64,000 bases of DNA. It comes from an uncultured Candidatus Saccharibacteria bacterium. GTDB lineage: Bacteria > Patescibacteriota > Doudnabacteria > UBA920. The translations under genes and the position numbers were made by a program. The number at the start of each line of letters is the position of its first letter. Positions within the stretch are counted from its first letter, which is position 1. This document shows, piece by piece, positions 1-64,000 of the stretch. Location of the stretch: the NCBI GenBank assembly GCA_964436545.1, contig CAYTCJ010000003.1:70041-134040 (forward strand), in the 5' to 3' direction. The notes under the pieces were generated by a model. It did no database searches. It saw only the letters and a list, made by a program, of their open reading frames with translations, and was not told the DNA's origin.

Positions 1-3000
1 GCTGTGCCTGAAAGTATTATTCAGCAGATTGAAGCCATTCCCGAAGGACAAGCCAAAGAAGACCACCGCACTCCGGCTCCCACCGGACCAACTATTCCGG
101 AGCAAGGTTACCAAGTGTATGACAATGTGAATGGTCGGCAAGCGTATGTGGAAGGTTATGGTATTGTGACCATTGCCCCTAACGGCACGGTAACTTCCCA
201 AACCGGCAATCCGGCCAATATTCCTGCCGAGGTAATTACCGCCATGCGTAATTCCACTTTAGTTACGACTCAAGACGGGGCGACGCGCACGCAAAATGGC
301 CAAGCGCAAGTTTATAGAAATGGCGCGTGGACAGCAGTCAATCCGGGCGCGGGTAATGGCGGAGGTACACAAACTCCGGCTCCTGTTGCCGGCAGTAGTA
401 GTCCTATGCTTACTTCCGGAATTTCCAACAATCCTTTAAGTTTTGGGGTGGTGGGTCAGCCTTGGACATTAACCATTTCCGGCAATCGGGGTGAGTCAGT
501 TTATATTGTGGGCGGAATGAATGGCCAAACTACCCGAACTTTACTCGGCACCATTGGGAATGATGGGAAATTGGTAATCAGCGGAGTGTTTGGCGAGGGT
601 GAGGTGGGTAATTGGCAAGAGCAGTATGTAGTGGTGAGAAACGGGAGAGATGTATCGGTGGGTAATGCAAGTTTTACCGTGTATTCATCTCCCACTGCCA
701 TGCCTTCCACTAATCCGATTAATGGTTCTACAGCTACGGTAGATGGTGTCACATGGGTGGCTAGAAATAATCAGTGGCAAAGAAGCACAGAGCCTCAAAG
801 GCCTACCAGTGCACCGGTAAATACCCCAACTGGTGTATTGTCTACCGCTAATGGCCAACCTTTAACTACCGGAGCTGTTGGTCAAAATTGGCGATTGGTA
901 ATTCGCGGAAATCCGAATGAACAGGTTTATATTGTGGGAGGAATGAATGGCCAAACTACCCGAACTTTACTGGGCACCATTGGTGGAAATAATGAGCTGG
1001 TCGTTACCGGCACCTTTTCGGAAAGTGAAGTGGGTGATTGGAATGAAAGATATGTAATTGTTAGAAATGGGCAAGATGTATCTGCTGGTAGCGCAACTTT
1101 TAGAGTTCAAGGCGTTCAAACCGGCACACCGAGCGAACTTGGAATTACGCCCACTCCCGGCGCTACGGCTACGGTGGGCGGGGTGACTTGGACAGTGCAA
1201 GATGGACAGTGGGTGAGAGCAACTACTGCTAACGGAGGTATTAGTAGTACCGGGGTGTTTTCCGGTCAAGCTCCGGTGGGGGCCAATGGCCAGCTGTTAC
1301 CCGGCTGGACTGTAAGCGGTAACCGTTATTACAACACGCAAACCGGCGTATTTTCTAATCGTGACGGCAGTATTCAAGCCCGCACCGGTAATGAATGGGG
1401 CGATGGCATGCTTCGGGCCTCGGTGAGATCCTTAAACTTAACTTATTACGATACCAACCAAGCTCTTACCACAGCGGTAGATAACGGTGGCGGTGGGTTT
1501 AACATTGTGCCGTATAATCCGGCTTGGGGGAGTCAAGACAACTATAGCTTTATTACTTACGAAGGCGCTCAGCAAGTTTTAGCATGGCTGAATGCCAATG
1601 GTATCACGGGCGGACAAATTGTAACCGGACCGGTGTATAACCGTAATGCGCCGGAGTATATGATCCATTTTTCCAATGGCACATCTTTAAATGCGGGGTT
1701 AGTGGGGCAGGCCATTATGCGAGAAGGTTATAACGCAATAGATAATTTACAAGCCGAAGCCAGCAGGCCTGGAACTGATAGGTTGGGAGTTAATGTGCAA
1801 GTTGCCACCGGCACGCCCAGAGATTTATTTGCACCCAGTGGGGGGGCGAATGCTCCGGTCAATGCCGGTTCTACCATTATTCAAAATTCCGTCGCGACTA
1901 ATGCCAACGGTCAAGTCCCCACGGCTTTAACCAATGCCACGGTGCAAGTGGGGCAGAATTTATCTACCGCTTCTGCCACTGTCGTAGTAATAAGCAATAT
2001 CACTGCTCTTAATGAACAAGGTCAGAATGCGGGCAGTCGCTTGGGGCCGAATTATAAAATTGAAATCGGGGGGCAAGGCCTGAATGCTTATAATCGCTTT
2101 GAGTTAGTTATCAATAGCCAAATTTTTAATATCACGAGCGCGGTAATTAGTGAAAATAAAATCACTTTAACCGTGCCAAGTAATATTCCCGGCAGTTTTG
2201 TGAATGCGCCGACTCGCATTAAGTTAGGTTCGGCTAATTCGGCCATTACCCAAGGAATTTTGGGACCCATATTCTTTTATAGCGGTTCTGCGCCTGCCCC
2301 AACTACAGCCTCGGGAGTTAACAGTTCGGGTACTGGGGCTCGAAGTGGAACATCCACAGCGACCACAGCTAATGATGATGAAGATGATTTGGATTTGGAA
2401 GATGAAGATGACGATACCAACAGTTTTTGGAATAATTCAAACCGCACCGGTTCCGGAAGCGGGCCAACTAATCCGGCTACTACTAATACCAATAGTGTAA
2501 ATCGCACCAGTACTACTTCTTCTACCGTTACCGGTACTACAACTAATGCCGGTTCCACCGCTACCGCAGTGGCTAACGGGAACGCAGCCGCCGCTGCTGC
2601 AGCTGCTGCCGCTCGGGCAAATAGTTCAGCTGGGACAGGTACCACCAGCACTACCACGAGTAGAACCTCTACCACTTCCACAGCGGGCAGTGGTTCGGCC
2701 AGTAGTTTTTCCAGAGCGGGTAGTTCGGCTACGGCTGGGGTTACTAACAACGATGATTTGGATTTAGAAGAAGAGGAGGAAGATGATACCGCAGAAAGTT
2801 TTTGGAATAATTTAAACCGCACCGGTTCCGGAAGTGGTTCCGGCTCTGGAGGTACGGGCAGTCGGACAGGTACCGGAGGTACGGGATCTGGTTCGGGAGC
2901 AACTGGCGCAGGGAGTGGAGCTGTGGGGAGTGGAGCCGGAGTAGGCACAGGCTCTGGAGCCACGGGTAGTGGAGCCACTGGAGGAGCAGGTGCCGGTGGT

Positions 3001-3636
3001 GGAGGCGGAACAGGGAGTGGAAGTACAGGTGGAGGGGCTGGGAGTGGAGCCACGGGTGGGGGAAGTGGATCAGGAGCAGGGGTTGGAACGACTACTACCA
3101 CAACTGATGCTACGCAAAATCAAACCATCACGCAACTTACCGCACAAATCGGTCAGCTAGAAGGGAAAATTACGGCTTTAACCAACCAGTTAAATGCGCC
3201 GAATCAAACCAGTGCCGATTTACAATCTGCCAGAAATGAAATTACCGGCTTAAGGCAACAAATTACCAATTTAACCAATTCCATCGCTCAATTACAGGCG
3301 AATCCGATAAGAGTGTTTGATTCAGGGATTACTATGCAAAGTGGTTTGCAATTTCCACAGGGCCTCCAGATGCCAGCCGGTTATCCGGCGAGCGGAGGAG
3401 CAGTAAATGCCGATGCCTATTGGAACAATTTAAACCAAGGTCAAGTGCAAAGCGCTAAAATTACTAAGGGGAGTTATACGGTTAAAAAAGGTGATTCATT
3501 GTGGAAAATTGCGAAGAAATATTATGGCGATGGCGCCAAGTGGCGAAAAATTTTAGAAGCCAATCCGGACTGTTTGGCCAGACGAGGGGATACCAAAACT
3601 TTGAAAGTCGGGTTTAATCTAGTCATTCCGGAATAA
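1..3636 (+). CDS. LysM-domain surface/secreted protein, 5'-truncated at the window edge. It has two ~150-aa tandem domain copies, an acidic SFWNNxNRTGSGSG repeat, a G/S/T/A-rich linker, a coiled coil and a C-terminal LysM domain.
   Basis: The ORF is open to the window edge. The duplicated block reads ...GQPWTLTISGNRGESVYIVGGMNGQTTRTLLGTIG... then ...GQNWRLVIRGNPNEQVYIVGGMNGQTTRTLLGTIG.... The C-terminal GDSLWKIAKKYYGDGAKWRKILEANP is a LysM signature. Confidence 0.8.
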   Translation, partial: AVPESIIQQIEAIPEGQAKEDHRTPAPTGPTIPEQGYQVYDNVNGRQAYVEGYGIVTIAPNGTVTSQTGNPANIPAEVITAMRNSTLVTTQDGATRTQNGQAQVYRNGAWTAVNPGAGNGGGTQTPAPVAGSSSPMLTSGISNNPLSFGVVGQPWTLTISGNRGESVYIVGGMNGQTTRTLLGTIGNDGKLVISGVFGEGEVGNWQEQYVVVRNGRDVSVGNASFTVYSSPTAMPSTNPINGSTATVDGVTWVARNNQWQRSTEPQRPTSAPVNTPTGVLSTANGQPLTTGAVGQNWRLVIRGNPNEQVYIVGGMNGQTTRTLLGTIGGNNELVVTGTFSESEVGDWNERYVIVRNGQDVSAGSATFRVQGVQTGTPSELGITPTPGATATVGGVTWTVQDGQWVRATTANGGISSTGVFSGQAPVGANGQLLPGWTVSGNRYYNTQTGVFSNRDGSIQARTGNEWGDGMLRASVRSLNLTYYDTNQALTTAVDNGGGGFNIVPYNPAWGSQDNYSFITYEGAQQVLAWLNANGITGGQIVTGPVYNRNAPEYMIHFSNGTSLNAGLVGQAIMREGYNAIDNLQAEASRPGTDRLGVNVQVATGTPRDLFAPSGGANAPVNAGSTIIQNSVATNANGQVPTALTNATVQVGQNLSTASATVVVISNITALNEQGQNAGSRLGPNYKIEIGGQGLNAYNRFELVINSQIFNITSAVISENKITLTVPSNIPGSFVNAPTRIKLGSANSAITQGILGPIFFYSGSAPAPTTASGVNSSGTGARSGTSTATTANDDEDDLDLEDEDDDTNSFWNNSNRTGSGSGPTNPATTNTNSVNRTSTTSSTVTGTTTNAGSTATAVANGNAAAAAAAAAARANSSAGTGTTSTTTSRTSTTSTAGSGSASSFSRAGSSATAGVTNNDDLDLEEEEEDDTAESFWNNLNRTGSGSGSGSGGTGSRTGTGGTGSGSGATGAGSGAVGSGAGVGTGSGATGSGATGGAGAGGGGGTGSGSTGGGAGSGATGGGSGSGAGVGTTTTTTDATQNQTITQLTAQIGQLEGKITALTNQLNAPNQTSADLQSARNEITGLRQQITNLTNSIAQLQANPIRVFDSGITMQSGLQFPQGLQMPAGYPASGGAVNADAYWNNLNQGQVQSAKITKGSYTVKKGDSLWKIAKKYYGDGAKWRKILEANPDCLARRGDTKTLKVGFNLVIPE

Positions 3637-3644
3637 TATTCGCA

Positions 3645-4138
3645 GATCACTAATTACACAGATACACAGCTACAGACCAATAATTTATGCCCGAAGTTTA
3701 TTTACATTCCGAAATAACAAAAAAGATTATTGGTGCGCTTTATGAGGTGTATAATGAGATTGGGTTTGGGTATCAAGAAAAATATTATTACCGAGCAATA
3801 AAAAATAGTTTAGTAGCTTTAGGATTTAAGGTTTCTGAACAACTTTTATCTAGAATAATTGTTGCTGATAAAATAATTGGACGGTATTATTTAGATTTTT
3901 TAGTAGATAATGCAGTTGTATTAGAACTTAAAGTAGCTGACCGTGTATATCATCAGCATATTAGGCAAGTATTGGGGTACTTAAAAGCAAATAATTTAAG
4001 AATTGGCATTATTGGAGTTTTTAGTCCGCAAGGTGTTATAATTAAAAGAGTAATTAATTAGTCTACAAAGCATCTGATAATACAAATACAAAAATAGCTT
4101 TAAGTAATCTGTGTATTTGTGTTAATCAGTGATTAGTG
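3645..4138. mobile_element. Candidate mini-cassette: GxxExxY gene bounded by imperfect ~25-30-bp inverted repeats
   Basis: The left arm is GATCACTAATTACACAGATACACAG (3645-3669). The right arm CTGTGTATTTGTGTTAATCAGTGATTAGTG (4109-4138) is its near reverse complement. The arms share ACACA(G/A)ATACACAG and CACTAAT. Confidence 0.4.
3687..4061 (+). CDS. GxxExxY family protein (PD-(D/E)xK-like; the family often encoded in 23S rRNA intervening sequences)
   Basis: The motif IIGALYEVYNEIGFGYQEKYYYRAI matches the GxxExxY family signature. The protein is 124 aa. Confidence 0.7.
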   Translation: MPEVYLHSEITKKIIGALYEVYNEIGFGYQEKYYYRAIKNSLVALGFKVSEQLLSRIIVADKIIGRYYLDFLVDNAVVLELKVADRVYHQHIRQVLGYLKANNLRIGIIGVFSPQGVIIKRVIN

Positions 4139-4148
4139 GAAAACAACT

Positions 4149-4910
4149 ATGGAAAACGAACATCATCACACTCACTCTCATTCTAAAGAATTAACTTTGC
4201 CCATGAGCGTGCTACTCGCTTCAATTATTTTAGCCGGCGGTATGCTGGGGGCGAGTGCTTTAATGGCTCAAAATATAAAAACGGTTTTGGGCACCGTAGG
4301 CAAAACCAATACCATTACTTTGCCCACTAACCCCAGCCAGCCTTCTCAGCCTTCGGCTGTACCTTCTGCACCGGGCGGAGTTGTGAAGGTGGAAGCTCGC
4401 AAAGATGCGCCGGTTTTAGGTAAGGGCAAAGTGGAAATTGTAGAATTTTCCGATTTTCAATGTCCGTTTTGTCAGAAATTTTTTAACGATGCGTATAAGC
4501 AAATTAAAGCCAAATATGTAGATACGGGTAAAGCCAAAGTAGTGTTTAGGCATTATCCTTTAAGTTTTCACCAGAATGCGCAAAAAGCCGGGGAAGCTGC
4601 GGAATGCGCTAGCCGGCAAGGGAAGTTTTGGCCCTATCACGATGTGTTATTTCAAAAAGCTCAGGCCGATGGCAAAGGTTTGGAAGTGGAGAGTTTAAAA
4701 CAGTATGCTAAAGACTTGGGTTTAAATACAGGGAAGTTTAATACGTGTTTAGATAATGGCGAAACCGCGGGTATTGTGAGCGCTGATACCACCGCAGGTA
4801 ATAATGCCGGCGTGTCTGGCACACCTACTGTCTTTATTAATGGTCAAAAAGTGGTGGGCGCTCAACCTTTTTCTGCCTTTGAAAGTATTATTGAATCTGC
4901 CTTAAAATAA
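4149..4910 (+). CDS. DsbA-like thiol:disulfide oxidoreductase (thioredoxin fold) with an N-terminal membrane anchor and a His-rich N-terminus
   Basis: The CPFC active-site motif occurs in FSDFQCPFCQKFF. A hydrophobic N-terminal segment LLASIILAGGMLGASALMA follows. The start is MENEHHHTHSHS. Confidence 0.8.
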   Translation: MENEHHHTHSHSKELTLPMSVLLASIILAGGMLGASALMAQNIKTVLGTVGKTNTITLPTNPSQPSQPSAVPSAPGGVVKVEARKDAPVLGKGKVEIVEFSDFQCPFCQKFFNDAYKQIKAKYVDTGKAKVVFRHYPLSFHQNAQKAGEAAECASRQGKFWPYHDVLFQKAQADGKGLEVESLKQYAKDLGLNTGKFNTCLDNGETAGIVSADTTAGNNAGVSGTPTVFINGQKVVGAQPFSAFESIIESALK

Positions 4911-4946
4911 AAGTTAGTTAAGTGTCCGGTGTAATTTAGACTAAAT

Positions 4947-5405
4947 ATGCAAACAATCGAAAAAAAAGTTTTATGGTTAGTGGGTTTAACCGCTGTGCTC
5001 GTGGTGGTGGTTTTAGGGGTAGTCAGGTGGCAAAATAATTTAAAACGTCAGGCCAATACGGTTTTGCCGGAAAGGTTTGCGTTTGAAAATAAAATTTTAC
5101 CCAAAAATTTTCCCGAAGATTTTCCGCAAGTGGATTTAAACCAGAAGACTTTGCAAAATGAGGAAGTGACTATTATGGGTAAAAAGCAAGCCAAACGCCA
5201 ATTTTTAAGTGAAAAATCTTTGCAGGAAAATTACACGCTCTACAAACAATATTTATTGGAAAAGCAATGGCAAATGGTGGCCGATGTAAACAATGACACT
5301 TTAAAAACTTTAATTGCGGAAAAAAATAACCAAAATTTTATTATTATTCTATCTACAGATCCGACAAGTCAGAAAGTTTTGGTTAACGCCACAGTGGAAT
5401 ATTAA
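4947..5405 (+). CDS. hypothetical membrane-anchored protein
   Basis: ORF with an N-terminal transmembrane helix VLWLVGLTAVLVVVVLGVV. I recognise no motif. Confidence 0.5.
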   Translation: MQTIEKKVLWLVGLTAVLVVVVLGVVRWQNNLKRQANTVLPERFAFENKILPKNFPEDFPQVDLNQKTLQNEEVTIMGKKQAKRQFLSEKSLQENYTLYKQYLLEKQWQMVADVNNDTLKTLIAEKNNQNFIIILSTDPTSQKVLVNATVEY

Positions 5406-5420
5406 ACAATGACAAAATAA

Positions 5421-5456
5421 AAACACCCTTTGCTTTATGCTCGGGGTGTTTTTATA
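5421..5456 (+). terminator. rho-independent terminator candidate
   Basis: The sequence is AACACCC-(15 nt loop)-GGGTGTT followed by TTTTAT, directly after the stop of the 4947..5405 ORF. Confidence 0.5.
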
Positions 5457-5619
5457 ATGTTTGATTTTTAGTAAATGAAGAATAATGCATTATTAATTAG
5501 GTTAATGGTCAAGGTTTTTTGGTTTAATATTTTAGACAATTTCTCACTTTTGTGGGTTTTTGTCTAAAGGAGTTTTTAAAAATCCAGTTTAATTATTTAA
5601 ATTAGGATTTTTTAAAGAG

Positions 5620-7860
5620 AGAAAGAGAGGCGGAAGCGGGAGGTGAGAAAGATGTGGTTCATCTATTCTACCTCCCGCCTACGGTTGGCGCCCACGCGGG
5701 GGTTGCCCGCGTGGGGCGAGAAAACGGGTTGGGGAGGGCTGTCATTACGGCACCTCCCCTGGTTCTGGCGCCGGCTCAGGGGCCGGCTCGGGCTCGGGTG
5801 GCGGGGGTACAGCGATGTAGATTTGACTCCACTCGCTAACCAAACCCTCCCTGGCAACCCGAATCCAAATTTCCCCCGCCAGTAGGGGAAGTTTGGCCAC
5901 GACTTCTGTGCTCGTCGTGGTGAGCGTCTCAAGAGCCTCGGGGATAGCATCGCCGGCTTCCGAAAAGCCGGACAAAACTTCCACCGAGGAGCCGTCTAGG
6001 TTCTCACCGCAGAACCGAGCGAGTCCCCCAGGGACCAATCGCTCGGTTCCTTGCATCGGCATGACGGCGGAGGGTTCCCCCTCACACACAGTCAGCCGAG
6101 GTTTGGGAACCTCGACTGTAACGGGAAGCGGGCCGGCGGAGGCGCGATTACCGCGCGCACCGACCAATAACTGGAACTCGCCGTCCTCATTGGGACGGGA
6201 GGTGACGCACGTGTGGTCGTTTGCGACCCGCACGTCGTCCATCGAAGCGCTTCGGGCCAAGACCTGGTTGGTCTGGCCAAGCGTCCCAATGCCGATGCCC
6301 CAGCTGGCACCAGATTTGCCCCTGAAAGATAGGAACCATCCATCCGAGGGGGCCTCGGAGGTGGCGAAACAGGCATCCACCGTCTCACCGCGCATTATCT
6401 GCGGGCGAGACAGGGTGAACCCTGTTACGGTGATTGCGGGTGGGGGTAAAACCGTCAGCTGAGCCGGTTGGCTCCGGACTGACGTTTTTCCATCCGAGAC
6501 CCTGACTACGAACGTCAGGTTCCCGAGAGGGAAGTTTTTGCTCGAGCACACAAGCTCCGTAGAGCTCCGTGCCGAGCACGCGTCCACCGGCGCCCCCGCG
6601 CCGAGAACGAGGTCCGTCCGCAAGCCCCCTGGGAACCAGAGACTGTCACCAGTGATGGTGAAGTCCTGTCCCTGTTGGACCGTCGACGGGGCAACCGAAC
6701 TAACCCGTGGCGTTGAAAGGCGGAAGACCCGGGTAACGTTCCCGGACGGGGAGAAGTAAATCGCCCCGTTGTCGTCAATGGCGGTCGCGTGCCGCACGAA
6801 CGACGAAATCCGGACCCCGAGAACAATATCGCCCGTTTTTACGAGGCGACTAGTCCCGAGGTAGAGGGTGTCAAACTCTCGTGAGTCCAACATGAGCCCT
6901 CCTCCTTCCACCAGCAGTCCTGCGGAACTGGCCGCGCCCGGTTGGACCGGCATGGCACTAGCTGGAAAAATCAGCGAGGATAGACTACCCGTAGGTAGCA
7001 CCTCGTAGATTTCCAGATTGTCTCCCGCAGGGAAGACAAAAGCCCGTCCGAGGGCCGCAAAGAGAACCGATTCCCGCTGGGGCAGTCCCACGACTGCCTT
7101 CTCGCCAATGAAGGCCTTGCCTTGGCCATCGGTTGATACAAAAGCCCCGTTGGGCCCCAGTGGTGCCGCGTATAGCGGCGAAAAGCCAGATGGAATGGGC
7201 AAGTACTCGGACTTGCCATCCGCCGTGAGGCGGATGATTCGCCGCTGGCCAGCGGCGAATCCTTGCATTACCACAACGTCATCCCGCGAAGGGACAATGT
7301 CGGAAGCAAAGGTTCCGAACTGTCCATCAGTGGGACGTTCGAAAACCTTCACAACCGCCCCGTTGAGGGGGACGTAGTAAAGTGTTCCATTGCCAATTTT
7401 CGCCGGGTGCACGAATGCACCGACCTGGAAATTAGCAAACCAGAGAGCCTGATTCGTTAGGCGCAAGGACGCTGGGAAGGGCATCCAAAGCCCCCGCCCG
7501 TTGGTCGTCCACGCCCTTAAGAATAAGGGCTCCTTGGTGTCTAATTTACGCCAGACACCTTGGCGACCCACGAAGACGGCGTGGGCACCGGTTTGGAGCT
7601 CGCACGAAACAGCCAACCATTGGCCGTCCGGCGAGACCGAAAATTTGATAAGTGCCGGACGAAGGGGCAAGCCCTCCGCCGGTTGGAGGTTCCCGGCACA
7701 CTCGCCGGGTAGGGTGACTTCGCTAGCCACCCTCCCTCCGAAGATCTCCCCTGCCCATGCGGGGGAGAGGTGGGCGCTGACGATGGTAAGGACCACCGCC
7801 AGCGCCCAGCTGGTGATCCTTTCAAACCTCATAGCTACCTCCAAAGAAGAGCAGAATTAG
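5620..7860. other. GC-rich (~60%) compositional island in a ~40% GC background
   Basis: The transitions are sharp, near 5620 and 7850. Several overlapping ORFs appear in multiple frames, as expected for GC-rich DNA. The island carries the 5745..7844 gene. Confidence 0.65.
5745..7844 (-). CDS. GC-rich secreted protein with a signal peptide, a beta-propeller-like region, IPT/TIG-like Ig folds and a Pro-rich C-terminus (PEPEPAPEPAPEP)
   Basis: 699-aa ORF. The N-terminus is MEVAMRFERITSWALAVVLTIVSAHLSPAWAGE. A strong GGAGGT Shine-Dalgarno sits before the second ATG, so the true start is probably MRFER at 7832. Its codon usage is unlike its neighbours. Confidence 0.6.
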   Translation of the reverse strand: MEVAMRFERITSWALAVVLTIVSAHLSPAWAGEIFGGRVASEVTLPGECAGNLQPAEGLPLRPALIKFSVSPDGQWLAVSCELQTGAHAVFVGRQGVWRKLDTKEPLFLRAWTTNGRGLWMPFPASLRLTNQALWFANFQVGAFVHPAKIGNGTLYYVPLNGAVVKVFERPTDGQFGTFASDIVPSRDDVVVMQGFAAGQRRIIRLTADGKSEYLPIPSGFSPLYAAPLGPNGAFVSTDGQGKAFIGEKAVVGLPQRESVLFAALGRAFVFPAGDNLEIYEVLPTGSLSSLIFPASAMPVQPGAASSAGLLVEGGGLMLDSREFDTLYLGTSRLVKTGDIVLGVRISSFVRHATAIDDNGAIYFSPSGNVTRVFRLSTPRVSSVAPSTVQQGQDFTITGDSLWFPGGLRTDLVLGAGAPVDACSARSSTELVCSSKNFPLGNLTFVVRVSDGKTSVRSQPAQLTVLPPPAITVTGFTLSRPQIMRGETVDACFATSEAPSDGWFLSFRGKSGASWGIGIGTLGQTNQVLARSASMDDVRVANDHTCVTSRPNEDGEFQLLVGARGNRASAGPLPVTVEVPKPRLTVCEGEPSAVMPMQGTERLVPGGLARFCGENLDGSSVEVLSGFSEAGDAIPEALETLTTTSTEVVAKLPLLAGEIWIRVAREGLVSEWSQIYIAVPPPPEPEPAPEPAPEPGEVP

Positions 7861-8053
7861 AGAATAGAGAAAAGCGATTAGAGAAGAGGGGTAAGAGGCA
7901 GACAACCTCTCCCTACCCTCTCCTCATAAGGAGAGGGGGAAAAAAGAAAATACTATTCTCTTTGCACTTTTACACTACTCACTAGCTTTCTGCGCTTTTT
8001 TGGAGGCAGTATGAAGGCCTAACTACTAACTGATAATTGATAACTAATAACTT

Positions 8054-8192
8054 GGATTCCGTATTAATCCGCCAGATGGCGGACGGAATGACACGTTATA
8101 GTTATGGATTCCCTAAAAAAGTCATGGATTCCGGCTCCCACCAGAGGTTGGCAGGCATGGCCGGAATGACAAAATTGGGGAAATGACAAATA
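8054..8192. repeat. Two tandem hairpin elements of the GGATTCCGG...CCGGAATGACA family (copies a and b)
   Basis: Copy a spans 8054-8093 (GGATTCCGT...ACGGAATGACA) and copy b spans 8126-8171 (GGATTCCGGC...GCCGGAATGACA). A third GAAATGACA tail lies at 8181. The spacer GTTATAGTTATGGATTCC is homologous to the spacer of copies c and d. Confidence 0.65.
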
Positions 8193-8452
8193 AAAACCCG
8201 TTTATTGTATAAGTCCTCCGACTCAAACGCACCAAAATTACCATTTTTAGAGATGGTAAAAGAAGCGCGTTAATGTAAACGTGCTAAGCGTATTATAAAA
8301 GATTTTTAAGAATTTGTCAAATTTTAGAAAAATGTCAATAGTTGGTTATCCACAATTTTTTTAAAGCCGAAATTTGTGGTATAGTAAATGCAGTAATCAG
8401 TAACTGCTGGTTAAAAGTTGTTATTGAAAAAATTTAACCGGAAACAAATAAA

Positions 8453-11400
8453 ATGAAACAAAAAATAAAGATTATAAAATTACTTAGTATAGCGGGATTT
8501 GTTGTATTTGCCAGTTTTTTATTTAATTTAAATGTCCAAGCTTTACCTTATGGAGGCAGTTGTGATGATGGAGATTTGTGCACTACTGACAGTTTTAATA
8601 ACGCAGATGGCCAATGTGAAAATATTCCAAAAGATTGTTCCGATACAAATGCGTGCACTGTTAACGAAACTTGTAATTCTGCTACTGGCCAATGTGAGAG
8701 TTCGCCTTTAAAATGTCCAGATGGTGAGCCTGCTCAATGTAAAAATTATACTTGTAATCCTGCGAGTGGTTGTGTGGTAACTAATATGCCCAATGGTAGT
8801 AGTTGTAATGGCAGTGGTGTAAGCTGTTCTATTACTTCGTTTGCTTGCAATAATGGTAGTTGTTCAGGTTCTGGTGGTCCGTATGCTTGCACAGCAAGTC
8901 GGTGCAATTTGGCAGGGACTTGCATAGATACCCCAACAGGTCCCAATGGTTGTACTACAGGTCCGGCTATTAATGTAGATGACGGTGATGCTTGCACCAA
9001 AGATTCTTGTGATGAAAATAGTGGCATTCAGAATATAAACCAACCAGTAGATGGCGGGTGGAGTGATCCAATATGTGGCGAATGGAGCTCTTGTTCCGGA
9101 AATCCTGGAACCCGAAGTAGAACTTGTACAAAGCAATGTAATAATCCAGCTCCTTCTTGTGAAGGAGATTATTGCCCAGGTTCAAATTCAGAAACGCAAA
9201 CCGAAGCTTGTGGTCAATGCACAGCTAACGAGGCTTGTGGAAGTGGTTCTTGCACCGGCACTCAATATTGCACCAATGGGGTGTTAAGTAGCTGTGATTA
9301 TAGTGCCAGTAATGGAGGTAGTTGTGATAGTGGTAATGGTGTGTGTGCTAATGGGACTTGTAATCCATCACCTGTGTGTGGCAATGGGGTGACGGAAGGT
9401 AACGAAACTTGCGACCAAGGTAGTGCCAATAATGGCGCTTGCCCTAAAACTTGCGGAAGTAATTGTCAAACCAACACTTGTATAAGTGGGGGAACTGGGG
9501 GAAGTGGTGGGTCTTGTGCGAGCAACGAAACAGCTTGTGGAAGCAATTGCTGTAATGACCAAAGTCAAATTTGTAATGCCCAAACGTTAACTTGTGTAAA
9601 TAAACCGGTGGTGAATTGTTTAAGTGCCAATGATTGCGATGATAACAACCCTTGCACCAGCAATATTTGTGGTTCAGATGGTAAATGCGATAATTCCCAA
9701 GGCACTTGTTATAAATGTTCTACTACTCCCAGCACGAATGGTTTTGGACATGTGAGTTATTGCAAGCAGAATGAAACGAGCGGGCAAGGTAGTTTTCAAT
9801 CATGTAGTGACTCATGTACTGGTGGCTCCGGTTCATCCTTTGTTTGCAACAACACCTGCTTTCCCAGCACGGCTTTTGGCGCTTGTCGGCAATTAAATAC
9901 CAATGTGCAGTGTATTGAATCTAGCGGAGGACAAACCCACTATTATAGGGTGACTTATACGGGCACGGTATGCGATGGCTTTAGCGGTAATCCGGTTGAC
10001 CCCAGTTGTACCACTTCGGGTTGTGCTTGCGTGCAAACTTCTTGCACTTATTCAGCTCAGCAAAATACGCCCGGAGTCTGGAATAGCGATGTGTTTAGTG
10101 GGAGTTGTGCCGGTAGTGGAAGCGGTGGGTCGGGTGGCACGGTCTGTGGAAATTTGGTAACCGAAGCGCCTACTGAACAGTGTGATGACGGGAATGTGGC
10201 TAATGGTGATGGCTGTAGTGCCTCTTGTCAAATTGAAAATAGTATTACCATTAACTCCATTCCGGTTTCGCAAGATGTTGTTAAAGGGAATTCTGCGGTT
10301 TATGCCATTAAGTCTACTTATTCCGGTGCGAGTATTGCCAATGCTAAATTTACGGTAAGTAATTGTCCGTCAGGTTCCACTTGCACTTTTGGCAGTGGCA
10401 GTAATACCCAAACCACTGCTTTTAACAGCAGTAAATTAGCCAGTGTAATTTTAACCGTGACCTCCGGCAGTAATTCCGCAGTGGCGAATAATACTTTAAA
10501 CGTGAAAGTGGAAAATGCAGTTTGTGCCGGACAGAGTGGCTGTTTGTCTGCCAATACCAACATTAATTTTAACGTGTTAAATCCAACTGTGGTGAATGCC
10601 AGTTCTTGTTTGGGCGATGTTACTGCGCCCGATGCGGTAAATGCGGGGGCGAGTTTTAATTATTCGGTAACCACGAAAAACGTGGGCAGTAGCACTTGGC
10701 ATAATGGCAGTAATGGACCAAATGTTTATGGCATTACGGCATGGCCCAGAAATGTAGATTATGTGTTTGGTGATCAGGTTACTATTTTGCCAACAAGCAG
10801 TGTATTACCTAATAACAACATCACTTTTAACGGCTCGGTAACTGCGCCTACCAATCCACCGGCGAAAGGCTGTACCCAAGTGGGAAATAATTTATACAGT
10901 TGTCCTTTAAGCTTAAGAATGTGGCAACATAATGTAGGCTGGTTTGGACCAATTTGTAATAAAAATATTAATGTTTCAGTAGCACCTCCAACAGTAAATT
11001 TAACTATTAATGATCGGACGGAAGATACTCTTAGCCGAGGTGGAAGTGGAACTTTTAGATGGACAACGAGTGATGCCAACAACTGTGTATCGTTAGGCAG
11101 TCAGGGTACTTGGAGCACGCAAGGGGGCGGACAACCGCTGATGTCTGCCGGTGCTACTGGTTCTTTGAGCAGTGGGTCGGTATCTACCGGCAGTTTAAGC
11201 CAACCCGGGTGGTGGCAATATAGCATTAGTTGCAGTAATAATTTTGGCGTAACCAACGATAGCGTATGGGTCTTTGTGCCGGATTGCAACGAGCCTCCGA
11301 GCTTAATTAGTTCTTCGGTGACTCCGGCTACGGTAGCTCCGGGGGGCAGTTATTCCATTGGGTGTAATTATGGTGTTCAGCCTACCACCACGACCATTAA

Positions 11401-14400
11401 TCCGGTTCCCAGCAGTGGCACTTGTTCGTTTATGGGTTGGTCCGGCACTGGCGCCAACTTTGCTTGCACAGCGCCAACGACTCCCAATACTTATCCAAAT
11501 TTATGCACCATTGGCACCAACAATTTAGGCCAAGCCAATACCATAGCTCCCCATTATTATTGTAAGCGCGACAGTGGCATTAATAGCACAGTCGTTTCTG
11601 CCGGACCGCCTCCTACTGTGGTTTTACAGGCTAATAACCAAGATACCAGCTCTGGTAGTCCCTTAGCTGTGCCTAGGAAACAATCTACGAATGTAAGTTT
11701 ATCTTGGACAGTAACTAATGCCACCAGTTGCACTGCCAGTAAATCTACAAGCGCGCCGGGCACTTTTACGGGTGATAAAAATTATACAAGCGGAAGTGAG
11801 GAAAAAACCGCTTTTATAACTCCCGGTGTTCATACCTATACTTTAACTTGCACAGGAGCGGGCGGGACAGCCAGCGACACCGCGTATATTTCTGTGCCTC
11901 AGTGTAATGCTACAACTTTTGTTGGCGGGAGTGTGTCGCCCGCAACTTTAACTTTACCCAACACAAGCTACACTTTAACTTGTGATTACGGAGTAAATAC
12001 CAATCAAATTTCTCCGGTAGTGGGCAGTGGATCTTGTGCATGGAGTGGAAATTGGAATGGAACTTCAGCGGTGTTTAATTGTACAGCTGGCAATACGCCA
12101 AATACTTACACAAACTCGTGTCGGTTAGTGCCAGAACAACCGGATGATTACTATTGTGCCAGCACTAATGCCATAAATAATTTAGTCATTCAACAGGCGA
12201 CCACTCCACCGCCTACCAATTTAAGCGCTGTATTGGCGACTTGTCCTTCTCGCAATGTAAATTTAACTTGGGCAAGCGGAGGAGGTAGCGGAGCGACTTA
12301 CAATGTTTATAGAAGCACGAGTAATAATAATAATTCGGCGTCTGCGAGTTTAGTGCAAGGCAGTATTAGCGCTTTAAGTTTTACCGATACGCCCAGTGCG
12401 GGTAGTAGTTATAACTACTGGGTATCTGCCAGCATTAATGGCGTGGAATCTACCCGTGTCTTAGCTACCGGCAGTCCGGTAGCGGTTACGGCTTGTGCGG
12501 GCAATGGTGCGCCGGTGGCAGTAGCAAAAATTTCTACCTACGATGGCGGTTATCAAAAAAGTATAACGGTTACCAAAGGCGTGCCTACAAGAATTTATCT
12601 TTCGGCCGACGAGAGTGATGATCCTAATGGATGGGGTGATAACCAATATGGTATGGATAGCGGAACTGCCAAGTGCGAATGGAATTACGATTTAGATCAA
12701 TCGGCCTTTAGTGTAGATAATACAGTAAGTCGTCCTTCTAGTAGAGGGAATTGTGATAATTTTTCTGAAAATGGGAGTTATAAAACCTTTAATGATACTC
12801 CCGGCACTTATACCTACCAGGTGTTAAGACTTACCGATAAACCCGGGGCAGTGTCTAATATTGATTTTGTCCAAGTAACAGTCCAAGAATTAAAACCGAC
12901 TATAGTATTAAGTCCCACGAGTTTTGTTTTTAATGCCGTTTTAAACGGCAGTAAACCTCCGGCGCAAGATTTACGCATTACCAATACCGGGAGCGGAGCT
13001 TTAAATTGGACTTTTGAACGCACAGGGAATGACCCGTGGTGTAATTTGCTTACAGCTTCGGGAACTAATATCCCGGTAAATTCCGGTGGAACTATTTTAG
13101 CTAATGGTGGATATGTAGATGTTAAGGTTTCGGTCAATGATCCGACAGTGGAAGGCAGTTTTTCTAATTGCGGTATTCGCATTAAAGATGCCAATGCCAC
13201 CAACAGTCCTCAAGATGCCGGTGTGACTTACAATGTGTCCAGTGCTTCGTGTCCGGTTGGTACGGTTTCGCTGTCTGCATCCACTATCAACCCCGGTCAA
13301 ACTGTTACGGCTTCCGCTCCCAGTGGCTTTAGCGGTGGCAGTTTTGCATCTTCTAATCTTGCGGTTGCCACAGTAAGCGGAACCACCATTAGCGGAGTTT
13401 CTACCGGCACCTCAAATATTTCCGGCACCGGCTTTAGCCACACCGGCGGAGCCACCAACTGCGCGCTTGCCTCAGCCACTTTAACTGTGAATAATGCGCC
13501 ACCCACCACCGGCACTATTAATGTGCGTTATGCTTTAGACAATAGCAATCAAGCCGGCAGTGTGAATATTAATTATGGAATAAGCGGGCCTTCGCCCGTA
13601 GCCAGTGGGAGTTATGCGGTAAGCGTGTCGTCTTCCCATCCTAATTCGCAACCCGGCAGTTATACTCTTACTTACAATTCCGGTGGCCCAGCCAATGCTT
13701 TAATCGATCCCAATACCCCTATTACACCTTCGGTTACCCAAAGTTTAACTGCCGGCAGTAGCATTACTTACACCTTTAACTTTTTAAGCAAACCGGCCCC
13801 GGTGTGTCCGACCGGATCGTGTTGTCCGGGCGGAGATAACAGTTCTACTACTTGCGGAGGCGGGGGAGGGAGTGGTGGAGGTTATACAGGCGTGGCTTGT
13901 AAGACCATTAAAATCAACTGGACCGATGGTTCTACCAATGAAGATGGGTTCTATGTGTATGCCAACCAAACCGGCACCGCGCCGGCAACTGCTGGCGAAA
14001 AGACCGCTCAAAGGGTGGCTACGGTTACCACCACCACTAAAGCCGGCACCGGCCAAGCGTATACGTATACTTTTAGTGCTCCCAATACCAACCCTTACTA
14101 TTTCTGGGTTTCGGCATATAATAATGCGGGTGGAGCCGGAGAGTCGGCATTAATGCCCATGAGTAATAACCCCATATCTGCCAACGACTGCACCGCGAAT
14201 ATTGTTTCGTCCGATAAAGATATGATTACCGTAGCCGGAGTGAATCCGACGGCGACAGCTTGTAATGGTTCCGCCGAAGGCACGTATTTAGGCGCCACTC
14301 CAATCAAGTTTTTTGGCGGAAATCTTATTACTTTTGCCATTAATGTGTGTAATAACAATAATAGCTTTTATGATGCAAAAGATGTAATTGTCACTGATTA

Positions 14401-14749
14401 TTTAACTAACCTCAAAAAACCCGCCACCGGGTGGAATACCAAACAATGCACCGGAGGGGGCGGGAGCGGAACTTGCACCAATCTTTCTGTCACAGAAGCG
14501 GGCACTTCGCCTAATCAAACCTTAACCTTTAGTTTGCAGAATGTCTTAATTGGGGAAGTAAAGAGTATTTTAGTCACAGCGGAAATTGCACCCGCACCGT
14601 TAGGTTCCACTTCGCGGTTTAATAACCGAGCAATTATAGATTATAAAAAAGAAGATGGTTCGCGCAGTAACCGACAAGCTTCCACGCCGTGGTTGCCGTA
14701 TTTTTCCGCCACTTCCACGCCTAGCAGGATAGAAATTCCGGGAAGATAG
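8453..14749 (+). CDS. Giant (2098 aa) secreted adhesin-like protein. It has a signal peptide, a ~560-aa Cys-rich region with Myxococcus-type cysteine-rich repeats, then Ig-like/FN3/Big_2-like domains and a C-terminal DUF11-like repeat.
   Basis: N-terminus MKQKIKIIKLLSIAGFVVFASFLFNLNVQA. Motifs CGNGVTEGNETCDQG and CGNLVTEAPTEQCDDGNVANGDGCSASCQIE match the Cys-rich repeat. The segment PPPTNLSAV...TWASGGGSGATYNVYRS is FN3-like. Confidence 0.85.
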   Translation: MKQKIKIIKLLSIAGFVVFASFLFNLNVQALPYGGSCDDGDLCTTDSFNNADGQCENIPKDCSDTNACTVNETCNSATGQCESSPLKCPDGEPAQCKNYTCNPASGCVVTNMPNGSSCNGSGVSCSITSFACNNGSCSGSGGPYACTASRCNLAGTCIDTPTGPNGCTTGPAINVDDGDACTKDSCDENSGIQNINQPVDGGWSDPICGEWSSCSGNPGTRSRTCTKQCNNPAPSCEGDYCPGSNSETQTEACGQCTANEACGSGSCTGTQYCTNGVLSSCDYSASNGGSCDSGNGVCANGTCNPSPVCGNGVTEGNETCDQGSANNGACPKTCGSNCQTNTCISGGTGGSGGSCASNETACGSNCCNDQSQICNAQTLTCVNKPVVNCLSANDCDDNNPCTSNICGSDGKCDNSQGTCYKCSTTPSTNGFGHVSYCKQNETSGQGSFQSCSDSCTGGSGSSFVCNNTCFPSTAFGACRQLNTNVQCIESSGGQTHYYRVTYTGTVCDGFSGNPVDPSCTTSGCACVQTSCTYSAQQNTPGVWNSDVFSGSCAGSGSGGSGGTVCGNLVTEAPTEQCDDGNVANGDGCSASCQIENSITINSIPVSQDVVKGNSAVYAIKSTYSGASIANAKFTVSNCPSGSTCTFGSGSNTQTTAFNSSKLASVILTVTSGSNSAVANNTLNVKVENAVCAGQSGCLSANTNINFNVLNPTVVNASSCLGDVTAPDAVNAGASFNYSVTTKNVGSSTWHNGSNGPNVYGITAWPRNVDYVFGDQVTILPTSSVLPNNNITFNGSVTAPTNPPAKGCTQVGNNLYSCPLSLRMWQHNVGWFGPICNKNINVSVAPPTVNLTINDRTEDTLSRGGSGTFRWTTSDANNCVSLGSQGTWSTQGGGQPLMSAGATGSLSSGSVSTGSLSQPGWWQYSISCSNNFGVTNDSVWVFVPDCNEPPSLISSSVTPATVAPGGSYSIGCNYGVQPTTTTINPVPSSGTCSFMGWSGTGANFACTAPTTPNTYPNLCTIGTNNLGQANTIAPHYYCKRDSGINSTVVSAGPPPTVVLQANNQDTSSGSPLAVPRKQSTNVSLSWTVTNATSCTASKSTSAPGTFTGDKNYTSGSEEKTAFITPGVHTYTLTCTGAGGTASDTAYISVPQCNATTFVGGSVSPATLTLPNTSYTLTCDYGVNTNQISPVVGSGSCAWSGNWNGTSAVFNCTAGNTPNTYTNSCRLVPEQPDDYYCASTNAINNLVIQQATTPPPTNLSAVLATCPSRNVNLTWASGGGSGATYNVYRSTSNNNNSASASLVQGSISALSFTDTPSAGSSYNYWVSASINGVESTRVLATGSPVAVTACAGNGAPVAVAKISTYDGGYQKSITVTKGVPTRIYLSADESDDPNGWGDNQYGMDSGTAKCEWNYDLDQSAFSVDNTVSRPSSRGNCDNFSENGSYKTFNDTPGTYTYQVLRLTDKPGAVSNIDFVQVTVQELKPTIVLSPTSFVFNAVLNGSKPPAQDLRITNTGSGALNWTFERTGNDPWCNLLTASGTNIPVNSGGTILANGGYVDVKVSVNDPTVEGSFSNCGIRIKDANATNSPQDAGVTYNVSSASCPVGTVSLSASTINPGQTVTASAPSGFSGGSFASSNLAVATVSGTTISGVSTGTSNISGTGFSHTGGATNCALASATLTVNNAPPTTGTINVRYALDNSNQAGSVNINYGISGPSPVASGSYAVSVSSSHPNSQPGSYTLTYNSGGPANALIDPNTPITPSVTQSLTAGSSITYTFNFLSKPAPVCPTGSCCPGGDNSSTTCGGGGGSGGGYTGVACKTIKINWTDGSTNEDGFYVYANQTGTAPATAGEKTAQRVATVTTTTKAGTGQAYTYTFSAPNTNPYYFWVSAYNNAGGAGESALMPMSNNPISANDCTANIVSSDKDMITVAGVNPTATACNGSAEGTYLGATPIKFFGGNLITFAINVCNNNNSFYDAKDVIVTDYLTNLKKPATGWNTKQCTGGGGSGTCTNLSVTEAGTSPNQTLTFSLQNVLIGEVKSILVTAEIAPAPLGSTSRFNNRAIIDYKKEDGSRSNRQASTPWLPYFSATSTPSRIEIPGR

Positions 14750-14912
14750 GGAGGAGAAAAATTTCTAATTCCTAATATCTAATTCATAAAAGAAGAAATT
14801 GGTTAATCAGGAGACAAGTGGACAGGACTTGATTCGACAGATACGAAGTATGTACGGAATAAAAAACTGGGTCATACACAATAGTGGTTGAGTAAAATGA
14901 ATACCCACACTT

Positions 14913-15004
14913 TGTCATTCCGGAAGCCCGGAGGACTATCCGGAATCCAGGTTTTGTTATGAGTTATGGATCCCGGCTCTCCTAAAGCCTCGGCCGGGAT
15001 GACA
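14913..15004. repeat. Gene-less pair of hairpin elements (copies c and d) in inverted configuration, MITE-like
   Basis: Copy c spans 14913-14949 (TGTCATTCCGG...CCGGAATCC) and copy d spans 14968-15004 (GGATCCCGGC...GCCGGGATGACA). The spacer GTTATGAGTTATGGATCC matches the spacer of copies a and b. Confidence 0.65.
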
Positions 15005-15056
15005 CAATTAAGTAAGTTTGTCGTTGTTGAGTAAATATGCCCAGTCAATTACTCTT

Positions 15057-15086
15057 TAAAAAGCTGTCCTTAATGGGACAGCTTTT
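15057..15086. terminator. bidirectional hairpin terminator candidate
   Basis: AAAAAGCTGTCC-TTAAT-GGGACAGCTTTTT. It overlaps the 3' end of the 15070..15666 ORF. Confidence 0.45.
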
Positions 15087-15666
15087 TAAAGAGGTTAAAT
15101 ATTTTATACCAAAACCTTAGACAGAAAATTACTAGCGCAAAAATTAGGGTATATAGTAAAGTTTTAAAAATATTCGGGGCAGGGGGCGGGTCTAAATGTA
15201 GAGTTAAGGGGATTTTGGTGCCAATGGCTACGTTAGCATCGGTTTGGCTTAAGGCGCTGGCTGTAATGGAGAGGTTGGTGTTCATAACAACCCCCCCTAC
15301 CCTCCCTTTGGACAAAGGGGGGGGAAGAGAAGGAGATTTGGATAAAGAGAGGTGATCTTTAGAGATAGCATTTTTATCATCTTTTGAGTCAGAGGTAGTA
15401 GGGGGGGTTGATAAGCTTAAACCCACCTTAACTTTTTTTTGCGCGCCGGATTCCAAAGTAAAGCTTTTGGGTGTAATGTCTATTAAGTCTTTAAATTCAT
15501 CGGCATAGACTTCAAAGAGTAAAACATCTTGGCTGGGGTTTGTGATGCTTAAAGTTTGAAATCCCGAGGTATTTAAATTCAGGTGGTCGGGAAAAACCGC
15601 CATGCCCGAAGCTTGGGTGGTAATGGGTATAAGTAAGAGTATGAGGGTTAAAAATAGTTTAATCAT
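15070..15666 (-). CDS. hypothetical small secreted/membrane protein
   Basis: An N-terminal signal-like segment MIKLFLTLILLLIPITTQA and a C-terminal hydrophobic helix. It contains a G-rich hairpin segment (15293-15335), so gene reality is uncertain. Confidence 0.45.
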   Translation of the reverse strand: MIKLFLTLILLLIPITTQASGMAVFPDHLNLNTSGFQTLSITNPSQDVLLFEVYADEFKDLIDITPKSFTLESGAQKKVKVGLSLSTPPTTSDSKDDKNAISKDHLSLSKSPSLPPPLSKGRVGGVVMNTNLSITASALSQTDANVAIGTKIPLTLHLDPPPAPNIFKTLLYTLIFALVIFCLRFWYKIFNLFKKLSH

Positions 15667-15935
15667 AATTTTATTAGTTATAGAACCTATGGGCTTACTA
15701 AATTTTAGTGTTCAGGCCAATGTGGAGAACCCAAAATTTAGCTTTTTATTGATAAGTGCTTCTCGACTCGCCTAAAAGACTCACTCGAAGACTATTAATA
15801 TACTAAATTGGTGGACCGTAGAAGTTTTAAATTAGTTGCTCTGCTGGGCCCACCCAGCAGAATCACATTGGAATTATTTTTTAGCGGAGAGTGAATAATT
15901 ATTAGGTATGGTGCTTAATTAATGTTTATTTAAGT

Positions 15936-17747
15936 TTAATTTCCAATGTTGCTCTGCTGGGCCCAAAAAATTAATTGACCGGTTTGGTTGCCAGGGTTAG
16001 CGCCTTGAGGGATGGTTAACGAACTTTCAATTACCGCTGTTTGACTGCCGGATACGGTTTTTTTGAATTGTTTCCAAAATTTACCTTCCAGAAGTAAGTT
16101 ATCCTTAAAGATGGGTCCGGTTTTAACCTCGGCTTCAAAGACTAAGGCTTTACTGCCTTGGTTTTTTAACGTTAAAGCTTTTTTGGCAGTTTGTCCACCC
16201 TTAAGTTGTCCAAAACTTAAACTGCCCGGTTCAATGGCAAAGGCAATAGTTTGGTTCGCCGGATTAGTAGTGGAGGCGCCCGCAACCGATCCGCTTTGCA
16301 CATCGACACTTAAATCTATGCCGGCAGTGCCGGGATTGCCGAATTTTAGCAAAGTTTTGGCGCTTCGGACAAACCCAGGTTTTTCCCCATAAATTTTATA
16401 GTAGCCATCGGGTAGGGAGAAGCTTACTTTGCCTTGGGAATTGGTGTTTGTGTCCGTAGTCAGGGGTGAAATTTTTACATTAGCCTCGGGCTTGTTAGTA
16501 GTGTCTTGGGATTCTACTAATAAATCTACATTCTGCCCGGAAGTTATTTCGGTAGGGGTAGCGGTAAGCTTTAACGGTTTTATGGCAATGTCGCCATAAG
16601 CCCAGAGCACTTCATCGCCTTCTTTAAGTTGATAATCTGTGGCGGATTGGTTTAACTTCACCAAATTTACCCAGTATTGCCAACCGCTATTTCCGCTGGC
16701 TTCTTCGGCGTTAATTTTAGTTAAATAATTTCCATCTTTAATGTTATAGGTATATCCGCAAAGCGTGGTAGCGGTTTTAATAATGTCCATAGGCGTAGTG
16801 CCCGGGGTTTTGCCTTCGCAAATGGTTTCGCTTAAGCCTTCAATTCTAAAGTTGTACTGGAGTTTAACCGGCGTAATAATGTTTAGCGGGAGAGTTTTGC
16901 CTTCTAAGGCAATTATGGCCCATGCGGTATTGTCGGCACTTAAAGCATTTTCTCCCAAACCCGGATAGATAAAATAACCAAAAGTGTGCTGGTAGCTTTC
17001 TAAATAATCTTTGGGAGTTTTTCCGGACTTTTGCCAATCTGCCAAATTGGCTTTTAAAGCATTCAGCGTCCACATAACCCAAGCGGTAGAAGAGGTGTCG
17101 CTGTCCGTGCCCCATTCAGATTTTGGGTCATAGGTAAAACCGCCATCAGAATTCTGACAGGTTTTTAAAAAGTTAATGGCAGATGTAATTTTTGTATCGG
17201 TAGGGGAGATGCCCACGGCGAGTAAGGCTAAGATGGCAGAAGCCGTAGTGTTAGAATCACTGGAAGCCGACAAGGCATAACCCCAGCCACCATCGGAACT
17301 TTGTTTGGCTAAAACAAATTTTTTGGCATCTTCAATTATGCTATCGTTAAGCGGTTCGCCCGAGGCGACTAAAGCCAAAATGCCAAAAATGTCATCGTTC
17401 ACGGTTTGGGTATCGCCAATTTGGTTAGCCGTGTAAAAAGTTTTTAATTTGGCGACTAAATCTTGCGAACCGAATTTTCTGGGGTCTTGACCAACGGCAG
17501 TAATGGCTAAAATCGGTTTGGTAAAATCAATGGCATGGGTGCCGGAAACAGTTTTTAAATAATCCAAATCCAAACCGGTTTTCCCTAAAGCGGTAAGTCC
17601 CATAGTTGACCAGCCGTTATTGCTGTGGGCCAATAAATATTTTTCGGCTGAAGTTTTGTCGTAAGCTTTCGCAACTGTGAGCGGAGAAAAAAAGCTCAAG
17701 GTCAAGCTTAAGAGTAGGAGACTGGCATAAAACGATTTGCTTTTCAT
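15936..17747 (-). CDS. secreted protein with prenyltransferase/squalene-cyclase-like (alpha/alpha-toroid) repeats and C-terminal beta-rich domains
   Basis: Signal peptide MKSKSFYASLLLLSLTLSFFSPLTVAKA. Repeated motifs SSDGGWGY and QNSDGGFTY resemble terpenoid-cyclase/prenyltransferase repeats. Confidence 0.65.
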   Translation of the reverse strand: MKSKSFYASLLLLSLTLSFFSPLTVAKAYDKTSAEKYLLAHSNNGWSTMGLTALGKTGLDLDYLKTVSGTHAIDFTKPILAITAVGQDPRKFGSQDLVAKLKTFYTANQIGDTQTVNDDIFGILALVASGEPLNDSIIEDAKKFVLAKQSSDGGWGYALSASSDSNTTASAILALLAVGISPTDTKITSAINFLKTCQNSDGGFTYDPKSEWGTDSDTSSTAWVMWTLNALKANLADWQKSGKTPKDYLESYQHTFGYFIYPGLGENALSADNTAWAIIALEGKTLPLNIITPVKLQYNFRIEGLSETICEGKTPGTTPMDIIKTATTLCGYTYNIKDGNYLTKINAEEASGNSGWQYWVNLVKLNQSATDYQLKEGDEVLWAYGDIAIKPLKLTATPTEITSGQNVDLLVESQDTTNKPEANVKISPLTTDTNTNSQGKVSFSLPDGYYKIYGEKPGFVRSAKTLLKFGNPGTAGIDLSVDVQSGSVAGASTTNPANQTIAFAIEPGSLSFGQLKGGQTAKKALTLKNQGSKALVFEAEVKTGPIFKDNLLLEGKFWKQFKKTVSGSQTAVIESSLTIPQGANPGNQTGQLIFWAQQSNIGN

Positions 17748-17816
17748 ATTTTTTAAAATTAATAATTATTTTTTTGCTTTAAAATTTTAGGGGATAGGAC
17801 TCCGCCAGCTGGCGGA

Positions 17817-18033
17817 TAGGTCATATAGGTCGTATAAGTCGTATAAGTCTTATTTGTCACATATGTCCTATCTGTCGCATATGTCCCATCTGTCTTATTT
17901 GTCCCATACTTCTTTTTTTATATGTCCTATTTGTCTCATCTGTCCTATTTGTCGCATCTGTCCTATTTGTCCCATATTTCATTTTTCTTATTTGTCCTAT
18001 TTGCCACATTTGTCCCATATGTCCTATTGTCAG
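17817..18033. repeat. Array A: ~24 tandem copies of an imperfect 9-bp unit (consensus TNTGTCCYA, e.g. TATGTCCTA/TTTGTCCCA)
   Basis: Direct reading gives ggtcatata ggtcgtata agtcgtata ... tatgtccta tctgtcgca tatgtccca .... The period is strictly 9 bp. The 17854..18210 ORF is a translation artefact of the array. Confidence 0.85.
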
Positions 18034-19184
18034 GCTTTAGAGAATCTTGCGAAAAAAAATAAATCGTTGCCAAAGCAACGATATAATTTATCCTGCTTCG
18101 GGAAATTTCTACAATCCAAAATAGACCAGACTCGTTTTGCCAAAAGTGGCAAACATTACTGTTGCGGCACAGTCCCGGAATATTATCCTACTTCGTTTAA
18201 AGCTTCGTAGGATATTCACCAGAGTTCCTTTTTTGAATTACTTAAATTGTTTTCTAACAATACTCCGAATAAAATAATTTGTCAAAATTTGGTCAACTTA
18301 GCTGTGGATAATTTAACCTAAAGTTATGCGAAAACGTGTCCCTAAAACAAATTTTTAGCAATATTGCGTGGAACAGATAATTTTAAACAAAAATCGATTA
18401 AGTTCACAGTTTCATTATAGTTTCAGAGAATATATAACTTTTAATTTTTGCGACAATACAATATAAAAAGTATAAGTAGATTATTACTCAAATTTTGTAA
18501 TGGGTTACCAGCCAAAGAATTCATTTCCTGAATTTTATAGTTTATAAGTCTGGAGACTAAGAACAAAAACTTCAATTAAATTAAAAGCGCAACAAACTTT
18601 ATTGGAGTTTGGGTTATAGCGTATCCGAGATTTTACTTTTTCTGCGCTTATTTTAAAGGAGACGTATTTTGTAGGCAATTTTCTGCAAAACCTAATTTTC
18701 AAATATTTTGCATGCTTAAAATTTTAATTGAGTGAAAAAATGTCAAAATCTTTGTTTTAAGATATAAGACATTCAGCCATTTGGCTAAGTTGGGTGTGTT
18801 AGCTAACTTAAGTTAAGCTTTTAAATTGATTGTATTTAGTTTCACGTAGGAAAATCTATTTATAGGATTTTTTTTTCAATTTTCGTGAATAATTATATTA
18901 AGGATATTGCCATATATTTAATAGCGACAAAAATAAAATTTAGGCTTGGTTTTAAAAACCAAATTTAAGTATTTAGGTATAAATTTAAATTAGGGTTAGT
19001 ATTAAATTTATGTTGTAATGAGTGAAACATACTTTTGTAAAAAATTTTGTGTTTTTTACAAAATTTTTTTGCTTAAAAGTCTTTAAAAACTTGTTTAAAA
19101 AAAGTATAATATATATATAAGTTAAATTAATAAATCGGATATCCGAGATTAACTAAATCCACTTAAGAATAAGCGAAGTTTAAA

Positions 19185-22100
19185 GTGAAAGATACAAAAA
19201 GCAAAAATCAAAATAATTTCATTTCTTTATCTGAAGCAAGTGAAAAAACCGGGTATCACCAAGACTACCTTGGTTTTTTATGTAGAACTGGAAAGCTGGA
19301 AGGTTTTAAAATTGGCAGAAATTGGGTAATCACTCAGTCGGCTTTGGAAAGCTTTTTGGCCAATAACGCCAGTGGGCAAATTGAAGCCGTGCAGACCGTG
19401 CCGGTGAAGGTTATTGCACCTTCGGCGTCTGTCCCTGTGCCGGAAGTGAGGGCAGTAAGCCAAGAAGTGGAAAAGAGTAAACATGATCTTTCCAATTTGA
19501 AAAGAAAAGTTTTTGAAGATTTAAATTACCGCATAGGTAACTTAAATACTCAGCTCAATGAACTGGACGCTAAATTGGCTAACAGTCAAAAAGCGGTGGC
19601 TTTGCCGAATCAAGTCGCCACGGTTTCCACTCCGGTTTTACCTGCCGAAGATTTTGAGCCAAAAATCAAGCCGGAACTGAAAACTAAATTTGCTTCGGCT
19701 TTGGCTGTGGCTTCTAACCTGGAACCGGAGGAAAAAACTTTTGCTCCGCTTTCGGTGTTAAGCAAAGATGCTTTGTTAAAACTCAAAGAAAGTTTTCGGG
19801 TTAAGGCCAGAAATAATTTTTTGGCCCCGAGCTTGGCTATGGGTGTGGCGGTGTTGGCTTTTGTTTCTACCGTGGCGTGGAATTATTTGCAGGAAGATTT
19901 GTATAGAAATTATCAAACGCCGGCTGTGGTTTATAAAAATAATTTTGTGCCCCAGAGTCAACCCGCTTCCAGCACACCACCGGTCATAATTCAAAACGGT
20001 AACCAAATTGTCATTCGGGACAGATTCACCACCGAGACTGTGGTGAAGTCTTTGTCAGCCGATGCTAACTTGGTGAATCAACTGATAGACCAGAGATTAA
20101 ATAAATATTTGGCCGAAGGAAAATTTAAAGGTGAAAAAGGCGACACGGGCGCTCAGGGTCTGCAAGGCAGTAATGGTCAAACCGTGGGCGCTGGCGGGTA
20201 TGTGCCGTATGCCTATTACGCGCCGGTGCCGGCGAATAATTTTACCGGTGGCACAAGTTTGTCTTCCACCCAACTCTCCGCGAACAGCGGAGTAATTACC
20301 ACTTTAAGCGTGGGTGACCTTACCACAACGGGCAATGCGAGCATTGGTGGAACATTAAATGTTTCGGGCAATACGGGTTTATCTACCGCGAACATTACCA
20401 CACTCAATGTTGCTGGCACATCTAACTTGGCTACCACGACCATTAGTCAATTAAATATTTCCGGCAATGCGACCACCACGGGTAATTTAACGGTGCTGGG
20501 CACTTTTAATTTAAGTGGTTCGCTGTCTTCGGCTAGTGGCACTTTTTCCACCTTAGTGGTGAATGGCAATGCCACCACCACAGGTAATGCTGTGGTATCT
20601 GGCAATCAGCTAATTAGTGGCACATTGTCGGTGGTGGGCACTTCCACTTTAGCGACTACTTCTTTATCCGTGTTATCTGTGTCTGGTGCTCAATCTGTGA
20701 TAGGCACTTCTACTCTGGCGACCACCACCATTACAAATTTGTCTGTGTCCGGCAATTCCACTTATACCGGCAATTTAACTTTAGCTACCATGACACCGGG
20801 GTCGGTAATTTTTGCCGGGGTGGGTGGAGTGTTAAACCAAAATAATTCTAATTTTTTCTGGGATGATGCCAACAAATATTTTAACCTTGGCACTAACACC
20901 ATTTCTTCCACTCTTGCCATTCAAGGCAGTGGAGCGGTAAATCCTTTAACCATTGCTTCTTCTACGGGCACCACTTTGCTTACCGTTTTACCCACTGGCA
21001 ACGTGGGGATTGGGACGACAAATCCAGGGAATAAATTAGAAGTCAATGCGGGAGATATAAATATCATTGGCTCTGGTCAAGCATATCGTCAGGGGGGGTC
21101 GTGGCTCATAGGTATGCTTGGTACTTCAGCTTATGTTGGGGGTGGTTTGAGTGGTGATTTGCAATTGGGTGCGAATGCCAATGGTCAAATTACCATTAAA
21201 AATGGTGGCAACGTGGGCATTGGCACCACGACGCCATCAAGTCGATTGGATGTGTATGGTGCTCAGAGTGCTATCTCAGCAACAATTTACGGAGGCTCAA
21301 CAGTTGATAGCGCTCGCCGATCAGGTACACTGGCTCTTGGTGATGATACTACTGCTCAAGGCCGACTAAGTTATGGATATGGTTCAGGTGTACTTTATTT
21401 GGACAATACATACAATCATGCTAATGGTGATATTTACGTCCGAACTCAAACATCGGGTACACCAGTTAATGCATTAGTTGTAAAAGGTGGCGGTAATGTT
21501 GGTATTGGCACTACCACTCCGGGAGCTTTGTTGCAGGTTGCAGGTACATCCGCTAACCCCAGCAATGCCAATGGTCAATTGCGAATTAGCGACAATAGCA
21601 ATGGAATAAAGCGTTTGTTGCTTGGTGTAAATACTTCTGCTTCCACGATGTATAGCTTTATCCAGTCAGTGGAGGCAGGGAATGCCTGGCGCGATTTAGT
21701 TCTACAACAAGAAGGTGGCAACGTGGGTATCGGCACCACGACTCCGGGTGCGAAGTTGCAGATTTATCCGAATGCCAATTCCACTATTGGTCTGATTGTG
21801 CAGGCCGATAACAACGGAGCTTCTAATATACAGCAGTGGCAACAGGCTAACGGCACATTGGTGGCCGCGGTTGGTAACAACGGTTCAATTGGGATTTTAG
21901 ACGGTTCCAAAATTTTGCTTGATGGGTTGTCCGGGTCTTCGTATTTGCAGGAGTCTGGTGGTTTGAATATAGTTTCCGGTTCCGGCAGGGATATAGTTTT
22001 AAGCGCCGGTGCCGGTGGTGAAAGACTAAGAATAAAAAATGACACCGGCAACGTAGGCATTGGCACCACGAGTCCTTCTCAGGCTTTGGAAATTAATGGT

Positions 22101-25100
22101 AATTTAAGATTCACTAACGCTGGTTCTTGGATAGATTTTGGGAATAATAAGTCCATTTACAATTACAACAATAATTTAAACTTTATTAATGGTGGTCCTT
22201 CTAATTCGGTTGTAATGACCATTGCCAATTCTAGCAACGTGGGGATTGCCACCACAACCCCACAGGCCAGATTGTCCGTGCAAGGTACGGGGACAGGTGG
22301 TGCTTTGTCATTTGCCACTTACAATTCCAACGCCCAGGATATTTTAACAGTCACTGATAATGCTAACTTGCAAATTGGCAGTACAGCCGGAAATATTGCC
22401 GGCACACTTACCGTTTATAACGGCAGTAGCGGGGATTTTAGCATAGCCGGCAATACTAGTACCGGGAACGTCACTATAAATAACGCAAACTCTGCCGGGG
22501 GAGATATTAACATCCAAACTCGTGGCACTTCTGCCATTTATGTAAAGAATGGGGGTAACGTCGGCATTGGCACAACTTCACCTTTAGCTAAGTTAGATGT
22601 GTATGGCAATTTGAATGTTGCCACAGGTTCTACTCCTACTTTGTTTGTAAATACTGCAACAGGAAATGTTGGGGTTAATACTACTAATTTAACGGATAAT
22701 TTTACAATAAAACCAACAAGTGCCGGGAAAGGTTTGGTAATTAGGGAGTCTGATGATGGTAATGAGGCTATAAGAGCTCTGGGTTTTACTGCCGGTGGGT
22801 TACTGTCTTTGCAGACCGGTGGTGTGAACTCCATTTATTTTGATGCTACCAGTGCATCGGGTATAACCTATTTTAATACCGGCAATGTGGGCATTGGCAC
22901 AACAACTCCACTTAGCAAATTAGCTGTAGTAGGCACCGCTGGTGCCAATCCCATTTTAGATTTAGCTTCCTCCACCGGCACATCGGTTCTTAGAGTGGCA
23001 GAAAGTGGAAATGTGGGGATTGGCACAGCGAGTCCAAGTGCGAAGTTGGATGTACAAGGTGGTTCTGGTCTTGCATTGATAGCAAGAGGTGGGGATTTGG
23101 GTTCGGGAACGACAATTTTTACCGTTCAAAATAATAGTGGCACGGGAATGTTCAGCGTGAGGGGGGATGGAGGAACGGGTATTTATACTGGATTGGGTAT
23201 TGGTTCAACATATGCTGGCACTCAACCACCAACAAACGGGGCGATAATTCAAGGAAATGTTGGTATTGGCACTAGCGGGCCTTCGGCTCCTTTGGAAGTT
23301 AGAGGTACAGCAAATAATGGTTCAGTTCAGACTGTTCAGTATTTAATTAATCCAGGAACAGGAAATGGGACTGGGGCTCAATTAGCAATAGGTTATTCAA
23401 CTAGTAGTGCAACACAGTACGGAGCTATTCAAGGGTATTATGATTCTACTTTAGGAGGTACTAAATTAGGACTGGTTGCAGGAGGTACAACTTTCTTGAC
23501 CGGAGATAAAAATGGCAATGTCGGTATTGGCACCACCACTCCACTTAGTAAATTAGCTGTAGTCGGCACAGCTGGTGCAAATCCCATTTTAGATTTAGCG
23601 TCATCTACTGGAACGAGTGTGCTTAGAGTAAGTGAAGCGGGGAATGTGGGGATTGGAACGACTACACCAAATGTTGGTTTATTGATAAATAAAGTTGGCA
23701 CTTTGTATGGTTTGAGTACTGCACTGCAAATTCAAACAGGAGCAATCCTTGCACCAAATAATAATGGTTTGTACACAGTTAATGCTGCTGGTACAGATGT
23801 TGTTCCGCTTATAAAAAGTGATACATCAAATAATACATGGATAAACCCAGGGGGTGCTGGTGTTATTAGATTTGGTGCCGGCGGTAGTAATGAATATATG
23901 AGACTGGATACAAATGGTAACCTAGGCATTGGCACCACCACCCCTCTAACCAAGTTAGTGGTAGCTGGAGCTACTAATAGTGGTATTACTCCCACAACAG
24001 GCACTTCGTTAACTTTAGACAGTATTAGCACAGACAACTATTTGACTGTTATAAGTAATTCCGCAAGTAACGCGGGACTTATATTTGGCAGTCACTCGTC
24101 GGCTTTTACCGGAGCTGTGGTGTATAACAATCCCAACAGTCAAATGGCCTTTAAAGTAGGTGGAAACAGTACCAAGATGGTTATAGATAGCAGTGGAAAT
24201 GTGGGCATTGGGACTACAACTCCTACAGGAATAATTGATGTAGTCGGTGGAAATAATGCTTATACTTATTTTAGAGGTGCAAGTGGACAACCTGCAATTC
24301 GTCTTCAGAAATTGGATTCAGCCACGGAGTTTTTAATCCGTGCACAGTCTAACGGTACAAGCCTTGAAAATTCGCTTGGGTCTGAACATTTATTTATTAC
24401 CACTGCTGGCAATATCGGCATCGGCACCAGCACCCCCGGTCGGACACTTTCTGTTGTAGGTGACATAAGAGCCACGGGTATTTTGTATGATTCATCTAAC
24501 TCAGCTGGCACGAGTGGGCAATTCCTTATGACTACTGCTACCGGTTATGCTTGGACAGCTACATCTACATTATTTGGTGGTAACCAAATCACCGGCAGTG
24601 GCACTAATGGTTATGTAGCTCGTTTTACTGGAGCCAACACTCTCTCTACCGGAGTCTTAATAGACAACGGCACAGTGGCTGGAGTGAATGCCACATCTTC
24701 CAGCTATACTTTTAACCTTCAGGGCGCTAGTGGTAAAGCCCCTTTAAACATTGCTTCTTCCACCGGCACTTCACTTTTGGTAGTGGACCAGACTGGGAAT
24801 GTGGGGATTGGGAATACCTCACTATTTTCAAAATTAAATATCATTGGTGATATTGGGCAATACTCTTCAAGTACAACAAGTGCAGGTTCTCCGTTAGGAA
24901 GCTCATTATATCTAGGAGATATTAATTTTTACAACAGCTTGTATTATAACAGTGCTCCAGGATTGAGTGCGGTTTATGACTCTGCGCACAATGTAGCAGC
25001 GGCATTGGCTTTCTATACTTATACAGGTAATCAGAATTCAAGAACAGAAAAAATGAGAATTACAAGTGCTGGCAATGTCGGTATTGGAACGACAAGTCCC

Positions 25101-28100
25101 TCGGCAAAATTGGCCATTGAAGGTTCAGATGTGAGATTAAATTTAAGTGATACTAGTGGTTCGGCACAATCCTTGATTGCCTTGCAAAGCTCTGGTGCGA
25201 CAAAATGGTTTACAGGAAAAAATGCTTCTAATGATTTTATTATTTATGACAATGTTGCATCAAGAAATGCTTTGCGTATAGCTCAAAGTGGCAATCTATT
25301 TTTGCAAGAAGGTGTCGGCAACGTGGGTATTGGCACCACGACACCAAACTGGAAATTGCAAGTAAGTTCTTCCGCTACATACAACAACGATGCCGGTGGG
25401 GCTTTTGCCATTACCGATTCCACCACACCGACTAAAAAAATCTTTTTAGGATACGATGCTTCAAACGATGTTGGTTTTATAAACACTGTGCAAACCGGAG
25501 TAGCCAATAAAAACTTAGCCATAAATGCTTCCGGAGGAAATGTCGGTATCGGCACAACATCAATGGCGGTTAAGCTTGTAGTGGAAGGCAATACTAATTT
25601 ATTAGGCACCAATAATGATGGCGGGGTTGCCACCTCGGCTTTAAATGTTAACGGTGCTTTTATGACCATTGGTGATTATTCTGGTGCACAAACTTTTTCT
25701 AATGGTATTGGAATTAAATTCAACGACACTGGGATTAATCACATGAGTATGAAATATACCCCTAGTGCCGGTAGGTTGGATTTTGGTCCATCGGACACTA
25801 ATTCTTATTTAACTATAAATAGCGGACAAGAAAGATTTAGTATAAATATGACTTCTGGGAATGTAGGCATTGGAACCACCACTCCCCAATACAAACTTTC
25901 AATAGATACTGCTGGTAATGATTATGGTGTAGTAATGGGACAGTCTGGAAGTGCCACTGGTAAAATATTAGGTTTAGGATACTTCCTAACTGGAGATTAT
26001 GGTGTTATTCAAGCGGTTCATCAGGGGACTGCTTATAAGAATTTGGCAATTAACCCGAACGGGGGGAATGTGGGTATAGGCACAGCGAGTCCAAATGATA
26101 AGTTGGAAGTAGCGGGTGGTACAACTGGTCGTGTCTTAATTACAGATGGTGGTGGGGCAAACAGAAAAGCATTAATTTTAGAGCAACCTGGATATAGTGG
26201 AAATTCTTATGCAAGAATAGAAGCTTACGATTATGGAGCTTCATCAGTTAAATCTTTAGCTATAAATGCTCTTGGTGGTAATGTTGGTATTGGCACAACA
26301 ACACCTGTAAGTCAGTTAGAAATCTATCAATCTGCTAATGTAAGTCCACAATTACGAATAGGCAACAACTACTTTAACCGAGGAATTGACTTTGGCTATG
26401 ACACCAATTCCGCCTTTATACAAGGTAAAGCGGATATTCTCTCTGCTCCCATTAGCTATCATCTAGCTTTAAACCCGAATGGGGGAAACGTCGGCATTGG
26501 CACCACCACTCCATCTGCAAAACTTTCTATTGCAGGTAGCACCAATGGAATACACCTTGGTCAGTGGTCAGGTTCATCTGCATACAATGCTCTCTACTTA
26601 AATAGTTCTCCGTCTGTAAATACAACTTATACCCTGCTCGCCAACGATACTGGAAGTGTGTTTTTGAATGCCAATGGTTCAGGTTCTATATATTTAAGGG
26701 AGGATAACAATAATCTGATGACCATAGATAATAATGGAAATGTGAGCAACGTCGGTAATTTGCTTGTAGGAAAAGATGCATCAACCCAAGATGCTTATAT
26801 AGATGTAGGGAATGCACGGTCAGGTAATGGTTATTCTTATGTTGATATTATTGGCGATGCGACTTACACCGATTTTGGTTTAAGATTGATAAGAGGTAAT
26901 GGAGGGGCTAATGCTTATTCTCAACTGGTTCACAGAGGCACAGGCACACTTTCGCTTTACACAATGGAAGCTTCTCCAATAGAGTTTTACACCAACAGTA
27001 GTGCATCAGCTAGAATGCATATTGCGAGTGGGGGAAATGTGGGGATTGGGACAACGGCTCCTGGTAGAAAGTTGGAAGTTAATGGCGGAACAGATACTAC
27101 TGGAAGGATAAGAATTTCTGGGGGTGGTGGTTCTGAACTAATTTCAGGTAATTTGGAATTTTATCACCAAACATCTGACCATAATTATAATTTAGCTATG
27201 GTTAATAACAATACCTTGACTTTGTTCAAAGGAACTTTTGGTGCAACAACCACGCCAATTATGACTTGGGATGGAACTGCGGGGAATGTGGGGATTGGCA
27301 CCACTACCCCACTTAGTAAATTAGCCGTCGTAGGCACAGCTGGTGCCAACCCGATTTTAGACATAGCCTCATCATCATCTACTTCTATTTTAAGAGTAAG
27401 TCATACGGGCAATGTGGGTATTGGCACTACTTCTCCAGCTGGCACCTTAGCCATTAAAGACAGCCTTAGCTCCAGTGGTTATTCTTTAGTGATTAACGAC
27501 TATTATAAATTTAGGGGTGATGGGAGATTTAATTTTGGTAATAATGCAACTCAAGGGGTTCTCTCTTGGGATGCCGGTATAGCTATAGTTGGGGCTCAGG
27601 TAGCTAATGATTTAAGTTTACACGCAGGCGATGTGGAAAAAGTGAGAATTACAACTGCTGGGAATGTTGGTATCGGTCTTAGTTCTCCAACAGCTAGATT
27701 AGAGGTTAGAAACTCTGGTACAGGAGATAGTGCTATATATGTAACCAACACAGTGGGTGGTGCACAAGCAACTCTTGGTGCTTGGTCGTCAAATGATGGT
27801 GCTATGCGACTTTGGAAAGCTGATGGAACAGAAAGTGTTAGACTCTTGGCAAATGGTGCAAGTCATTTAACTGGGGGGAATCTGGGTATTGGCACAGTGA
27901 GTCCTTCTTTTGCTCTTGATGTAAATAGTAATGTGATTGGAGTGGGTACAAAGTCAGCTAATGCGGGTTATGGTGGGCAAATAAGGTATAGAGATGATAC
28001 CGGCACAGCAAGGTGGATGATAGGTCTTAGTGGATCTGCCGGAGCTACGGCTTTGTATAACTCATATAACCTTACAAACGACCAAGTTTACATAACCACC

Positions 28101-30704
28101 ACAGCCAGTGGCAGGGTGGGGATTGGCACTAACCACACCTCCCCACTGCAGGCTTTGTCGGTAGCTTCGTCTTCACTTTCGGCAATTCCGGCTTTAGGCT
28201 TATCTACTGCCAGTGGGCAATTTTCGGTGTTGGGTGATAGCGGAGCTTATGGTTTAAGGGTGGGTGTTCTATCATCCGGTGATGTTTTCCAACAAGTAGA
28301 TAGATTTGACGGCTCTGCAACTGCTTATAACTTACTCTTACAACCTAGAGGCGGTAAAGTGGGCATTGGCGTAACTTCCGCTTCCCAAACTTTGCACGTT
28401 GTAAGCACAGATGCGGTTGAGCCGACACTTGGCACTGCTCCTTCCTCTGGGGTGTCTATGCTGGGCAGTAATAATGCTTATGGTTTGTTTATTGCCAACA
28501 ATGGAACTTCCGGTGCCACGTGGCTACAAAGTATGAGAAACGACAGTGCAGTAGCTTATGCGTTAAACTTACAGCCCAGTGGCGGGAACGTGGGCATTGG
28601 CACATCTACTCCAGCCCAAAAACTGCATATTAGCGGTTCTGATTTATATACTAACGATTACGGTATTTTAACCATCTCCGATTCCAGCTCACCCAAAAAG
28701 CTAATTTCTATGGGAATGGACGGCACCAATAGTGTGGGACACATTCAAGTCGTTAATAGTGGTTCTGCATATTTGCCTTTGGCTTTAAATGGTAATGGCG
28801 GGAATGTGGGTATTGGCACATCTACGCCATTGGCAACTTTGGAAATTTCCGGCACTTCTCCTTTGAGACTAACCCGTCCCGGACTTAACTCATATAATTC
28901 CACCATATCCGGTTTAATGTCCGGCACTTCCAATGGTGATTTATTGTGGGAAACCAACCAAGCCGACGGTGGTTTTGCTTGGCGGGTAAACAGTGGCAAC
29001 ACTTTTGCTCTGGGCATTACCGAAGCGGGGAATGTGGGGGTGGGGACTTCTACACCAACTCAAAAATTGGTAGTCGTGGGAGGTAATATTCGTCTTTCAA
29101 ATAATCAAAGTTTAATGTTTGGTGACTCGGCTGAGGCTGATGTGCCGTTGATAAAAGTTGATACTAGCAATCAAGCATTGTTTACCAATGGAAATAATGC
29201 CGCCTTTATTTTCTCAACCGGTTTCAGTTCTAATGCCAATAATAACTATATTTTCCAAACCAATGGTGGCACTGAGCGAGTAAGATTTCAATATGATGGG
29301 AATGTGGGTATAGGCACAAGTAGCCCACTTCAAGGTTTGCATATTGGCTCTAACGCCAGTGGTAAGAACGTGCAAGTCGCTAATGGCTGGCTGTGTGTGG
29401 ACAATAACGACTCTTGCACCGGTGCTTCTACGGCCGGCACGGTTTACGCGGTAGGCGCATACACCACCGGTGCGGACGTGGCGGAAAATTATCCAACTAA
29501 CGAAAGTTTAGAAGCCGGAGATGTGGTAATGGCAGATGGTGGTTCTCCCATCTTTGTCAAAAAAGCAAATATGACCAATATGTCCAATACGACCTATAGG
29601 TCCAATGCTGTGCTCGGTGTAGTTTCTACTCAGCCCGGTATTTTATTGAATGGCTATAAAGCCCAAGAGTTTAATAGTGCTTCCACTGTGCCGGTGGCTT
29701 TAAATGGGCGAGTGCCGGTAAAAGTTACTAATGAAAACGGCAATATCAAGATTGGCGACTACTTAACTTTGTCTAAAACTTTCCCGGGCTATGCTATGAA
29801 AGCTGTGCATTCCGGCGAAGTAATTGGTCAAGCTTTGGAAAACTTTGAAAACGAAACTATTGGCACATCAGGTAAAATTTTAGTCTTTATGAGTTTAGGC
29901 TTTAGAAATATTAACAACACTTTTGTCTTAGGCGAAGACGATGGGCAATTGGCTAATGCGACCAGTACACCCCCTCTTTTCCAAAGAGGGGGCAGGGGGA
30001 GTTCATTCTTAATAGATCAACGTGGTTCAGGCAACATCTTACAGCTCCAACAAAACGGGGTAGATAGATTCTTGGTAGCCAATGACGGCACTTTGTCACT
30101 GCTCGCACAAACCGCCTCTACCACCAAAAATATTTTAGAAGTAAAAAATGCTTCCTCCACTGTGTTTGCCATTAACGCTCAAGGCGATGCCCAATTTATT
30201 GGCAAGATTATGGTGAGTAAAAATACGGCTGGTACCGCCGTGGTGAAAGAGGGGGATAATTTAGTGAGAGTGACTTTTGAAAACCCATACCCCAGCGTGC
30301 CCAAGGTAATTGTAAGTGTAAATGGTGTGCCGAATTTCTTTTACGGCGTGGTGGATAAGAGCGAAACCGGATTTACCATTCAGCTAAGCGAACAAACCCA
30401 AAAAGAATTCAGTTTTGATTGGGTGGCATTGGTTCAGCCGGAAAATACCCAGTATGAATCGGGCATAAGCTTTATAGTTTCTGCAAACCCTCCGCCGGCT
30501 GAAACACTGCCTCCGGCTTCCGAAACACCGCCCGCAGAAGAACCACCGGCAGAAACTCCTCCGCCGGCAGAAACTTCTAATCCGGACAATTTAACTAACC
30601 CGCCGGCTTCCGAAACACCACCAGCCGAAGAGACTCCACCGGCAGAAAACACTCCACCGGCAGAAACCGGCGGTGAGGTAGCCGGCACACAAACCGGCCA
30701 ATAA
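19185..30704 (+). CDS. Giant (3839 aa) protein. It has an N-terminal excisionase/MerR-like helix-turn-helix, a coiled coil, one transmembrane helix, a short collagen-like G-X-Y run, ~45 tail-fibre-like beta-helical repeats (GNVGIGTTTP...KL.V), a C-terminal fibre-tip/chaperone-like domain and a PPAET-repeat tail.
   Basis: ISLSEASEKTGYHQDYLGFLCRTGKLEGFKIGRNWVITQSALESFL is HTH_17-like. FLAPSLAMGVAVLAFVSTVAWNYL is the transmembrane helix. GEKGDTGAQGLQGSNGQT is collagen-like. GNVGIGT recurs across ~3000 aa. GTG start at 19185. Confidence 0.85.
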   Translation: MKDTKSKNQNNFISLSEASEKTGYHQDYLGFLCRTGKLEGFKIGRNWVITQSALESFLANNASGQIEAVQTVPVKVIAPSASVPVPEVRAVSQEVEKSKHDLSNLKRKVFEDLNYRIGNLNTQLNELDAKLANSQKAVALPNQVATVSTPVLPAEDFEPKIKPELKTKFASALAVASNLEPEEKTFAPLSVLSKDALLKLKESFRVKARNNFLAPSLAMGVAVLAFVSTVAWNYLQEDLYRNYQTPAVVYKNNFVPQSQPASSTPPVIIQNGNQIVIRDRFTTETVVKSLSADANLVNQLIDQRLNKYLAEGKFKGEKGDTGAQGLQGSNGQTVGAGGYVPYAYYAPVPANNFTGGTSLSSTQLSANSGVITTLSVGDLTTTGNASIGGTLNVSGNTGLSTANITTLNVAGTSNLATTTISQLNISGNATTTGNLTVLGTFNLSGSLSSASGTFSTLVVNGNATTTGNAVVSGNQLISGTLSVVGTSTLATTSLSVLSVSGAQSVIGTSTLATTTITNLSVSGNSTYTGNLTLATMTPGSVIFAGVGGVLNQNNSNFFWDDANKYFNLGTNTISSTLAIQGSGAVNPLTIASSTGTTLLTVLPTGNVGIGTTNPGNKLEVNAGDINIIGSGQAYRQGGSWLIGMLGTSAYVGGGLSGDLQLGANANGQITIKNGGNVGIGTTTPSSRLDVYGAQSAISATIYGGSTVDSARRSGTLALGDDTTAQGRLSYGYGSGVLYLDNTYNHANGDIYVRTQTSGTPVNALVVKGGGNVGIGTTTPGALLQVAGTSANPSNANGQLRISDNSNGIKRLLLGVNTSASTMYSFIQSVEAGNAWRDLVLQQEGGNVGIGTTTPGAKLQIYPNANSTIGLIVQADNNGASNIQQWQQANGTLVAAVGNNGSIGILDGSKILLDGLSGSSYLQESGGLNIVSGSGRDIVLSAGAGGERLRIKNDTGNVGIGTTSPSQALEINGNLRFTNAGSWIDFGNNKSIYNYNNNLNFINGGPSNSVVMTIANSSNVGIATTTPQARLSVQGTGTGGALSFATYNSNAQDILTVTDNANLQIGSTAGNIAGTLTVYNGSSGDFSIAGNTSTGNVTINNANSAGGDINIQTRGTSAIYVKNGGNVGIGTTSPLAKLDVYGNLNVATGSTPTLFVNTATGNVGVNTTNLTDNFTIKPTSAGKGLVIRESDDGNEAIRALGFTAGGLLSLQTGGVNSIYFDATSASGITYFNTGNVGIGTTTPLSKLAVVGTAGANPILDLASSTGTSVLRVAESGNVGIGTASPSAKLDVQGGSGLALIARGGDLGSGTTIFTVQNNSGTGMFSVRGDGGTGIYTGLGIGSTYAGTQPPTNGAIIQGNVGIGTSGPSAPLEVRGTANNGSVQTVQYLINPGTGNGTGAQLAIGYSTSSATQYGAIQGYYDSTLGGTKLGLVAGGTTFLTGDKNGNVGIGTTTPLSKLAVVGTAGANPILDLASSTGTSVLRVSEAGNVGIGTTTPNVGLLINKVGTLYGLSTALQIQTGAILAPNNNGLYTVNAAGTDVVPLIKSDTSNNTWINPGGAGVIRFGAGGSNEYMRLDTNGNLGIGTTTPLTKLVVAGATNSGITPTTGTSLTLDSISTDNYLTVISNSASNAGLIFGSHSSAFTGAVVYNNPNSQMAFKVGGNSTKMVIDSSGNVGIGTTTPTGIIDVVGGNNAYTYFRGASGQPAIRLQKLDSATEFLIRAQSNGTSLENSLGSEHLFITTAGNIGIGTSTPGRTLSVVGDIRATGILYDSSNSAGTSGQFLMTTATGYAWTATSTLFGGNQITGSGTNGYVARFTGANTLSTGVLIDNGTVAGVNATSSSYTFNLQGASGKAPLNIASSTGTSLLVVDQTGNVGIGNTSLFSKLNIIGDIGQYSSSTTSAGSPLGSSLYLGDINFYNSLYYNSAPGLSAVYDSAHNVAAALAFYTYTGNQNSRTEKMRITSAGNVGIGTTSPSAKLAIEGSDVRLNLSDTSGSAQSLIALQSSGATKWFTGKNASNDFIIYDNVASRNALRIAQSGNLFLQEGVGNVGIGTTTPNWKLQVSSSATYNNDAGGAFAITDSTTPTKKIFLGYDASNDVGFINTVQTGVANKNLAINASGGNVGIGTTSMAVKLVVEGNTNLLGTNNDGGVATSALNVNGAFMTIGDYSGAQTFSNGIGIKFNDTGINHMSMKYTPSAGRLDFGPSDTNSYLTINSGQERFSINMTSGNVGIGTTTPQYKLSIDTAGNDYGVVMGQSGSATGKILGLGYFLTGDYGVIQAVHQGTAYKNLAINPNGGNVGIGTASPNDKLEVAGGTTGRVLITDGGGANRKALILEQPGYSGNSYARIEAYDYGASSVKSLAINALGGNVGIGTTTPVSQLEIYQSANVSPQLRIGNNYFNRGIDFGYDTNSAFIQGKADILSAPISYHLALNPNGGNVGIGTTTPSAKLSIAGSTNGIHLGQWSGSSAYNALYLNSSPSVNTTYTLLANDTGSVFLNANGSGSIYLREDNNNLMTIDNNGNVSNVGNLLVGKDASTQDAYIDVGNARSGNGYSYVDIIGDATYTDFGLRLIRGNGGANAYSQLVHRGTGTLSLYTMEASPIEFYTNSSASARMHIASGGNVGIGTTAPGRKLEVNGGTDTTGRIRISGGGGSELISGNLEFYHQTSDHNYNLAMVNNNTLTLFKGTFGATTTPIMTWDGTAGNVGIGTTTPLSKLAVVGTAGANPILDIASSSSTSILRVSHTGNVGIGTTSPAGTLAIKDSLSSSGYSLVINDYYKFRGDGRFNFGNNATQGVLSWDAGIAIVGAQVANDLSLHAGDVEKVRITTAGNVGIGLSSPTARLEVRNSGTGDSAIYVTNTVGGAQATLGAWSSNDGAMRLWKADGTESVRLLANGASHLTGGNLGIGTVSPSFALDVNSNVIGVGTKSANAGYGGQIRYRDDTGTARWMIGLSGSAGATALYNSYNLTNDQVYITTTASGRVGIGTNHTSPLQALSVASSSLSAIPALGLSTASGQFSVLGDSGAYGLRVGVLSSGDVFQQVDRFDGSATAYNLLLQPRGGKVGIGVTSASQTLHVVSTDAVEPTLGTAPSSGVSMLGSNNAYGLFIANNGTSGATWLQSMRNDSAVAYALNLQPSGGNVGIGTSTPAQKLHISGSDLYTNDYGILTISDSSSPKKLISMGMDGTNSVGHIQVVNSGSAYLPLALNGNGGNVGIGTSTPLATLEISGTSPLRLTRPGLNSYNSTISGLMSGTSNGDLLWETNQADGGFAWRVNSGNTFALGITEAGNVGVGTSTPTQKLVVVGGNIRLSNNQSLMFGDSAEADVPLIKVDTSNQALFTNGNNAAFIFSTGFSSNANNNYIFQTNGGTERVRFQYDGNVGIGTSSPLQGLHIGSNASGKNVQVANGWLCVDNNDSCTGASTAGTVYAVGAYTTGADVAENYPTNESLEAGDVVMADGGSPIFVKKANMTNMSNTTYRSNAVLGVVSTQPGILLNGYKAQEFNSASTVPVALNGRVPVKVTNENGNIKIGDYLTLSKTFPGYAMKAVHSGEVIGQALENFENETIGTSGKILVFMSLGFRNINNTFVLGEDDGQLANATSTPPLFQRGGRGSSFLIDQRGSGNILQLQQNGVDRFLVANDGTLSLLAQTASTTKNILEVKNASSTVFAINAQGDAQFIGKIMVSKNTAGTAVVKEGDNLVRVTFENPYPSVPKVIVSVNGVPNFFYGVVDKSETGFTIQLSEQTQKEFSFDWVALVQPENTQYESGISFIVSANPPPAETLPPASETPPAEEPPAETPPPAETSNPDNLTNPPASETPPAEETPPAENTPPAETGGEVAGTQTGQ

Positions 30705-30970
30705 GACAAATAGGACGAATAGGACAAATAGGACGAATGGGACAAATAAGACAAATGGGATGAATAAGATGAATGGGACAAGCTGGCGAATAGAAAATAA
30801 GCAAAAAGACAATAAGACAAATAAGACAAATAGGTCGAATGGGACAAATAAGACAAATGGGATGAATGGGACAAGCTGTCAAATAGAAAAAAAGCAATAA
30901 GACATATGGGACAAATAAGACAATATGACCTATACGTCATATTTGTCCTATAAGTCCTATACGACCTATA
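30701..30970. repeat. Array B: ~28 tandem 9-bp units in reverse-complement orientation relative to array A (GACAAATAG/GACGAATGG), flipping orientation at its 3' end
   Basis: It begins at the stop codon of the giant gene: taaGACAAATAGGACGAATAGGACAAATAG.... The last ~40 bp read catatttgtcctataagtcctatacgacctata. The 30434..30940 ORFs are artefacts. Confidence 0.85.
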
Positions 30971-30995
30971 ACATATAAAATTAAAACAAAATTTT

Positions 30996-31637
30996 ATGAC
31001 AGACTTAATAGCACAGCACGGCGGTTATCAAAATTTAAAATCATTTCAAGGAGCGGAAATTATTTTTGATTTGACTTTTGAATTTGTTCAACGCTTTGTT
31101 AAATCATTGAAGTGGAAAGAGCAAATGGAAGGCGCTGCGCGCGGTGGCAAGCAAAATATTGCCGAGGGTTCTAAGACTTCAGGCACATCCAAACAAAGCG
31201 AGTTAAGATTGGTTGATGTTGCCAGAGCTTCTTTAGAAGAATTATTAAATGATTATAAAGATTTTTTGCGCGTCAACAATTTGCTAATTTGGGACAAAAA
31301 CGACAAGCGGATTTTGGCAATTCGAAAACTCGCCTACGCACCCAATAGGTCCTGTAAGTCTTATATGACCTATATGTCAAATAGCGAATCATTCGCCAAT
31401 TGTTTGATTTGCTTAATTCATCAAACCAATTATCTGTTGGACCAACAGTTGCGTGTTTTAGAAAAAGATTTGGCTCTGAAAGGGGACTTTAAGGACCGTC
31501 AAAGGGCAATTAAAAAATCCGCAATGTTGAATGACGGGCCCAGTTTTGAGGAGTTTATTAAATCTTTTGGTTTAAAACGTCTGGAGAATGGACAAGTGGT
31601 AAAAATAAATGATGAAGACAAAATAGGACCAATATGA
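30996..31637 (+). CDS. four-helix-bundle protein family (the kind often encoded in 23S rRNA intervening sequences), with a C-terminal extension
   Basis: YQNLKSFQGAEIIFDLTFEFV...NIAEGSKTSGTSKQSELRLVDVARASLEELLNDYKDFL matches the NIAEGS...ARGSLxEL pattern of the family. 9-bp array units lie inside the CDS at 31343-31383. Confidence 0.65.
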   Translation: MTDLIAQHGGYQNLKSFQGAEIIFDLTFEFVQRFVKSLKWKEQMEGAARGGKQNIAEGSKTSGTSKQSELRLVDVARASLEELLNDYKDFLRVNNLLIWDKNDKRILAIRKLAYAPNRSCKSYMTYMSNSESFANCLICLIHQTNYLLDQQLRVLEKDLALKGDFKDRQRAIKKSAMLNDGPSFEEFIKSFGLKRLENGQVVKINDEDKIGPI

Positions 31638-31762
31638 TCCATAGGACGAATATGTGTCCGATAAGTCCTATACGACAATAAGACAATATGACCTATACGT
31701 CATATTTGACCTATTGGTCCTATAAGACATATACGACCTATAAGACCTATTCGTCCTATGGC
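31622..31762. repeat. Array C: ~15 tandem 9-bp units of the same family in mixed orientation
   Basis: The reading is ataggacga atatgtgtccgata agtcctata cgacaataa gacaatatg acctatacg tcatatttg acctattgg tcctataag .... It spans the stop of 30996..31637 and abuts the stop of the 31765..32250 gene. Confidence 0.8.
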
Positions 31763-31764
31763 TG

Positions 31765-32250
31765 TTAAAACAGTTTTTCCAAGTCTTCCGTCAGGTTAAT
31801 CTCTTGAGTTTTAATTAGGCGGATAAAAAATTTCTTTCCCAGTTCTAAAAATTCTTTTTCAATCTCTTTGTCCAATTCATAGGGAGAGGCCCAAATAGAG
31901 TTCTGCCACTTTTTAAAACCTAACTGCTTTAGTTTGGCTCTTAAAATGTTTCTTACAGCCTTGTGTTTTTCCGGCACATCAAAAATGACCAGTTTCCACA
32001 TGCCATCTTTTTTCGGCACTTTAATTTTTAACAAGGTTAAGCCTTCAGATGTAATTTTCCCCAAGAGTTTATCTTGCTCGTTTTTTTTCTCCACCAAGCC
32101 CGCGCTAATCATGCGGAATAAGGCATTATAAAATTCTTTATAGCTTAGGGTGGGGGCTAAGATTCTATGGAGCGTGGTAAAAGCCACCCAATCGTTTTTT
32201 TGGAGAAAATGTAAAGTGTTAATGGTGAGTTGGTTAAAGGGACGGGACAT
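31765..32250 (-). CDS. winged-helix + PaaX-C/Cas2-like domain protein (mini PaaX-like regulator or nuclease-fold protein)
   Basis: The C-terminal motif is MWKLVIFDVPEKHKAVRNILRAKLKQLGFKKWQNSIWASPYEL, of the form W.LV.FD[IV]PE...R..LR..L...GF...Q.S[IV]W.SP. The N-terminal ~80 aa are winged-HTH-like. Confidence 0.55.
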   Translation of the reverse strand: MSRPFNQLTINTLHFLQKNDWVAFTTLHRILAPTLSYKEFYNALFRMISAGLVEKKNEQDKLLGKITSEGLTLLKIKVPKKDGMWKLVIFDVPEKHKAVRNILRAKLKQLGFKKWQNSIWASPYELDKEIEKEFLELGKKFFIRLIKTQEINLTEDLEKLF

Positions 32251-32389
32251 TGATTAAAATTTTTAATTTCTAATTTTTAATTCCTAATAAAAATATAGTA
32301 ACCTGTTTATTCATCTAAAAGTATACTAATTTTGGGGATAAATCACAAATATTTTTGTGCTATAATATAAATTAGAAATCCAACAAGAT

Positions 32390-32971
32390 ATGAAATTCAA
32401 TGCTAAAAAATTACTCGTGATTTTTTGTCTAAACCTTGCTTTTAGCAATTTAATGTTTTTTAATATTTCTGAAGCACAACTTGATTACGAAAAAACCCAT
32501 ACCCCCAGCTTAGACCGGATTGCGGTTCTGTCTATGCCTGCCTATGCACAAGGTATTGCCATTAGCAGTAAACCAAATACGACTAATTTTTCTACCGAAG
32601 CTTGCAGTCCTGCCATTTCTCAATCTGGCACTTTGGTTCAGGTTCAAAATACTTTTAATTTAAACCAGTCAGCGGAATGTTTTCGGCTTACCGGAGTTGT
32701 AAAAGCCACAACCTTGACCAAGTTGGCAGTTGAACCTTTAAAGTTAGGCCGGATGAGTGTGGTGGTTATGCCCGACGTTCAACTGGTTAAAGAACATTAC
32801 CAGTTTCCTGTCTCAACCGAGCCAACCGCTGTGCCTCTAATACCCATAATGGTTTTTGTGAGTGTTATATTTTCGGCGGGCAAAAACTTTTTAATTAAAA
32901 ATAAAACCCGCCTTACCTTAAGTTTAAAAAAATCTTTAAGTCTGCACCAGCTTCAGGTGATGCGATGCTAA
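32390..32971 (+). CDS. hypothetical secreted protein
   Basis: Signal peptide MKFNAKKLLVIFCLNLAFSNLMFFNISEA. No recognisable motif. Confidence 0.45.
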   Translation: MKFNAKKLLVIFCLNLAFSNLMFFNISEAQLDYEKTHTPSLDRIAVLSMPAYAQGIAISSKPNTTNFSTEACSPAISQSGTLVQVQNTFNLNQSAECFRLTGVVKATTLTKLAVEPLKLGRMSVVVMPDVQLVKEHYQFPVSTEPTAVPLIPIMVFVSVIFSAGKNFLIKNKTRLTLSLKKSLSLHQLQVMRC

Positions 32972-33079
32972 AAATCAGCTTAGCCTCTTTGCGGTTTTAA
33001 TAATTTAAACACTAAAAATAAATACATTCTGTCTTGTTAAAAGGTTAACATTGATACAATGTGAGAATAAAAAATATAT

Positions 33080-33646
33080 ATGCCAGAAGAAATTAGAATC
33101 AGCCGACCGGCTTCACCGGTCATGCCTACTCAAACAGCTCAACCTATGCCAGTAGCCGGTCCCGGCAACAATAAAACCCCTTGGATAATTTTAGGCGTAG
33201 TGGTTGCCGGAATTGTGATTTTAGGAGTGGTGTTCAGAGATAAATTATTTGGTAATGGGGGAATGAAAAAAGCCGAAGTCACTATGGCCAAGGCGTCCGG
33301 GTATCAGGCCATGTTTTTAACCAACGGCCAAGTGTATTTTGGTAAATTGACCGATGCCAATGCCAACTTCCCAACCATGACCGATGTGTTTTATTTGCAA
33401 GTAGTCCAACCCCCACTTCAGGGTCAACAAGAACAAGCTCAAGCTCAACAAGGGCAACAAGGCCAACAGCCTCAAATTTCTTTAGTGAAATTGGGTAACG
33501 AGCTTCATGGACCAATGGATGAAATGAAGGTTAACCGTGAACATATCTTGTTCTATGAAAATTTAAAAGAAGATGGTCAAGTGGTGCAAGCCATTAAAAA
33601 CTATAAAGCCAACCCACAAGGGGAAAAGCCCACAGAAAATAAGTAA
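33080..33646 (+). CDS. hypothetical membrane protein with a Gln-rich segment
   Basis: Transmembrane helix WIILGVVVAGIVILGVVF, followed by a QGQQEQAQAQQGQQGQQPQ low-complexity segment. Confidence 0.45.
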   Translation: MPEEIRISRPASPVMPTQTAQPMPVAGPGNNKTPWIILGVVVAGIVILGVVFRDKLFGNGGMKKAEVTMAKASGYQAMFLTNGQVYFGKLTDANANFPTMTDVFYLQVVQPPLQGQQEQAQAQQGQQGQQPQISLVKLGNELHGPMDEMKVNREHILFYENLKEDGQVVQAIKNYKANPQGEKPTENK

Positions 33647-33683
33647 GCTAAGGACATACGCAAACGCGTAAGCTCTATAAAAA

Positions 33684-33720
33684 AACCGTCCCGCCCTTTT
33701 AAACAAAGGGCGGGACGGTT
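33684..33720. terminator. bidirectional rho-independent terminator (strong for the minus-strand rplT)
   Basis: A perfect 12-bp stem ACCGTCCCGCCC / GGGCGGGACGGT with an A7 run on the plus side, which is a T7 run on the minus strand. Confidence 0.7.
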
Positions 33721-33731
33721 TAGTTAGGAAG

Positions 33732-34076
33732 CTATTTTATACTTTTGACTAATTGATCAAACATTTCCGGATGTTGTATGGCGAGTTCGGAAAGCATTTT
33801 GCGGTTAATTTGGATATTTTGCTTTTTCATTACACTGGCAAATTTGCTCCAAGTGGTGCCATTTTCTCTTAAGGCGGCGTTGGTTCTAACGAGCCAGAGA
33901 TTTCTAAAATCTCGTTTTTTGTTCCGACGATCTCGGTAGGCATAGGAATCGGCCTTTAAAAGAGCTTGTCTGGCATAGACAAAATTGGTAGAGCGACGGT
34001 TAGTAAAACCTTTGGCTCTTTTAAGTAAACTTTTTCGGCGTTTGTGGGCAGTGGTGCCACGTTTGATTCTGGTCAT
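33732..34076 (-). CDS. rplT: 50S ribosomal protein L20
   Basis: MTRIKRGTTAHKRRKSLLKRAKGF...YAYRDRRNKKRDFRNLWLVRTNAALR is a canonical L20 sequence. Confidence 0.95.
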   Translation of the reverse strand: MTRIKRGTTAHKRRKSLLKRAKGFTNRRSTNFVYARQALLKADSYAYRDRRNKKRDFRNLWLVRTNAALRENGTTWSKFASVMKKQNIQINRKMLSELAIQHPEMFDQLVKSIK

Positions 34077-34150
34077 ATGAGTTTAGTAGTAAGTAGTAGG
34101 TTGTAAAGTTGTAAGTTACTACAACTTACTCACTTACAACTTACAACTAT

Positions 34151-34345
34151 TTATTTATAAGGGATTAAGCTGTGTAATTTTTGATGAACTCTGCCAAGCA
34201 AAATGTCGCGACGCTTATTTTTGGTAGTTTTGCCGGTTTCTCTGGAATTAAAGTGATTCTGGCCGGTTTTTCGGGTCATTAGTTTACCCGAGCCGGTTTT
34301 TTTAATTCGTTTGCTGGTTCCTTTGTGAGTTTTGACTTTAGGCAT
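34151..34345 (-). CDS. rpmI: 50S ribosomal protein L35
   Basis: MPKVKTHKGTSKRIKKTGSGK... is 64 aa and canonical for L35. Confidence 0.93.
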   Translation of the reverse strand: MPKVKTHKGTSKRIKKTGSGKLMTRKTGQNHFNSRETGKTTKNKRRDILLGRVHQKLHSLIPYK

Positions 34346-34359
34346 AAATTAGTAGTGAG

Positions 34360-34430
34360 CAAAAATGACATAAGTGACAAAAGTGAACAAAAATCAGTGT
34401 AATTTCATTTTCGTCGTTTTTGTCATTTTT
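34360..34430. repeat. Intergenic repeat copy 1 (AAAAATGACA.AAGT ... CATTTTCGTCGTTTTTGTCATT) between infC and rpmI
   Basis: It shares a 22-bp identical block, and the AAAAATGACA head, with 42903-42970. Confidence 0.6.
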
Positions 34431-34443
34431 TAATTTTTTTAAT

Positions 34444-34953
34444 TTACTTTGTTGGGGCAATGGTTATGGAAAATGTTCCACCCATTTTTCTAATGGGCAC
34501 TTCGGTGCGGTAAGGATGGGTTAATAATTTAATGAAGTTATTTAATTGGTCTTTGGCAATCTCGGGAAAAGCTTGTTCGCGACCGCGCATTTTCAGTTCA
34601 ATTTTAACTACATTGCCTTCGGTCAGAAATTCATCTACTTTTTTGGCTTTCACTTCCATATCGTGCTGGCCAATGCGGGTGGAGAGCCACATGGTTTTTA
34701 GCTCGGTTTTTTTGCTTTTCTTCTTTGCTTCGCTTTCCGCCTTCTTTTGTTGGTATTTAAATTTGGCAAAGTCAATGAGTTTGCAGACCGGTGGCTGGGC
34801 TTGAGGAGCGACTTCCACTAAGTCTAAACCATGCTCGTTGGCTAAATTAATCGCTTCGGATAATTTGAAAATCCCGAGCTGTTCACCGGTTTCGGTAATC
34901 ACTCTTACCTCAGGAGCTTTAATTTGCAGGTTTATCTTAACTTTTTGTAGCAC
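34444..34953 (-). CDS. infC: translation initiation factor IF-3
   Basis: NEHGLDLVEVAPQAQPPVCKLIDFAKFKYQQKK is the IF-3 N-domain/linker. The gene order infC-rpmI-rplT is conserved. Predicted GTG start. Confidence 0.9.
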   Translation of the reverse strand: MLQKVKINLQIKAPEVRVITETGEQLGIFKLSEAINLANEHGLDLVEVAPQAQPPVCKLIDFAKFKYQQKKAESEAKKKSKKTELKTMWLSTRIGQHDMEVKAKKVDEFLTEGNVVKIELKMRGREQAFPEIAKDQLNNFIKLLTHPYRTEVPIRKMGGTFSITIAPTK

Positions 34954-35152
34954 AATTTATTTACGACGTAGAGCGAGAGAAATGATATGCTTTTCATATC
35001 ATTTTCGAGCCGAGGAGTTAATATACTTTGAATACCTCTTAGCTTGCCATGAGACTTTATAGCAGTGCCTTATCTTTGCTAAAAAAGTCTTCTACTTGTG
35101 GGAGAACTTTTATATTTTATACCAATCTATTTTAATATATTTAAGTTTTCGT

Positions 35153-35233
35153 GTCAACCCCGTTAGAAGTCGGATGCCTTAGGCATCCGCTGTCCCGATT
35201 TTACGCGGGACAGACTTCTAACGGGGTCAACCC
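35153..35233. other. Structured three-way-junction inverted-repeat element with 8-bp flanking direct repeats (MITE-like or small structured RNA)
   Basis: A 14-bp outer stem CCCCGTTAGAAGTC / GACTTCTAACGGGG encloses two perfect hairpins, GGATGCCT-T-AGGCATCC and CTGTCCCG-ATTTTACG-CGGGACAG. GTCAACCC occurs directly repeated at both flanks (35153-35160 and 35226-35233). Confidence 0.5.
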
Positions 35234-35304
35234 AGTAGGTAGAATCACCTTGTTAGATAAAAGGTTATTAGACTTGATTCATTTACACAGAATTAGCCAG
35301 ACGG

Positions 35305-36606
35305 CTAAAGGGAAAAACTAATTATAGAAGCCAGCCCGACGGCAAACATGATGGCAATAATCAGCCAGCCCATAGTTTGTTTACCCCGACTGTTAGCATA
35401 ATTGCCCATAATTTTTGGCCGAGAACTAATTTGGACAATGGGGATTAGAATAAACGGTGCCACCAGTCCGTTAATGACCGCGGAGAGAATTAAAGCTTTA
35501 ATGGGGTTTAGACCAACTAAATTTAAACTAAAACCCAACAGCATGGCAATAATAATCGTGCCGTAAAAAGCTTTGGCTTGCTTTAAAGTTTTGTACAGGC
35601 CATTTTTCCAGCCAAAAGTTTCCGCTAAAGCATAGGAGCAACTGCCGGCTAAAACCGGGATTGATAACATCCCGGTGCCTACAATCCCCACAGTAAACAG
35701 GCCGGCTGACCACTGGCCGGCTAAAGGTTTTAAGGCTAAGGCGGCATCGCCTGCCGATTGAATGTTAAAAATTTGATTCTGATTTAAAACCGAAGCTGTG
35801 GTGGCAATAATAAAGAAAGCGATTAAGTTAGAAAAAAACATCCCCACCCACACATCCAACTGCATTTTTTTTATTTCCGCCGGCAGGGTGGGGCTTTGTC
35901 TGGCTTTGAGAGTGGTTTTGCCTTCCAGAATTTCTTCTTCCACTTCTTGGGAAGTTTGCCAAAAAAATAAGTAAGGGGAAATGGTAGTGCCTAAAAAGGC
36001 GCAAAGTAGCACAATGCCGGCTGAGGAAAAAATTTCCCCATTCGGTAAAAAGCCTTTGAGAAAAATTTCTTTACCGTTTAAATTGGCATAAAAGGCGGAA
36101 AATACATAGGCGAGCAAAAAGAGCGCCAGCCATTTTAAAATTTGCGAATAGGTTTTGTAAGAGGAAAAAATTTGCAGTAACAGGCTTAAAATCACAAACC
36201 CCGAAGTGAGAAAGTAAAAATCCAAGCGGGGGAAAACCAGTCTCACGGCTTCTGCCATGGCGGCTAAATTAGCGCCAATATTAAATACGTTGGCCAAAAA
36301 GAGTAAGCCGGTTATGAAAATTAAAAAACTTTTGGGATAATATTTTTTAATGTTGCCCGCTAGGCCTCGGCCGGTCACCATGCCAATTTTGGCGCACATT
36401 TCTTGCACCATGGCCATTAAAGGAAAAGTATAGGGTGCCAGCCAAAGAAAATTAAAACCGAATTTGGCCCCGCTTTGGGCATAGGTGGTAATGCCCGAAG
36501 GGTCGTCGTCGGCTGCGCCGGTAATAAACCCGGGCCCTAAATTTTGCCAAAATTTTCCGGCTTTGCGAATGGGCTGAATGATTATGTTGGGATGTTGGTT
36601 TTTCAT
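35305..36606 (-). CDS. Nramp-family divalent metal cation (Mn2+/Fe2+) transporter
   Basis: LGPGFITGAADDDPSGITTYAQSGAKFGFNFLWL aligns to the Nramp/MntH TM1 signature (GP.F...A..DPGN..T..Q.GA.FG...LW). The protein is polytopic. Confidence 0.8.
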   Translation of the reverse strand: MKNQHPNIIIQPIRKAGKFWQNLGPGFITGAADDDPSGITTYAQSGAKFGFNFLWLAPYTFPLMAMVQEMCAKIGMVTGRGLAGNIKKYYPKSFLIFITGLLFLANVFNIGANLAAMAEAVRLVFPRLDFYFLTSGFVILSLLLQIFSSYKTYSQILKWLALFLLAYVFSAFYANLNGKEIFLKGFLPNGEIFSSAGIVLLCAFLGTTISPYLFFWQTSQEVEEEILEGKTTLKARQSPTLPAEIKKMQLDVWVGMFFSNLIAFFIIATTASVLNQNQIFNIQSAGDAALALKPLAGQWSAGLFTVGIVGTGMLSIPVLAGSCSYALAETFGWKNGLYKTLKQAKAFYGTIIIAMLLGFSLNLVGLNPIKALILSAVINGLVAPFILIPIVQISSRPKIMGNYANSRGKQTMGWLIIAIMFAVGLASIISFSL

Positions 36607-36825
36607 GAGGAAGCTTGTGTCTTTAGGATACTACATTCTACCTGAATTGCCAAAGAGGCTTAATGTGAATTTCGGGGAGCAAAATAGTGTTTTGGATGAT
36701 ATTGGGGATAAGCTAAAAATTGTGTGATTTTTGCCCATTTTTTTCGCTTGACCGCACTTTATTTGTTTGTTATCTTACATTAGATAACCAATGCAATACC
36801 CCACACTCGATACTAATTTTATTGA

Positions 36826-36868
36826 TTTTAACCCCACCCTGAAATAGGGCGTGGGGTTATTTTTTTAT
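36826..36868 (+). terminator. orphan terminator-like hairpin followed by a T-run (possible end of a small RNA or leader)
   Basis: CCCCACCC-TGAAATA-GGGCGTGGGG followed by TTATTTTTTTAT. There is no ORF of 60 aa or more upstream on this strand. Confidence 0.35.
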
Positions 36869-36989
36869 TCACATTATCAATACAAATAGTAGAGAATAAC
36901 CCTCCGAAGCTTTAGCGCAGGAGGGTACCACCTAAATAAATTACATTTATGTTCAAATTTACGAATAGTACCTGCCTGCCGGCAGGTCA

Positions 36990-37077
36990 GGCGAATCTAC
37001 AAATAACAACGAATTTTATTTTCGCATTCGTGGATTTGAAAATATTTGTAGATTTGTCTAATTTGTAGATTTGATTT
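36990..37077 (+). promoter_or_regulatory. pyr-operon upstream region with three copies of ATTTGTAGA (two direct, one inverted) and a GC palindrome
   Basis: TCTACAAAT lies at ~37001. ATTTGTAGATTTG occurs twice at 37040-37075. CCTGCCTGCCGGCAGG lies at ~36972-36990. Confidence 0.3.
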
Positions 37078-38328
37078 ATGACTTCCATTGAAGGATTCAT
37101 AGTAAATATAGATGGCGTAAAGCGTGGCCGAGTAGAAATTGGCGATAACGGCTTAATTGTGGGAATAGCCGAAGCTACCGGCAAAGCCGACATTGTTTTA
37201 AATGATGAACTGATATTTCCGGGGTTTATTGATTTGCACGTGCACGCGCGGGAGTGCACAGACCATACTTGGGATTACAAAGAGGATTTTGTGTCTGCAT
37301 CGAATTCTGCCATCAACGGGGGCGTGGTAGCCTTTGCCGATATGCCGAATAATCCCACGCCACCCATAGATGACGCGAGTTATGCGGAGAAATTAAAGTT
37401 AACCGAAAAATCAGCTGTAGAAATTTTGCTGTATGCCGGCACTAATCCCACTTCTCGGCCTTTGCAAAAATCCGTGCCTTACAAAGCCTACATTAGCAAA
37501 TCGGTGGGTGATTTATTTTTTGATTCTTTTGTCGAATTAGAACAGTTTGCGCAAACATACCAAGGCCAAAATGTAAGTTTTCACTGTGAAGATCCGGAAA
37601 TTTTAAAAGCCAATTCGCATCAAACGGCTCATGAGCTAAAGAGACCGGAAAGCGCGGAAGTTTCCGCAGTAGATATGGCGCTCCAAATGATGGAAAAATA
37701 TCATTTGCAAGGCAAGATTTGCCATGCTTCCACGCCTGAGGCCATAGAAAAAATCAAACAAGCGAGACGGAGAGGCGTAAAAGTTACTGTAGAAGTTACT
37801 CCGCATCATTTATTTTTTGACCAAACTATGGTTCAGCCGGAAGCCAAAAGCAGTTTTCAAGTCAATCCGCCGATTCGCCAATCGCCGGAAACTCGGCAGT
37901 ATTTACTTCGCGCCTTAAAACACGGCGATATAGATTTTATTGCCACAGACCATGCTCCGCATTCATTGGCAGAAAAAGCTACAGGCACCTCCGGTCTTAC
38001 TCATTTGGATACTTTTGGTCCCTTTGTTACGTGGCTGATGCAAGCGCATCAATTTACGCCTCAAGAGATTGCGCGAGTTTGTGCCTATAATCCGGCTAAA
38101 TTTTTTAACCAATTTTCTCAAAATCCATACGGCCAAATTGCTTCGGGGTTTGTGGGCAGTTTATCGATTATAGATATGAATGAGCCCATTACGATTACAA
38201 AAGATGTTTTAAAAACCAAAGCCCAGTGGTCGCCGTTTGAAGGCTTAACGTTTTCTGGCTCAGTCGCGATGACAGTTATTAAGGGCAAGGTTTATAAGAT
38301 TGATAAATCATTGGCCGAAAATTTCTAA
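37078..38328 (+). CDS. pyrC: dihydroorotase
   Basis: FIDLHVHARE is the metal-binding HxH. ATDHAPH is the dihydroorotase signature. The gene lies in an operon with carAB-pyrB. Confidence 0.85.
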   Translation: MTSIEGFIVNIDGVKRGRVEIGDNGLIVGIAEATGKADIVLNDELIFPGFIDLHVHARECTDHTWDYKEDFVSASNSAINGGVVAFADMPNNPTPPIDDASYAEKLKLTEKSAVEILLYAGTNPTSRPLQKSVPYKAYISKSVGDLFFDSFVELEQFAQTYQGQNVSFHCEDPEILKANSHQTAHELKRPESAEVSAVDMALQMMEKYHLQGKICHASTPEAIEKIKQARRRGVKVTVEVTPHHLFFDQTMVQPEAKSSFQVNPPIRQSPETRQYLLRALKHGDIDFIATDHAPHSLAEKATGTSGLTHLDTFGPFVTWLMQAHQFTPQEIARVCAYNPAKFFNQFSQNPYGQIASGFVGSLSIIDMNEPITITKDVLKTKAQWSPFEGLTFSGSVAMTVIKGKVYKIDKSLAENF

Positions 38329-38371
38329 TTAACCTATAGCTTATTAGAACAATTAAAATAATTTACAAAGT

Positions 38372-39511
38372 ATGACATCCGAATTAATTCTTAAAGACGG
38401 CACACGGTACGAAGGAGTGAGTTTTGGTGCCAATCTCCCTGCTTTTGGCGAAGTGGTGTTTATTACCGGTATGGTCGGGTATCCGGAATGTTTTACCGAC
38501 CCCAGTTTTAAGGGGCAAATTTTGGTAATGACCTATCCGCTGTTGGGAAATTACGGGGTGCCAGACAAAAAAACTTGGGAGTCAGACAGAGTTCAAATTT
38601 CCGGTTTGGTAGTGTGCAATTATATAGACACGCCGAGTCATTACACCTCTCAGCAAACTTTAGCCCAGTGGCTCAAACAACAAGGAGTGCCGGCTTTGGA
38701 AATTAAAGATACACGGGGTTTGACGCAAAAATTAAGAACACACGGAGTAATGCTGGGACGTTTTGTCATTCCGGCCAAGTCCCGACTAAATTCGGGACAC
38801 GAGCCGGAATCTAAAAAAATAGATTCCCTCCGTGGGTTGGCGGATCGCGGGAATGACAAAGAGCAAGAATTTCAGGATCCCAACCTGCGTAATTTGGTGG
38901 CTGAAGTTTCCTGTAAAAAACCTTATATGGTTGAAAACCGCAATCCTTCGACTTCACTCAGGGCAGGAAAAACTGTGGCGTTAATTGATTGCGGAGCCAA
39001 ATTTAATATTGCGCGTTCGTTAGCTAAACGGGGAGTAAAAGTGTTAGTGGTGCCCTGGCAGACCGATGTTTTGAAATTAAAACAGAAAATTCATGGTGTA
39101 ATGATTTCCAACGGACCGGGCGACCCACAAATGGCTAAAGCCACGATTGAAAATGTGAGAAAAATTTTAGCTAAAAAATTGCCCACGTTTGGGATTTGTT
39201 TAGGCAACCAGATTTTAGCACTGGCAGGCGGAGGCACCACGTATAAACTTAAGTTTGGCCACCGAGGGCAAAACCAGCCGGCGGTGTTAGCGGGCACCCA
39301 CAAAGCTTACTTAACGACGCAAAACCACGGGTTTGCCGTGGGAAAAATCCCCAAAGGTTTTAGAGAATGGTTTTATAATGGGAACGATAAGACCAACGAG
39401 GGGATTATTCACAAGAGCTTGCCGTTTATGTCGGTGCAGTTTCATCCCGAAAGCTACCCGGGCCCAACCGATACCGATTGGTTGTTTGATGAATTTATAA
39501 AAAAATTGTAA
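38372..39511 (+). CDS. carA: carbamoyl-phosphate synthase small (glutaminase) subunit
   Basis: GICLGNQILALAGGG is the class-I glutamine-amidotransferase Cys motif. HGFAV and HPE give the triad context. Confidence 0.9.
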   Translation: MTSELILKDGTRYEGVSFGANLPAFGEVVFITGMVGYPECFTDPSFKGQILVMTYPLLGNYGVPDKKTWESDRVQISGLVVCNYIDTPSHYTSQQTLAQWLKQQGVPALEIKDTRGLTQKLRTHGVMLGRFVIPAKSRLNSGHEPESKKIDSLRGLADRGNDKEQEFQDPNLRNLVAEVSCKKPYMVENRNPSTSLRAGKTVALIDCGAKFNIARSLAKRGVKVLVVPWQTDVLKLKQKIHGVMISNGPGDPQMAKATIENVRKILAKKLPTFGICLGNQILALAGGGTTYKLKFGHRGQNQPAVLAGTHKAYLTTQNHGFAVGKIPKGFREWFYNGNDKTNEGIIHKSLPFMSVQFHPESYPGPTDTDWLFDEFIKKL

Positions 39512-39536
39512 GCTATTAAGTTGTAAGTTAGTAAGT

Positions 39537-42500
39537 ATGAAAAAATTTAAAAAAATTCTTATCTTAGGCAGTGGGGCGCTTAAAATCGGCGAGGCCGGGG
39601 AGTTTGATTATTCCGGCAGTCAAGCCATTAAAGCCTTAAAAGAAGCGGGGATTAAGTCCGTGTTAATTAATCCCAATATTGCCACTTTTCAGACCTCGAA
39701 AGCTTTAGCCAACCAAGTGTATTTTTTGCCGGTAAACCCTTATTTTGTGGAACAAGTTATAAAGAAAGACAGGCCCGATGGCATCTTGTTGTCTTTTGGC
39801 GGGCAGACGGCTTTAAATTGCGGTTTGGCTTTGGAAAAATCCGGCGTATTAAAAAAATATCACGTGCAAGTTTTAGGCACGCCGGTTAAATCCATTGAGC
39901 TTACCGAAGACCGCCAAATGTTTGCCGATCATTTAAAAACCCTCAATATTCCGGTGCCGGTAAGCGGTACTGCCACCACTTTAGCCGAGGCGCAAAAAGT
40001 TGCCGAGCAGATTGGTTTGCCGGTAATGGTGCGGGCAGCGTTTACTTTGGGCGGACAAAAATCCGGCGTAGCCAAAACCGCTAAACAATTAAAGGAAATT
40101 GTGAATGGCGCTTTGGCAGTAAGTCCACAAGTGTTAATTGAAAAATATTTACATCACTATAAAGAAGTGGAATACGAAGTGGTGAGAGATAGGTTTGATA
40201 ACTGTGTGACCGTGTGTAATATGGAAAATTTTGACCCTTTGGGCATCCACACCGGAGATTCCATAGTCATTGCGCCGAGTCAGACTTTAACTAATCACGA
40301 GTACCATAGCTTAAGAGAAGCTTCCATAAAAATTGTTAAATCTTTAGGGATTGTGGGCGAATGCAACGTACAGTTTGCCTTGAATCCACGCGGACTAACG
40401 CGAAATTTAACGCGGACTAAAGCGGAAGCTGTAGGTTCCTCCCCCCTTGTGGGGGAGGCTAGGAGGGGGGATCAACCGGACTATTATGTGATTGAGGTCA
40501 ATGCCCGGCTTTCAAGATCCTCTGCGCTGGCTTCCAAAGCTACGGGCTATCCTTTGGCGTATGTGGCAGCCAAGTTAGCTTTGGGTAAAAGTTTGCTGGA
40601 AGTGCAAAATAAAATTACCCAAGTTACTCAAAGTTTTTTTGAACCGGCTTTAGACTATGTGGTGGTTAAAATGCCTCGTTGGGATTTGGAAAAATTTAAA
40701 GGTGCGGAAGAAAAAATCGGTTCGGCAATGAAGTCAGTCGGTGAGGTTATGGCGATTGGCAGAAATTTTGAAGAAGCCCTGCAAAAAGCGGTGCGAATGC
40801 AATCGGGTCAAACCGAAAGCATTACCGATAACGGTTTTGCCAATCATACTGCCATTAAAGAATTTTTAACCACTCCGACGCCTCGCCGGGTCTTTGCTGT
40901 GTCAGCAGGTTTAAAAGCCGGCATGTCAGTAAAGACGATTCATAAGTTAACCGGCATTGACCCTTGGTTTTTATACCGAATAAAAAATATTGTAGACGCG
41001 GAGAGGGAACTGATAAACCCAACCGGTAATTCCCTCCCCCCTGTGGGGACGGTTAGAGCTAGCCCCGTACTTGATACGGGGGAGAGGGTAAAGATTGAGC
41101 ATCAGACTTTGTTAAACCTTAAACGATTGGGTTTTTCCGACAAAAAAATTGGCCAGCTGTGTGGCCAGACCGAATTTGCCATTAGACGTTTGCGTAAGGC
41201 TTACCAAATTCATCCTTCCATTTTTCAAATTGATACTTTAGCCGGCGAAGTGCCGGCGCAGACCAATTATTTGTATCTTACATACCATGGCGGGCATAAC
41301 GATGTAAAACCTCTGGGTAAAAATGCGGTTTTGGTTTTAGGTAGCGGACCTTACCACATTGGCAGTAGCGTGGAATTTGATTGGTCGTGTGTGCATGCGG
41401 CTTTGCAATTAAAAAAACATCGGAAACATTCGGTAATCATTAATTGTAATCCGGAAACCGTATCTACCGATTACGATATGTCCGACCGACTGTATTTTGA
41501 AAATTTGTCTTTTGAAACCGTGGCGGATATTTTTGAATGGGAACACGCCGGGGGTTTGGTAATTTCCGTGGGCGGGCAAAGGCCTAACAATTTAGCGAAA
41601 AAATTATCCCGGGAAGGGTTTAAACTCCTTGGGACTTCGGCAGAGAATATTGACCGCGCGGAAGACCGAGTAAAATTTTCGGCTTTGTTGGATAAGCTGG
41701 GGATTTTGCAACCCAAGTGGGAAAGTTTTTCCAACTTAAAGACTGCGGAAAAATTTGCGGAAATGGTAGGTTATCCGGTTTTGGTGCGTCCGTCGTATGT
41801 GCTGTCCGGCAGTGCCATGAGCGTGTGTTATAACCAGGCTCAGCTGGAAACTTTTTTAAGTAAAGCGGTAGTCTTAGGCGCCGAGCATCCGGTGACCATT
41901 TCCAAATTTGTAGAAAACGCTAAAGAATTGGAGTTCGATGCCGTGGCGCAAAACGGCCAGTTAATGATTTATGCCATTTCCGAACACGTGGAAAATGCCG
42001 GAGTGCACAGCGGGGATGCCACGATTGTGTATCCCACGCAAAGAGTGTATGCGTCCACCGAGTTTCAGTTAAGGCAAATTGCCAAAAAAATCGCGCGGGA
42101 ATTAAAAGTAACGGGTCCCTTTAACATTCAGTTTTTAGTTAAAGATAACAAGCCTTCGGTAATTGAGGTGAATTTGCGGGCGAGTCGAACTTTTCCGCTT
42201 TTGTCCAAAGCTTTAGACGCCAATTTTCCGGAAATGGCAGTGGATGCGTTTTTTGGCAAAGCCAAAAAATTTGATTACGAATACCCCAACCGTGTAGTTG
42301 TTAAGTCGCCTCAATTTTCTTTTGCTCGGCTAAGCGGAGCAGATCCGGTGTTGCGAGTGGAAATGTCTTCTACCGGAGAAGTGGCGGCTTTTGGGCGCAC
42401 TTATGACGAAGCGTTAATTAAGTCCATTATGTCCGCGAATAATTTTAGTTTTGCCAAGAAGCAAGTGTTATTATCTTTGGGCGGGGAGTTAAATAAAGTC

Positions 42501-42893
42501 AAATTTGTGGAATCGGCTCAGATTTTACAAACTTTAGGGTATACGATTTTTGCCACCGATAGCACAGCCAAATTTTTAACCAGTCAAGGGCTTAAGTGCC
42601 AAACGGTAAAAAAGGTTTCCGAAGGTTCGCCGAATGTGGTGGATTTGGTGCAAAGCAAAACTGTGGCTTTTGTGGTAAACTTAAGTCAGCAGAGCGTAAG
42701 AACCGCCCCGAGCCGGCAACATCAACATTTAACCGACGGTTACCATATTCGGCGAGCCACGGTAGATAACCAAATTCCTTTGTTTACCGATTTGCATTTG
42801 GCCCGAGCGTTTATTAAAGCTTTAAGTAATTTTAAATTAGAAGATTTGGAAATAAAAAGTTATAAAGAATATTTAAAAAATGACAAAAGTTAA
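39537..42893 (+). CDS. carB: carbamoyl-phosphate synthase large subunit, with two in-frame GC-rich insertions
   Basis: MKKFKKILILGSGALKIGEAGEFDYSGSQA... with duplicated ATP-grasp halves. Extra segments relative to the conserved ...NPR/VIEVNARLSRSSALASKATG context lie at 40386-40492 and 41022-41092. Confidence 0.93.
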   Translation: MKKFKKILILGSGALKIGEAGEFDYSGSQAIKALKEAGIKSVLINPNIATFQTSKALANQVYFLPVNPYFVEQVIKKDRPDGILLSFGGQTALNCGLALEKSGVLKKYHVQVLGTPVKSIELTEDRQMFADHLKTLNIPVPVSGTATTLAEAQKVAEQIGLPVMVRAAFTLGGQKSGVAKTAKQLKEIVNGALAVSPQVLIEKYLHHYKEVEYEVVRDRFDNCVTVCNMENFDPLGIHTGDSIVIAPSQTLTNHEYHSLREASIKIVKSLGIVGECNVQFALNPRGLTRNLTRTKAEAVGSSPLVGEARRGDQPDYYVIEVNARLSRSSALASKATGYPLAYVAAKLALGKSLLEVQNKITQVTQSFFEPALDYVVVKMPRWDLEKFKGAEEKIGSAMKSVGEVMAIGRNFEEALQKAVRMQSGQTESITDNGFANHTAIKEFLTTPTPRRVFAVSAGLKAGMSVKTIHKLTGIDPWFLYRIKNIVDAERELINPTGNSLPPVGTVRASPVLDTGERVKIEHQTLLNLKRLGFSDKKIGQLCGQTEFAIRRLRKAYQIHPSIFQIDTLAGEVPAQTNYLYLTYHGGHNDVKPLGKNAVLVLGSGPYHIGSSVEFDWSCVHAALQLKKHRKHSVIINCNPETVSTDYDMSDRLYFENLSFETVADIFEWEHAGGLVISVGGQRPNNLAKKLSREGFKLLGTSAENIDRAEDRVKFSALLDKLGILQPKWESFSNLKTAEKFAEMVGYPVLVRPSYVLSGSAMSVCYNQAQLETFLSKAVVLGAEHPVTISKFVENAKELEFDAVAQNGQLMIYAISEHVENAGVHSGDATIVYPTQRVYASTEFQLRQIAKKIARELKVTGPFNIQFLVKDNKPSVIEVNLRASRTFPLLSKALDANFPEMAVDAFFGKAKKFDYEYPNRVVVKSPQFSFARLSGADPVLRVEMSSTGEVAAFGRTYDEALIKSIMSANNFSFAKKQVLLSLGGELNKVKFVESAQILQTLGYTIFATDSTAKFLTSQGLKCQTVKKVSEGSPNVVDLVQSKTVAFVVNLSQQSVRTAPSRQHQHLTDGYHIRRATVDNQIPLFTDLHLARAFIKALSNFKLEDLEIKSYKEYLKNDKS
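40386..40492. repeat. In-frame GC-rich hairpin insertion 1 in carB
   Basis: ACGCGGACTAA occurs twice, followed by the hairpin CCTCCCCCC-TTGT-GGGGGAGG and then AGGAGGGGGGATCAACCGG. It encodes RGLTRNLTRTKAEAVGSSPLVGEARRGDQPD. Confidence 0.5.
41022..41092. repeat. In-frame GC-rich hairpin insertion 2 in carB (related to insertion 1)
   Basis: AACCGGTAATTCCCTCCCCCCTGTGGGGACGG is followed by the hairpin CCCCGTA-CTTGA-TACGGGG. It shares CCTCCCCCCT.GTGGGG and AACCGG with insertion 1. It encodes PTGNSLPPVGTVRASPVLDTGER. Confidence 0.5.
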
Positions 42894-42902
42894 AAAAATA
42901 AT

Positions 42903-42970
42903 AAAAATGACAAAAGTTAAGACCGTAATTACAATTTAGTTTTGTCATTTTCGTCGTTTTTGTCATTCTT
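42903..42970. repeat. Intergenic repeat copy 2, between carB and pyrB
   Basis: AAAAATGACAAAAGTT...TTTTGTCATTTTCGTCGTTTTTGTCATTC. It shares a 22-bp identical block with 34360-34430. Confidence 0.6.
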
Positions 42971-42983
42971 GCTCATTTATTTT

Positions 42984-43901
42984 ATGAACCACATTCTTAC
43001 CGGTAAACAATTTGCCGATAAAAATTTATTAGATAAGCTGTTTGCCAAAGCTGTAGAATTAGAACAGGCGGATTTAAACGGGGGTATGCCCAAAACTTTG
43101 GCCGGCAAAGTGGTGGCTACTCTATTTTTTGAATCCAGTACTCGAACTCGGTTGTCGTTTGAATCCGCAACTTTGCGTTTGGGAGGCAATATTATTTCCG
43201 TGGCTGATGCTAAAACTTCCTCTATGTCCAAAGGTGAGAGCATAGAAGATACCATTAAGGTAGTTTCCGGTTATGCTGATGCGATTATTTTACGTCATCC
43301 GGAAAATGGGGCCGCGGAAAAAGCGGCTAAAGTGTCCCTTGTGCCCATTATTAATGCCGGCGATGGATTTAATGAGCATCCCACGCAAGCTTTAATGGAT
43401 TTGTTCACTATGCAAAAAGAATTGGGGAGAGTGGAAAATTTAAAGATCGCTTTTTTGGCAGATATGCGCTATCAACGAAATATTCACTCTTTGTCCGCAA
43501 TGTTTGGAGTGTATGAGGGAGTAAAATTATATTTAATCGGGCCGAAAGATTTGCGTTTACCCGAACGGTATAAACAGCAATTAGTGGCTAACAGGGTAGA
43601 ATTTACGGAACTGGAAACTTTAGACTCGGTTTTGCCGGAAATAGATGTGTTGTATGTGGCGAGAGTCTTTAAAGAAAGATTTGCCGAAGAAGCCGAATAT
43701 GAACGTTTAAAACAAGCGTTTTTTGTAGATTTAGCCACCGTGGCCAAAATGAAACAGCAATCCGCCATTCTTCACGTAATGCCGAGGGTTTACGAAATTG
43801 ACCCACAAGTCGATGCCGACCCCAGAGCGGCATATTTCCGCCAAGCTAAAAATGGGCTGTATATCCGCTCCGCCCTTTTGTTGCATGCCCTAGGCTATTA
43901 A
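42984..43901 (+). CDS. pyrB: aspartate carbamoyltransferase catalytic subunit
   Basis: STRTRLSFE is the carbamoyl-phosphate-binding signature. HPTQAL and the rest fit. The ORF track begins at 42942, but those first 14 codons translate the intergenic repeat, so the start is more likely MNHILTGKQF at 42984. Confidence 0.88.
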   Translation: MNHILTGKQFADKNLLDKLFAKAVELEQADLNGGMPKTLAGKVVATLFFESSTRTRLSFESATLRLGGNIISVADAKTSSMSKGESIEDTIKVVSGYADAIILRHPENGAAEKAAKVSLVPIINAGDGFNEHPTQALMDLFTMQKELGRVENLKIAFLADMRYQRNIHSLSAMFGVYEGVKLYLIGPKDLRLPERYKQQLVANRVEFTELETLDSVLPEIDVLYVARVFKERFAEEAEYERLKQAFFVDLATVAKMKQQSAILHVMPRVYEIDPQVDADPRAAYFRQAKNGLYIRSALLLHALGY

Positions 43902-43916
43902 TTTTTTTATATTTTA

Positions 43917-43952
43917 TTACCAATTATCTTACATATGTAAGATAATTGGTAA
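43917..43952. repeat. 36-bp perfect palindrome, copy 1
   Basis: TTACCAATTATCTTACATATGTAAGATAATTGGTAA, centred on CATATG. Confidence 0.85.
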
Positions 43953-43985
43953 AGTTTAAAAAGTTACCTATACAATATAAACCTT

Positions 43986-44642
43986 TTAAATTATAGATTT
44001 AAAATGATGCTTTAATCTGTGTTCGTCTTCCGGGTCCAGATTAGTTGCCTCTAGAAATGTAATATAAGGATCCAAACCATAGTATTTGCTGAGAAAAGCC
44101 AATTCATCGCGGGGGTCAAAAGGATAGACCCAAATTGATTTTTGAAAACTATAGGCCCCAATGGATTTTATCTTTTTTCTGAATGAGTTAATTTGACTCC
44201 TGAATTCAATCGGTATATCGGCTAAGATGAACCACCAAGTTTTTTTCCACTGGTTATTTTTGGGCAGTGAAAGACTTTGTAAATTAAGTAATTTGAGTTT
44301 TTTCCTTCCTTTTTGAGTAATTTTTACTAAAAAATCATCACCTTTAGGCAGAAGTTGGATATAGTTATGTTGCCTAAGGTAATAAATAACTCGACTAATT
44401 TTCTTTTTTGACCTTTTGGTTTGGTGTAAATACCCTTTAGTATATTTTTGATTTGGTAGCAATTTTAACAGTTTTAGTGCATTTGGAGCCACTAAAGCCA
44501 CAGTAGTTATGCCTAGAGAAGCAATGACTCCTAAAGTGATTGCTGACATATCTTTTAATCTTGAGACTTGTTCCGGAGTTAGATTTAAAAGCGGTTTAGG
44601 CAAATTGGCCTCAATGATTTTTGCCAGTGATGCTTTGCTCAT
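43986..44642 (-). CDS. membrane-anchored winged-helix + PaaX-C/Cas2-like domain protein (paralogue of 31765..32250)
   Basis: The C-terminal TWWFILADIPIEFRSQINSFRKKIKSIGAYSFQKSIWVYPFD carries the same motif as the 161-aa protein. The hydrophobic segment AITLGVIASLGITTVALVAP is transmembrane-like. Confidence 0.5.
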   Translation of the reverse strand: MSKASLAKIIEANLPKPLLNLTPEQVSRLKDMSAITLGVIASLGITTVALVAPNALKLLKLLPNQKYTKGYLHQTKRSKKKISRVIYYLRQHNYIQLLPKGDDFLVKITQKGRKKLKLLNLQSLSLPKNNQWKKTWWFILADIPIEFRSQINSFRKKIKSIGAYSFQKSIWVYPFDPRDELAFLSKYYGLDPYITFLEATNLDPEDEHRLKHHFKSII

Positions 44643-44679
44643 ATTATTTTTATTTTATATTTTTTTAGTTTAAAATTGC

Positions 44680-44719
44680 TTTTACCAATTAACTTACATA
44701 TGTAAGTTAATTGGTAAAA
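44680..44719. repeat. 40-bp perfect palindrome, copy 2
   Basis: TTTTACCAATTAACTTACATATGTAAGTTAATTGGTAAAA. Confidence 0.85.
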
Positions 44720-44792
44720 TATGTTAAATTAGGATTTTGGTTGGACGTGGGGATAAATTAGGTATAAATAATTTCTTAAGAATCCATTAATA

Positions 44793-45503
44793 CTAGACCT
44801 CAGAAATATTGGTAAAAATTTGGTAGTGTTTGGTTTTAACCACTCCCGCAATGGGTAAGTGGTTAATTTGCGCTTGACCGGCCAACAATTCTTTAAATTT
44901 GGCCTGTTTTTCTGATCCGCAAATAAATACAATGGCTTCATCAATATATTTAAATAAATTAAAAGTTGCGGTTACCCGTTCCGGGTATTTATGGGTGGTG
45001 TCCGCGCGGTATGCGGTAATGAGGTGTGAATTTTCAAAAGCAGTTTCAAAAAATTTAACGTCTGAACTGGGGAAAATGCCGGCGGTGTGGCCATCGGGCC
45101 CCATACCCAGAGTGGCGAAAACTTTACCTTGAGGGTGTTGATTTAGCCAATTGGTAATCCCAATTTCCAAACGGGTTTGCATGTCGTTTAGGTTTTCGTT
45201 TAAGCGGGGGAGCGTGCCAATAAAATTAGCATTGGCATTTAAGGCTAAAGTATAAAAATCTAATTTTTGAAGCTGTAAAAAATTATTGGCTTCAGGTTCT
45301 TGGCTAAAGCGTTCATCGAGCAGAGTAATGGTTAAATTTTCACCCATGCTGGATGCATCAATAAAATCTAAAATGGAAAAAGCCGATCCGGCAGAAAGTA
45401 AAAGTAAAATGGGGCTGGATTTATTCTCGGCTAATAATTTATTTAAAGCTTCACCGGCGCCGGCCGTAGCTTCGGCTTGGCTTTGAAATTTATTTATTTT
45501 CAT
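44793..45503 (-). CDS. pgl: 6-phosphogluconolactonase (NagB/Pgl/DevB sugar-phosphate isomerase fold)
   Basis: ATLGMGPDGHTAGIFP matches the Pgl motif GMG.DGHTAS.FP. Confidence 0.7.
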   Translation of the reverse strand: MKINKFQSQAEATAGAGEALNKLLAENKSSPILLLLSAGSAFSILDFIDASSMGENLTITLLDERFSQEPEANNFLQLQKLDFYTLALNANANFIGTLPRLNENLNDMQTRLEIGITNWLNQHPQGKVFATLGMGPDGHTAGIFPSSDVKFFETAFENSHLITAYRADTTHKYPERVTATFNLFKYIDEAIVFICGSEKQAKFKELLAGQAQINHLPIAGVVKTKHYQIFTNISEV

Positions 45504-45547
45504 AAAATGATTCTAGCATTATTTTATTTTTTTGGAAAATAAAAAAC

Positions 45548-45588
45548 CCGCCCCGCAAAAAGCGGGGCAGGGTGGGTTACAAGAGAAA
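45548..45588 (-). terminator. rho-independent terminator downstream of the cold-shock gene
   Basis: On the minus strand: GCCCCGC-TTTTT-GCGGGGC followed by GGGTTTTTT. Confidence 0.6.
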
Positions 45589-45786
45589 TTAAGCTCTTTG
45601 TACGTTTACCGCATTAGGACCTTTGGGAGATTGTTCTACTTCAAAGCTTACTTGGTCGCCTTCGTTGAGTTCTTCAAACGAAACGCCAACTAAAGCTTTG
45701 CTATGGAAGAACACGTCTTTATCCATACCTTGAGAGGTAATGAAACCAAAGCCTTTATCGGTTTTCTTTTTAATTACGCCGTTCAT
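45589..45786 (-). CDS. cold-shock protein (CspA family)
   Basis: KGFGFITSQ and VFFHS are the RNP1/RNP2 motifs. The protein is 65 aa. Confidence 0.9.
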   Translation of the reverse strand: MNGVIKKKTDKGFGFITSQGMDKDVFFHSKALVGVSFEELNEGDQVSFEVEQSPKGPNAVNVQRA

Positions 45787-45951
45787 AGTGTGTAAAAAAT
45801 TAGATTAATGAAAAAATGTATTTGTGAAACTCGACTACTTTTCTAAATAAATTTTGCTTAGATAGTATAACAAACTGGCTGAATAATAGCAAATGCTATT
45901 TTGGTTTTAAAATTATAAATTTTAACCTTGTTTATTTTAGTGAGTGGTTCG

Positions 45952-46361
45952 TGGTGGAGATGCCGGGAGTTTAACCCGGGTCCAACATTTATCTATCTTT
46001 TTATTCTTCACAAGCTTAGTTAGCTTAATATCCGCCAAAGGCGGACTTTAATGTTTGTTAGCTAACCAAACAACATTAAAGTTGATTTAGAATGCCTTAG
46101 GTATGTTAGTCTAAATCATGCCAACATATCGCATCCCAAAATAAGCTTGGGGATCTTTTCTTTGGGAGAAGAAAAGGCCAAGTGTTGTTACCTATTAGGC
46201 TACAACAGGAACTAAATCGGCAGCTTTAAAGGCGGCAACGACTTTGTTCCAAGAGTTTTCTATAGCATTTATAGATGCTTGGGGTAGTTTAACGAGATAG
46301 TCCAAGCTTGCTCGTCTTGCATATAAAAAGATGTCAAAGTGCTGTCAAAAACCGTCATCCC
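45952..46361 (-). ncRNA. ssrA: tmRNA (SsrA)
   Basis: The minus-strand 3' end GGACCCGGGTTAAACTCCCGGCATCTCCACCA matches the tmRNA tRNA-like 3' end consensus GGAC.CGGGTTCAACTCCCGCCAGCTCCACCA. The 5' end GGGGATG pairs with CATCTCC to form the acceptor stem. The candidate tag reading frame is ...GCCGCCUUUAAAGCUGCCGAUUUAGUUCCUGUUGUAGCC-UAA-UAG (AAFKAADLVPVVA, double stop). Confidence 0.7.
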
Positions 46362-46486
46362 CATAAACCATTGGCATAGTATCAAGTTTTAGGTTTAAAT
46401 GCAATGGTTCTATGGTATAAATTTGATTTTTTGGGTTATAATTTATTATAATAATTAATATAAATTATTAAACTTAATTAATAGTT

Positions 46487-47053
46487 ATGCACACACCAGA
46501 GCAACCAGAAGATTGGAGAAAGGTAGCTAATGTAAACGAAGCTATCATAACAGCCAAAATGCCTTATTTGTTAAGTTTTGGCGACAATGTTGCGGTTAGT
46601 AATTTGCAAGATGGGAGAATAGTTTTAGTCGGTGCAAATAAATATGGAAATGAACATGTAGTTTACAGATATAATCCACAAGCTCAAACAGCGGAATTAA
46701 TAGCCGATGATACCAGAATTCAAAGAGGTGGGGAGTTAGCTAAGCAATTAATTGACTCAAAGGATTTTAACCATTATATGGAACCTGAGCAGGCTTTTGG
46801 GATACTGGCTAATTTAATGGGTACTCCGGTAGAGCAAGTGAAACTCATGTTTCCAAAGGCTACTAATTACAACCAAATTTTATTAAGTAGAGCTGTAGAT
46901 AGTTTGAAAATCGGAATTAATTTTAATTTGCCAGATCAACCAGGGTTAATGTCTTGCATATATGATTATCATTTAAATACCGGAGTGCTAGAATATGTTT
47001 ACAGTAATAATGGGCAAGGCAACGTTTGGGCTAAGTGGAATGACGGTAAGTAA
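46487..47053 (+). CDS. hypothetical protein
   Basis: 188-aa ORF with no recognised motif, between tmRNA and a GC-rich ORF. Confidence 0.45.
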   Translation: MHTPEQPEDWRKVANVNEAIITAKMPYLLSFGDNVAVSNLQDGRIVLVGANKYGNEHVVYRYNPQAQTAELIADDTRIQRGGELAKQLIDSKDFNHYMEPEQAFGILANLMGTPVEQVKLMFPKATNYNQILLSRAVDSLKIGINFNLPDQPGLMSCIYDYHLNTGVLEYVYSNNGQGNVWAKWNDGK

Positions 47054-47128
47054 ATGAGCAAAATTTTATTTGCTTTAAAAATGGCTTTTTGCTACTATTT
47101 GTCAATCATGCTCACAGCATGAAATCAA

Positions 47129-47770
47129 ATGGAGGTGGCTATGAGAGCCATTTTTTTATTGCTCTTTTTTCTGCCTCCGCTTGAAACGCTGTGGGCAGAA
47201 GAAATTTTTAGGACTGAAACCGAAATTCAGTCCGCCCCCGGGCTTGAGCGGTTCGGGGTTTCGCAGTTTTTCTGGTTTACTCATAAACCAGCCACCCATT
47301 CACGTTTCGCTTTCGGTGCGAACGTGCGGTATTTTAGGTTCAGTCCTACGAACCGCGCGGAGTTCACGGCAAGCGGGACTATGTACCTAAAGACCGGATT
47401 CATTAATTTGAATCCGAGCCGAACCACGGACGGTCGTTATACGACCGCCGTAGTGCTCGGCTATCGGTGGGGGAAGAAGTGGTCAGCGGTGGCGCTCGCT
47501 GACCCAAAATGGCGCCACAGTAAAACGCGCCCGAATACGATTTTTAGCAAGGCGACCTTTGGCCGAGGTCCCTTGCACGTTCGCGCCGAGAATTTCCACG
47601 TGGCAGGAAACCACGTGAGTAGTTATCTCGGCGTCGAGGTACGGAAAAAATTCGCCAACCATTATGAGGTCTTCGCTTCGCCGATGATCTCTTTGATTGG
47701 CAAAAACCGGTTAGTTCTGCAATTCGGCCTCAGGACTAATTGGCAAACCTACACCGGCAAAACGAAGTAG
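47129..47770 (+). CDS. GC-rich hypothetical secreted protein whose N-terminus is MEVAMR + signal peptide, like the 5745..7844 product
   Basis: ATGGAGGTGGCTATGAGAGCC shares 16 of 17 nt with the start of the 699-aa gene (ATGGAGGTAGCTATGAGG). A GGAGGT Shine-Dalgarno precedes the second ATG. The signal peptide is MRAIFLLLFFLPPLETLWAEEIF. Local GC is ~50% or more. Confidence 0.5.
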   Translation: MEVAMRAIFLLLFFLPPLETLWAEEIFRTETEIQSAPGLERFGVSQFFWFTHKPATHSRFAFGANVRYFRFSPTNRAEFTASGTMYLKTGFINLNPSRTTDGRYTTAVVLGYRWGKKWSAVALADPKWRHSKTRPNTIFSKATFGRGPLHVRAENFHVAGNHVSSYLGVEVRKKFANHYEVFASPMISLIGKNRLVLQFGLRTNWQTYTGKTK

Positions 47771-47854
47771 CGAGAGGGAGCTAGTCGTTTTGCCGGTTTA
47801 AAATTATCTAAAAAAATTTATTCTGGTATTCTGCAGAATATGAGAATAAGTTTT

Positions 47855-48586
47855 TTATTTTGCGGAATAAAAAGTTTTTAAGTCAAACAATTGATTATTT
47901 AAGTAGACTTCCACGGTTTTAACTTCCGGAAACTGCAAAGCTGTGCCAGAGATTTGTTCAATGACTCTGGGTTCATCACACACGCCCCCAATGCTACCCA
48001 TACTGCCGGTTAAGTAAATTTTGGCAATTGGTCCGGCTAACTCAGCCCTGTCAAAAAATAAAACTTTCTTACCCTCGGTTCTTTGCACGCTATAAATTAT
48101 GTTAGTTAATTCGGTTTCCGGATAAGCGGAGTCGGAAAAAGATTGGGTTTCCAAACCAAATAAAAACTTAAACGCCTCATTTAAAGGTTGGCTCGAGGGG
48201 GATGGGTTGGTTTTAGTTAAATAGACCAGACTGTCATCACAGCCGATTTTTTTGCCCTGTTTGCCATTGTCGCTAAGAGCAATGACTGCCACTTTTGCTT
48301 GATTATTGGTGAAAGTGGTATCGGTAATGCAATCAAATTCAAATGTTTTATACGGTATGCCAAATAAAGTATAAGCAGTAGCTTCTGATTTATGATTTTT
48401 ATTTTTTTCCGTTTGACTTACCACTTTTAAGCTTAAAAGTTTTTGTAATGGATGGTCAAAAAGTAACGAGCCTTCAATTTTTGCGCAGGCGTCCAGCACT
48501 GGATTAACGGATTTAATAAAAAGTTTTGGAATCATTATGCCGGTTAACAATAGGCCAAAGCTAAAGAGTAAAATTGTTTTTTTCAT
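47855..48586 (-). CDS. hypothetical secreted protein or lipoprotein
   Basis: Signal peptide MKKTILLFSFGLLLTGIMIP. No firm motif. Confidence 0.5.
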   Translation of the reverse strand: MKKTILLFSFGLLLTGIMIPKLFIKSVNPVLDACAKIEGSLLFDHPLQKLLSLKVVSQTEKNKNHKSEATAYTLFGIPYKTFEFDCITDTTFTNNQAKVAVIALSDNGKQGKKIGCDDSLVYLTKTNPSPSSQPLNEAFKFLFGLETQSFSDSAYPETELTNIIYSVQRTEGKKVLFFDRAELAGPIAKIYLTGSMGSIGGVCDEPRVIEQISGTALQFPEVKTVEVYLNNQLFDLKTFYSAK

Positions 48587-48589
48587 AAA

Positions 48590-49222
48590 TTAGTTTATTA
48601 TGGCTTTTAAATCTTTTAAATCTTTTTCCGTAATATCCCACTCGTAAACATCGCAATTAGCCACATCTTTGAGTAAGTTTTGGGATTGGTGAAAAATTCT
48701 AATGACTTCGGGAAAATAAAATAATAAATTCCGAATCACCCCGCCGTGGGTAATAATGCCAATATGATGATGGTCGTAATTGAGAGCTAAATCTAACACA
48801 CCGGCCAGCACCCTTTGGCTCACTTGCCCGGCGCTTTCCCCGCCAAAACTGCGGTAATCGTATGTTTGTTTGGTTTCCAGTTCGTCAAAATCCGGCACTA
48901 AAGTTTTAATTTCGGCTAAAGTTTTGCCGGAAAGCGAACCAAAATCACGTTCGCGAAACCGGTGGTCATACAGCACCGGTACGGAATTTTTTAAACTTTG
49001 TTTTAAATAGGCCGTGGTTTCTTCGGCTCGGCGTAAGTGCGACGTAATTAATAAGTCCAAATCCAAATACTTAACTACGGGAATTAAAAAATGTTGAATA
49101 TCGGCAATGCCCTGACTGCTTAAATATTCGTCGATTTTTACGCCTTGTTTGATATTTAAAAGATTGCTCGGCGTTTGAGCGTGACGAATAAAAAATAAAG
49201 TGGTTTTGTCTCTAATAACCAT
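48590..49222 (-). CDS. histidine phosphatase (phosphoglycerate-mutase-like) family protein
   Basis: FIRHAQT is the RHG motif, the catalytic His. TSHLRRAEETTAYL and ITHGGVIRNL match the PGAM-family motifs. Confidence 0.7.
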   Translation of the reverse strand: MVIRDKTTLFFIRHAQTPSNLLNIKQGVKIDEYLSSQGIADIQHFLIPVVKYLDLDLLITSHLRRAEETTAYLKQSLKNSVPVLYDHRFRERDFGSLSGKTLAEIKTLVPDFDELETKQTYDYRSFGGESAGQVSQRVLAGVLDLALNYDHHHIGIITHGGVIRNLLFYFPEVIRIFHQSQNLLKDVANCDVYEWDITEKDLKDLKAIIN

Positions 49223-49227
49223 AAAGT

Positions 49228-49479
49228 TTAGGCAATGAGTTTTTTGGCGGTGCGGGCGGTGGCTTGAGCTAAAACTTTCACTTGTTTTTCGGTAGCTTTA
49301 AAATCTTGGCGATAGTATTCTACGTCTTTCACAATTTTTTTGAGTTCGTTTTCCGCCAAATGCGCCATATGTTTGAGGCGCTTAAAAATTTTTATGACAT
49401 AATAAAACACCATAAGCCATAACAAGCACACGGCAATAATTGCAACGGAGATGACGGTGTAAAAAGTATTTTCTGTCAT
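49228..49479 (-). CDS. small hypothetical membrane protein
   Basis: 83 aa with one transmembrane helix (YTVISVAIIAVCLLWLMVFYYVI). Confidence 0.4.
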   Translation of the reverse strand: MTENTFYTVISVAIIAVCLLWLMVFYYVIKIFKRLKHMAHLAENELKKIVKDVEYYRQDFKATEKQVKVLAQATARTAKKLIA

Positions 49480-49500
49480 AGGGGTATTTTACCACATTTT

Positions 49501-50046
49501 TTATTTTGGCGTGTATTTGTTAATGAGTTCTTTTAAAATTTGCTCATACTGTTTACGAATAGTCGGATCTGAGCCGATTTCCAAAACTTCATCGTTTAAA
49601 TTGGTGGCAGAAGCTGTCCAGTTAAAACTTCCGCTGGCATATTGTTTTTCTGTCACTAAAGCTTTTAAATGCATAATGGCACTGTGGTCGTGCTCAAAAA
49701 CCGGAATGCCCGCATTTTTAAGTTCCGTGACAATTTTATTTTGCAGTTCTATGTCGCGGGTTTGTTTTTTATCTACCACGCCAATTATTTTAACGCCTCG
49801 GTATTGGGCGGCTAAGAGGGCGTCTTTAATGTCTAAGCGAGTAAAAGTGTAAATGGCAAAATACACATACTCATTTGCCTCTCTAATTACCTGAATAATT
49901 GCTTTGTTGAGTTGGTGGTCCTGATTATAAAAGACTTGAACTTCTCTTTGTGGTAAATAGCGGTGAGTGTAATAGACTTGAGCCGAGAAGGCAATTAGTA
50001 AAATAATTACCGCTATGTAAATTTTTTCTTTGTGTTTCGGAGCCAT
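49501..50046 (-). CDS. phospholipase-D-like (HKD, Nuc-like) domain protein with an N-terminal membrane anchor
   Basis: HLKALVTEKQYASGSFNWTASA corresponds to H.K....(D/E)......GS.N of the PLD/Nuc HKD motif. N-terminal transmembrane helix IYIAVIILLIAFSAQVYY. Confidence 0.65.
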   Translation of the reverse strand: MAPKHKEKIYIAVIILLIAFSAQVYYTHRYLPQREVQVFYNQDHQLNKAIIQVIREANEYVYFAIYTFTRLDIKDALLAAQYRGVKIIGVVDKKQTRDIELQNKIVTELKNAGIPVFEHDHSAIMHLKALVTEKQYASGSFNWTASATNLNDEVLEIGSDPTIRKQYEQILKELINKYTPK

Positions 50047-50056
50047 ATTATAGTGC

Positions 50057-50445
50057 TGTCATTCCGAATCCTGATATCCATCAGGACAAGTTTATTTCGG
50101 AATCTAAAAATTAAATAATTTTATTATATAAATCGTCCCAATTGGGATTTAGTGATTCAATCAAATTTATTTTCCAGTTTCTGTGCCAATTTTTTAATTG
50201 TTTTTCTCTTAAGATTGCCGATTCAACATTTTCAGTCATTTCATAATAGACTAATTTATGAAGTTTGTATTTTTTTGTGAATCCTTCCACTATATTATTT
50301 TTATGTTCATAAACTCTTCTAATTAGATTGTTTGTGACCCCAACATAAAGCACCCCTAAAGGTTTATTGCTTAGCATATAAATGTAATAAGTTTTCATGT
50401 TTTTATTTTATAAAAGATAGATTCTGAAACAAGTTCAGAATGACA
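50057..50445. mobile_element. Candidate ~390-bp mini-element: a GIY-YIG nuclease gene bounded by inverted hairpin terminal repeats of the GGATTCCGG...CCGGAATGACA family
   Basis: The left end is TGTCATTCCGAATCC...TTTCGGAATC (50057-50104, reverse orientation). The right end is GATTCTGAAC-AA-GTTCAGAATGACA (50420-50445). The plus strand therefore reads TGTCATTC...GAATGACA. The right end lies 5 nt from the smpB stop. Confidence 0.45.
50111..50398 (-). CDS. stand-alone GIY-YIG endonuclease-domain protein (~95 aa, UPF0213/YhbQ-like)
   Basis: YYIYMLSNKPLGVLYVGVTNNLIRRVYEHKN is a canonical GIY-(10 aa)-YVG...R..EH GIY-YIG motif. Confidence 0.8.
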   Translation of the reverse strand: MKTYYIYMLSNKPLGVLYVGVTNNLIRRVYEHKNNIVEGFTKKYKLHKLVYYEMTENVESAILREKQLKNWHRNWKINLIESLNPNWDDLYNKII

Positions 50446-50450
50446 GAGTA

Positions 50451-50882
50451 TTAGAATGTTTTCCTAATTTCTCTTTCCATATCTCGTTTTTTTATGGTTT
50501 CGCGTTTGTCCGTTTGCTTTTTGGCTTTGCCAATGCCCAGTTTGATTTTTAGCCAACCTTTGGGCGTAGTAAAAATTTCCAAAGGCACAATCACCAAACC
50601 TTTTTCTTTGCCCAATAATTCGTTGATTTCTTTTTGTTGTAAAAGCAATTTACGGGTTTGGGTGGGGTTGTAGCCGGTTTGGTGAGCGTATTTGTAAGCT
50701 CCAATATGAGCATTGATTAAATTGACGGAATTGTTTGCCGTGGTTACATAAGCGCCAATTAAAGACACATTGCCGTTTTTTATACTTTTGACTTCTGCGC
50801 CGGTTAATACCAAACCTGCCACGAAAGTGTTTTTAATTTCGTAGTCAAAATAAGCTCGTTTGTTGGTTGCTAATGTGGACAT
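50451..50882 (-). CDS. smpB: SsrA-binding protein SmpB
   Basis: NKRAYFDYEIKNTFVAGLVLTGAEVKSIKNGNVSLIGAYV...TRKLLLQQKEINEL matches the SmpB consensus. Confidence 0.9.
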   Translation of the reverse strand: MSTLATNKRAYFDYEIKNTFVAGLVLTGAEVKSIKNGNVSLIGAYVTTANNSVNLINAHIGAYKYAHQTGYNPTQTRKLLLQQKEINELLGKEKGLVIVPLEIFTTPKGWLKIKLGIGKAKKQTDKRETIKKRDMEREIRKTF

Positions 50883-50944
50883 GATTTAAAATCCTAACCG
50901 TAATATGCTATAATGAATATAAATTCATTAAAGTAGTCTATTTT

Positions 50945-51238
50945 ATGCCAAGAATAACACATGGCGAAACTTATGGTACTGAGGTGGGGATTAATTTAGA
51001 AGTTATTCGTAAAGAATTAGCCAGATTGGGCGGAAAGGATGCAGAGGTACAGTTGCGTTACAAATTGGCTGAAACCGGTGATTACGGCAAGGGTCCTTTT
51101 GTGTTAGTAGATGTGAGATTTCCTAAATTTCCTAAAGGTATGGGGCAGACCACATTAGGCGGTATTGCGGTTTTTAAAAATAGTTCTGGTAAGTCTTTTG
51201 AGCTTTCCAGTTCGTATTTGTTACCAATCCCAAAATAA
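50945..51238 (+). CDS. hypothetical small protein
   Basis: 97-aa ORF with no motif. Confidence 0.4.
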   Translation: MPRITHGETYGTEVGINLEVIRKELARLGGKDAEVQLRYKLAETGDYGKGPFVLVDVRFPKFPKGMGQTTLGGIAVFKNSSGKSFELSSSYLLPIPK

Positions 51239-51298
51239 TATATATAGTTTACCTTGTTTCACCTTTTTTGTCATATTATGTTATAATAAACTCAACTT

Positions 51299-53017
51299 AT
51301 GAGTGAAACAGGGAAAAATTTTTTAGAACAGCTAATAAAAAAAAGTATTGCTGAACTGGGTTTTACTGCGCCGAAATTTGAAGTTTTTCGGCCAGATTTT
51401 AATTTTGGGGATTTTTCCACCAATGTGGCTTTGGTGTTGGCTAAAACCGCTAAGCAAAACCCCATGCAATTAGCTGAACAAATTATTGAAAAGTTAAAAA
51501 TTTTTGATACTCACCACAACTTTATTATTACCCCAAAGGGCGGATTTATAAATTTTGCTTTAACCTTAAAACCGTTAATGCAAAATCTACAAGCCATTTT
51601 GGCTCAGCAGGCCAGCTTTGGTGCTGGTGAACTGGGCAAGGGGCATAAGGTATTAGTAGAGTATTTTCAACCGAATATTGCCAAGCCTTTGCATTTAGGC
51701 CATATAGAAAATGCCATTGTGGGTGACAGTTTATTTAAATTTTTTCAGTTTAGCGGGTTTAGGCCTGAGTCCGATACGCATTTGGGCGATTGGGGAACGC
51801 AGTTTGGGTTATTGCTTTTAGCTTTTAAAAAATATGGGGATATTAAAATTATTGAAACCCATCCGATATTGGAATTAAATAAACTGTATGTGCAAATTAA
51901 TGCAGAGGCGGAAACTCATCCGGAAGTAAGAGAATTGGGCAAGGCGGAATTTGTAAAGTTGGAACAGGGCGACGAGGAGAACCGAGCTTTATGGAAAAAA
52001 TTTAAAGCTTACAGTTGGCAGGAATTTGAGTTTGTCTATTCCGATTTGGGTATTAGGCGGGCCGATCACGACTGGCCGGAAAGTTTTTTTGAGGACAAAA
52101 TGCCTCATGTGCTGGAAAAATTAAAACAAGCCGGTTTATTGGTGGAATCCCAAGGCGCACAAATTGTAAATTTGGAAGCTCATAATTTAGGCATTGCTTT
52201 ACTAGTTAAGAGTGATGGGGGGACTACTTATTTATTGAGAGATTTGGCTACTTTAATTTTTAGAAAACAGCAAGGGTTTACCAAGCAGTACTATGTGGTA
52301 GATGTAAGACAAAGCCACACTTTAAAACAGACATTTAAAATTATTGAGTTGTTGGGCGCCATTGGGCCAGCGGAAGCTGTGCATGTGGCGTATGGATTTT
52401 TAACTTTACCCGAAGGTGCCATGAGTACCAGAAAAGGCACCATTGTGAATGCCCATGAATTTGTGGCCGGAGTAAAAGCCGAAGCACAAAAAATTATTCA
52501 AGCCAAAAATCCCGACTTGCCTCAGCAAGATCAAGTTGCCAAGCAGGTGGCGGTGGGAGCGATTAAATACTTTATTTTATCGCACAACATTAAAAGTGAT
52601 ATTGTATTTGACCCCAAACAAGCCATTACGTTTGATGGTAATACCGGACCGTATTTGCAATACACTCACGCGAGAATTTATGGGGTACTAAGAAAAGCGA
52701 ATGTTCAGCTCATAACTTTGGTAGACCCTGCCTACACGCCGGAAGTTTTAAGTGCCTATGAATTAACAGTGTTAAGAAAATTGGAGCAATTTCCGGAAAT
52801 AGTGGAGCGTTCGGCCGAGGAGTTATTGCCTAACTTAACCGCAAATTATTTATTTGAGTTAGCGCAAATGTTTAACAGTTTTTACCAGAACGTTTCCATT
52901 TTGCAAGAACCGGATGCGTCATTAAAAACTTTTCGCTTAAGTCTAATTTCCGCCACGGCGCAGGTGCTGAAAAACGGTTTAAATTTATTAGGTATAGAAG
53001 CGCCGGAGGAAATGTAG
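51299..53017 (+). CDS. argS: arginyl-tRNA synthetase
   Basis: VEYFQPNIAKPLHLGHIENAIVGDSL is the class-I HIGH region. DLATLIFRKQQGFTKQYYVVDVRQSH fits the ArgS catalytic core. The anticodon-binding C-terminus is DALR-type. Confidence 0.88.
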   Translation: MSETGKNFLEQLIKKSIAELGFTAPKFEVFRPDFNFGDFSTNVALVLAKTAKQNPMQLAEQIIEKLKIFDTHHNFIITPKGGFINFALTLKPLMQNLQAILAQQASFGAGELGKGHKVLVEYFQPNIAKPLHLGHIENAIVGDSLFKFFQFSGFRPESDTHLGDWGTQFGLLLLAFKKYGDIKIIETHPILELNKLYVQINAEAETHPEVRELGKAEFVKLEQGDEENRALWKKFKAYSWQEFEFVYSDLGIRRADHDWPESFFEDKMPHVLEKLKQAGLLVESQGAQIVNLEAHNLGIALLVKSDGGTTYLLRDLATLIFRKQQGFTKQYYVVDVRQSHTLKQTFKIIELLGAIGPAEAVHVAYGFLTLPEGAMSTRKGTIVNAHEFVAGVKAEAQKIIQAKNPDLPQQDQVAKQVAVGAIKYFILSHNIKSDIVFDPKQAITFDGNTGPYLQYTHARIYGVLRKANVQLITLVDPAYTPEVLSAYELTVLRKLEQFPEIVERSAEELLPNLTANYLFELAQMFNSFYQNVSILQEPDASLKTFRLSLISATAQVLKNGLNLLGIEAPEEM

Positions 53018-53049
53018 TAAATGGAATAAAGAATTATGAATGAGGAATT

Positions 53050-53808
53050 ATGACAGCAGAACATCAACCCCCACCAGAGGTTAAAGGCCCAGAAATTTTA
53101 ACCCCAGAAAAAGCGACACGGTTATTGTTTAGGTTATTTTATGTTTCGCAAGGTAATCCGTATTTATTAAGGTATGCTATGGCGTGGGTGCATAACCGGT
53201 ATCCAAATTATAAAATAGCTGAAGAACAAATTAATGATTTATTAACTCAGTTTACACCAAAAGCCCATAGTTATTTACATTCAAGCCCAGGAACCCCATC
53301 GCGTCATGTGGCAGTAGGTCCTAATGAAGAAGGCTTTACAGTTCACCAGGGGGTAACTGATTTGGCTCGGATTCTAAATGCGAATGAAGAGTGGACAGTA
53401 AAAAAATTGGTTGAGGGCGGTTTATTGCCACCTAATTTAAATGTAAAAAAGATAATTAATAAATCTTTAATTGAAAATTTGGCTCGTATAGCGATTGCGC
53501 GTGATCATCATTTTTTAATTACCTTAGGTGGTAGGCCTACGGGTCAAGATAAATTTTTTAGTCAGGTCTGTGGGCATGCATTATTAGAACAACCTTCCGG
53601 CATAGCGGAAACCGATGCATTATTCGAAGCAGTGGGCGAATGTGTAAACGTTCAAATTAGCAATGGAGATTGGAATAGGCATTTTTTCCCTAATTTATAT
53701 GCTATGGTAGATAAATATAATCAGGAACATCCTAATTCTCAGGTAAAATTACCAGAGGGCAGAAGTAATGCGTCAGCACAAAGACCACCAGATTCAATGT
53801 TAGTTTAA
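53050..53808 (+). CDS. hypothetical protein
   Basis: 252-aa ORF with no recognised motif. Confidence 0.45.
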   Translation: MTAEHQPPPEVKGPEILTPEKATRLLFRLFYVSQGNPYLLRYAMAWVHNRYPNYKIAEEQINDLLTQFTPKAHSYLHSSPGTPSRHVAVGPNEEGFTVHQGVTDLARILNANEEWTVKKLVEGGLLPPNLNVKKIINKSLIENLARIAIARDHHFLITLGGRPTGQDKFFSQVCGHALLEQPSGIAETDALFEAVGECVNVQISNGDWNRHFFPNLYAMVDKYNQEHPNSQVKLPEGRSNASAQRPPDSMLV

Positions 53809-54037
53809 AAAATTCATGAATTTTATAATATGCAAAAGGATGTTCAACAATTAATTAGCAAAGAAGATTATAACAAAATTAAAAAAGCAGTTATAACTCT
53901 TTGCGAATCATAACCGCTCTTATTTTTATGCCCTGCCAAAGGGCGGGGACGAGGCTGAGTCTATTTATAGACATATAAAAATGTAGAAGTATAAGTTTTG
54001 TCAAGAGTCAGATTTTCGTTTAAAATATAAAAACTAT

Positions 54038-57000
54038 ATGTCAACAACCGAAGAAAACTTACCGGCCGTATCTGCGGAAAATAAAACATCGGCCACGCCC
54101 GATTTTAACCAACTGGAGTTGGAGATTTTAAAATTTTGGAACGAGCAGAAAATTTTTGAAAAGTCCTTGGAGCAAACAAAGACTCCGCCAGCTGGCGGAG
54201 AGCCTTTTGTTTTTTACGACGGCCCGCCATTTGCCACGGGACTCCCACATTATGGGCATATTTTAGCTTCTACGATTAAAGATGCTATTCCGCGGTACCA
54301 AACTATGCAGGGCAAGTTGGTGAGACGAGTGTGGGGTTGGGATTGTCACGGGCTACCGATTGAAAATATTGTAGAGCAAGAATTAAAAATTTCCGGAAAA
54401 AAACAAATTGAAGAATTGGGCGTGGAAAAATTTAACCAAGCTTGTAGAGATAATGTGCTAAAATTTGCGGAAGAATGGGGGAGAATGGTGAATCGCATGG
54501 GCAGATGGGTGGATTTTTCGCATTCCTACAAAACCATGGACACCAAGTATCAAGAATCGGTATGGTGGGCGTTAAAACAAATTTGGGATAAAGGTTTAAT
54601 TTACGAAGATCGGAAGGTGTTGCTCTATTGTTCCCGTTGCGAAACTCCCATCTCCAACTTTGAAGTCGCGATGGATAATAGCTATAAAACCATTACCGAA
54701 GAGTCTATTTATGCGAAGTTTAAATTACCTAAAGGCCAAAGGATTGGGAATGATTTAACCAATGATAAGACTTATGCTTTGGCTTGGACCACTACCCCTT
54801 GGACTTTACCCGGTAATACCGCCTTGAATGTAGGGGCAGAAATTATTTATGTCTTAGTGGAAGCCCCGGACGGAGAGCGGTATATTTTGGCTAAGGAGTT
54901 ATTGGCCAAATTAACTGTGGCCTCGGAAGTGATTGCGGAATTTAGGGGCGCCAGTTTAACCGGTTTAAGTTACGAGCCTTTGTATGGCGCGGTTATTCCC
55001 AACGATTCCGGCAAAGCGCATAAAATTTATACCGCGGATTTTGTAACCACGGTGGATGGTACGGGGATTGTGCATAACGCAGCTATGTATGGAGAGGAAG
55101 ATTATGCTTTGGCTAAAGCCAAAGATTTGCCTCGAGTGGATATGTTGGATCATAAAGGGCATTATGTAACCGCAGATCGAATACCGGAATTTTTAAGAGG
55201 CATGTTTTTTAAAAAGGCGGAAAAGTTTATAATTGAAGATTTAAAGCAAAGAAATTTGTGTTATAAAACTGAACATTACGAACACGCTTATCCGCACTGT
55301 TACCGCTGTGCCACCCCTTTGTTTTATAATGCCTTGCCAGCCTGGTTTATTAATATTCAGAAAATTAAACCTCGCTTGCGCGAATTGAATCAACAGTCAA
55401 TTAACTGGTATCCGGAGCATTTAAAAATGGGTCGGTTTGATAAGAGCATGGAAAATGCGCCGGATTGGAACATTTCCAGAAACCGTTTTTGGGCTACGGC
55501 CTTGCCGTTTTGGAAATGCGTGGAATGTAAGGAGGTAGTATGTGTTGGGGCATTATCCGAATTAGCACAAAAATCAGTAAACATTCAGGAGGTTTATCCA
55601 AATTTTCAATTTTCAATTTTCAATTTTCAATCAAATCCCAATTTTCAATTTCCAGGGGAAGAATTAGCGAAGTTAGATTTACATAGACCTTATATCGATA
55701 AAGTAAAATTAAAATGTGAAAAGTGCCAAGGCGAAATGCAACGCGTGCCCGAAGTGGTGGATTGTTGGGTGGAAAGTGGCAGTATGCCGTTTGCGGAACT
55801 GCATTATCCGTTTGAAAACAGTCAATCAGCAGTCAGTAATCAGCAGTCAGTAATTAGCCCAGAAAGTTTTCAGAAGCGCTTTCCGGCGGATTTTGTGGCA
55901 GAATACATTGGGCAGACCCGAGCTTGGTTTTATGTCATGCACGTAATTTCGGTGATCTTGTTTGATCAAGCCCCGTTTAAAAATGTGGTTACCACCGGCA
56001 ATATTCTGGCAGAAGATGGCAGTAAAATGTCTAAATCCAAAAAGAATTTTCCGGATCCGTGGATTTTAATTGAACGTTACGGGATTGATGCGGTGCGTTT
56101 TTATTTGTTGACCACGCCGGTTATGAACGCCGATGATTTGAACTTTAGCGAAAAAGGCGTGAGCGAAGTGAATCGCAAAATCAATTTGATTTTATACAAT
56201 GTGTGGAGTTTTTACCGCATGTATGAAAAATCAGCAATCAGCCAATCCTCCTTCGCTGGAGCTATGGAGGACAGGTCAGCTAATCCTCCTTCGCTGGAGC
56301 TATGGAGGACAGGTCAGCTAATCAGTGATCACATTTTAGATAAGTGGATAATGGCGAGGTTAACTCAAACCCATAGCGAAGTGACAAAATATTTAGATGG
56401 TTATAATACAGTCAAGGCAGGTAAAGAAATTATCAGTTTGATTGACGACCTTTCCACTTGGTATTTAAGAAGAAGTCGGGATCGCATTAAAGGGGAAGCG
56501 GGTGAAGCTCAGCTGGCTTTGCAGACTTTGGCCGGAGTGTTGGCAGAAATTGCCAAATTGTTAGCCCCGTTTATGCCATTTTTGGCTGACTTTATTTTTA
56601 GAGACGTGACCGGGAAAGAATCTGTGCATTTGGCACGTTGGACAGCGCCTCAAGCTTTTGATTCGACCATTTTAGAGTCCATGGCCTTGGCCAGAAAAGT
56701 GGTGGAGTTGGGGCAATCGCTCCGAAAGGAAAAAAATTTAAAAGTCAGGCAACCGCTTTTGGCATTGGTGTATGAGTTTAAAGAGAATCAAGCTCTCGGG
56801 GAGGAAATGGAAGCAGTAATCGCAGAAGAGTTGAATGTAAAGCAAGTCAGCGGTCAGCGGTCAGCCAATCAGCAAGAATGGGTGAGTAAAGAAGATGGGA
56901 ACATTAAGATATATTTGAACACACAAATTACCGAAGAATTAAAAAAAGAGGGTTTGGCCAGAGAAATGGAAAGACAAGTACAAGATTTAAGAAAGGGTGC

Positions 57001-57199
57001 GGGGCTCAAGCCCGGTGAATTGATTAATGTCTATTATAATTGCCAAGATGAAGAGATAGAGGGAATTTTATTGTCCATGTTAGACAGAAAAAAAACTTTT
57101 ATCAACCAGGTGACTAAGGCTTTGGAAGTGGAGCCGGATTATGAAATTCAAACTCAGGTGGGTGGCAAAGCCATTTGGTTGGGATTAATTAAAATATAA
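54038..57199 (+). CDS. ileS: isoleucyl-tRNA synthetase, carrying several in-frame short-repeat insertions
   Basis: PFATGLPHYGHIL is the HIGH motif. GSKMSKSKKN is KMSKS. Zn-finger Cys pairs are present. Repeat insertions lie at 55601-55652, 55819-55857, 56231-56323 and 56846-56873. Confidence 0.93.
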   Translation: MSTTEENLPAVSAENKTSATPDFNQLELEILKFWNEQKIFEKSLEQTKTPPAGGEPFVFYDGPPFATGLPHYGHILASTIKDAIPRYQTMQGKLVRRVWGWDCHGLPIENIVEQELKISGKKQIEELGVEKFNQACRDNVLKFAEEWGRMVNRMGRWVDFSHSYKTMDTKYQESVWWALKQIWDKGLIYEDRKVLLYCSRCETPISNFEVAMDNSYKTITEESIYAKFKLPKGQRIGNDLTNDKTYALAWTTTPWTLPGNTALNVGAEIIYVLVEAPDGERYILAKELLAKLTVASEVIAEFRGASLTGLSYEPLYGAVIPNDSGKAHKIYTADFVTTVDGTGIVHNAAMYGEEDYALAKAKDLPRVDMLDHKGHYVTADRIPEFLRGMFFKKAEKFIIEDLKQRNLCYKTEHYEHAYPHCYRCATPLFYNALPAWFINIQKIKPRLRELNQQSINWYPEHLKMGRFDKSMENAPDWNISRNRFWATALPFWKCVECKEVVCVGALSELAQKSVNIQEVYPNFQFSIFNFQSNPNFQFPGEELAKLDLHRPYIDKVKLKCEKCQGEMQRVPEVVDCWVESGSMPFAELHYPFENSQSAVSNQQSVISPESFQKRFPADFVAEYIGQTRAWFYVMHVISVILFDQAPFKNVVTTGNILAEDGSKMSKSKKNFPDPWILIERYGIDAVRFYLLTTPVMNADDLNFSEKGVSEVNRKINLILYNVWSFYRMYEKSAISQSSFAGAMEDRSANPPSLELWRTGQLISDHILDKWIMARLTQTHSEVTKYLDGYNTVKAGKEIISLIDDLSTWYLRRSRDRIKGEAGEAQLALQTLAGVLAEIAKLLAPFMPFLADFIFRDVTGKESVHLARWTAPQAFDSTILESMALARKVVELGQSLRKEKNLKVRQPLLALVYEFKENQALGEEMEAVIAEELNVKQVSGQRSANQQEWVSKEDGNIKIYLNTQITEELKKEGLAREMERQVQDLRKGAGLKPGELINVYYNCQDEEIEGILLSMLDRKKTFINQVTKALEVEPDYEIQTQVGGKAIWLGLIKI
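56244..56319. repeat. 38-bp perfect tandem duplication inside ileS, translated in two different frames
   Basis: AATCCTCCTTCGCTGGAGCTATGGAGGACAGGTCAGCT x2. Copy 1 reads QSSFAGAMEDRSA and copy 2 reads NPPSLELWRTGQL. Confidence 0.85.
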
Positions 57200-57212
57200 T
57201 CGTTACGAATTA

Positions 57213-57250
57213 TGTACCAATTAACTTACATATGTAAGTTAATTGGTACA
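57213..57250. repeat. 38-bp perfect palindrome, copy 3, between ileS and recO
   Basis: TGTACCAATTAACTTACATATGTAAGTTAATTGGTACA. Confidence 0.85.
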
Positions 57251-57348
57251 AGTATTAAAATCAGATTTAAATTACAAAATTCGAAAATTAAGCATCCGAA
57301 AATTAAGTATTTAGTCTTTCGCTATTTTTGTATTGAGTAGAAAATTTT

Positions 57349-57984
57349 ATGCATCAGGATATTAATTACACCAGTATTGTTTTAAAAAAACAGCCTTTTA
57401 ATGAGGCGGATGAAATAATCACTTTTTATACTCAAGAACAGGGTAAAATTCGAGCTTTGGCAAAATCTATAAAATTGGCGAAAAGTAAAATGCAAAATAC
57501 CCTCCAGCAGTTTTTTGCGGTGCAAGTAGTCTTAAGCGGGCGAGGTAATTTAAAAACCATTTCCGGTACTGTGCTCCAGCATACTTATGTGGCCATGAGA
57601 AGCAATTTAGTGTCTATTAAGTGTGCTTTGGTGGCAGGGGAAATTGTGCTGAAGTTTACCCCCGATGGCGAAAAAAATGTTCCGGTGTATGAGGCGCTTA
57701 CCGGATTTTTGGAGTTTTTAACCCCGTCTGCCCCGGCTGAGTTAGGGTTGATAAAATTTAAGTTGCAATTTTTAAAAGCCATTGGTTTGGATCCTAAATT
57801 CAGCCAAGAATTACGAACCCAACCGGCTTTATATGAGCTTACAGAAACCCTGGAGGAGTTAAGTTATTTACAGCTTACTGCGGGCTTAATGAGCCAGCAG
57901 ACAATTGCCTTACAGCAGTGGTTATCGCAATTTTTCTTGCAAAATTTAGAAAGAGAAATTCGTTCGGAAAATTTTGTGGTATAA
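57349..57984 (+). CDS. recO: DNA repair protein RecO
   Basis: The N-terminal OB-fold pattern YTSIVLKKQPFNEADEIITFYTQEQGKIRALAKS is typical of RecO. Confidence 0.75.
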   Translation: MHQDINYTSIVLKKQPFNEADEIITFYTQEQGKIRALAKSIKLAKSKMQNTLQQFFAVQVVLSGRGNLKTISGTVLQHTYVAMRSNLVSIKCALVAGEIVLKFTPDGEKNVPVYEALTGFLEFLTPSAPAELGLIKFKLQFLKAIGLDPKFSQELRTQPALYELTETLEELSYLQLTAGLMSQQTIALQQWLSQFFLQNLEREIRSENFVV

Positions 57985-59788
57985 TTATTTTATGGCAGAA
58001 TTTCAAATTCAACCGGTAATCAATCCGCAGGCAAATATCCCGAATGAGCCTCCACTGACCAGAGTGGAAAGGTTTTTGGCATTTTTAAGAGCTAATCGGT
58101 TGTATTTGGGTTTTATTTTTTTTGGTTTGTTAATTATTGCTGTCTTGGCGTTTTTGGCGTTTCGCAAGGCGCCGGCGGTACCGGTAAAAGAAGCTAACGT
58201 AAATTTGGAAATTTTTTCACCCGAGGTTTTGCCTTCGGGTAACGATTTAATTTATCGTGTGGTAGCCAAAAATGACGATAAAGTAAATTTAACCAATTTA
58301 GAATTGGAAATTACTTATCCGGAAGGTGTGGCATTTGCAGATAGCAGTCCCAAACCCGCTAACTTAACCGGGAATATTTTTAACTTGCCTGATTTAAAAC
58401 CCGGCCAAAATTTAACCGTCATAATTAAAACCCAAGCCATAGGTGATATTAATGCGGAAAAAGTTATGCAGGCTCGGCTACATTATAAATATGAAAATTT
58501 TAATTCCAGTTTCAGTAAAAGCGCCACCAGCGCCACTCGGCTTACCGCAGCGCAAATTAATTTGGAAATTGACGGGCCTAAAGATGCCAACACGGCACAG
58601 TTGGTAACTTATACCGTGAAATATAAAAATCAAGCCGAGACGCCCATAAAAAACGCCAGATTAAAGTTACATTACCCCATGGGTTTTAATTACGCCAGTA
58701 GCCAACCTTCTGCCAGTTTAAGCGGAAATATTTGGAATTTAGGCGATGTGTTGGGTTTTAGCGAAGGGCAGATTACTTTTCAGGGAACTTTTAACTTAAG
58801 CCAACCCGGTGAGACCAAAACCTTTGAAGCGGAGTTTTTAAGTTTGTCGGACAGTGGAGAATTTTTTAGACAAAATGTGGTGAGTATGGAAACTTATTTA
58901 ATTAGCCAACCTCTGCTGTTAACTTTGGAAAACTTGAATCAAGAAGATGCAGGGATTATTTCCCCCGGAGACAATTTGAATTTTAATTTAAAATATCAGA
59001 ATAATGGACAGGTGCCGGCCAGTGGCGTGAATATTGTGGTGAGTTTGGATTCCAAAGTTATTGATCTGAATTCTTTAAAAGCGAGTGGTGGGTTGGTTTC
59101 CGGTTCTACCATTACCTGGAATGCCGCCGGAGTGCCTACTTTGGAAAGCTTGAATCCTGGTGAACAAGGGAGTGTAAATTTTTCTGTGAATGTAAAAAAT
59201 CCCGCGGTAAAAGATAACAGTAAGAATTTAACTTTAAAGCTTACAAGTAAAATTAAAGCCAATGAATACAGTACGTATTTACCGGGGGAGACTAAAGAAT
59301 TTAAACTTACCAGCCCGGCTTATTTGGCGGTAAATTTAAAATATCTTTCCGGCAGTTTACCGCCCCAAGTGGGCACACAAACCAAATACAAAGTGAGTTT
59401 AAATGTTTTTAATAGCAGTAATGATTTTAAAGAGGCGGAGCTGAGTTTGTTTTTGCCGGGCGTGAGTGGCGGGTTTAATTTAAACTCCCTATCGGCTTCG
59501 GAAAAAAATAACGTGCAATTTGATCCGGCGACCGGTAAATTGCTGTGGAAGTTGGGAGTTTTGCCGGCTTATAGCGGGAAATTTTTACCGGTAAAAAATT
59601 TGGAATTTGAAATTGTGGTAAACCCGGCGCCGGCGGATGCGGGCAGTTATTTAACTTTGGTGAGGAGCATTAAATTATTTGCTAAAGATGAGTTTACTTT
59701 GCAAGCCATTAGTTTAAAAACCGAAGACCTTACCAGTGCCAGTTTGAGCGGGCAAACCGGTTATGAATCCGGTTTAGTGGTGCCTTAA
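57974..59788 (+). CDS. hypothetical membrane-anchored protein with repeated beta-rich (DUF11-like) extracellular domains
   Basis: Transmembrane helix LYLGFIFFGLLIIAVLAFLAF. Repeated ...YK(Y/N)(Q/E)N.G...A..V.(L/I)...LP... blocks. Confidence 0.5.
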   Translation: MWYNYFMAEFQIQPVINPQANIPNEPPLTRVERFLAFLRANRLYLGFIFFGLLIIAVLAFLAFRKAPAVPVKEANVNLEIFSPEVLPSGNDLIYRVVAKNDDKVNLTNLELEITYPEGVAFADSSPKPANLTGNIFNLPDLKPGQNLTVIIKTQAIGDINAEKVMQARLHYKYENFNSSFSKSATSATRLTAAQINLEIDGPKDANTAQLVTYTVKYKNQAETPIKNARLKLHYPMGFNYASSQPSASLSGNIWNLGDVLGFSEGQITFQGTFNLSQPGETKTFEAEFLSLSDSGEFFRQNVVSMETYLISQPLLLTLENLNQEDAGIISPGDNLNFNLKYQNNGQVPASGVNIVVSLDSKVIDLNSLKASGGLVSGSTITWNAAGVPTLESLNPGEQGSVNFSVNVKNPAVKDNSKNLTLKLTSKIKANEYSTYLPGETKEFKLTSPAYLAVNLKYLSGSLPPQVGTQTKYKVSLNVFNSSNDFKEAELSLFLPGVSGGFNLNSLSASEKNNVQFDPATGKLLWKLGVLPAYSGKFLPVKNLEFEIVVNPAPADAGSYLTLVRSIKLFAKDEFTLQAISLKTEDLTSASLSGQTGYESGLVVP

Positions 59789-59805
59789 AATAGGTTTTTA
59801 ATTTT

Positions 59806-60948
59806 ATGTCATGGATTGAGTTACTTAGACGTTATAGAAAACAGTTTGCCTCGCATCAACCGCTAATCGAGGTTTTAATTTATAAGCAAAATTTACTGCA
59901 TAATTTAAAACAGTACCAAAAGTCATACCCCGAGCAACAATTTGCGCCGGTACTGAAGGCCAATGCCTATGGCCATGGTTTAGAGCCGGTGGCGGAAATT
60001 TTAAAAGCCGAACTTTTACCTTTTGTGTGTGTGGATTCGCATTTTGAATTGCGAAGAGTTGGCAAGTTGGCGCCCAAATTATCCGTATTGGTGATAGGTT
60101 TTACCCGACTTGAATCAATATTAAAATCACATTCCGAAAAATTCAGTTTTACCATTATTAGCTTGGACCAGCTGGTAGAATTGTCAAAAAAATTATCCCA
60201 GCCAAGAAAATTCCATTTAAAGTTAGATACCGGCATGCATAGGCAAGGATTACTTCCTTCTGAGTTTCAGCAGGCCGACAAACTTATCCGATCGAATCCG
60301 CACCTGATTTTAGAAGGTTTATGCAGTCATTTGGCTGACCCGGATAACGAAGCGGAGTCGGCCAAACAAATTAAAGTTTGGAACAGCGCGGTGGCATATT
60401 TTAAACAGGCTTTTCCTCAGATTAAGTTTTTTCATTTATCTGCCACCGGGGGATTAAAGTATAGTAAACAGATTGACGCTAACTTAGTGCGTTTGGGGAT
60501 TGGCTTTTACGGTATAGATAACTATCAACAGGTTGCCTTAAATTTAAAGCCGGCCTTGGAGATGTGGACAATGATTTCCGGGATTAAAACACTCTCATCC
60601 GGAGAAAAAATTGGTTATGGTTTGACTTACACCACCACTCATCCTACTCAAATCGCTACTGTGCCGGTTGGGTATTTTGAAGGTGTGGACAGACGACTTT
60701 CTAACCAATCCGGTTTCGTAATTAGAGATACTTTTTGTCCGATTGTGGGCAGAATCAGTATGGATATAATCACGGTGGATGTTTCGGCCAATAAAAATAT
60801 CGCCTTTGGCGATAGGGTGCAAGTACTTAGTGCAAATTTTCATGCGAGAAATTCTCTTAGTGCGTGGGCGGAGATTTGTCAGACAATTCCGTATGAGTTG
60901 CTCGTCAAATTACCTGCGCATTTAAGTAGAATAATTGTAGAGAAGTAA
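59806..60948 (+). CDS. alr: alanine racemase
   Basis: FAPVLKANAYGHGLEPVA is the PLP-Lys motif (V.KANAYGHG). The C-terminal beta domain is conserved. Confidence 0.88.
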   Translation: MSWIELLRRYRKQFASHQPLIEVLIYKQNLLHNLKQYQKSYPEQQFAPVLKANAYGHGLEPVAEILKAELLPFVCVDSHFELRRVGKLAPKLSVLVIGFTRLESILKSHSEKFSFTIISLDQLVELSKKLSQPRKFHLKLDTGMHRQGLLPSEFQQADKLIRSNPHLILEGLCSHLADPDNEAESAKQIKVWNSAVAYFKQAFPQIKFFHLSATGGLKYSKQIDANLVRLGIGFYGIDNYQQVALNLKPALEMWTMISGIKTLSSGEKIGYGLTYTTTHPTQIATVPVGYFEGVDRRLSNQSGFVIRDTFCPIVGRISMDIITVDVSANKNIAFGDRVQVLSANFHARNSLSAWAEICQTIPYELLVKLPAHLSRIIVEK

Positions 60949-60952
60949 GGAG

Positions 60953-61987
60953 TTAGGGGTAGATATATCCGCGAATGGTTTTACTGCTGGTATTTAACCA
61001 GCGGTTATTGACCTTACCAAATTTTTCGTAATTCATTTCTGACAATAAAATTCGGCCATCTTCCACTTGTTCCACATAAGCTACGTGGCCATAGCGCGCG
61101 TTATCGGTAGTCACTACAATACTACCCACCACCGGAGTATGGCTAATGACAGCCCCAAAGCCTTTGGCATTGGCTAACCAGTTTTTGGCATTTCCGCCCC
61201 AAGGAACGTGGACTTTGGTGGCTACATACCAAGTGCAATAACCCCAAGGAAAAATATGTCCGGTGCCATTGTCCACATAGGCGGGTTTAACCGAGCCTTC
61301 GGGTTTAACCTTGCTCGGATCGCGAGGAGTTTTCTTTGTGGGTTTGGGAGCTTCGGGTAATTTCCCTCCCGGAATAATAACTAATTGGTCGGGTTCAATA
61401 TCTTCCGCACTTCCCAAACCATTGTAAGCAATAATGTTTTCCAAGTTACTCCCATATTTTTTTACCAAATCCGGCAAAGTGTCGTTGGGTTTGGCTTTGT
61501 GCAAAACTCCGTCGGTGGGGAGAATAATTAAATACCAACCGGGTTTAAGGGTATCGGAAGTGAGTTTATTAGCCATTTTAAGGGTATTGACCGAGATACC
61601 GTGTTGTTTGGCAATACTGGCTAAAGTATCGCCGGCTTGCGATTGGTAAACTTGAATTTGTTTGGCAATTAAACTTTGTAGAGTATCCGGAGTAGGTTGA
61701 ACTAAAAACATTTCGTCGTTTAAGCCGACCGGTTCTGCTTCTAATTCCACCTCAGTCAGGTAGGTAGAGGTTAGGCCAAAATCTTCCGCTTGAGCCAAAG
61801 GCACAAAATTTACATGGCTGGCAACCTTAGTGGTAATGGTGTTGTTTTTTTCGTTAAGTTTGCTATTTAACTGTGGATGATAACTTAGAAATTTAGCCGC
61901 ATAGCTTTTATCGACAAAATCTTCAGACCAATTAAACGCCCAAACACTGCTAATAATTACAGTAAGCGCTAAAATAAAAACCAACAA
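60953..61987 (-). CDS. peptidoglycan hydrolase: signal/TM + 2x LysM + C-terminal CHAP domain
   Basis: Two LysM motifs (QAGDTLASIAKQHGISVNTLKMANKL and PNDTLPDLVKKYGSNLENIIAYNG). CHAP motifs GYCTWYVATK...GHVAYVEQV provide the Cys and His. Confidence 0.85.
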   Translation of the reverse strand: MLVFILALTVIISSVWAFNWSEDFVDKSYAAKFLSYHPQLNSKLNEKNNTITTKVASHVNFVPLAQAEDFGLTSTYLTEVELEAEPVGLNDEMFLVQPTPDTLQSLIAKQIQVYQSQAGDTLASIAKQHGISVNTLKMANKLTSDTLKPGWYLIILPTDGVLHKAKPNDTLPDLVKKYGSNLENIIAYNGLGSAEDIEPDQLVIIPGGKLPEAPKPTKKTPRDPSKVKPEGSVKPAYVDNGTGHIFPWGYCTWYVATKVHVPWGGNAKNWLANAKGFGAVISHTPVVGSIVVTTDNARYGHVAYVEQVEDGRILLSEMNYEKFGKVNNRWLNTSSKTIRGYIYP

Positions 61988-62458
61988 CTCCGAAGAAAAC
62001 CTAAAGACATAATCGTAAGTATCTAAAGGTTTAATATGAGTAGCTGGAAAGGCGTTTAAATATATCCGTTTTAAACTGGGTAGGCGTTTTAAAAAACGGA
62101 ATATGGCTTTACGGGAGTAGTATTGAATTTTAAAGGCATTGACTCTAACAGATTTAAGCAGGAGAGTTTGCCAGTGTTTGAGAGTATTAATATGACTTAC
62201 TTTAGGCCAAATTCGAAGCTCTATGGAGGAATTGCTTGGTTTTTTTGGGAGCTTGAGGTTAAAAATAATTGGGATTATAGAGACTTCTGATTGGCTTAAT
62301 TATCAGCTTAAGTTCATCTAAATAAGTGTATCAGCCATTCGGGTAAGTTTCAAGAATTTAGTCCACAGTTTACCGCTTTTAACCTAATTTAAGGCAAAAT
62401 AAAAAAGATTTGGCTTAAGTAAGGCTAAATTTTGTTTTTTATTCGGAATAATATAAAT

Positions 62459-64000
62459 ATGGTAAGATTACCAAGTGTCTATAGATTTATGGATCTGACG
62501 AATTTAAACCCTAAACAACAAGAAGCGGTGAAGGCTCCCATGGGGCCGGTTTTGGTATTGGCTGGTCCGGGGAGTGGCAAAACTAAGACTTTAACCACTC
62601 GTATAGCTTACATTATAGAAAGCAAGTTGGTGCATCCGGCCAACATTTTGGCTTTAACCTTTACCAATAAAGCATCTAAAGAAATGCGTGAACGGGTGGG
62701 TAAATTGTTGGTGCGCATGCCGGGCGCGAGCGAGCATTTGACCATGGGAACGTTTCATTCGGTTTGTGCCAAAATTTTACGGAAAGAAATTACGCATTTG
62801 GGCTATCATGGGGATTTTATAATTTTTGACAGTCAGGATCAGCAGAAAGTTTTAAAAGAAATTTTGGAAGAATTACGCATCGATACCAAACGGTTGCCGG
62901 CCAGCTTATTTGGAGCCTTAATTTCTCGAGCCAAAAATTTATTGCAAATGCCCGCGGAATTGGATTTGGGCTTGGATTCGCCCTTAAGGGAAAAACTGCA
63001 AGAGGTGTATACTCGGTATCAAAACAGTTTGTTTCAGCAAAACGCTTTGGATTTTGACGATCTGATTATGCTCACGGTTAAACTGTGGGAAAATTTTCCT
63101 TCGGTTTTGGCCAAATACCAACAAAAGTTTTTATATGTGCTGGTCGATGAATACCAAGATACCAATAAGTCCCAATACACGCTTTTGGCTTATTTGGCTC
63201 AGCATCGGAATATTTTTGTGGTGGGCGATGATGCCCAGAGCATTTATAAGTTTAGAGGCAGTGACATTACCAATATTTTGAATTTTGAAAAAGATTATCC
63301 GGAGGCGAAAATTATTAAATTGGAACAAAATTATCGAAGCAGTAAAAATATTTTGGCAATTGCCCAAACCGTGATTGATATGAACACCGAGCAAAAGCCC
63401 AAAAAGCTATGGACCGAGAACGCGGAAGGGGAAAAAATTATTTTAACCTGCGAAGCGGATGAACAAGCGGAAAGCGAATTTGTAGCCAGAACCATTATTC
63501 AGTTAGCCTCGGGCGAAAAATCACCTGCCGGTGCTGAGGCATTAACTTACGAAACCGACTATGACCAAGCAGAAGTTAAAACTTATTCCATCTTGGATCG
63601 GTTCATTAAAGCTAAAAAACTCCAAGCGCAATTTGCTCGGGGCGCTGTGGGCGGTTTAGTGCCAACTTTACCCAAAAATCACGATTCGCTTAAGGAATAC
63701 TGTGTGCTATACCGGACGCATGCTCAAAGTCGGGCAGTGGAAGAGGCGTTTATTAAAGCCAGTATCCCGTACCAAATTATTGGGGGTTTAAAATTTTATG
63801 AAAGAAAAGAAATTAAGGATATGCTGGGTTATTTGCGATTGGTGATGAATTTTAAAGATTTGGTTTCGTTAAAACGAGTGATTAACGAACCGGCTCGGGG
63901 GATTGGGGAAAAGTCCTATGAGATAATTCGGGATTGCCTATTAAATTTTAAAATCAAATTTTCAAATGAAACAAATCAACAAATGATTACAAATCAATCA
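62459..64000 (+). CDS. UvrD/PcrA/Rep-family ATP-dependent DNA helicase, 3'-truncated by the window end
   Basis: GPVLVLAGPGSGKTKTLTTRIAY is Walker A (motif I). LALTFTNKASKEM is motif Ia. LVDEYQDTN is motif II. VVGDDAQSIYKFRGS is motif III. Confidence 0.9.
   Translation, partial: MVRLPSVYRFMDLTNLNPKQQEAVKAPMGPVLVLAGPGSGKTKTLTTRIAYIIESKLVHPANILALTFTNKASKEMRERVGKLLVRMPGASEHLTMGTFHSVCAKILRKEITHLGYHGDFIIFDSQDQQKVLKEILEELRIDTKRLPASLFGALISRAKNLLQMPAELDLGLDSPLREKLQEVYTRYQNSLFQQNALDFDDLIMLTVKLWENFPSVLAKYQQKFLYVLVDEYQDTNKSQYTLLAYLAQHRNIFVVGDDAQSIYKFRGSDITNILNFEKDYPEAKIIKLEQNYRSSKNILAIAQTVIDMNTEQKPKKLWTENAEGEKIILTCEADEQAESEFVARTIIQLASGEKSPAGAEALTYETDYDQAEVKTYSILDRFIKAKKLQAQFARGAVGGLVPTLPKNHDSLKEYCVLYRTHAQSRAVEEAFIKASIPYQIIGGLKFYERKEIKDMLGYLRLVMNFKDLVSLKRVINEPARGIGEKSYEIIRDCLLNFKIKFSNETNQQMITNQS

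Follow-up and report, generated by a model that had tools for sequence, protein, structure and literature searches.

The window analyzed here is a 64-kb stretch of DNA in which a minus-strand gene for a 218-aa protein (positions 43986 to 44642; Pfam PaaX_M) lies between pyrB (OTCace; plus strand, ending at 43901) and pgl (Glucosamine_iso; minus strand, 44793 to 45503), with carB also among its neighbors. Two 34-bp palindromes flank this gene. The upstream site (44683 to 44716; unstranded, like the others) is a perfect palindrome with the arms TACCAATTAACTTACAT and ATGTAAGTTAATTGGTA; measured from its proximal edge, the ATG is 40 nt downstream, and the pgl stop lies 77 nt upstream of the site. 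The downstream site (43918 to 43951) is a variant palindrome (TACCAATTATCTTACAT and ATGTAAGATAATTGGTA) between convergent stops, that of pyrB 17 nt away and that of the 218-aa protein gene 35 nt away. A third, solo site (57215 to 57248), identical in sequence to the upstream one, is located 16 nt past the stop of ileS (ending at 57199) and 101 nt before the ATG of recO (starting at 57349). At full extent, the perfect dyads span 44680 to 44719 (20-nt arms; upstream), 43917 to 43952 (18-nt arms; downstream), and 57213 to 57250 (19-nt arms; solo). These maximal palindromes coincide with the three copies reported in the initial annotation, as do their gene contexts (i.e., two copies around the winged-helix gene between pyrB and pgl and one alone between ileS and recO). 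The variant (..TTATC../..GATAA..) departs from the other two only at mirror positions 10 and 25, which is the A/T swap described there, and the central region of the sites is symmetric. The 34-bp core was found 3 times, versus 0.00 matches expected from a dinucleotide-preserving shuffle, and no further copies or solo half-sites were detected in the 64-kb window at up to 3 mismatches.

The only Pfam match of the 218-aa protein was the Cas2-like PaaX_M domain (PF20803; residues 130 to 209; 5.4e-14, 52.5 bits versus a cutoff of 24; profile positions 2 to 81 of 83), which was present in 23 of 23 homologues. The protein starts with an N-terminal tail and a hydrophobic membrane-anchor segment (residues 34 to 52; 19 residues; mean Kyte-Doolittle hydropathy, 2.16), followed by an A-P-N motif that is nearly invariant in the family alignment. 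The anchor was detected in all 23 aligned homologues and in most profile-search matches of the family; both of its sides are net positive, so the charge favors neither membrane orientation. An AF2 model (pLDDT, 78) and Foldseek place a PadR/MarR/AspA-like winged helix at about residues 55 to 123 (helix, 75 to 91; beta wing, 95 to 108; helix, 110 to 123). The best Foldseek match in the PDB was Escherichia coli PaaX (8a39; E = 4.8e-4; about 11% identity in the fold alignment), and weaker matches included Cas2 (5zyf; partial), AspA (partial), MarR, and PadR-like proteins. A profile search against the PDB returned AspA and MarR at E values of 0.01 to 0.16 (AspA, 0.012, which is marginal). The similarity to Cas2 is weak (PADLOC Cas2_II, 0.0045 in one homologue; the partial fold match to 5zyf). 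The family alignment shows no variation at the Cas2-type aspartate D142 or at other Cas2 signature residues. In PaaX, the dimerization motif has been placed where the PaaX_M domain sits (PMC9493321). No match to the PaaX_C ligand domain was found in the 218-aa protein, which ends 9 residues after PaaX_M, and Pfam and motif inspection revealed no HUH/Y1 or recombinase domain. The earlier description of a membrane-anchored winged-helix protein with a PaaX-C/Cas2-like domain is therefore kept for the hydrophobic anchor, the winged helix, and the Cas2-like fold, while the domain itself is the central PaaX_M rather than PaaX_C. On these sequence and model comparisons, the protein is a truncated, predicted membrane-anchored relative of the repressor PaaX. 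Its family (175 to 245 aa; about 2,100 clusters at 50% identity, E ≤ 1e-10) is confined to Patescibacteria as far as sampled, and its genes elsewhere neighbor pilin-like, LysM, HU, and SpoIIM genes. No paa catabolic genes were found near the gene in the window or near the annotated family loci.

A palindrome of about 34 to 40 bp with a lineage-specific sequence occurs on both gene flanks in every relative for which both flanks were readable (10 loci; 37 to 69% identity). In the orthologous pgl-gene-pyrB arrangement (loci L001, L101, L005, and L003), the palindrome is kept on both sides, with orthologues of the upstream site at the same place in all four and orthologues of the downstream site in L001, L101, L005, and L003/L004. 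Across these orthologues, the site drifts from TACCAATTAACTTACAT to TCAATAATAACATGAAT with 90% pairing and double changes in 12 of 15 pairs (0 of 500 shuffles were as high). Synteny is retained down to 49% protein identity, which speaks against the earlier proposal that the palindromes are footprints of a recently mobile palindrome-gene-palindrome cassette. Among distant members in unrelated neighborhoods (L006, L009, L011, L012, and L013), the gene is likewise bordered on each side by a private site, and paralogues within one genome carry different sites (L020/L024/L027/L028 and L025/L026); these paralogues are old and divergent rather than recent copies. In a survey of GTDB Patescibacteria loci, for which start codons were assigned by a simple rule and could be misplaced, a flank-match score of at least 16 was reached by 50 of 75 family genes versus 8 of 181 control genes, and the best upstream/downstream match had a median of 21 at the 75 family loci versus 9 in the controls (Mann-Whitney P = 2.6e-26); about 10 of the 75 loci had no shared flank motif. 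The site-gene-site layout, with a different site sequence each time, recurs across Patescibacteria, and the sites are tied exclusively to this gene family and diverge together with its protein.

The upstream and downstream copies agree at positions 1 to 4 and 13 to 17 from the dyad in 37 to 45 of 48 loci, and positions 5 to 12 are variable. The conserved layout is box-spacer-box-spacer-box over 34 bp (i.e., a 5-bp outer, an 8-bp central, and a 5-bp outer box), represented in the window by the outer boxes TACCA/TGGTA, 13 to 17 bp from the dyad, and the center ACAT/ATGT (central box ACATATGT). Across the 48 loci, both conservation and pairing are lowest in the middle of the stem. Swap position 10 falls in the variable spacer, and L101 carries both swap states in one site (T in the left arm and A in the right arm), uncompensated. 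Differences between the 17-bp arms in the 48 loci were mostly uncompensated (127 versus 25 compensated), and the mismatch types (62 G-T, 49 A-C, and 166 other) showed neither G-T wobble bias nor strand bias. Mirror-image double changes numbered 34 versus 0 to 4 in slid registers. This excess is real but modest, and a symmetric dimer, arm-to-arm template switching, or a hairpin explains it equally well. The symmetric swap had been taken to imply selection for a hairpin or cruciform or for a dimer-binding site; the hairpin inference is weakened by the spacer location of position 10, by the mixed site in L101, and by the preponderance of uncompensated differences. The spacers show more dyad symmetry than three-box recognition by a protein would require; together with the surplus of mirror double changes, this means that a hairpin or cruciform may contribute.

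In the 64-kb window and the related loci covered, the sites are not scattered in dozens over random gene ends. Besides the two flanking sites, the window holds a single copy (i.e., the solo site at ileS/recO), and only 2 nonflanking copies were found across 40 related loci (565 kb). The solo site is 34/34 identical in the orthologous spacer of L094, where the flanking DNA has diverged and RecO is only 61% identical; L097 and L099 (RecO, 58%) lack it at the same spacer.

We regard the 34-bp palindromes as probable cognate operator-type double-stranded DNA sites for the product of the gene that two of them flank. Of the three readings first offered (terminators, operators for the encoded winged-helix protein, and cassette footprints), the operator reading fits best, and the palindromes are specifically tied to the gene. 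A protein dimer would lie along about three helical turns of DNA, with its two winged helices reading the outer boxes and the dyad-proximal 8 bp serving as a third recognized box. Binding at the upstream site, where the promoter of the gene must be, would result in autorepression, as with PaaX at the Px promoter. The median distance from the upstream site center to the ATG is 41.5 nt, and the L005 upstream site, with an exact TATAAT inside it, reaches to within 3 nt of the start codon. Near the window sites, promoter-like hexamers are no more frequent than chance predicts (7 observed versus 5.0 ± 2.0 expected). The same protein would also occupy the downstream site and the few solo sites (ileS/recO), from which it may loop to the upstream site or serve as a roadblock or boundary. 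Promoter repression cannot be the whole function, because the downstream site, the solo site of L002, and probably that of L040 lie between convergent gene ends with no promoter to control. The chance-level hexamers, the missing PaaX_C ligand domain, the predicted membrane anchor, and the roughly 10 loci lacking a common flank motif also count against the operator reading.

It is doubtful, though worth weighing, that the family instead represents either a self-bracketing chromosome-membrane tether or insulator or a Cas2-fold domesticated site-specific nuclease module like REPtrons, with the solo sites as its few genomic targets. The first of these, i.e., that the protein binds the sites for an architectural purpose (a membrane tether, boundary element, or centromere-like site) rather than for promoter control, appears unlikely. 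A few loci would be pinned to the membrane, or roadblocks or insulators would be set at gene ends, analogous to Noc-NBS, ParB-parS, and AspA-centromere systems; Noc links DNA to the membrane. The own locus would be pinned first, because the protein enters the membrane next to its gene. The anchor in all close homologues agrees with this, as do the weak match of the winged helix to the centromere-binding AspA and the placement of the sites: stop codons immediately precede each of the four solo sites and every downstream site, many of these sites fall between convergent genes, and in L040 and L041 the next transcription unit is closed off by the extra sites. However, no ParA-type ATPase, ParB partner, or other segregation gene was found beside the gene in the window or the annotated related loci, the very few sites per genome do not form a spreading array, the protein resembles AspA only marginally, and a site beside the start codon is just as typical of autoregulation.

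The sites might also belong to an excisable cassette or to a REPtron-like or domesticated-nuclease module. The Cas2-like domain would then be an active nuclease or strand transferase whose substrates are the flanking palindromes, folded as hairpins or cruciforms, and the solo copies would represent empty sites or products of dissemination, by analogy with RAYT/REP and IS200/IS605. In length (34 bp) and 13-8-13-like geometry, the window sites recall recombinase core sites, which is one reason to consider this reading. In REPtrons, a single-copy, vertically inherited RAYT gene is bordered by cognate REP palindromes that covary with it (PMC8266576), and the present layout is similar in each of these respects. 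Asp142 and the other invariant Cas2 signature residues, the excess of cis-compensated changes, and the presence of the solo site in only some relatives at the same spacer point in the same direction. We nevertheless consider this reading quite improbable, given that the protein has no HUH/Y1 or recombinase domain, the copy number is tiny compared with that of REPs, no GTAG tag adjoins the window sites, synteny is stable, the paralogues are old, and conservation is box-like rather than stem-like. Moreover, the Cas2-like domain matches the PaaX dimerization motif in position.

Very improbable, in our view, is a protein-independent structural element, i.e., RNA hairpins that serve as U-tract-less bidirectional terminators or as 5'/3' mRNA stabilizers insulating the gene. 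In its favor, RNA folding predicts stable hairpins (−20 to −23 kcal/mol; z of about −7 to −9), each site follows closely on a stop codon, and dyad symmetry survives sequence change. However, nothing about a plain terminator calls for the same sequence on both sides of a gene, for restriction to a single gene family with a separate version in each paralogue, or for 34/34 identity across species; the box conservation, the poorly paired stem middle, the unbiased mismatches, and the lack of any Rfam family matching the sites also disagree with this reading. The generic bidirectional terminators first suggested can be set aside: the flanks, read directly, have no T-tracts beside the sites, a terminator scan yielded 0 terminator-like sites in 43700 to 45000 and 57000 to 57500, and ordinary GC-rich, T-tailed hairpins are present elsewhere in the same organism. 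We likewise rejected a generic terminator/REP-like repeat (no T-tracts, other copies, or solo half-sites in the 64 kb), a tyrosine-recombinase core site of the lox/FRT/dif type (symmetric center, no recombinase gene adjacent to the window sites, stable synteny), and a role in CRISPR-Cas adaptation (weak Cas2 similarity, no array or Cas1-like open reading frame adjoining the gene).

Gene regulation and chromosome organization are little known in candidate-phyla-radiation bacteria (Patescibacteria), in which most DNA-binding proteins have no known target. Under the operator reading, a simple rule (i.e., a site on both gene flanks) pairs a widespread protein family with a probable site in each genome from sequence alone. 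Hundreds of protein-site pairs become open to direct testing by electrophoretic mobility shift assay, DAP-seq, or co-folding and form a natural data set for winged-helix specificity coevolving with its site. They also raise the question of why a membrane-anchored DNA-binding protein would have its own gene bracketed; a catalytic role for the Cas2-like domain, if proven, would bear on the origin of Cas2.

Among known systems, Rho-independent bidirectional terminators resemble the sites in having a stable hairpin shortly after stops, sometimes between convergent genes, but the present stems are AT-rich, lack a U-tract, recur on both flanks in a single gene family only, and are conserved in sequence across species. 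AspA, the PadR-like centromere-binding protein of Sulfolobus plasmid pNOB8, is also a small winged-helix protein with a palindromic site beside its own gene. The likeness is weak (E of only about 0.01), and compared with AspA, ParB-parS, and Noc-NBS, the family has no ParA/ParB partner and no sign of spreading but instead a Cas2-like domain and a hydrophobic anchor. REPtrons and IS200/IS605 elements share the cognate bordering palindromes and occasional extra copies in intergenic 3' regions; their proteins are HUH/Y1 enzymes, unlike ours, and REPs number tens to hundreds, versus a handful at most here, where the palindromes are zero-loop, show box-type conservation, and have no GTAG/CGTC tag. 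Closest is PaaX, the phenylacetyl-CoA-responsive repressor of E. coli and Pseudomonas (PDB 8a39 and 3l09), in which a winged helix is likewise followed by PaaX_M. PaaX represses its own promoter through the 39-bp operator TGATTC-N27-GAATCA (PMC9493321), a long dyad with inverted outer hexamers, comparable to the 34- to 40-bp dyads with conserved outer boxes for which binding is predicted here. The family differs from PaaX in lacking PaaX_C and nearby paa genes and in adding a conserved N-terminal hydrophobic anchor, and its sites flank the gene on both sides and are conserved and palindromic in their centers as well.

The 34-bp palindrome TACCAATTAACTTACATATGTAAGTTAATTGGTA occurs in identical form at positions 44683 to 44716, upstream of the gene for a 218-aa protein (43986 to 44642, minus strand), and as a solo copy at 57215 to 57248, between the end of ileS (57199) and the start of recO (57349). 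The copy downstream of the gene (43918 to 43951) is a variant that carries T/A at the two mirror positions 10 and 25. Including their flanks, the perfect dyads extend to 40 bp (44683 copy), 38 bp (57215 copy), and 36 bp (43918 copy), and the palindrome coordinates of the initial annotation are exactly these maximal dyads. Its gene map around them also agrees with the coordinates that we found: carB and pyrB are on the plus strand, with pyrB ending at 43901, and pgl (44793 to 45503) is on the minus strand. A tmRNA gene (45952 to 46362, minus strand; Rfam RF00023, 118.7 bits) is located ca. 450 bp beyond pgl. Shuffled sequence gave an expectation of 0.00 palindrome matches, compared with the 3 observed. 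No further copies or isolated half-sites were detected at ≤3 mismatches within the 64-kb window, which is the part of the organism's genome covered by this copy count. The exact pattern had 0 matches in GTDB representative genomes and 0 in viral contigs; therefore, the window's lineage is absent from both sets.

Residues 130 to 209 of the 218-aa protein match PaaX_M, the central Cas2-like domain of PaaX (Pfam, 5e-14). AlphaFold modeling from 23 homologues (pLDDT 78) gave N-terminal helices of hydrophobic character, a winged helix (helix 75 to 91, wing 95 to 108, and helix 110 to 123), and a ferredoxin-like domain (135 to 213). The closest PDB structure to this model is Escherichia coli PaaX (8a39; E value, 4.8e-4), with partial structural matches to Cas2, MarR-type, and AspA chains; AspA was also matched in a profile search against PDB (E value, ~0.012). 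All 23 homologues carry a 19-residue segment with a Kyte-Doolittle mean of at least 1.95 and, after it, an A-P-N motif that is nearly invariant; the Cas2-type Asp (D142) is invariant in their alignment. As judged from sequence, the hydrophobic segment likely anchors the protein in the membrane; net charge is positive on both sides of it and does not fix the orientation. A profile search retrieved 3,921 clusters (50% identity) at E values of ≤1e-3 and 2,105 at ≤1e-10. The genome matches are all Patescibacteria-type metagenome-assembled genomes (MAGs), including Doudnabacteria, Sungiibacteriota, and Parcubacteria groups, a few of which carry other depositor labels. NCBIfam yielded no match for the protein, libraries of defense systems and phage proteins yielded only insignificant ones (e.g., LmuC, ~0.004), and we found nothing in the literature on PaaX/Cas2-like proteins in Patescibacteria.

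The window also encodes an anchorless paralogue of 161 aa (31765 to 32250, minus strand) with a winged helix and PaaX_M (Pfam, 2.5e-18) and a weak match to CRISPR_Cas2 (0.0016); no matching palindrome pair was seen by eye in its flanks. Nearby, partly inverted period-9 tandem arrays of AATAGGACA / ATAAGACCT (30700 to 30971 and 31661 to 31759; 10 to 20 units) flank a 213-aa open reading frame (ORF) (30996 to 31637, plus strand) with a subthreshold match to 23S_rRNA_IVP (i.e., a four-helix bundle). The first array is entered by the 3' end of a giant 3,839-aa ORF (19185 to 30704, plus strand), which contains many GNVGIGTTTP repeats and probably encodes a surface protein. More 9-mer arrays and inverted pairs, built on (A)GTGACAAA / TGACAAAAGT, are present at 34354 to 34438 and, in the carB-pyrB spacer, at 42884 to 42971; these may be the binding array of another protein. 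A second palindrome family (…TTCTCATATTCT/AGAATATGAGAA…), with A and T tracts alongside, is common to the window (47811 to 47856, between convergent ORFs) and a related metagenome contig (L002, 9088 to 9127) and looks like a bidirectional terminator.

The decisive evidence on the 34-bp palindromes is comparative. Scanning metagenomes with the window palindrome retrieved a syntenic locus (L001) with the order pgl-site-gene-site-pyrB and, in L002, whose genes lack orthologues in the window, a solo copy between convergent genes. Among loci fetched through protein homologues, the pgl-gene-pyrB synteny is retained at protein identities of 68% (L101), 56% (L005), and 49% (L003), and both flanks of the gene bear a 34-bp palindrome of drifting sequence; the downstream site is TACCATTTATATTGCAT and ATGCAGTTTAAATGGTA across the dyad in L005 and the perfect palindrome TCAATAATAACATGAAT and ATTCATGTTATTATTGA in L003. 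Among 13 sites from the window clade, pairing is retained at 90% of the mirror positions, and both partners have changed in 12 of the 15 pairs, a combination reached by 0 of 500 shuffles, which leave phylogenetic relatedness in. Members at 37 to 44% identity, in unrelated neighborhoods, also have a private site on both flanks, such as AATTCTACACTTTGGTGCAT followed across the dyad by ATGCACC… (L006), a 52-bp perfect palindrome (L009), or quasi-palindromes in direct orientation centered on TGTAATTACA (L011, L012, and L013). In L006 (10654 to 10693; also L007 and L008), the downstream-site center CATATG coincides with the annotated ATG of the next gene (444 aa), and at several GTDB loci the upstream site overlaps the start codon of the family gene itself (centers CCATGG or CATATG), which may point to leaderless transcripts or to occlusion of the start codon. 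A tRNA-like sequence directly follows the downstream site of a Doudnabacteria contig (L011, ~3705 to 3790).

We surveyed 80 family loci from GTDB representative genomes, 75 of which were scored by the best ungapped match, on both strands, between the upstream and downstream 250-bp flanks of the gene; start codons were set heuristically, and misassembly or misbinning is possible for MAG loci. The median score was 21, compared with 9 for other genes of 150 to 400 aa in the same loci (Mann-Whitney P = 2.6e-26). Scores of at least 16 were reached by 50/75 family genes and 8/181 control genes, and 65 of the 75 exceeded the 95th percentile of random-segment controls; ca. 10 had no shared flank motif. 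The shared motif is a 30- to 40-bp dyad with zero spacer and with centers including CATATG, CGATCG, CCATGG, CAATTG, GTAATTAC, and GCTATAGC, some being asymmetric by one base (e.g., GCGACCGC). Paralogues within single genomes bear differing sites (L020/L024/L027/L028 and L025/L026). The median distance of the site center is 41.5 nt from the ATG on the upstream side and 43 nt from the stop codon on the downstream side; of the downstream neighbors, 28 are codirectional and 10 are convergent. Searching each locus for its own site revealed 2 additional copies in 565 kb, each directly behind the stop codon that ends a downstream unit. These third copies (L040, 10316 to 10353; L041, 13748 to 13786) end the transcription unit following the family gene (i.e., site-gene-site-[1-2 genes]-site), which in L041 contains a 1,242-aa ORF.

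Position-by-position comparison of the two copies at 48 loci, counting outward from the dyad, showed that positions 1 to 4 (41 to 45 loci) and 13 to 17 (37 to 42 loci) are paired and the same in both copies, while positions 5 to 12 are variable (20 to 32 loci). The resulting layout (outer box 5, spacer 8, central box 8, spacer 8, and outer box 5) sums to 34 bp, the length of the window core palindrome, in which the outer box is TACCA and the central box is ACATATGT. The window-clade pattern is TACCA(A)-N4-CTTACAT and, across the dyad, ATGTAAG-N4-(T)TGGTA, or TACCAA-N4-CTTACATATGTANG-N4-TTGGTA as written for scanning. At the solo position, L094 (RecO 61% identical) has all 34 bases unchanged in its ileS-recO spacer, amid diverged sequence; thus, the solo site is under strong constraint where present. 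It is not universal among the relatives compared, with no trace in L097 and L099 (RecO 58%). This behavior is more in keeping with a regulon or target site than with debris.

With moderate confidence, we read the palindromes from these sequence patterns as cognate double-stranded DNA sites of a PaaX-like dimer. The upstream site would serve autoregulation of the family gene, while the downstream and solo sites would be additional binding places acting through looping, roadblocks, or boundaries. Many of the sites are placed where two genes end convergently, so control of promoters cannot account for their full function. That the sites serve as membrane tethers or insulators is unlikely. A nuclease module resembling a REPtron (i.e., a RAYT gene with its cognate REP palindromes) is less likely still, and the palindromes are not generic terminators or REP elements.

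A purely structural role, in RNA or as a terminator, is the least probable alternative. The sites have stable predicted RNA folds (−20 to −23 kcal/mol), and mirror-image double changes are in excess (34, versus 0 to 4 in slid registers), which could mean weak structural selection but also shape readout by a symmetric dimer or arm-to-arm template switching, a known mutational mechanism at quasi-palindromes. Against a hairpin, conservation resides in the boxes rather than the stem, and differences between a locus's two copies in the 17-bp arms are mainly uncompensated (127, versus 25 compensated). Mismatches (G-T, 62; A-C, 49; other, 166) are mostly nonwobble and without strand bias, and they showed no bias when tested for wobble tolerance at the RNA level. 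The symmetric A/T swap, initially taken as selection for a hairpin/cruciform or a dimeric-protein binding site, is weakened as evidence for a hairpin because L101 holds both states in one site (left arm T and right arm A) and uncompensated differences predominate. The bidirectional-terminator proposal was rejected, since none of the three window copies is followed by a T tract on either strand and a terminator scan at these sites was empty; ordinary GC-rich, T-tailed hairpins are present elsewhere in the window. No Rfam family was detected at the palindromes, the tmRNA being the only match in the window. Two further readings were dropped: promoter-like matches such as the one within the palindrome (TTACCA-18-GATAAT) occur at chance frequency, and the mini-ORF formed at the dyad by a start and a stop codon (ATG TAA) lacks conservation in L003 and L005.

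The proposed dimer-site reading has its closest known counterpart in E. coli PaaX, which binds TGATTC(N27)GAATCA and acts through steric hindrance as a repressor of its own promoter (PMC9493321). The dimerization motif of PaaX sits between its winged helix and C-terminal domain (PMC9493321), a position occupied by Pfam PaaX_M. Covariation between the recognition helix and the outer box looks consistent by inspection but is confounded by phylogeny and is not counted as evidence. A PaaX-like dimer would read two far-apart outer boxes, which would explain the unusual length of the sites.

Follow-up and report, generated by a model that had tools for sequence, protein, structure and literature searches.

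A gene for a 95-aa GIY-YIG nuclease and the two tagged hairpins that enclose it, set between smpB and a PLD-like gene, very probably make up a member of the Ssn system, that is, an ssnA-type gene accompanied by two cognate hairpins of the SRM/NTS kind (CGTC/TGTC-tagged REPs). The protein belongs to the Ssn family and the anatomy of the hairpins is established; the locus is a new example of the system, not a new kind of mobile element, and within the system it is a variant Ssn/SRM unit with long-loop, AT-rich hairpins and outward-facing tags. The first-pass annotation of this DNA had found no described family with such an architecture. That view has to be given up, since the NTS-ssnA-NTS (or SRM-ssn-SRM) arrangement was published in 2025 (Chenal et al. 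2025, PMC11893778) and the hairpins were catalogued in 2013 (Di Nocera et al. 2013, PMC3733652). A published architecture is rediscovered here, and no new class is established. The unit and its neighbors occupy the following positions in the window, by which we mean the whole 64-kb stretch of DNA analyzed.

49501-50046, minus strand: PLD-like gene (PF13091)
50057-50104, plus strand: left (gene-distal) hairpin, TGTCATTCCGAA...TTCGGAATC, with a TGTC tag and an 8-bp outer stem ATTCCGAA/TTCGGAAT
50111-50398, minus strand: ssnA-like gene, open reading frame of 95 aa, predicted single-domain GIY-YIG nuclease
50420-50445, minus strand: right (gene-proximal) hairpin, 5' of the start codon, TGTC-ATTCTGAA-CTTGT-TTCAGAAT-C, canonical form
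50451-50882, minus strand: smpB (PF01668)

The reference enzyme of the system, SsnA of Neisseria meningitidis, is a site-specific ssDNA endonuclease of 94 aa with a single GIY-YIG domain, which binds the NTS hairpin (CGTCATTCCCGCGMAVGCGGGAATCYRG) solely as ssDNA and on one strand, and cleaves it a few nucleotides upstream; the base just 3' of the palindrome, a C, is the most critical for binding (Chenal et al. 2025, PMC11893778). Among Ssn homologs (CDD cd10448), 71% carry an SRM on one side at least and 42% on both; the same authors remark on the likeness of NTS-ssnA-NTS to an insertion sequence and propose a domestication. Their NTS are seldom intragenic (2% in N. meningitidis). The CGTC-tagged REPs, which include dRS3 of Neisseria and RPE-4/RPE-6 of Rickettsia conorii, consist of an unpaired CGTC or TGTC tag, an 8-9-bp stem that begins with A-T and then T-A, a loop of 4-5 nt and a 3-nt CCA tail; most form opposite-orientation dimers, and dimers found in frame within genes encode 20-30 aa (Di Nocera et al. 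2013, PMC3733652).

The Gene and Its Protein

The earlier assignment of the open reading frame to the GIY-YIG nucleases is borne out by the Pfam profile PF01541, which matches the protein over residues 4-78 with E=1.2e-15 and is the only Pfam domain in it. Residues Y7, Y18, G20, R28, H32 and E65 are invariant in an alignment of 26 homologs, and Y7, Y18 and E65 are the equivalents of Y6, Y17 and E64 of SsnA, aligning with the corresponding gonococcal residues. The sequence used for this comparison was the N. gonorrhoeae ortholog (L142:1501-1773, residues 5-94, the first four codons missing), not N. meningitidis CAX49033.1. It was found by tblastn (E=5e-23 in 7.3 Gb of PLSDB, where gonococcal chromosomes are labelled as plasmids), lies within a dRS3/NTS hairpin array and fits the published numbering (Y6, Y17, E64, end at residue 94). 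Against it the window protein shows 48% identity over 90 of 90 residues with zero gaps (BLASTP E=2e-33). With this gonococcal ortholog as the reference, the values well exceed those by which Chenal et al. (2025, PMC11893778) recognize an Ssn protein, namely E<1e-10 and a cover of 75% or more in BLASTP against Neisseria SsnA. Size and domain content agree as well (95 aa against about 94 aa, below 150 aa, and GIY-YIG only). A sequence search of the PDB gave no close solved relative, UPF0213 BH0048 and SLX1 being reached merely at E values of 0.4-0.6.

The Flanking Hairpins

Gene and hairpins together take up about 391 of the 404 nt between smpB and the PLD-like gene. One edge lies 4-5 nt from the smpB stop codon (50451-50453), in agreement with the distance of 5 bp first noted, and the other 9-10 nt from the codon (50044-50046) at which the PLD-like gene starts. 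The left hairpin, folded as ssDNA, reaches -11.2 kcal/mol (z=-4.5); its 27-nt loop holds an inner palindrome, TCCTGATATCCATCAGGA, and its stem is followed by the 3' C and then TAA. The right hairpin reads TGTCATTCTGAA-CTTGT-TTCAGAATC on the minus strand, with an 8-bp stem and a 5-nt loop (z=-2.9), and the plus-strand right end of the unit is GATTCTGAAACAAGTTCAGAATGACA. The hairpin recognized at this end by the first-pass annotation is therefore real, but its loop had been mistranscribed: the plus strand carries ATTCTGAA/ACAAG/TTCAGAAT, not GATTCTGAAC-AA-GTTCAGAATGACA.

The two termini form a 13-nt inverted repeat, 92% complementary (CTGTCATTCCGAA/TTCAGAATGACAG), and given that both ends fold, their description as inverted terminal repeats, each a hairpin in itself, holds. 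The ends are related only as members of one family, their stems and loops being different. At both of them the TGTC tag is outermost, in the form TGTC-AT(stem)-loop-(stem)AT-C. The 25-nt type to which the right hairpin belongs is the commonest type near 80 homologous genes.

Gene-less Hairpins in the Window

The window holds eight hairpins in all, and the six besides those of the unit form three pairs.

8055-8188, minus strand: two hairpins in the same orientation (8055-8092 and 8127-8170) and a solo GTCAT (8184-8188), 5' of a giant gene
14913-15004: gene-less pair with tags outermost, 14914-14947 (plus strand) and 14969-15003 (minus strand), 3' of the giant 2098-aa gene
38764-38858: gene-less pair with tags outermost, 38765-38811 (plus strand) and 38822-38857 (minus strand), in frame inside carA

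The copies reported earlier at 8054-8192 and 14913-15004 are genuine, but the list was incomplete, since the carA pair (38765-38857) had been missed. Hairpins were sought with a tag-plus-stem finder (GTC followed by a stem that starts AY and has 7 bp or more, with a loop of up to about 60 nt) run against shuffle controls. It returned 13 matches in the window versus 2.2 in shuffles, and the 8 of these 13 that end in ATC are the eight real hairpins. The pattern GGATYCY-N8-38-RGRATGAC matches four times (0.00 in shuffles) and GRAATGACA seven times (0.93 in shuffles). By this comparison with shuffled sequence, the hairpins recur in the window beyond chance. An Rfam scan at gathering thresholds found tmRNA only.

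All eight have the TGTC tag, an AT-initiated stem of 7-8 perfect pairs and a C directly 3' of the palindrome, and on folding as ssDNA the stem begins in every case exactly at the AT of GTCAT. The tail is CCA in four and CTA in the other four. Loops measure 14-27 nt in seven of the eight, often with an inner palindrome, and 5 nt in the right hairpin of the unit only. The published SRM string, HGTCWYN(0-2)YYVSBRHN(0-5)WNVSBRGN(0-2)RNCYNB, applied by its authors to both sides of the gene within 500 bp (PMC11893778), has no match in the whole window and matched at 10 of 75 homologous loci. It misses the hairpins of the window because it demands GC-rich stems and loops of at most 5 nt, while these are AT-richer and long-looped, and surveys based on the motif would consequently under-count the Ssn system.

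The pair inside carA has a 10-nt spacer, TAAAAAAATA, and encodes roughly VIPAKSRLNSGHEPESKKIDSLRGLADRGNDK. Relative to human CPS1 it is an insertion (query residues 131->165 against chain residues 172->179) which adds about 27-32 residues between the two CarA domains, and every relative of 94-97% identity retains it. The pair at 14914-15003 sits between convergent genes. A 59% GC segment beside the pair at 8055-8170 was considered as a recent island and rejected, for it has 75-81% nucleotide identity in a relative (L140).

Association of Gene and Hairpins across Phyla

The homolog search gave 3,323 matches, the best of them 63-72% identical and found in Patescibacteria, Alpha-, Beta- and Gammaproteobacteria, Zixibacteria, Nitrospirota, Bacteroidota and others. 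Around 80 homologous genes, the 150 nt beside the gene hold 1.05 hairpins per locus upstream and 1.31 downstream, versus about 0.05 per 150 nt beyond 450 nt, and the enrichment within 150 nt of the gene is about 20-fold (75-80 loci). Orientation is biased, with 61 forward and 23 reverse hairpins upstream and 38 forward and 60 reverse downstream (80 loci). The commonest arrangement, forward/reverse with tags outermost as in the window, occurs at 25 of 75 loci, followed by forward/forward at 11 and reverse/forward at 6. At the gonococcal locus the nearest hairpins are arranged in the opposite way to those of the window, with their tags facing the gene. We conclude that a gene with inverted hairpin ends is a recurrent unit across many phyla.

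The finder did not demand a C directly 3' of the palindrome, which is nevertheless present in 241 of the 242 hairpins near the 80 homologous genes. These hairpins have 53 distinct 5' stem arms; as pairing was imposed by the finder, this diversity of stems alone is not independent evidence for the structure. Around the genes of two homologs with 58-62% identity (L015 and L047), the flanking hairpins match the Neisseria NTS consensus, GTCATTCCCGCGAAAGCGGGAATCCAG, exactly. Partial 5' copies lie 16-28 nt upstream of 31 of 241 hairpins. In five Bradyrhizobium-type loci the gene lies between dnaN and recF, a synteny that points to long vertical residence. No homolog of ssn was found in a collection of 50,697 phage genomes, and the gene is rare in IMG/VR (15 loci).

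Turnover between Close Relatives

Close relatives were taken from the members of 90% clusters, a metagenome scan with SmpB having returned only relatives of at most 50% identity. In one set of them (L129-L136) the gene order is shared, with ArgS 91%, SmpB 92-96%, the PLD-like protein 87% and the next gene 93% identical. Their smpB-PLD gap holds a 125-aa gene of the four-helix-bundle/23S-rRNA-IVS type (TIGR02436) enclosed by a perfect 17-bp inverted repeat, and no tagged hairpins were found in it. The replaced stretch extends into the last or first ~5 codons of smpB and the PLD-like gene. In another metagenome, an 88%-identical ssn ortholog (P0002) lies just after smpB. The first-pass annotation had looked to the region downstream of smpB in related genomes for the exact ends of the insertion and a target-site duplication. 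The unit is indeed absent there, but another cassette takes its place, and the comparison defined no empty site, no ends and no duplication. At the orthologous sites more generally, the gaps of the relatives are filled by other sequence, with no empty site found between matching flanks, and none of the four hairpin pairs shows a target-site duplication. An ancient linkage of smpB and ssn was also considered and rejected, because the GIY-YIG-like genes after smpB in distant relatives belong to other subfamilies and have no tagged hairpins.

Hairpin content differs among close relatives at three other sites, which indicates that the system turns over quickly. The pair at 14914-15003 is absent from the orthologous gap in three relatives (L137, L139 and L140), where an unrelated spacer of ~57 nt or a VapBC module is found instead. 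Conversely, the stretch between a 603-aa and a 198-aa gene holds a hairpin pair in relatives and unrelated sequence in the window. On the upstream side of the giant gene, the two hairpins of the window correspond to a tandem array of three in L140, and a single 70-nt indel, made up of a spacer and one hairpin, accounts for the difference; the L140 counterpart of the hairpin at 8055-8092 has a canonical 5-nt loop, whereas the window copy has an extra 13-nt inner palindrome. Two copies of the gene in an Atrimonadaceae chromosome (L035 and L040) share identity running well past the hairpins on both sides, and thus reflect a segmental duplication and not transposition; the ends of an element are not definable from them.

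Relation to Described Systems

The likeness to the Ssn system of Neisseria extends from the protein, a single GIY-YIG domain of ~94-95 aa with the catalytic Tyr/Tyr/Glu conserved, to the hairpins on both sides of the gene, with their (C/T)GTC tag, AT-initiated palindrome and C after the stem, and to the further copies, which bracket a large surface-type gene as the Neisseria NTS clusters do. The window differs in its AT-richer stems, in the 14-27-nt loops with nested palindromes of seven of the eight hairpins, in tags that point away from the gene (they face it at the gonococcal locus examined) and in having one intragenic hairpin pair. The host, uncultured and apparently of small genome, falls outside the RefSeq set surveyed by Chenal et al. 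(PMC11893778).

With the CGTC-tagged REPs the window hairpins share the unpaired TGTC tag, the 8-bp stem starting with AT, the CCA tail (4/8) and the prevalence of opposite-orientation dimers, one of them intragenic and in frame. Most of their loops are expanded compared with the canonical 4-5 nt. No enzyme was linked to these repeats by Di Nocera et al. (PMC3733652), whose survey lay outside candidate phyla and MAG lineages.

A looser resemblance is offered by the REP/RAYT "REPtrons" and by IS200/IS605, in which a small nuclease gene lies between ssDNA hairpin repeats that the enzyme recognizes, as we predict here; gene-less hairpin doublets, REPIN-like, are likewise dispersed in the same genome. 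Unlike the HUH/Y1 transposases of those systems, the window enzyme is a hydrolytic GIY-YIG nuclease, the only domain matched, and the tag there is GTAG. No covalent intermediate or strand-transfer chemistry is known for GIY-YIG enzymes.

Does the Unit Move Itself?

The first-pass annotation had read the locus as a selfish transposable element with MITE-like derivatives. What stands of this reading is a recurrent gene-hairpin unit that is absent from the corresponding site of close relatives; the selfish element and its derivatives are unproven. In its full form, the proposal is that the nuclease mobilizes its own hairpin-bounded cassette autonomously, and that the gene-less pairs are non-autonomous MITE-like derivatives or landing pads. 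A self-mobilizing Ssn cassette has also been raised as a hypothesis by Chenal et al. (PMC11893778). Several observations speak for it. The geometry with tags outermost, which the gene-less pairs repeat, puts the predicted nicks just outside both ends of the unit. Between the two carA hairpins, the spacer TAAAAAAATA reproduces the inner junctions of the unit, TAAAAA...(A)GATA, as an internal deletion would give, although in low-complexity sequence the match is only suggestive. Near smpB lie the unit here and, elsewhere, an 88%-identical ssn ortholog, while another cassette is found where SmpB is 92-96% identical; hairpins were gained or lost at three more sites, among them the 70-nt indel of exactly one hairpin and its spacer. 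Homologs 60-72% identical are spread over many phyla, and the truncated 5' copies at 31 of 241 hairpins might be a footprint of repair.

Against these stand the lack of any empty site with matching flanks, the neighboring sequence having been replaced too, and the lack of a visible target-site duplication, with two ends that are unlike in stem and loop. Hairpin orientation varies between loci (25 forward/reverse, 11 forward/forward and 6 reverse/forward) and is reversed at the Neisseria locus. The gene has a single copy in the 64 kb of the window, is syntenic with dnaN and recF in the five Bradyrhizobium-type loci, was segmentally duplicated in an Atrimonadaceae chromosome, and is absent from the phage genomes and rare in IMG/VR. 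GIY-YIG nucleases hydrolyze DNA, and no strand joining or strand transfer by them is known. Self-mobility of the unit is hence plausible but unproven, and we regard the autonomous mini-element, complete with its derivatives, as an unlikely reading.

A broader proposal goes further and would make Ssn the mobilizing enzyme of the CGTC-tagged REPs at large. The window unit would be autonomous by way of ssDNA nicks, the gene-less dimers, including those in frame and in essential genes, would be derivatives or landing pads, and the 5' "stutter" copies, single-hairpin indels and nested palindromes would be footprints of repair. We hold this to be a speculative and rather improbable extension. The verdict of 2013 was that these REPs "lack a dedicated transposase" (PMC3733652); if the self-mobilizing mini-element were real, Ssn would be that "missing transposase".

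RNA-level Signals and Homing

One might suppose instead that the hairpins are ordinary signals in RNA, such as terminators, mRNA stabilizers or RNase sites, and that the GIY-YIG gene is there by chance. REPs do lie mainly downstream of ORFs and may act as RNA elements (PMC3733652), and in the window the right hairpin follows smpB and the pair at 14914-15003 lies between convergent genes. This explanation is nonetheless very improbable. The sense strands of smpB, ssn and the PLD-like gene carry no terminator-like site, the sole match being the inner palindrome in antisense. The carA pair is read through in frame as protein, and a terminator would have no need of an invariant tag and 3' C. Nor would terminators be expected to concentrate about 20-fold beside one gene family across phyla. 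SsnA, moreover, does not bind RNA (PMC11893778).

Least credible of all is a free-standing homing endonuclease of the Seg/I-TevI kind, spreading by dsDNA cuts in alleles that lack the gene: the GIY-YIG catalytic fold, the patchy distribution and a weak resemblance to TIGR01453, a model of group I intron endonucleases (E=6e-4, the sole NCBIfam match, with no specific model), would suit it, but at 19.8 bits that match stays below the cut-off of 56.05, the 95 aa of the protein comprise a catalytic domain and no DNA-binding domain, the Ssn family recognizes the hairpins flanking its own gene, and so occupied and not empty sites, expected here to be ssDNA hairpins (PMC11893778), and the gene is absent from 50,697 phage genomes, with 15 loci in IMG/VR.

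Proposed Mode of Action

For the preferred reading, a variant Ssn unit, we put forward a mode of action in which ssDNA cleavage, the positions of the cuts and the biological role are inferred from the Neisseria and Wolbachia enzymes. The strand reading TGTC-AT...stem-loop-stem...AT-C would fold whenever the DNA becomes single-stranded, as in replication gaps, recombination intermediates or incoming ssDNA. By analogy with those two enzymes, the nuclease would bind only the strand that reads as the hairpin, sensing the stem sequence and the C after the palindrome, and would nick it a few nucleotides 5' of the tag. Since the tags point outward and Ssn enzymes cut 5' of the tag, nicks are predicted immediately beyond the two ends of the unit (about 50047-50056, plus strand; about 50446-50450, minus strand). 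The other six hairpins of the window, which bracket the giant surface-type gene and lie inside carA, might serve as further targets, where cutting would shorten or break ssDNA recombination substrates near the marked loci. With tags that point the other way from those at the Neisseria locus, cutting may have a different functional outcome. The module itself probably came into the smpB-PLD gap, or was exchanged into it, in recent times, recombination or horizontal transfer of the entire cassette being the likeliest route.

The Ssn/hairpin system is hereby extended to an uncultured lineage with AT-rich, long-loop hairpin variants, and to an apparently small genome in which copies are both intragenic and gene-bracketing. 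For the question of whether Ssn nucleases mobilize themselves together with their hairpins, the locus is a compact natural experiment, with the cassette swap between smpB and the PLD-like gene, the gain and loss of hairpins at three sites among relatives ~90% identical, and an orientation opposite to that of Neisseria as its material. Each pair of an Ssn protein and its hairpin is, in addition, a potential reagent for sequence-specific cutting of ssDNA.

Gene cassettes around smpB

Close relatives of the window genome carry a different cassette in the gap between smpB and the PLD gene, which in the window is filled by the ssn unit. Three features of this neighbourhood are relevant here (positions throughout are those of the window unless a locus is named).
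L131:3969-4383 (a close relative; also found in L129-L136), orthologous to window 50047-50450: 125-aa four-helix-bundle / 23S rRNA intervening-sequence-type gene (TIGR02436)
50886-51245: insertion of ~355 nt between smpB and argS, with an orphan 97-aa ORF (50945-51238, plus strand)
45952-46362, minus strand: tmRNA gene (Rfam RF00023, 118.7 bits)

In the close relatives the 125-aa gene lies between the two arms of a perfect 17-bp inverted repeat (CATTTTATCATTTTAAC / GTTAAAATGATAAAATG). The cassette is IVS-like and located outside rRNA, at the very site where the window carries the ssn unit. On the other side of smpB, the gap to argS spans only ~60 nt in close relatives, which have no counterpart of the ~355-nt insertion. 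Its 97-aa ORF retrieved no match in Pfam or NCBIfam and is the sole member of its 90% cluster. The tmRNA gene, the partner of smpB, lies 4 kb away from it. In distant relatives, with SmpB proteins 44-50% identical, small GIY-YIG genes are often found ~20-600 nt downstream of smpB (retrieved loci L085, L091, L097, L098, L105, L114, and L119). These belong to other subfamilies (82-99 aa, 34-40% identical) and the tagged hairpins are absent from them.

Homologs of ssn in other lineages

In Bradyrhizobium and related Alphaproteobacteria, an ssn homolog and its two hairpins reside between dnaN and recF (loci L050, L052, L067, L073, and L079), a conserved position inside a replication and recombination gene cluster. 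Such a placement is suggestive of a function for the host connected with ssDNA gaps. We also inspected the gonococcal ssnA locus.
L142, NZ_CP119142.1, 1880219-1883488: ssnA locus of N. gonorrhoeae

The accession is a 2.17-Mb N. gonorrhoeae chromosome, filed in PLSDB as a plasmid. In this one strain the conserved frame of ssnA is not in phase with the ATG that precedes it, and the locus carries no annotation; thus, ssnA of the gonococcus may be a pseudogene or may use another start.

The giant gene and variation among hairpins

Hairpin pairs also bracket a giant gene in the window, a layout like that of the "NTS-gene-NTS" surface-protein loci of Neisseria.
8453-14749, plus strand: giant gene, 2098 aa, Cys-rich, surface-type, flanked by hairpins at 8055-8188 and 14913-15004
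8171-8188: truncated hairpin copy
5745-7844, minus strand: 699-aa ORF, in a segment of 59% GC (~41% in the remainder of the window)
~15835-15965 (also L140:1-170): direct repeat of ~31 nt (TGGGCCCAGCAGAGCAACATTGGAAATTAAA), duplicating the 3' end of a 603-aa gene

The giant gene is far more diverged than its surroundings, with 70-76% nucleotide identity to its versions in relatives (1615 to about 2001 aa) against 94-99% for neighbouring genes. At the position of the 3' hairpin pair, relatives have a VapBC (PIN) module. Truncated copies, composed of the tag and the 5' arm only, occur 16-28 nt upstream of full hairpins in 31 of 241 cases, and often duplicate the ~10 nt preceding the tag. Upstream of ssn they were seen in L005, L015, L017, L027, L033, L035, L041, L045-L047, L066, and L069. 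They resemble tandem "stutter" duplications that would extend from close to the expected cut site as far as the hairpin loop. Hairpin loops have, in addition, acquired nested palindromes: the hairpin at 8055-8092 reads GTCATTCCGT[CCGCCATCTGGCGGA]TTAATACGGAATC, versus the canonical GTCATTCCGTACTTGATACGGAATC in a relative (L140:8029-8053), and the loop of the left-hand hairpin of the ssn unit likewise contains TCCTGATATCCATCAGGA (50069-50086).

The GC-rich 699-aa ORF is conserved in L140 (75-81% nucleotide identity), which rules out a recent acquisition by the window genome alone. The ~31-nt direct repeat flanks ~100 nt of AT-rich sequence and has the appearance of a trace left by a further small insertion.

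Palindromic insertions in carA and carB

Two adjacent coding sequences contain hairpins.
38764-38858: tagged-hairpin dimer inside carA (38372-39511, plus strand), translated in frame
~40392-40478: in-frame insertion with a hairpin in carB (39537-42893, plus strand)
41033-41052: second, similar hairpin inside carB, 600 nt beyond the first

Compared with human CPS1, the carA dimer adds ~27-32 residues to the linker between CarA domains. It is kept in all relatives 94-97% identical, and is similar in type to the in-frame RPE-4/RPE-6 REP dimers of Rickettsia. Comparison with human CPS1 and E. coli CarB shows the carB insertion to be 28 aa long. Its G/C hairpin (CCTCCCCCC-TTGT-GGGGGAGG), preceded by GTAG and short direct repeats (CGCGGACTAA...), differs from the tagged hairpins. 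The carB hairpins may represent a second, GTAG-type family of palindromic elements inserted in coding sequence.
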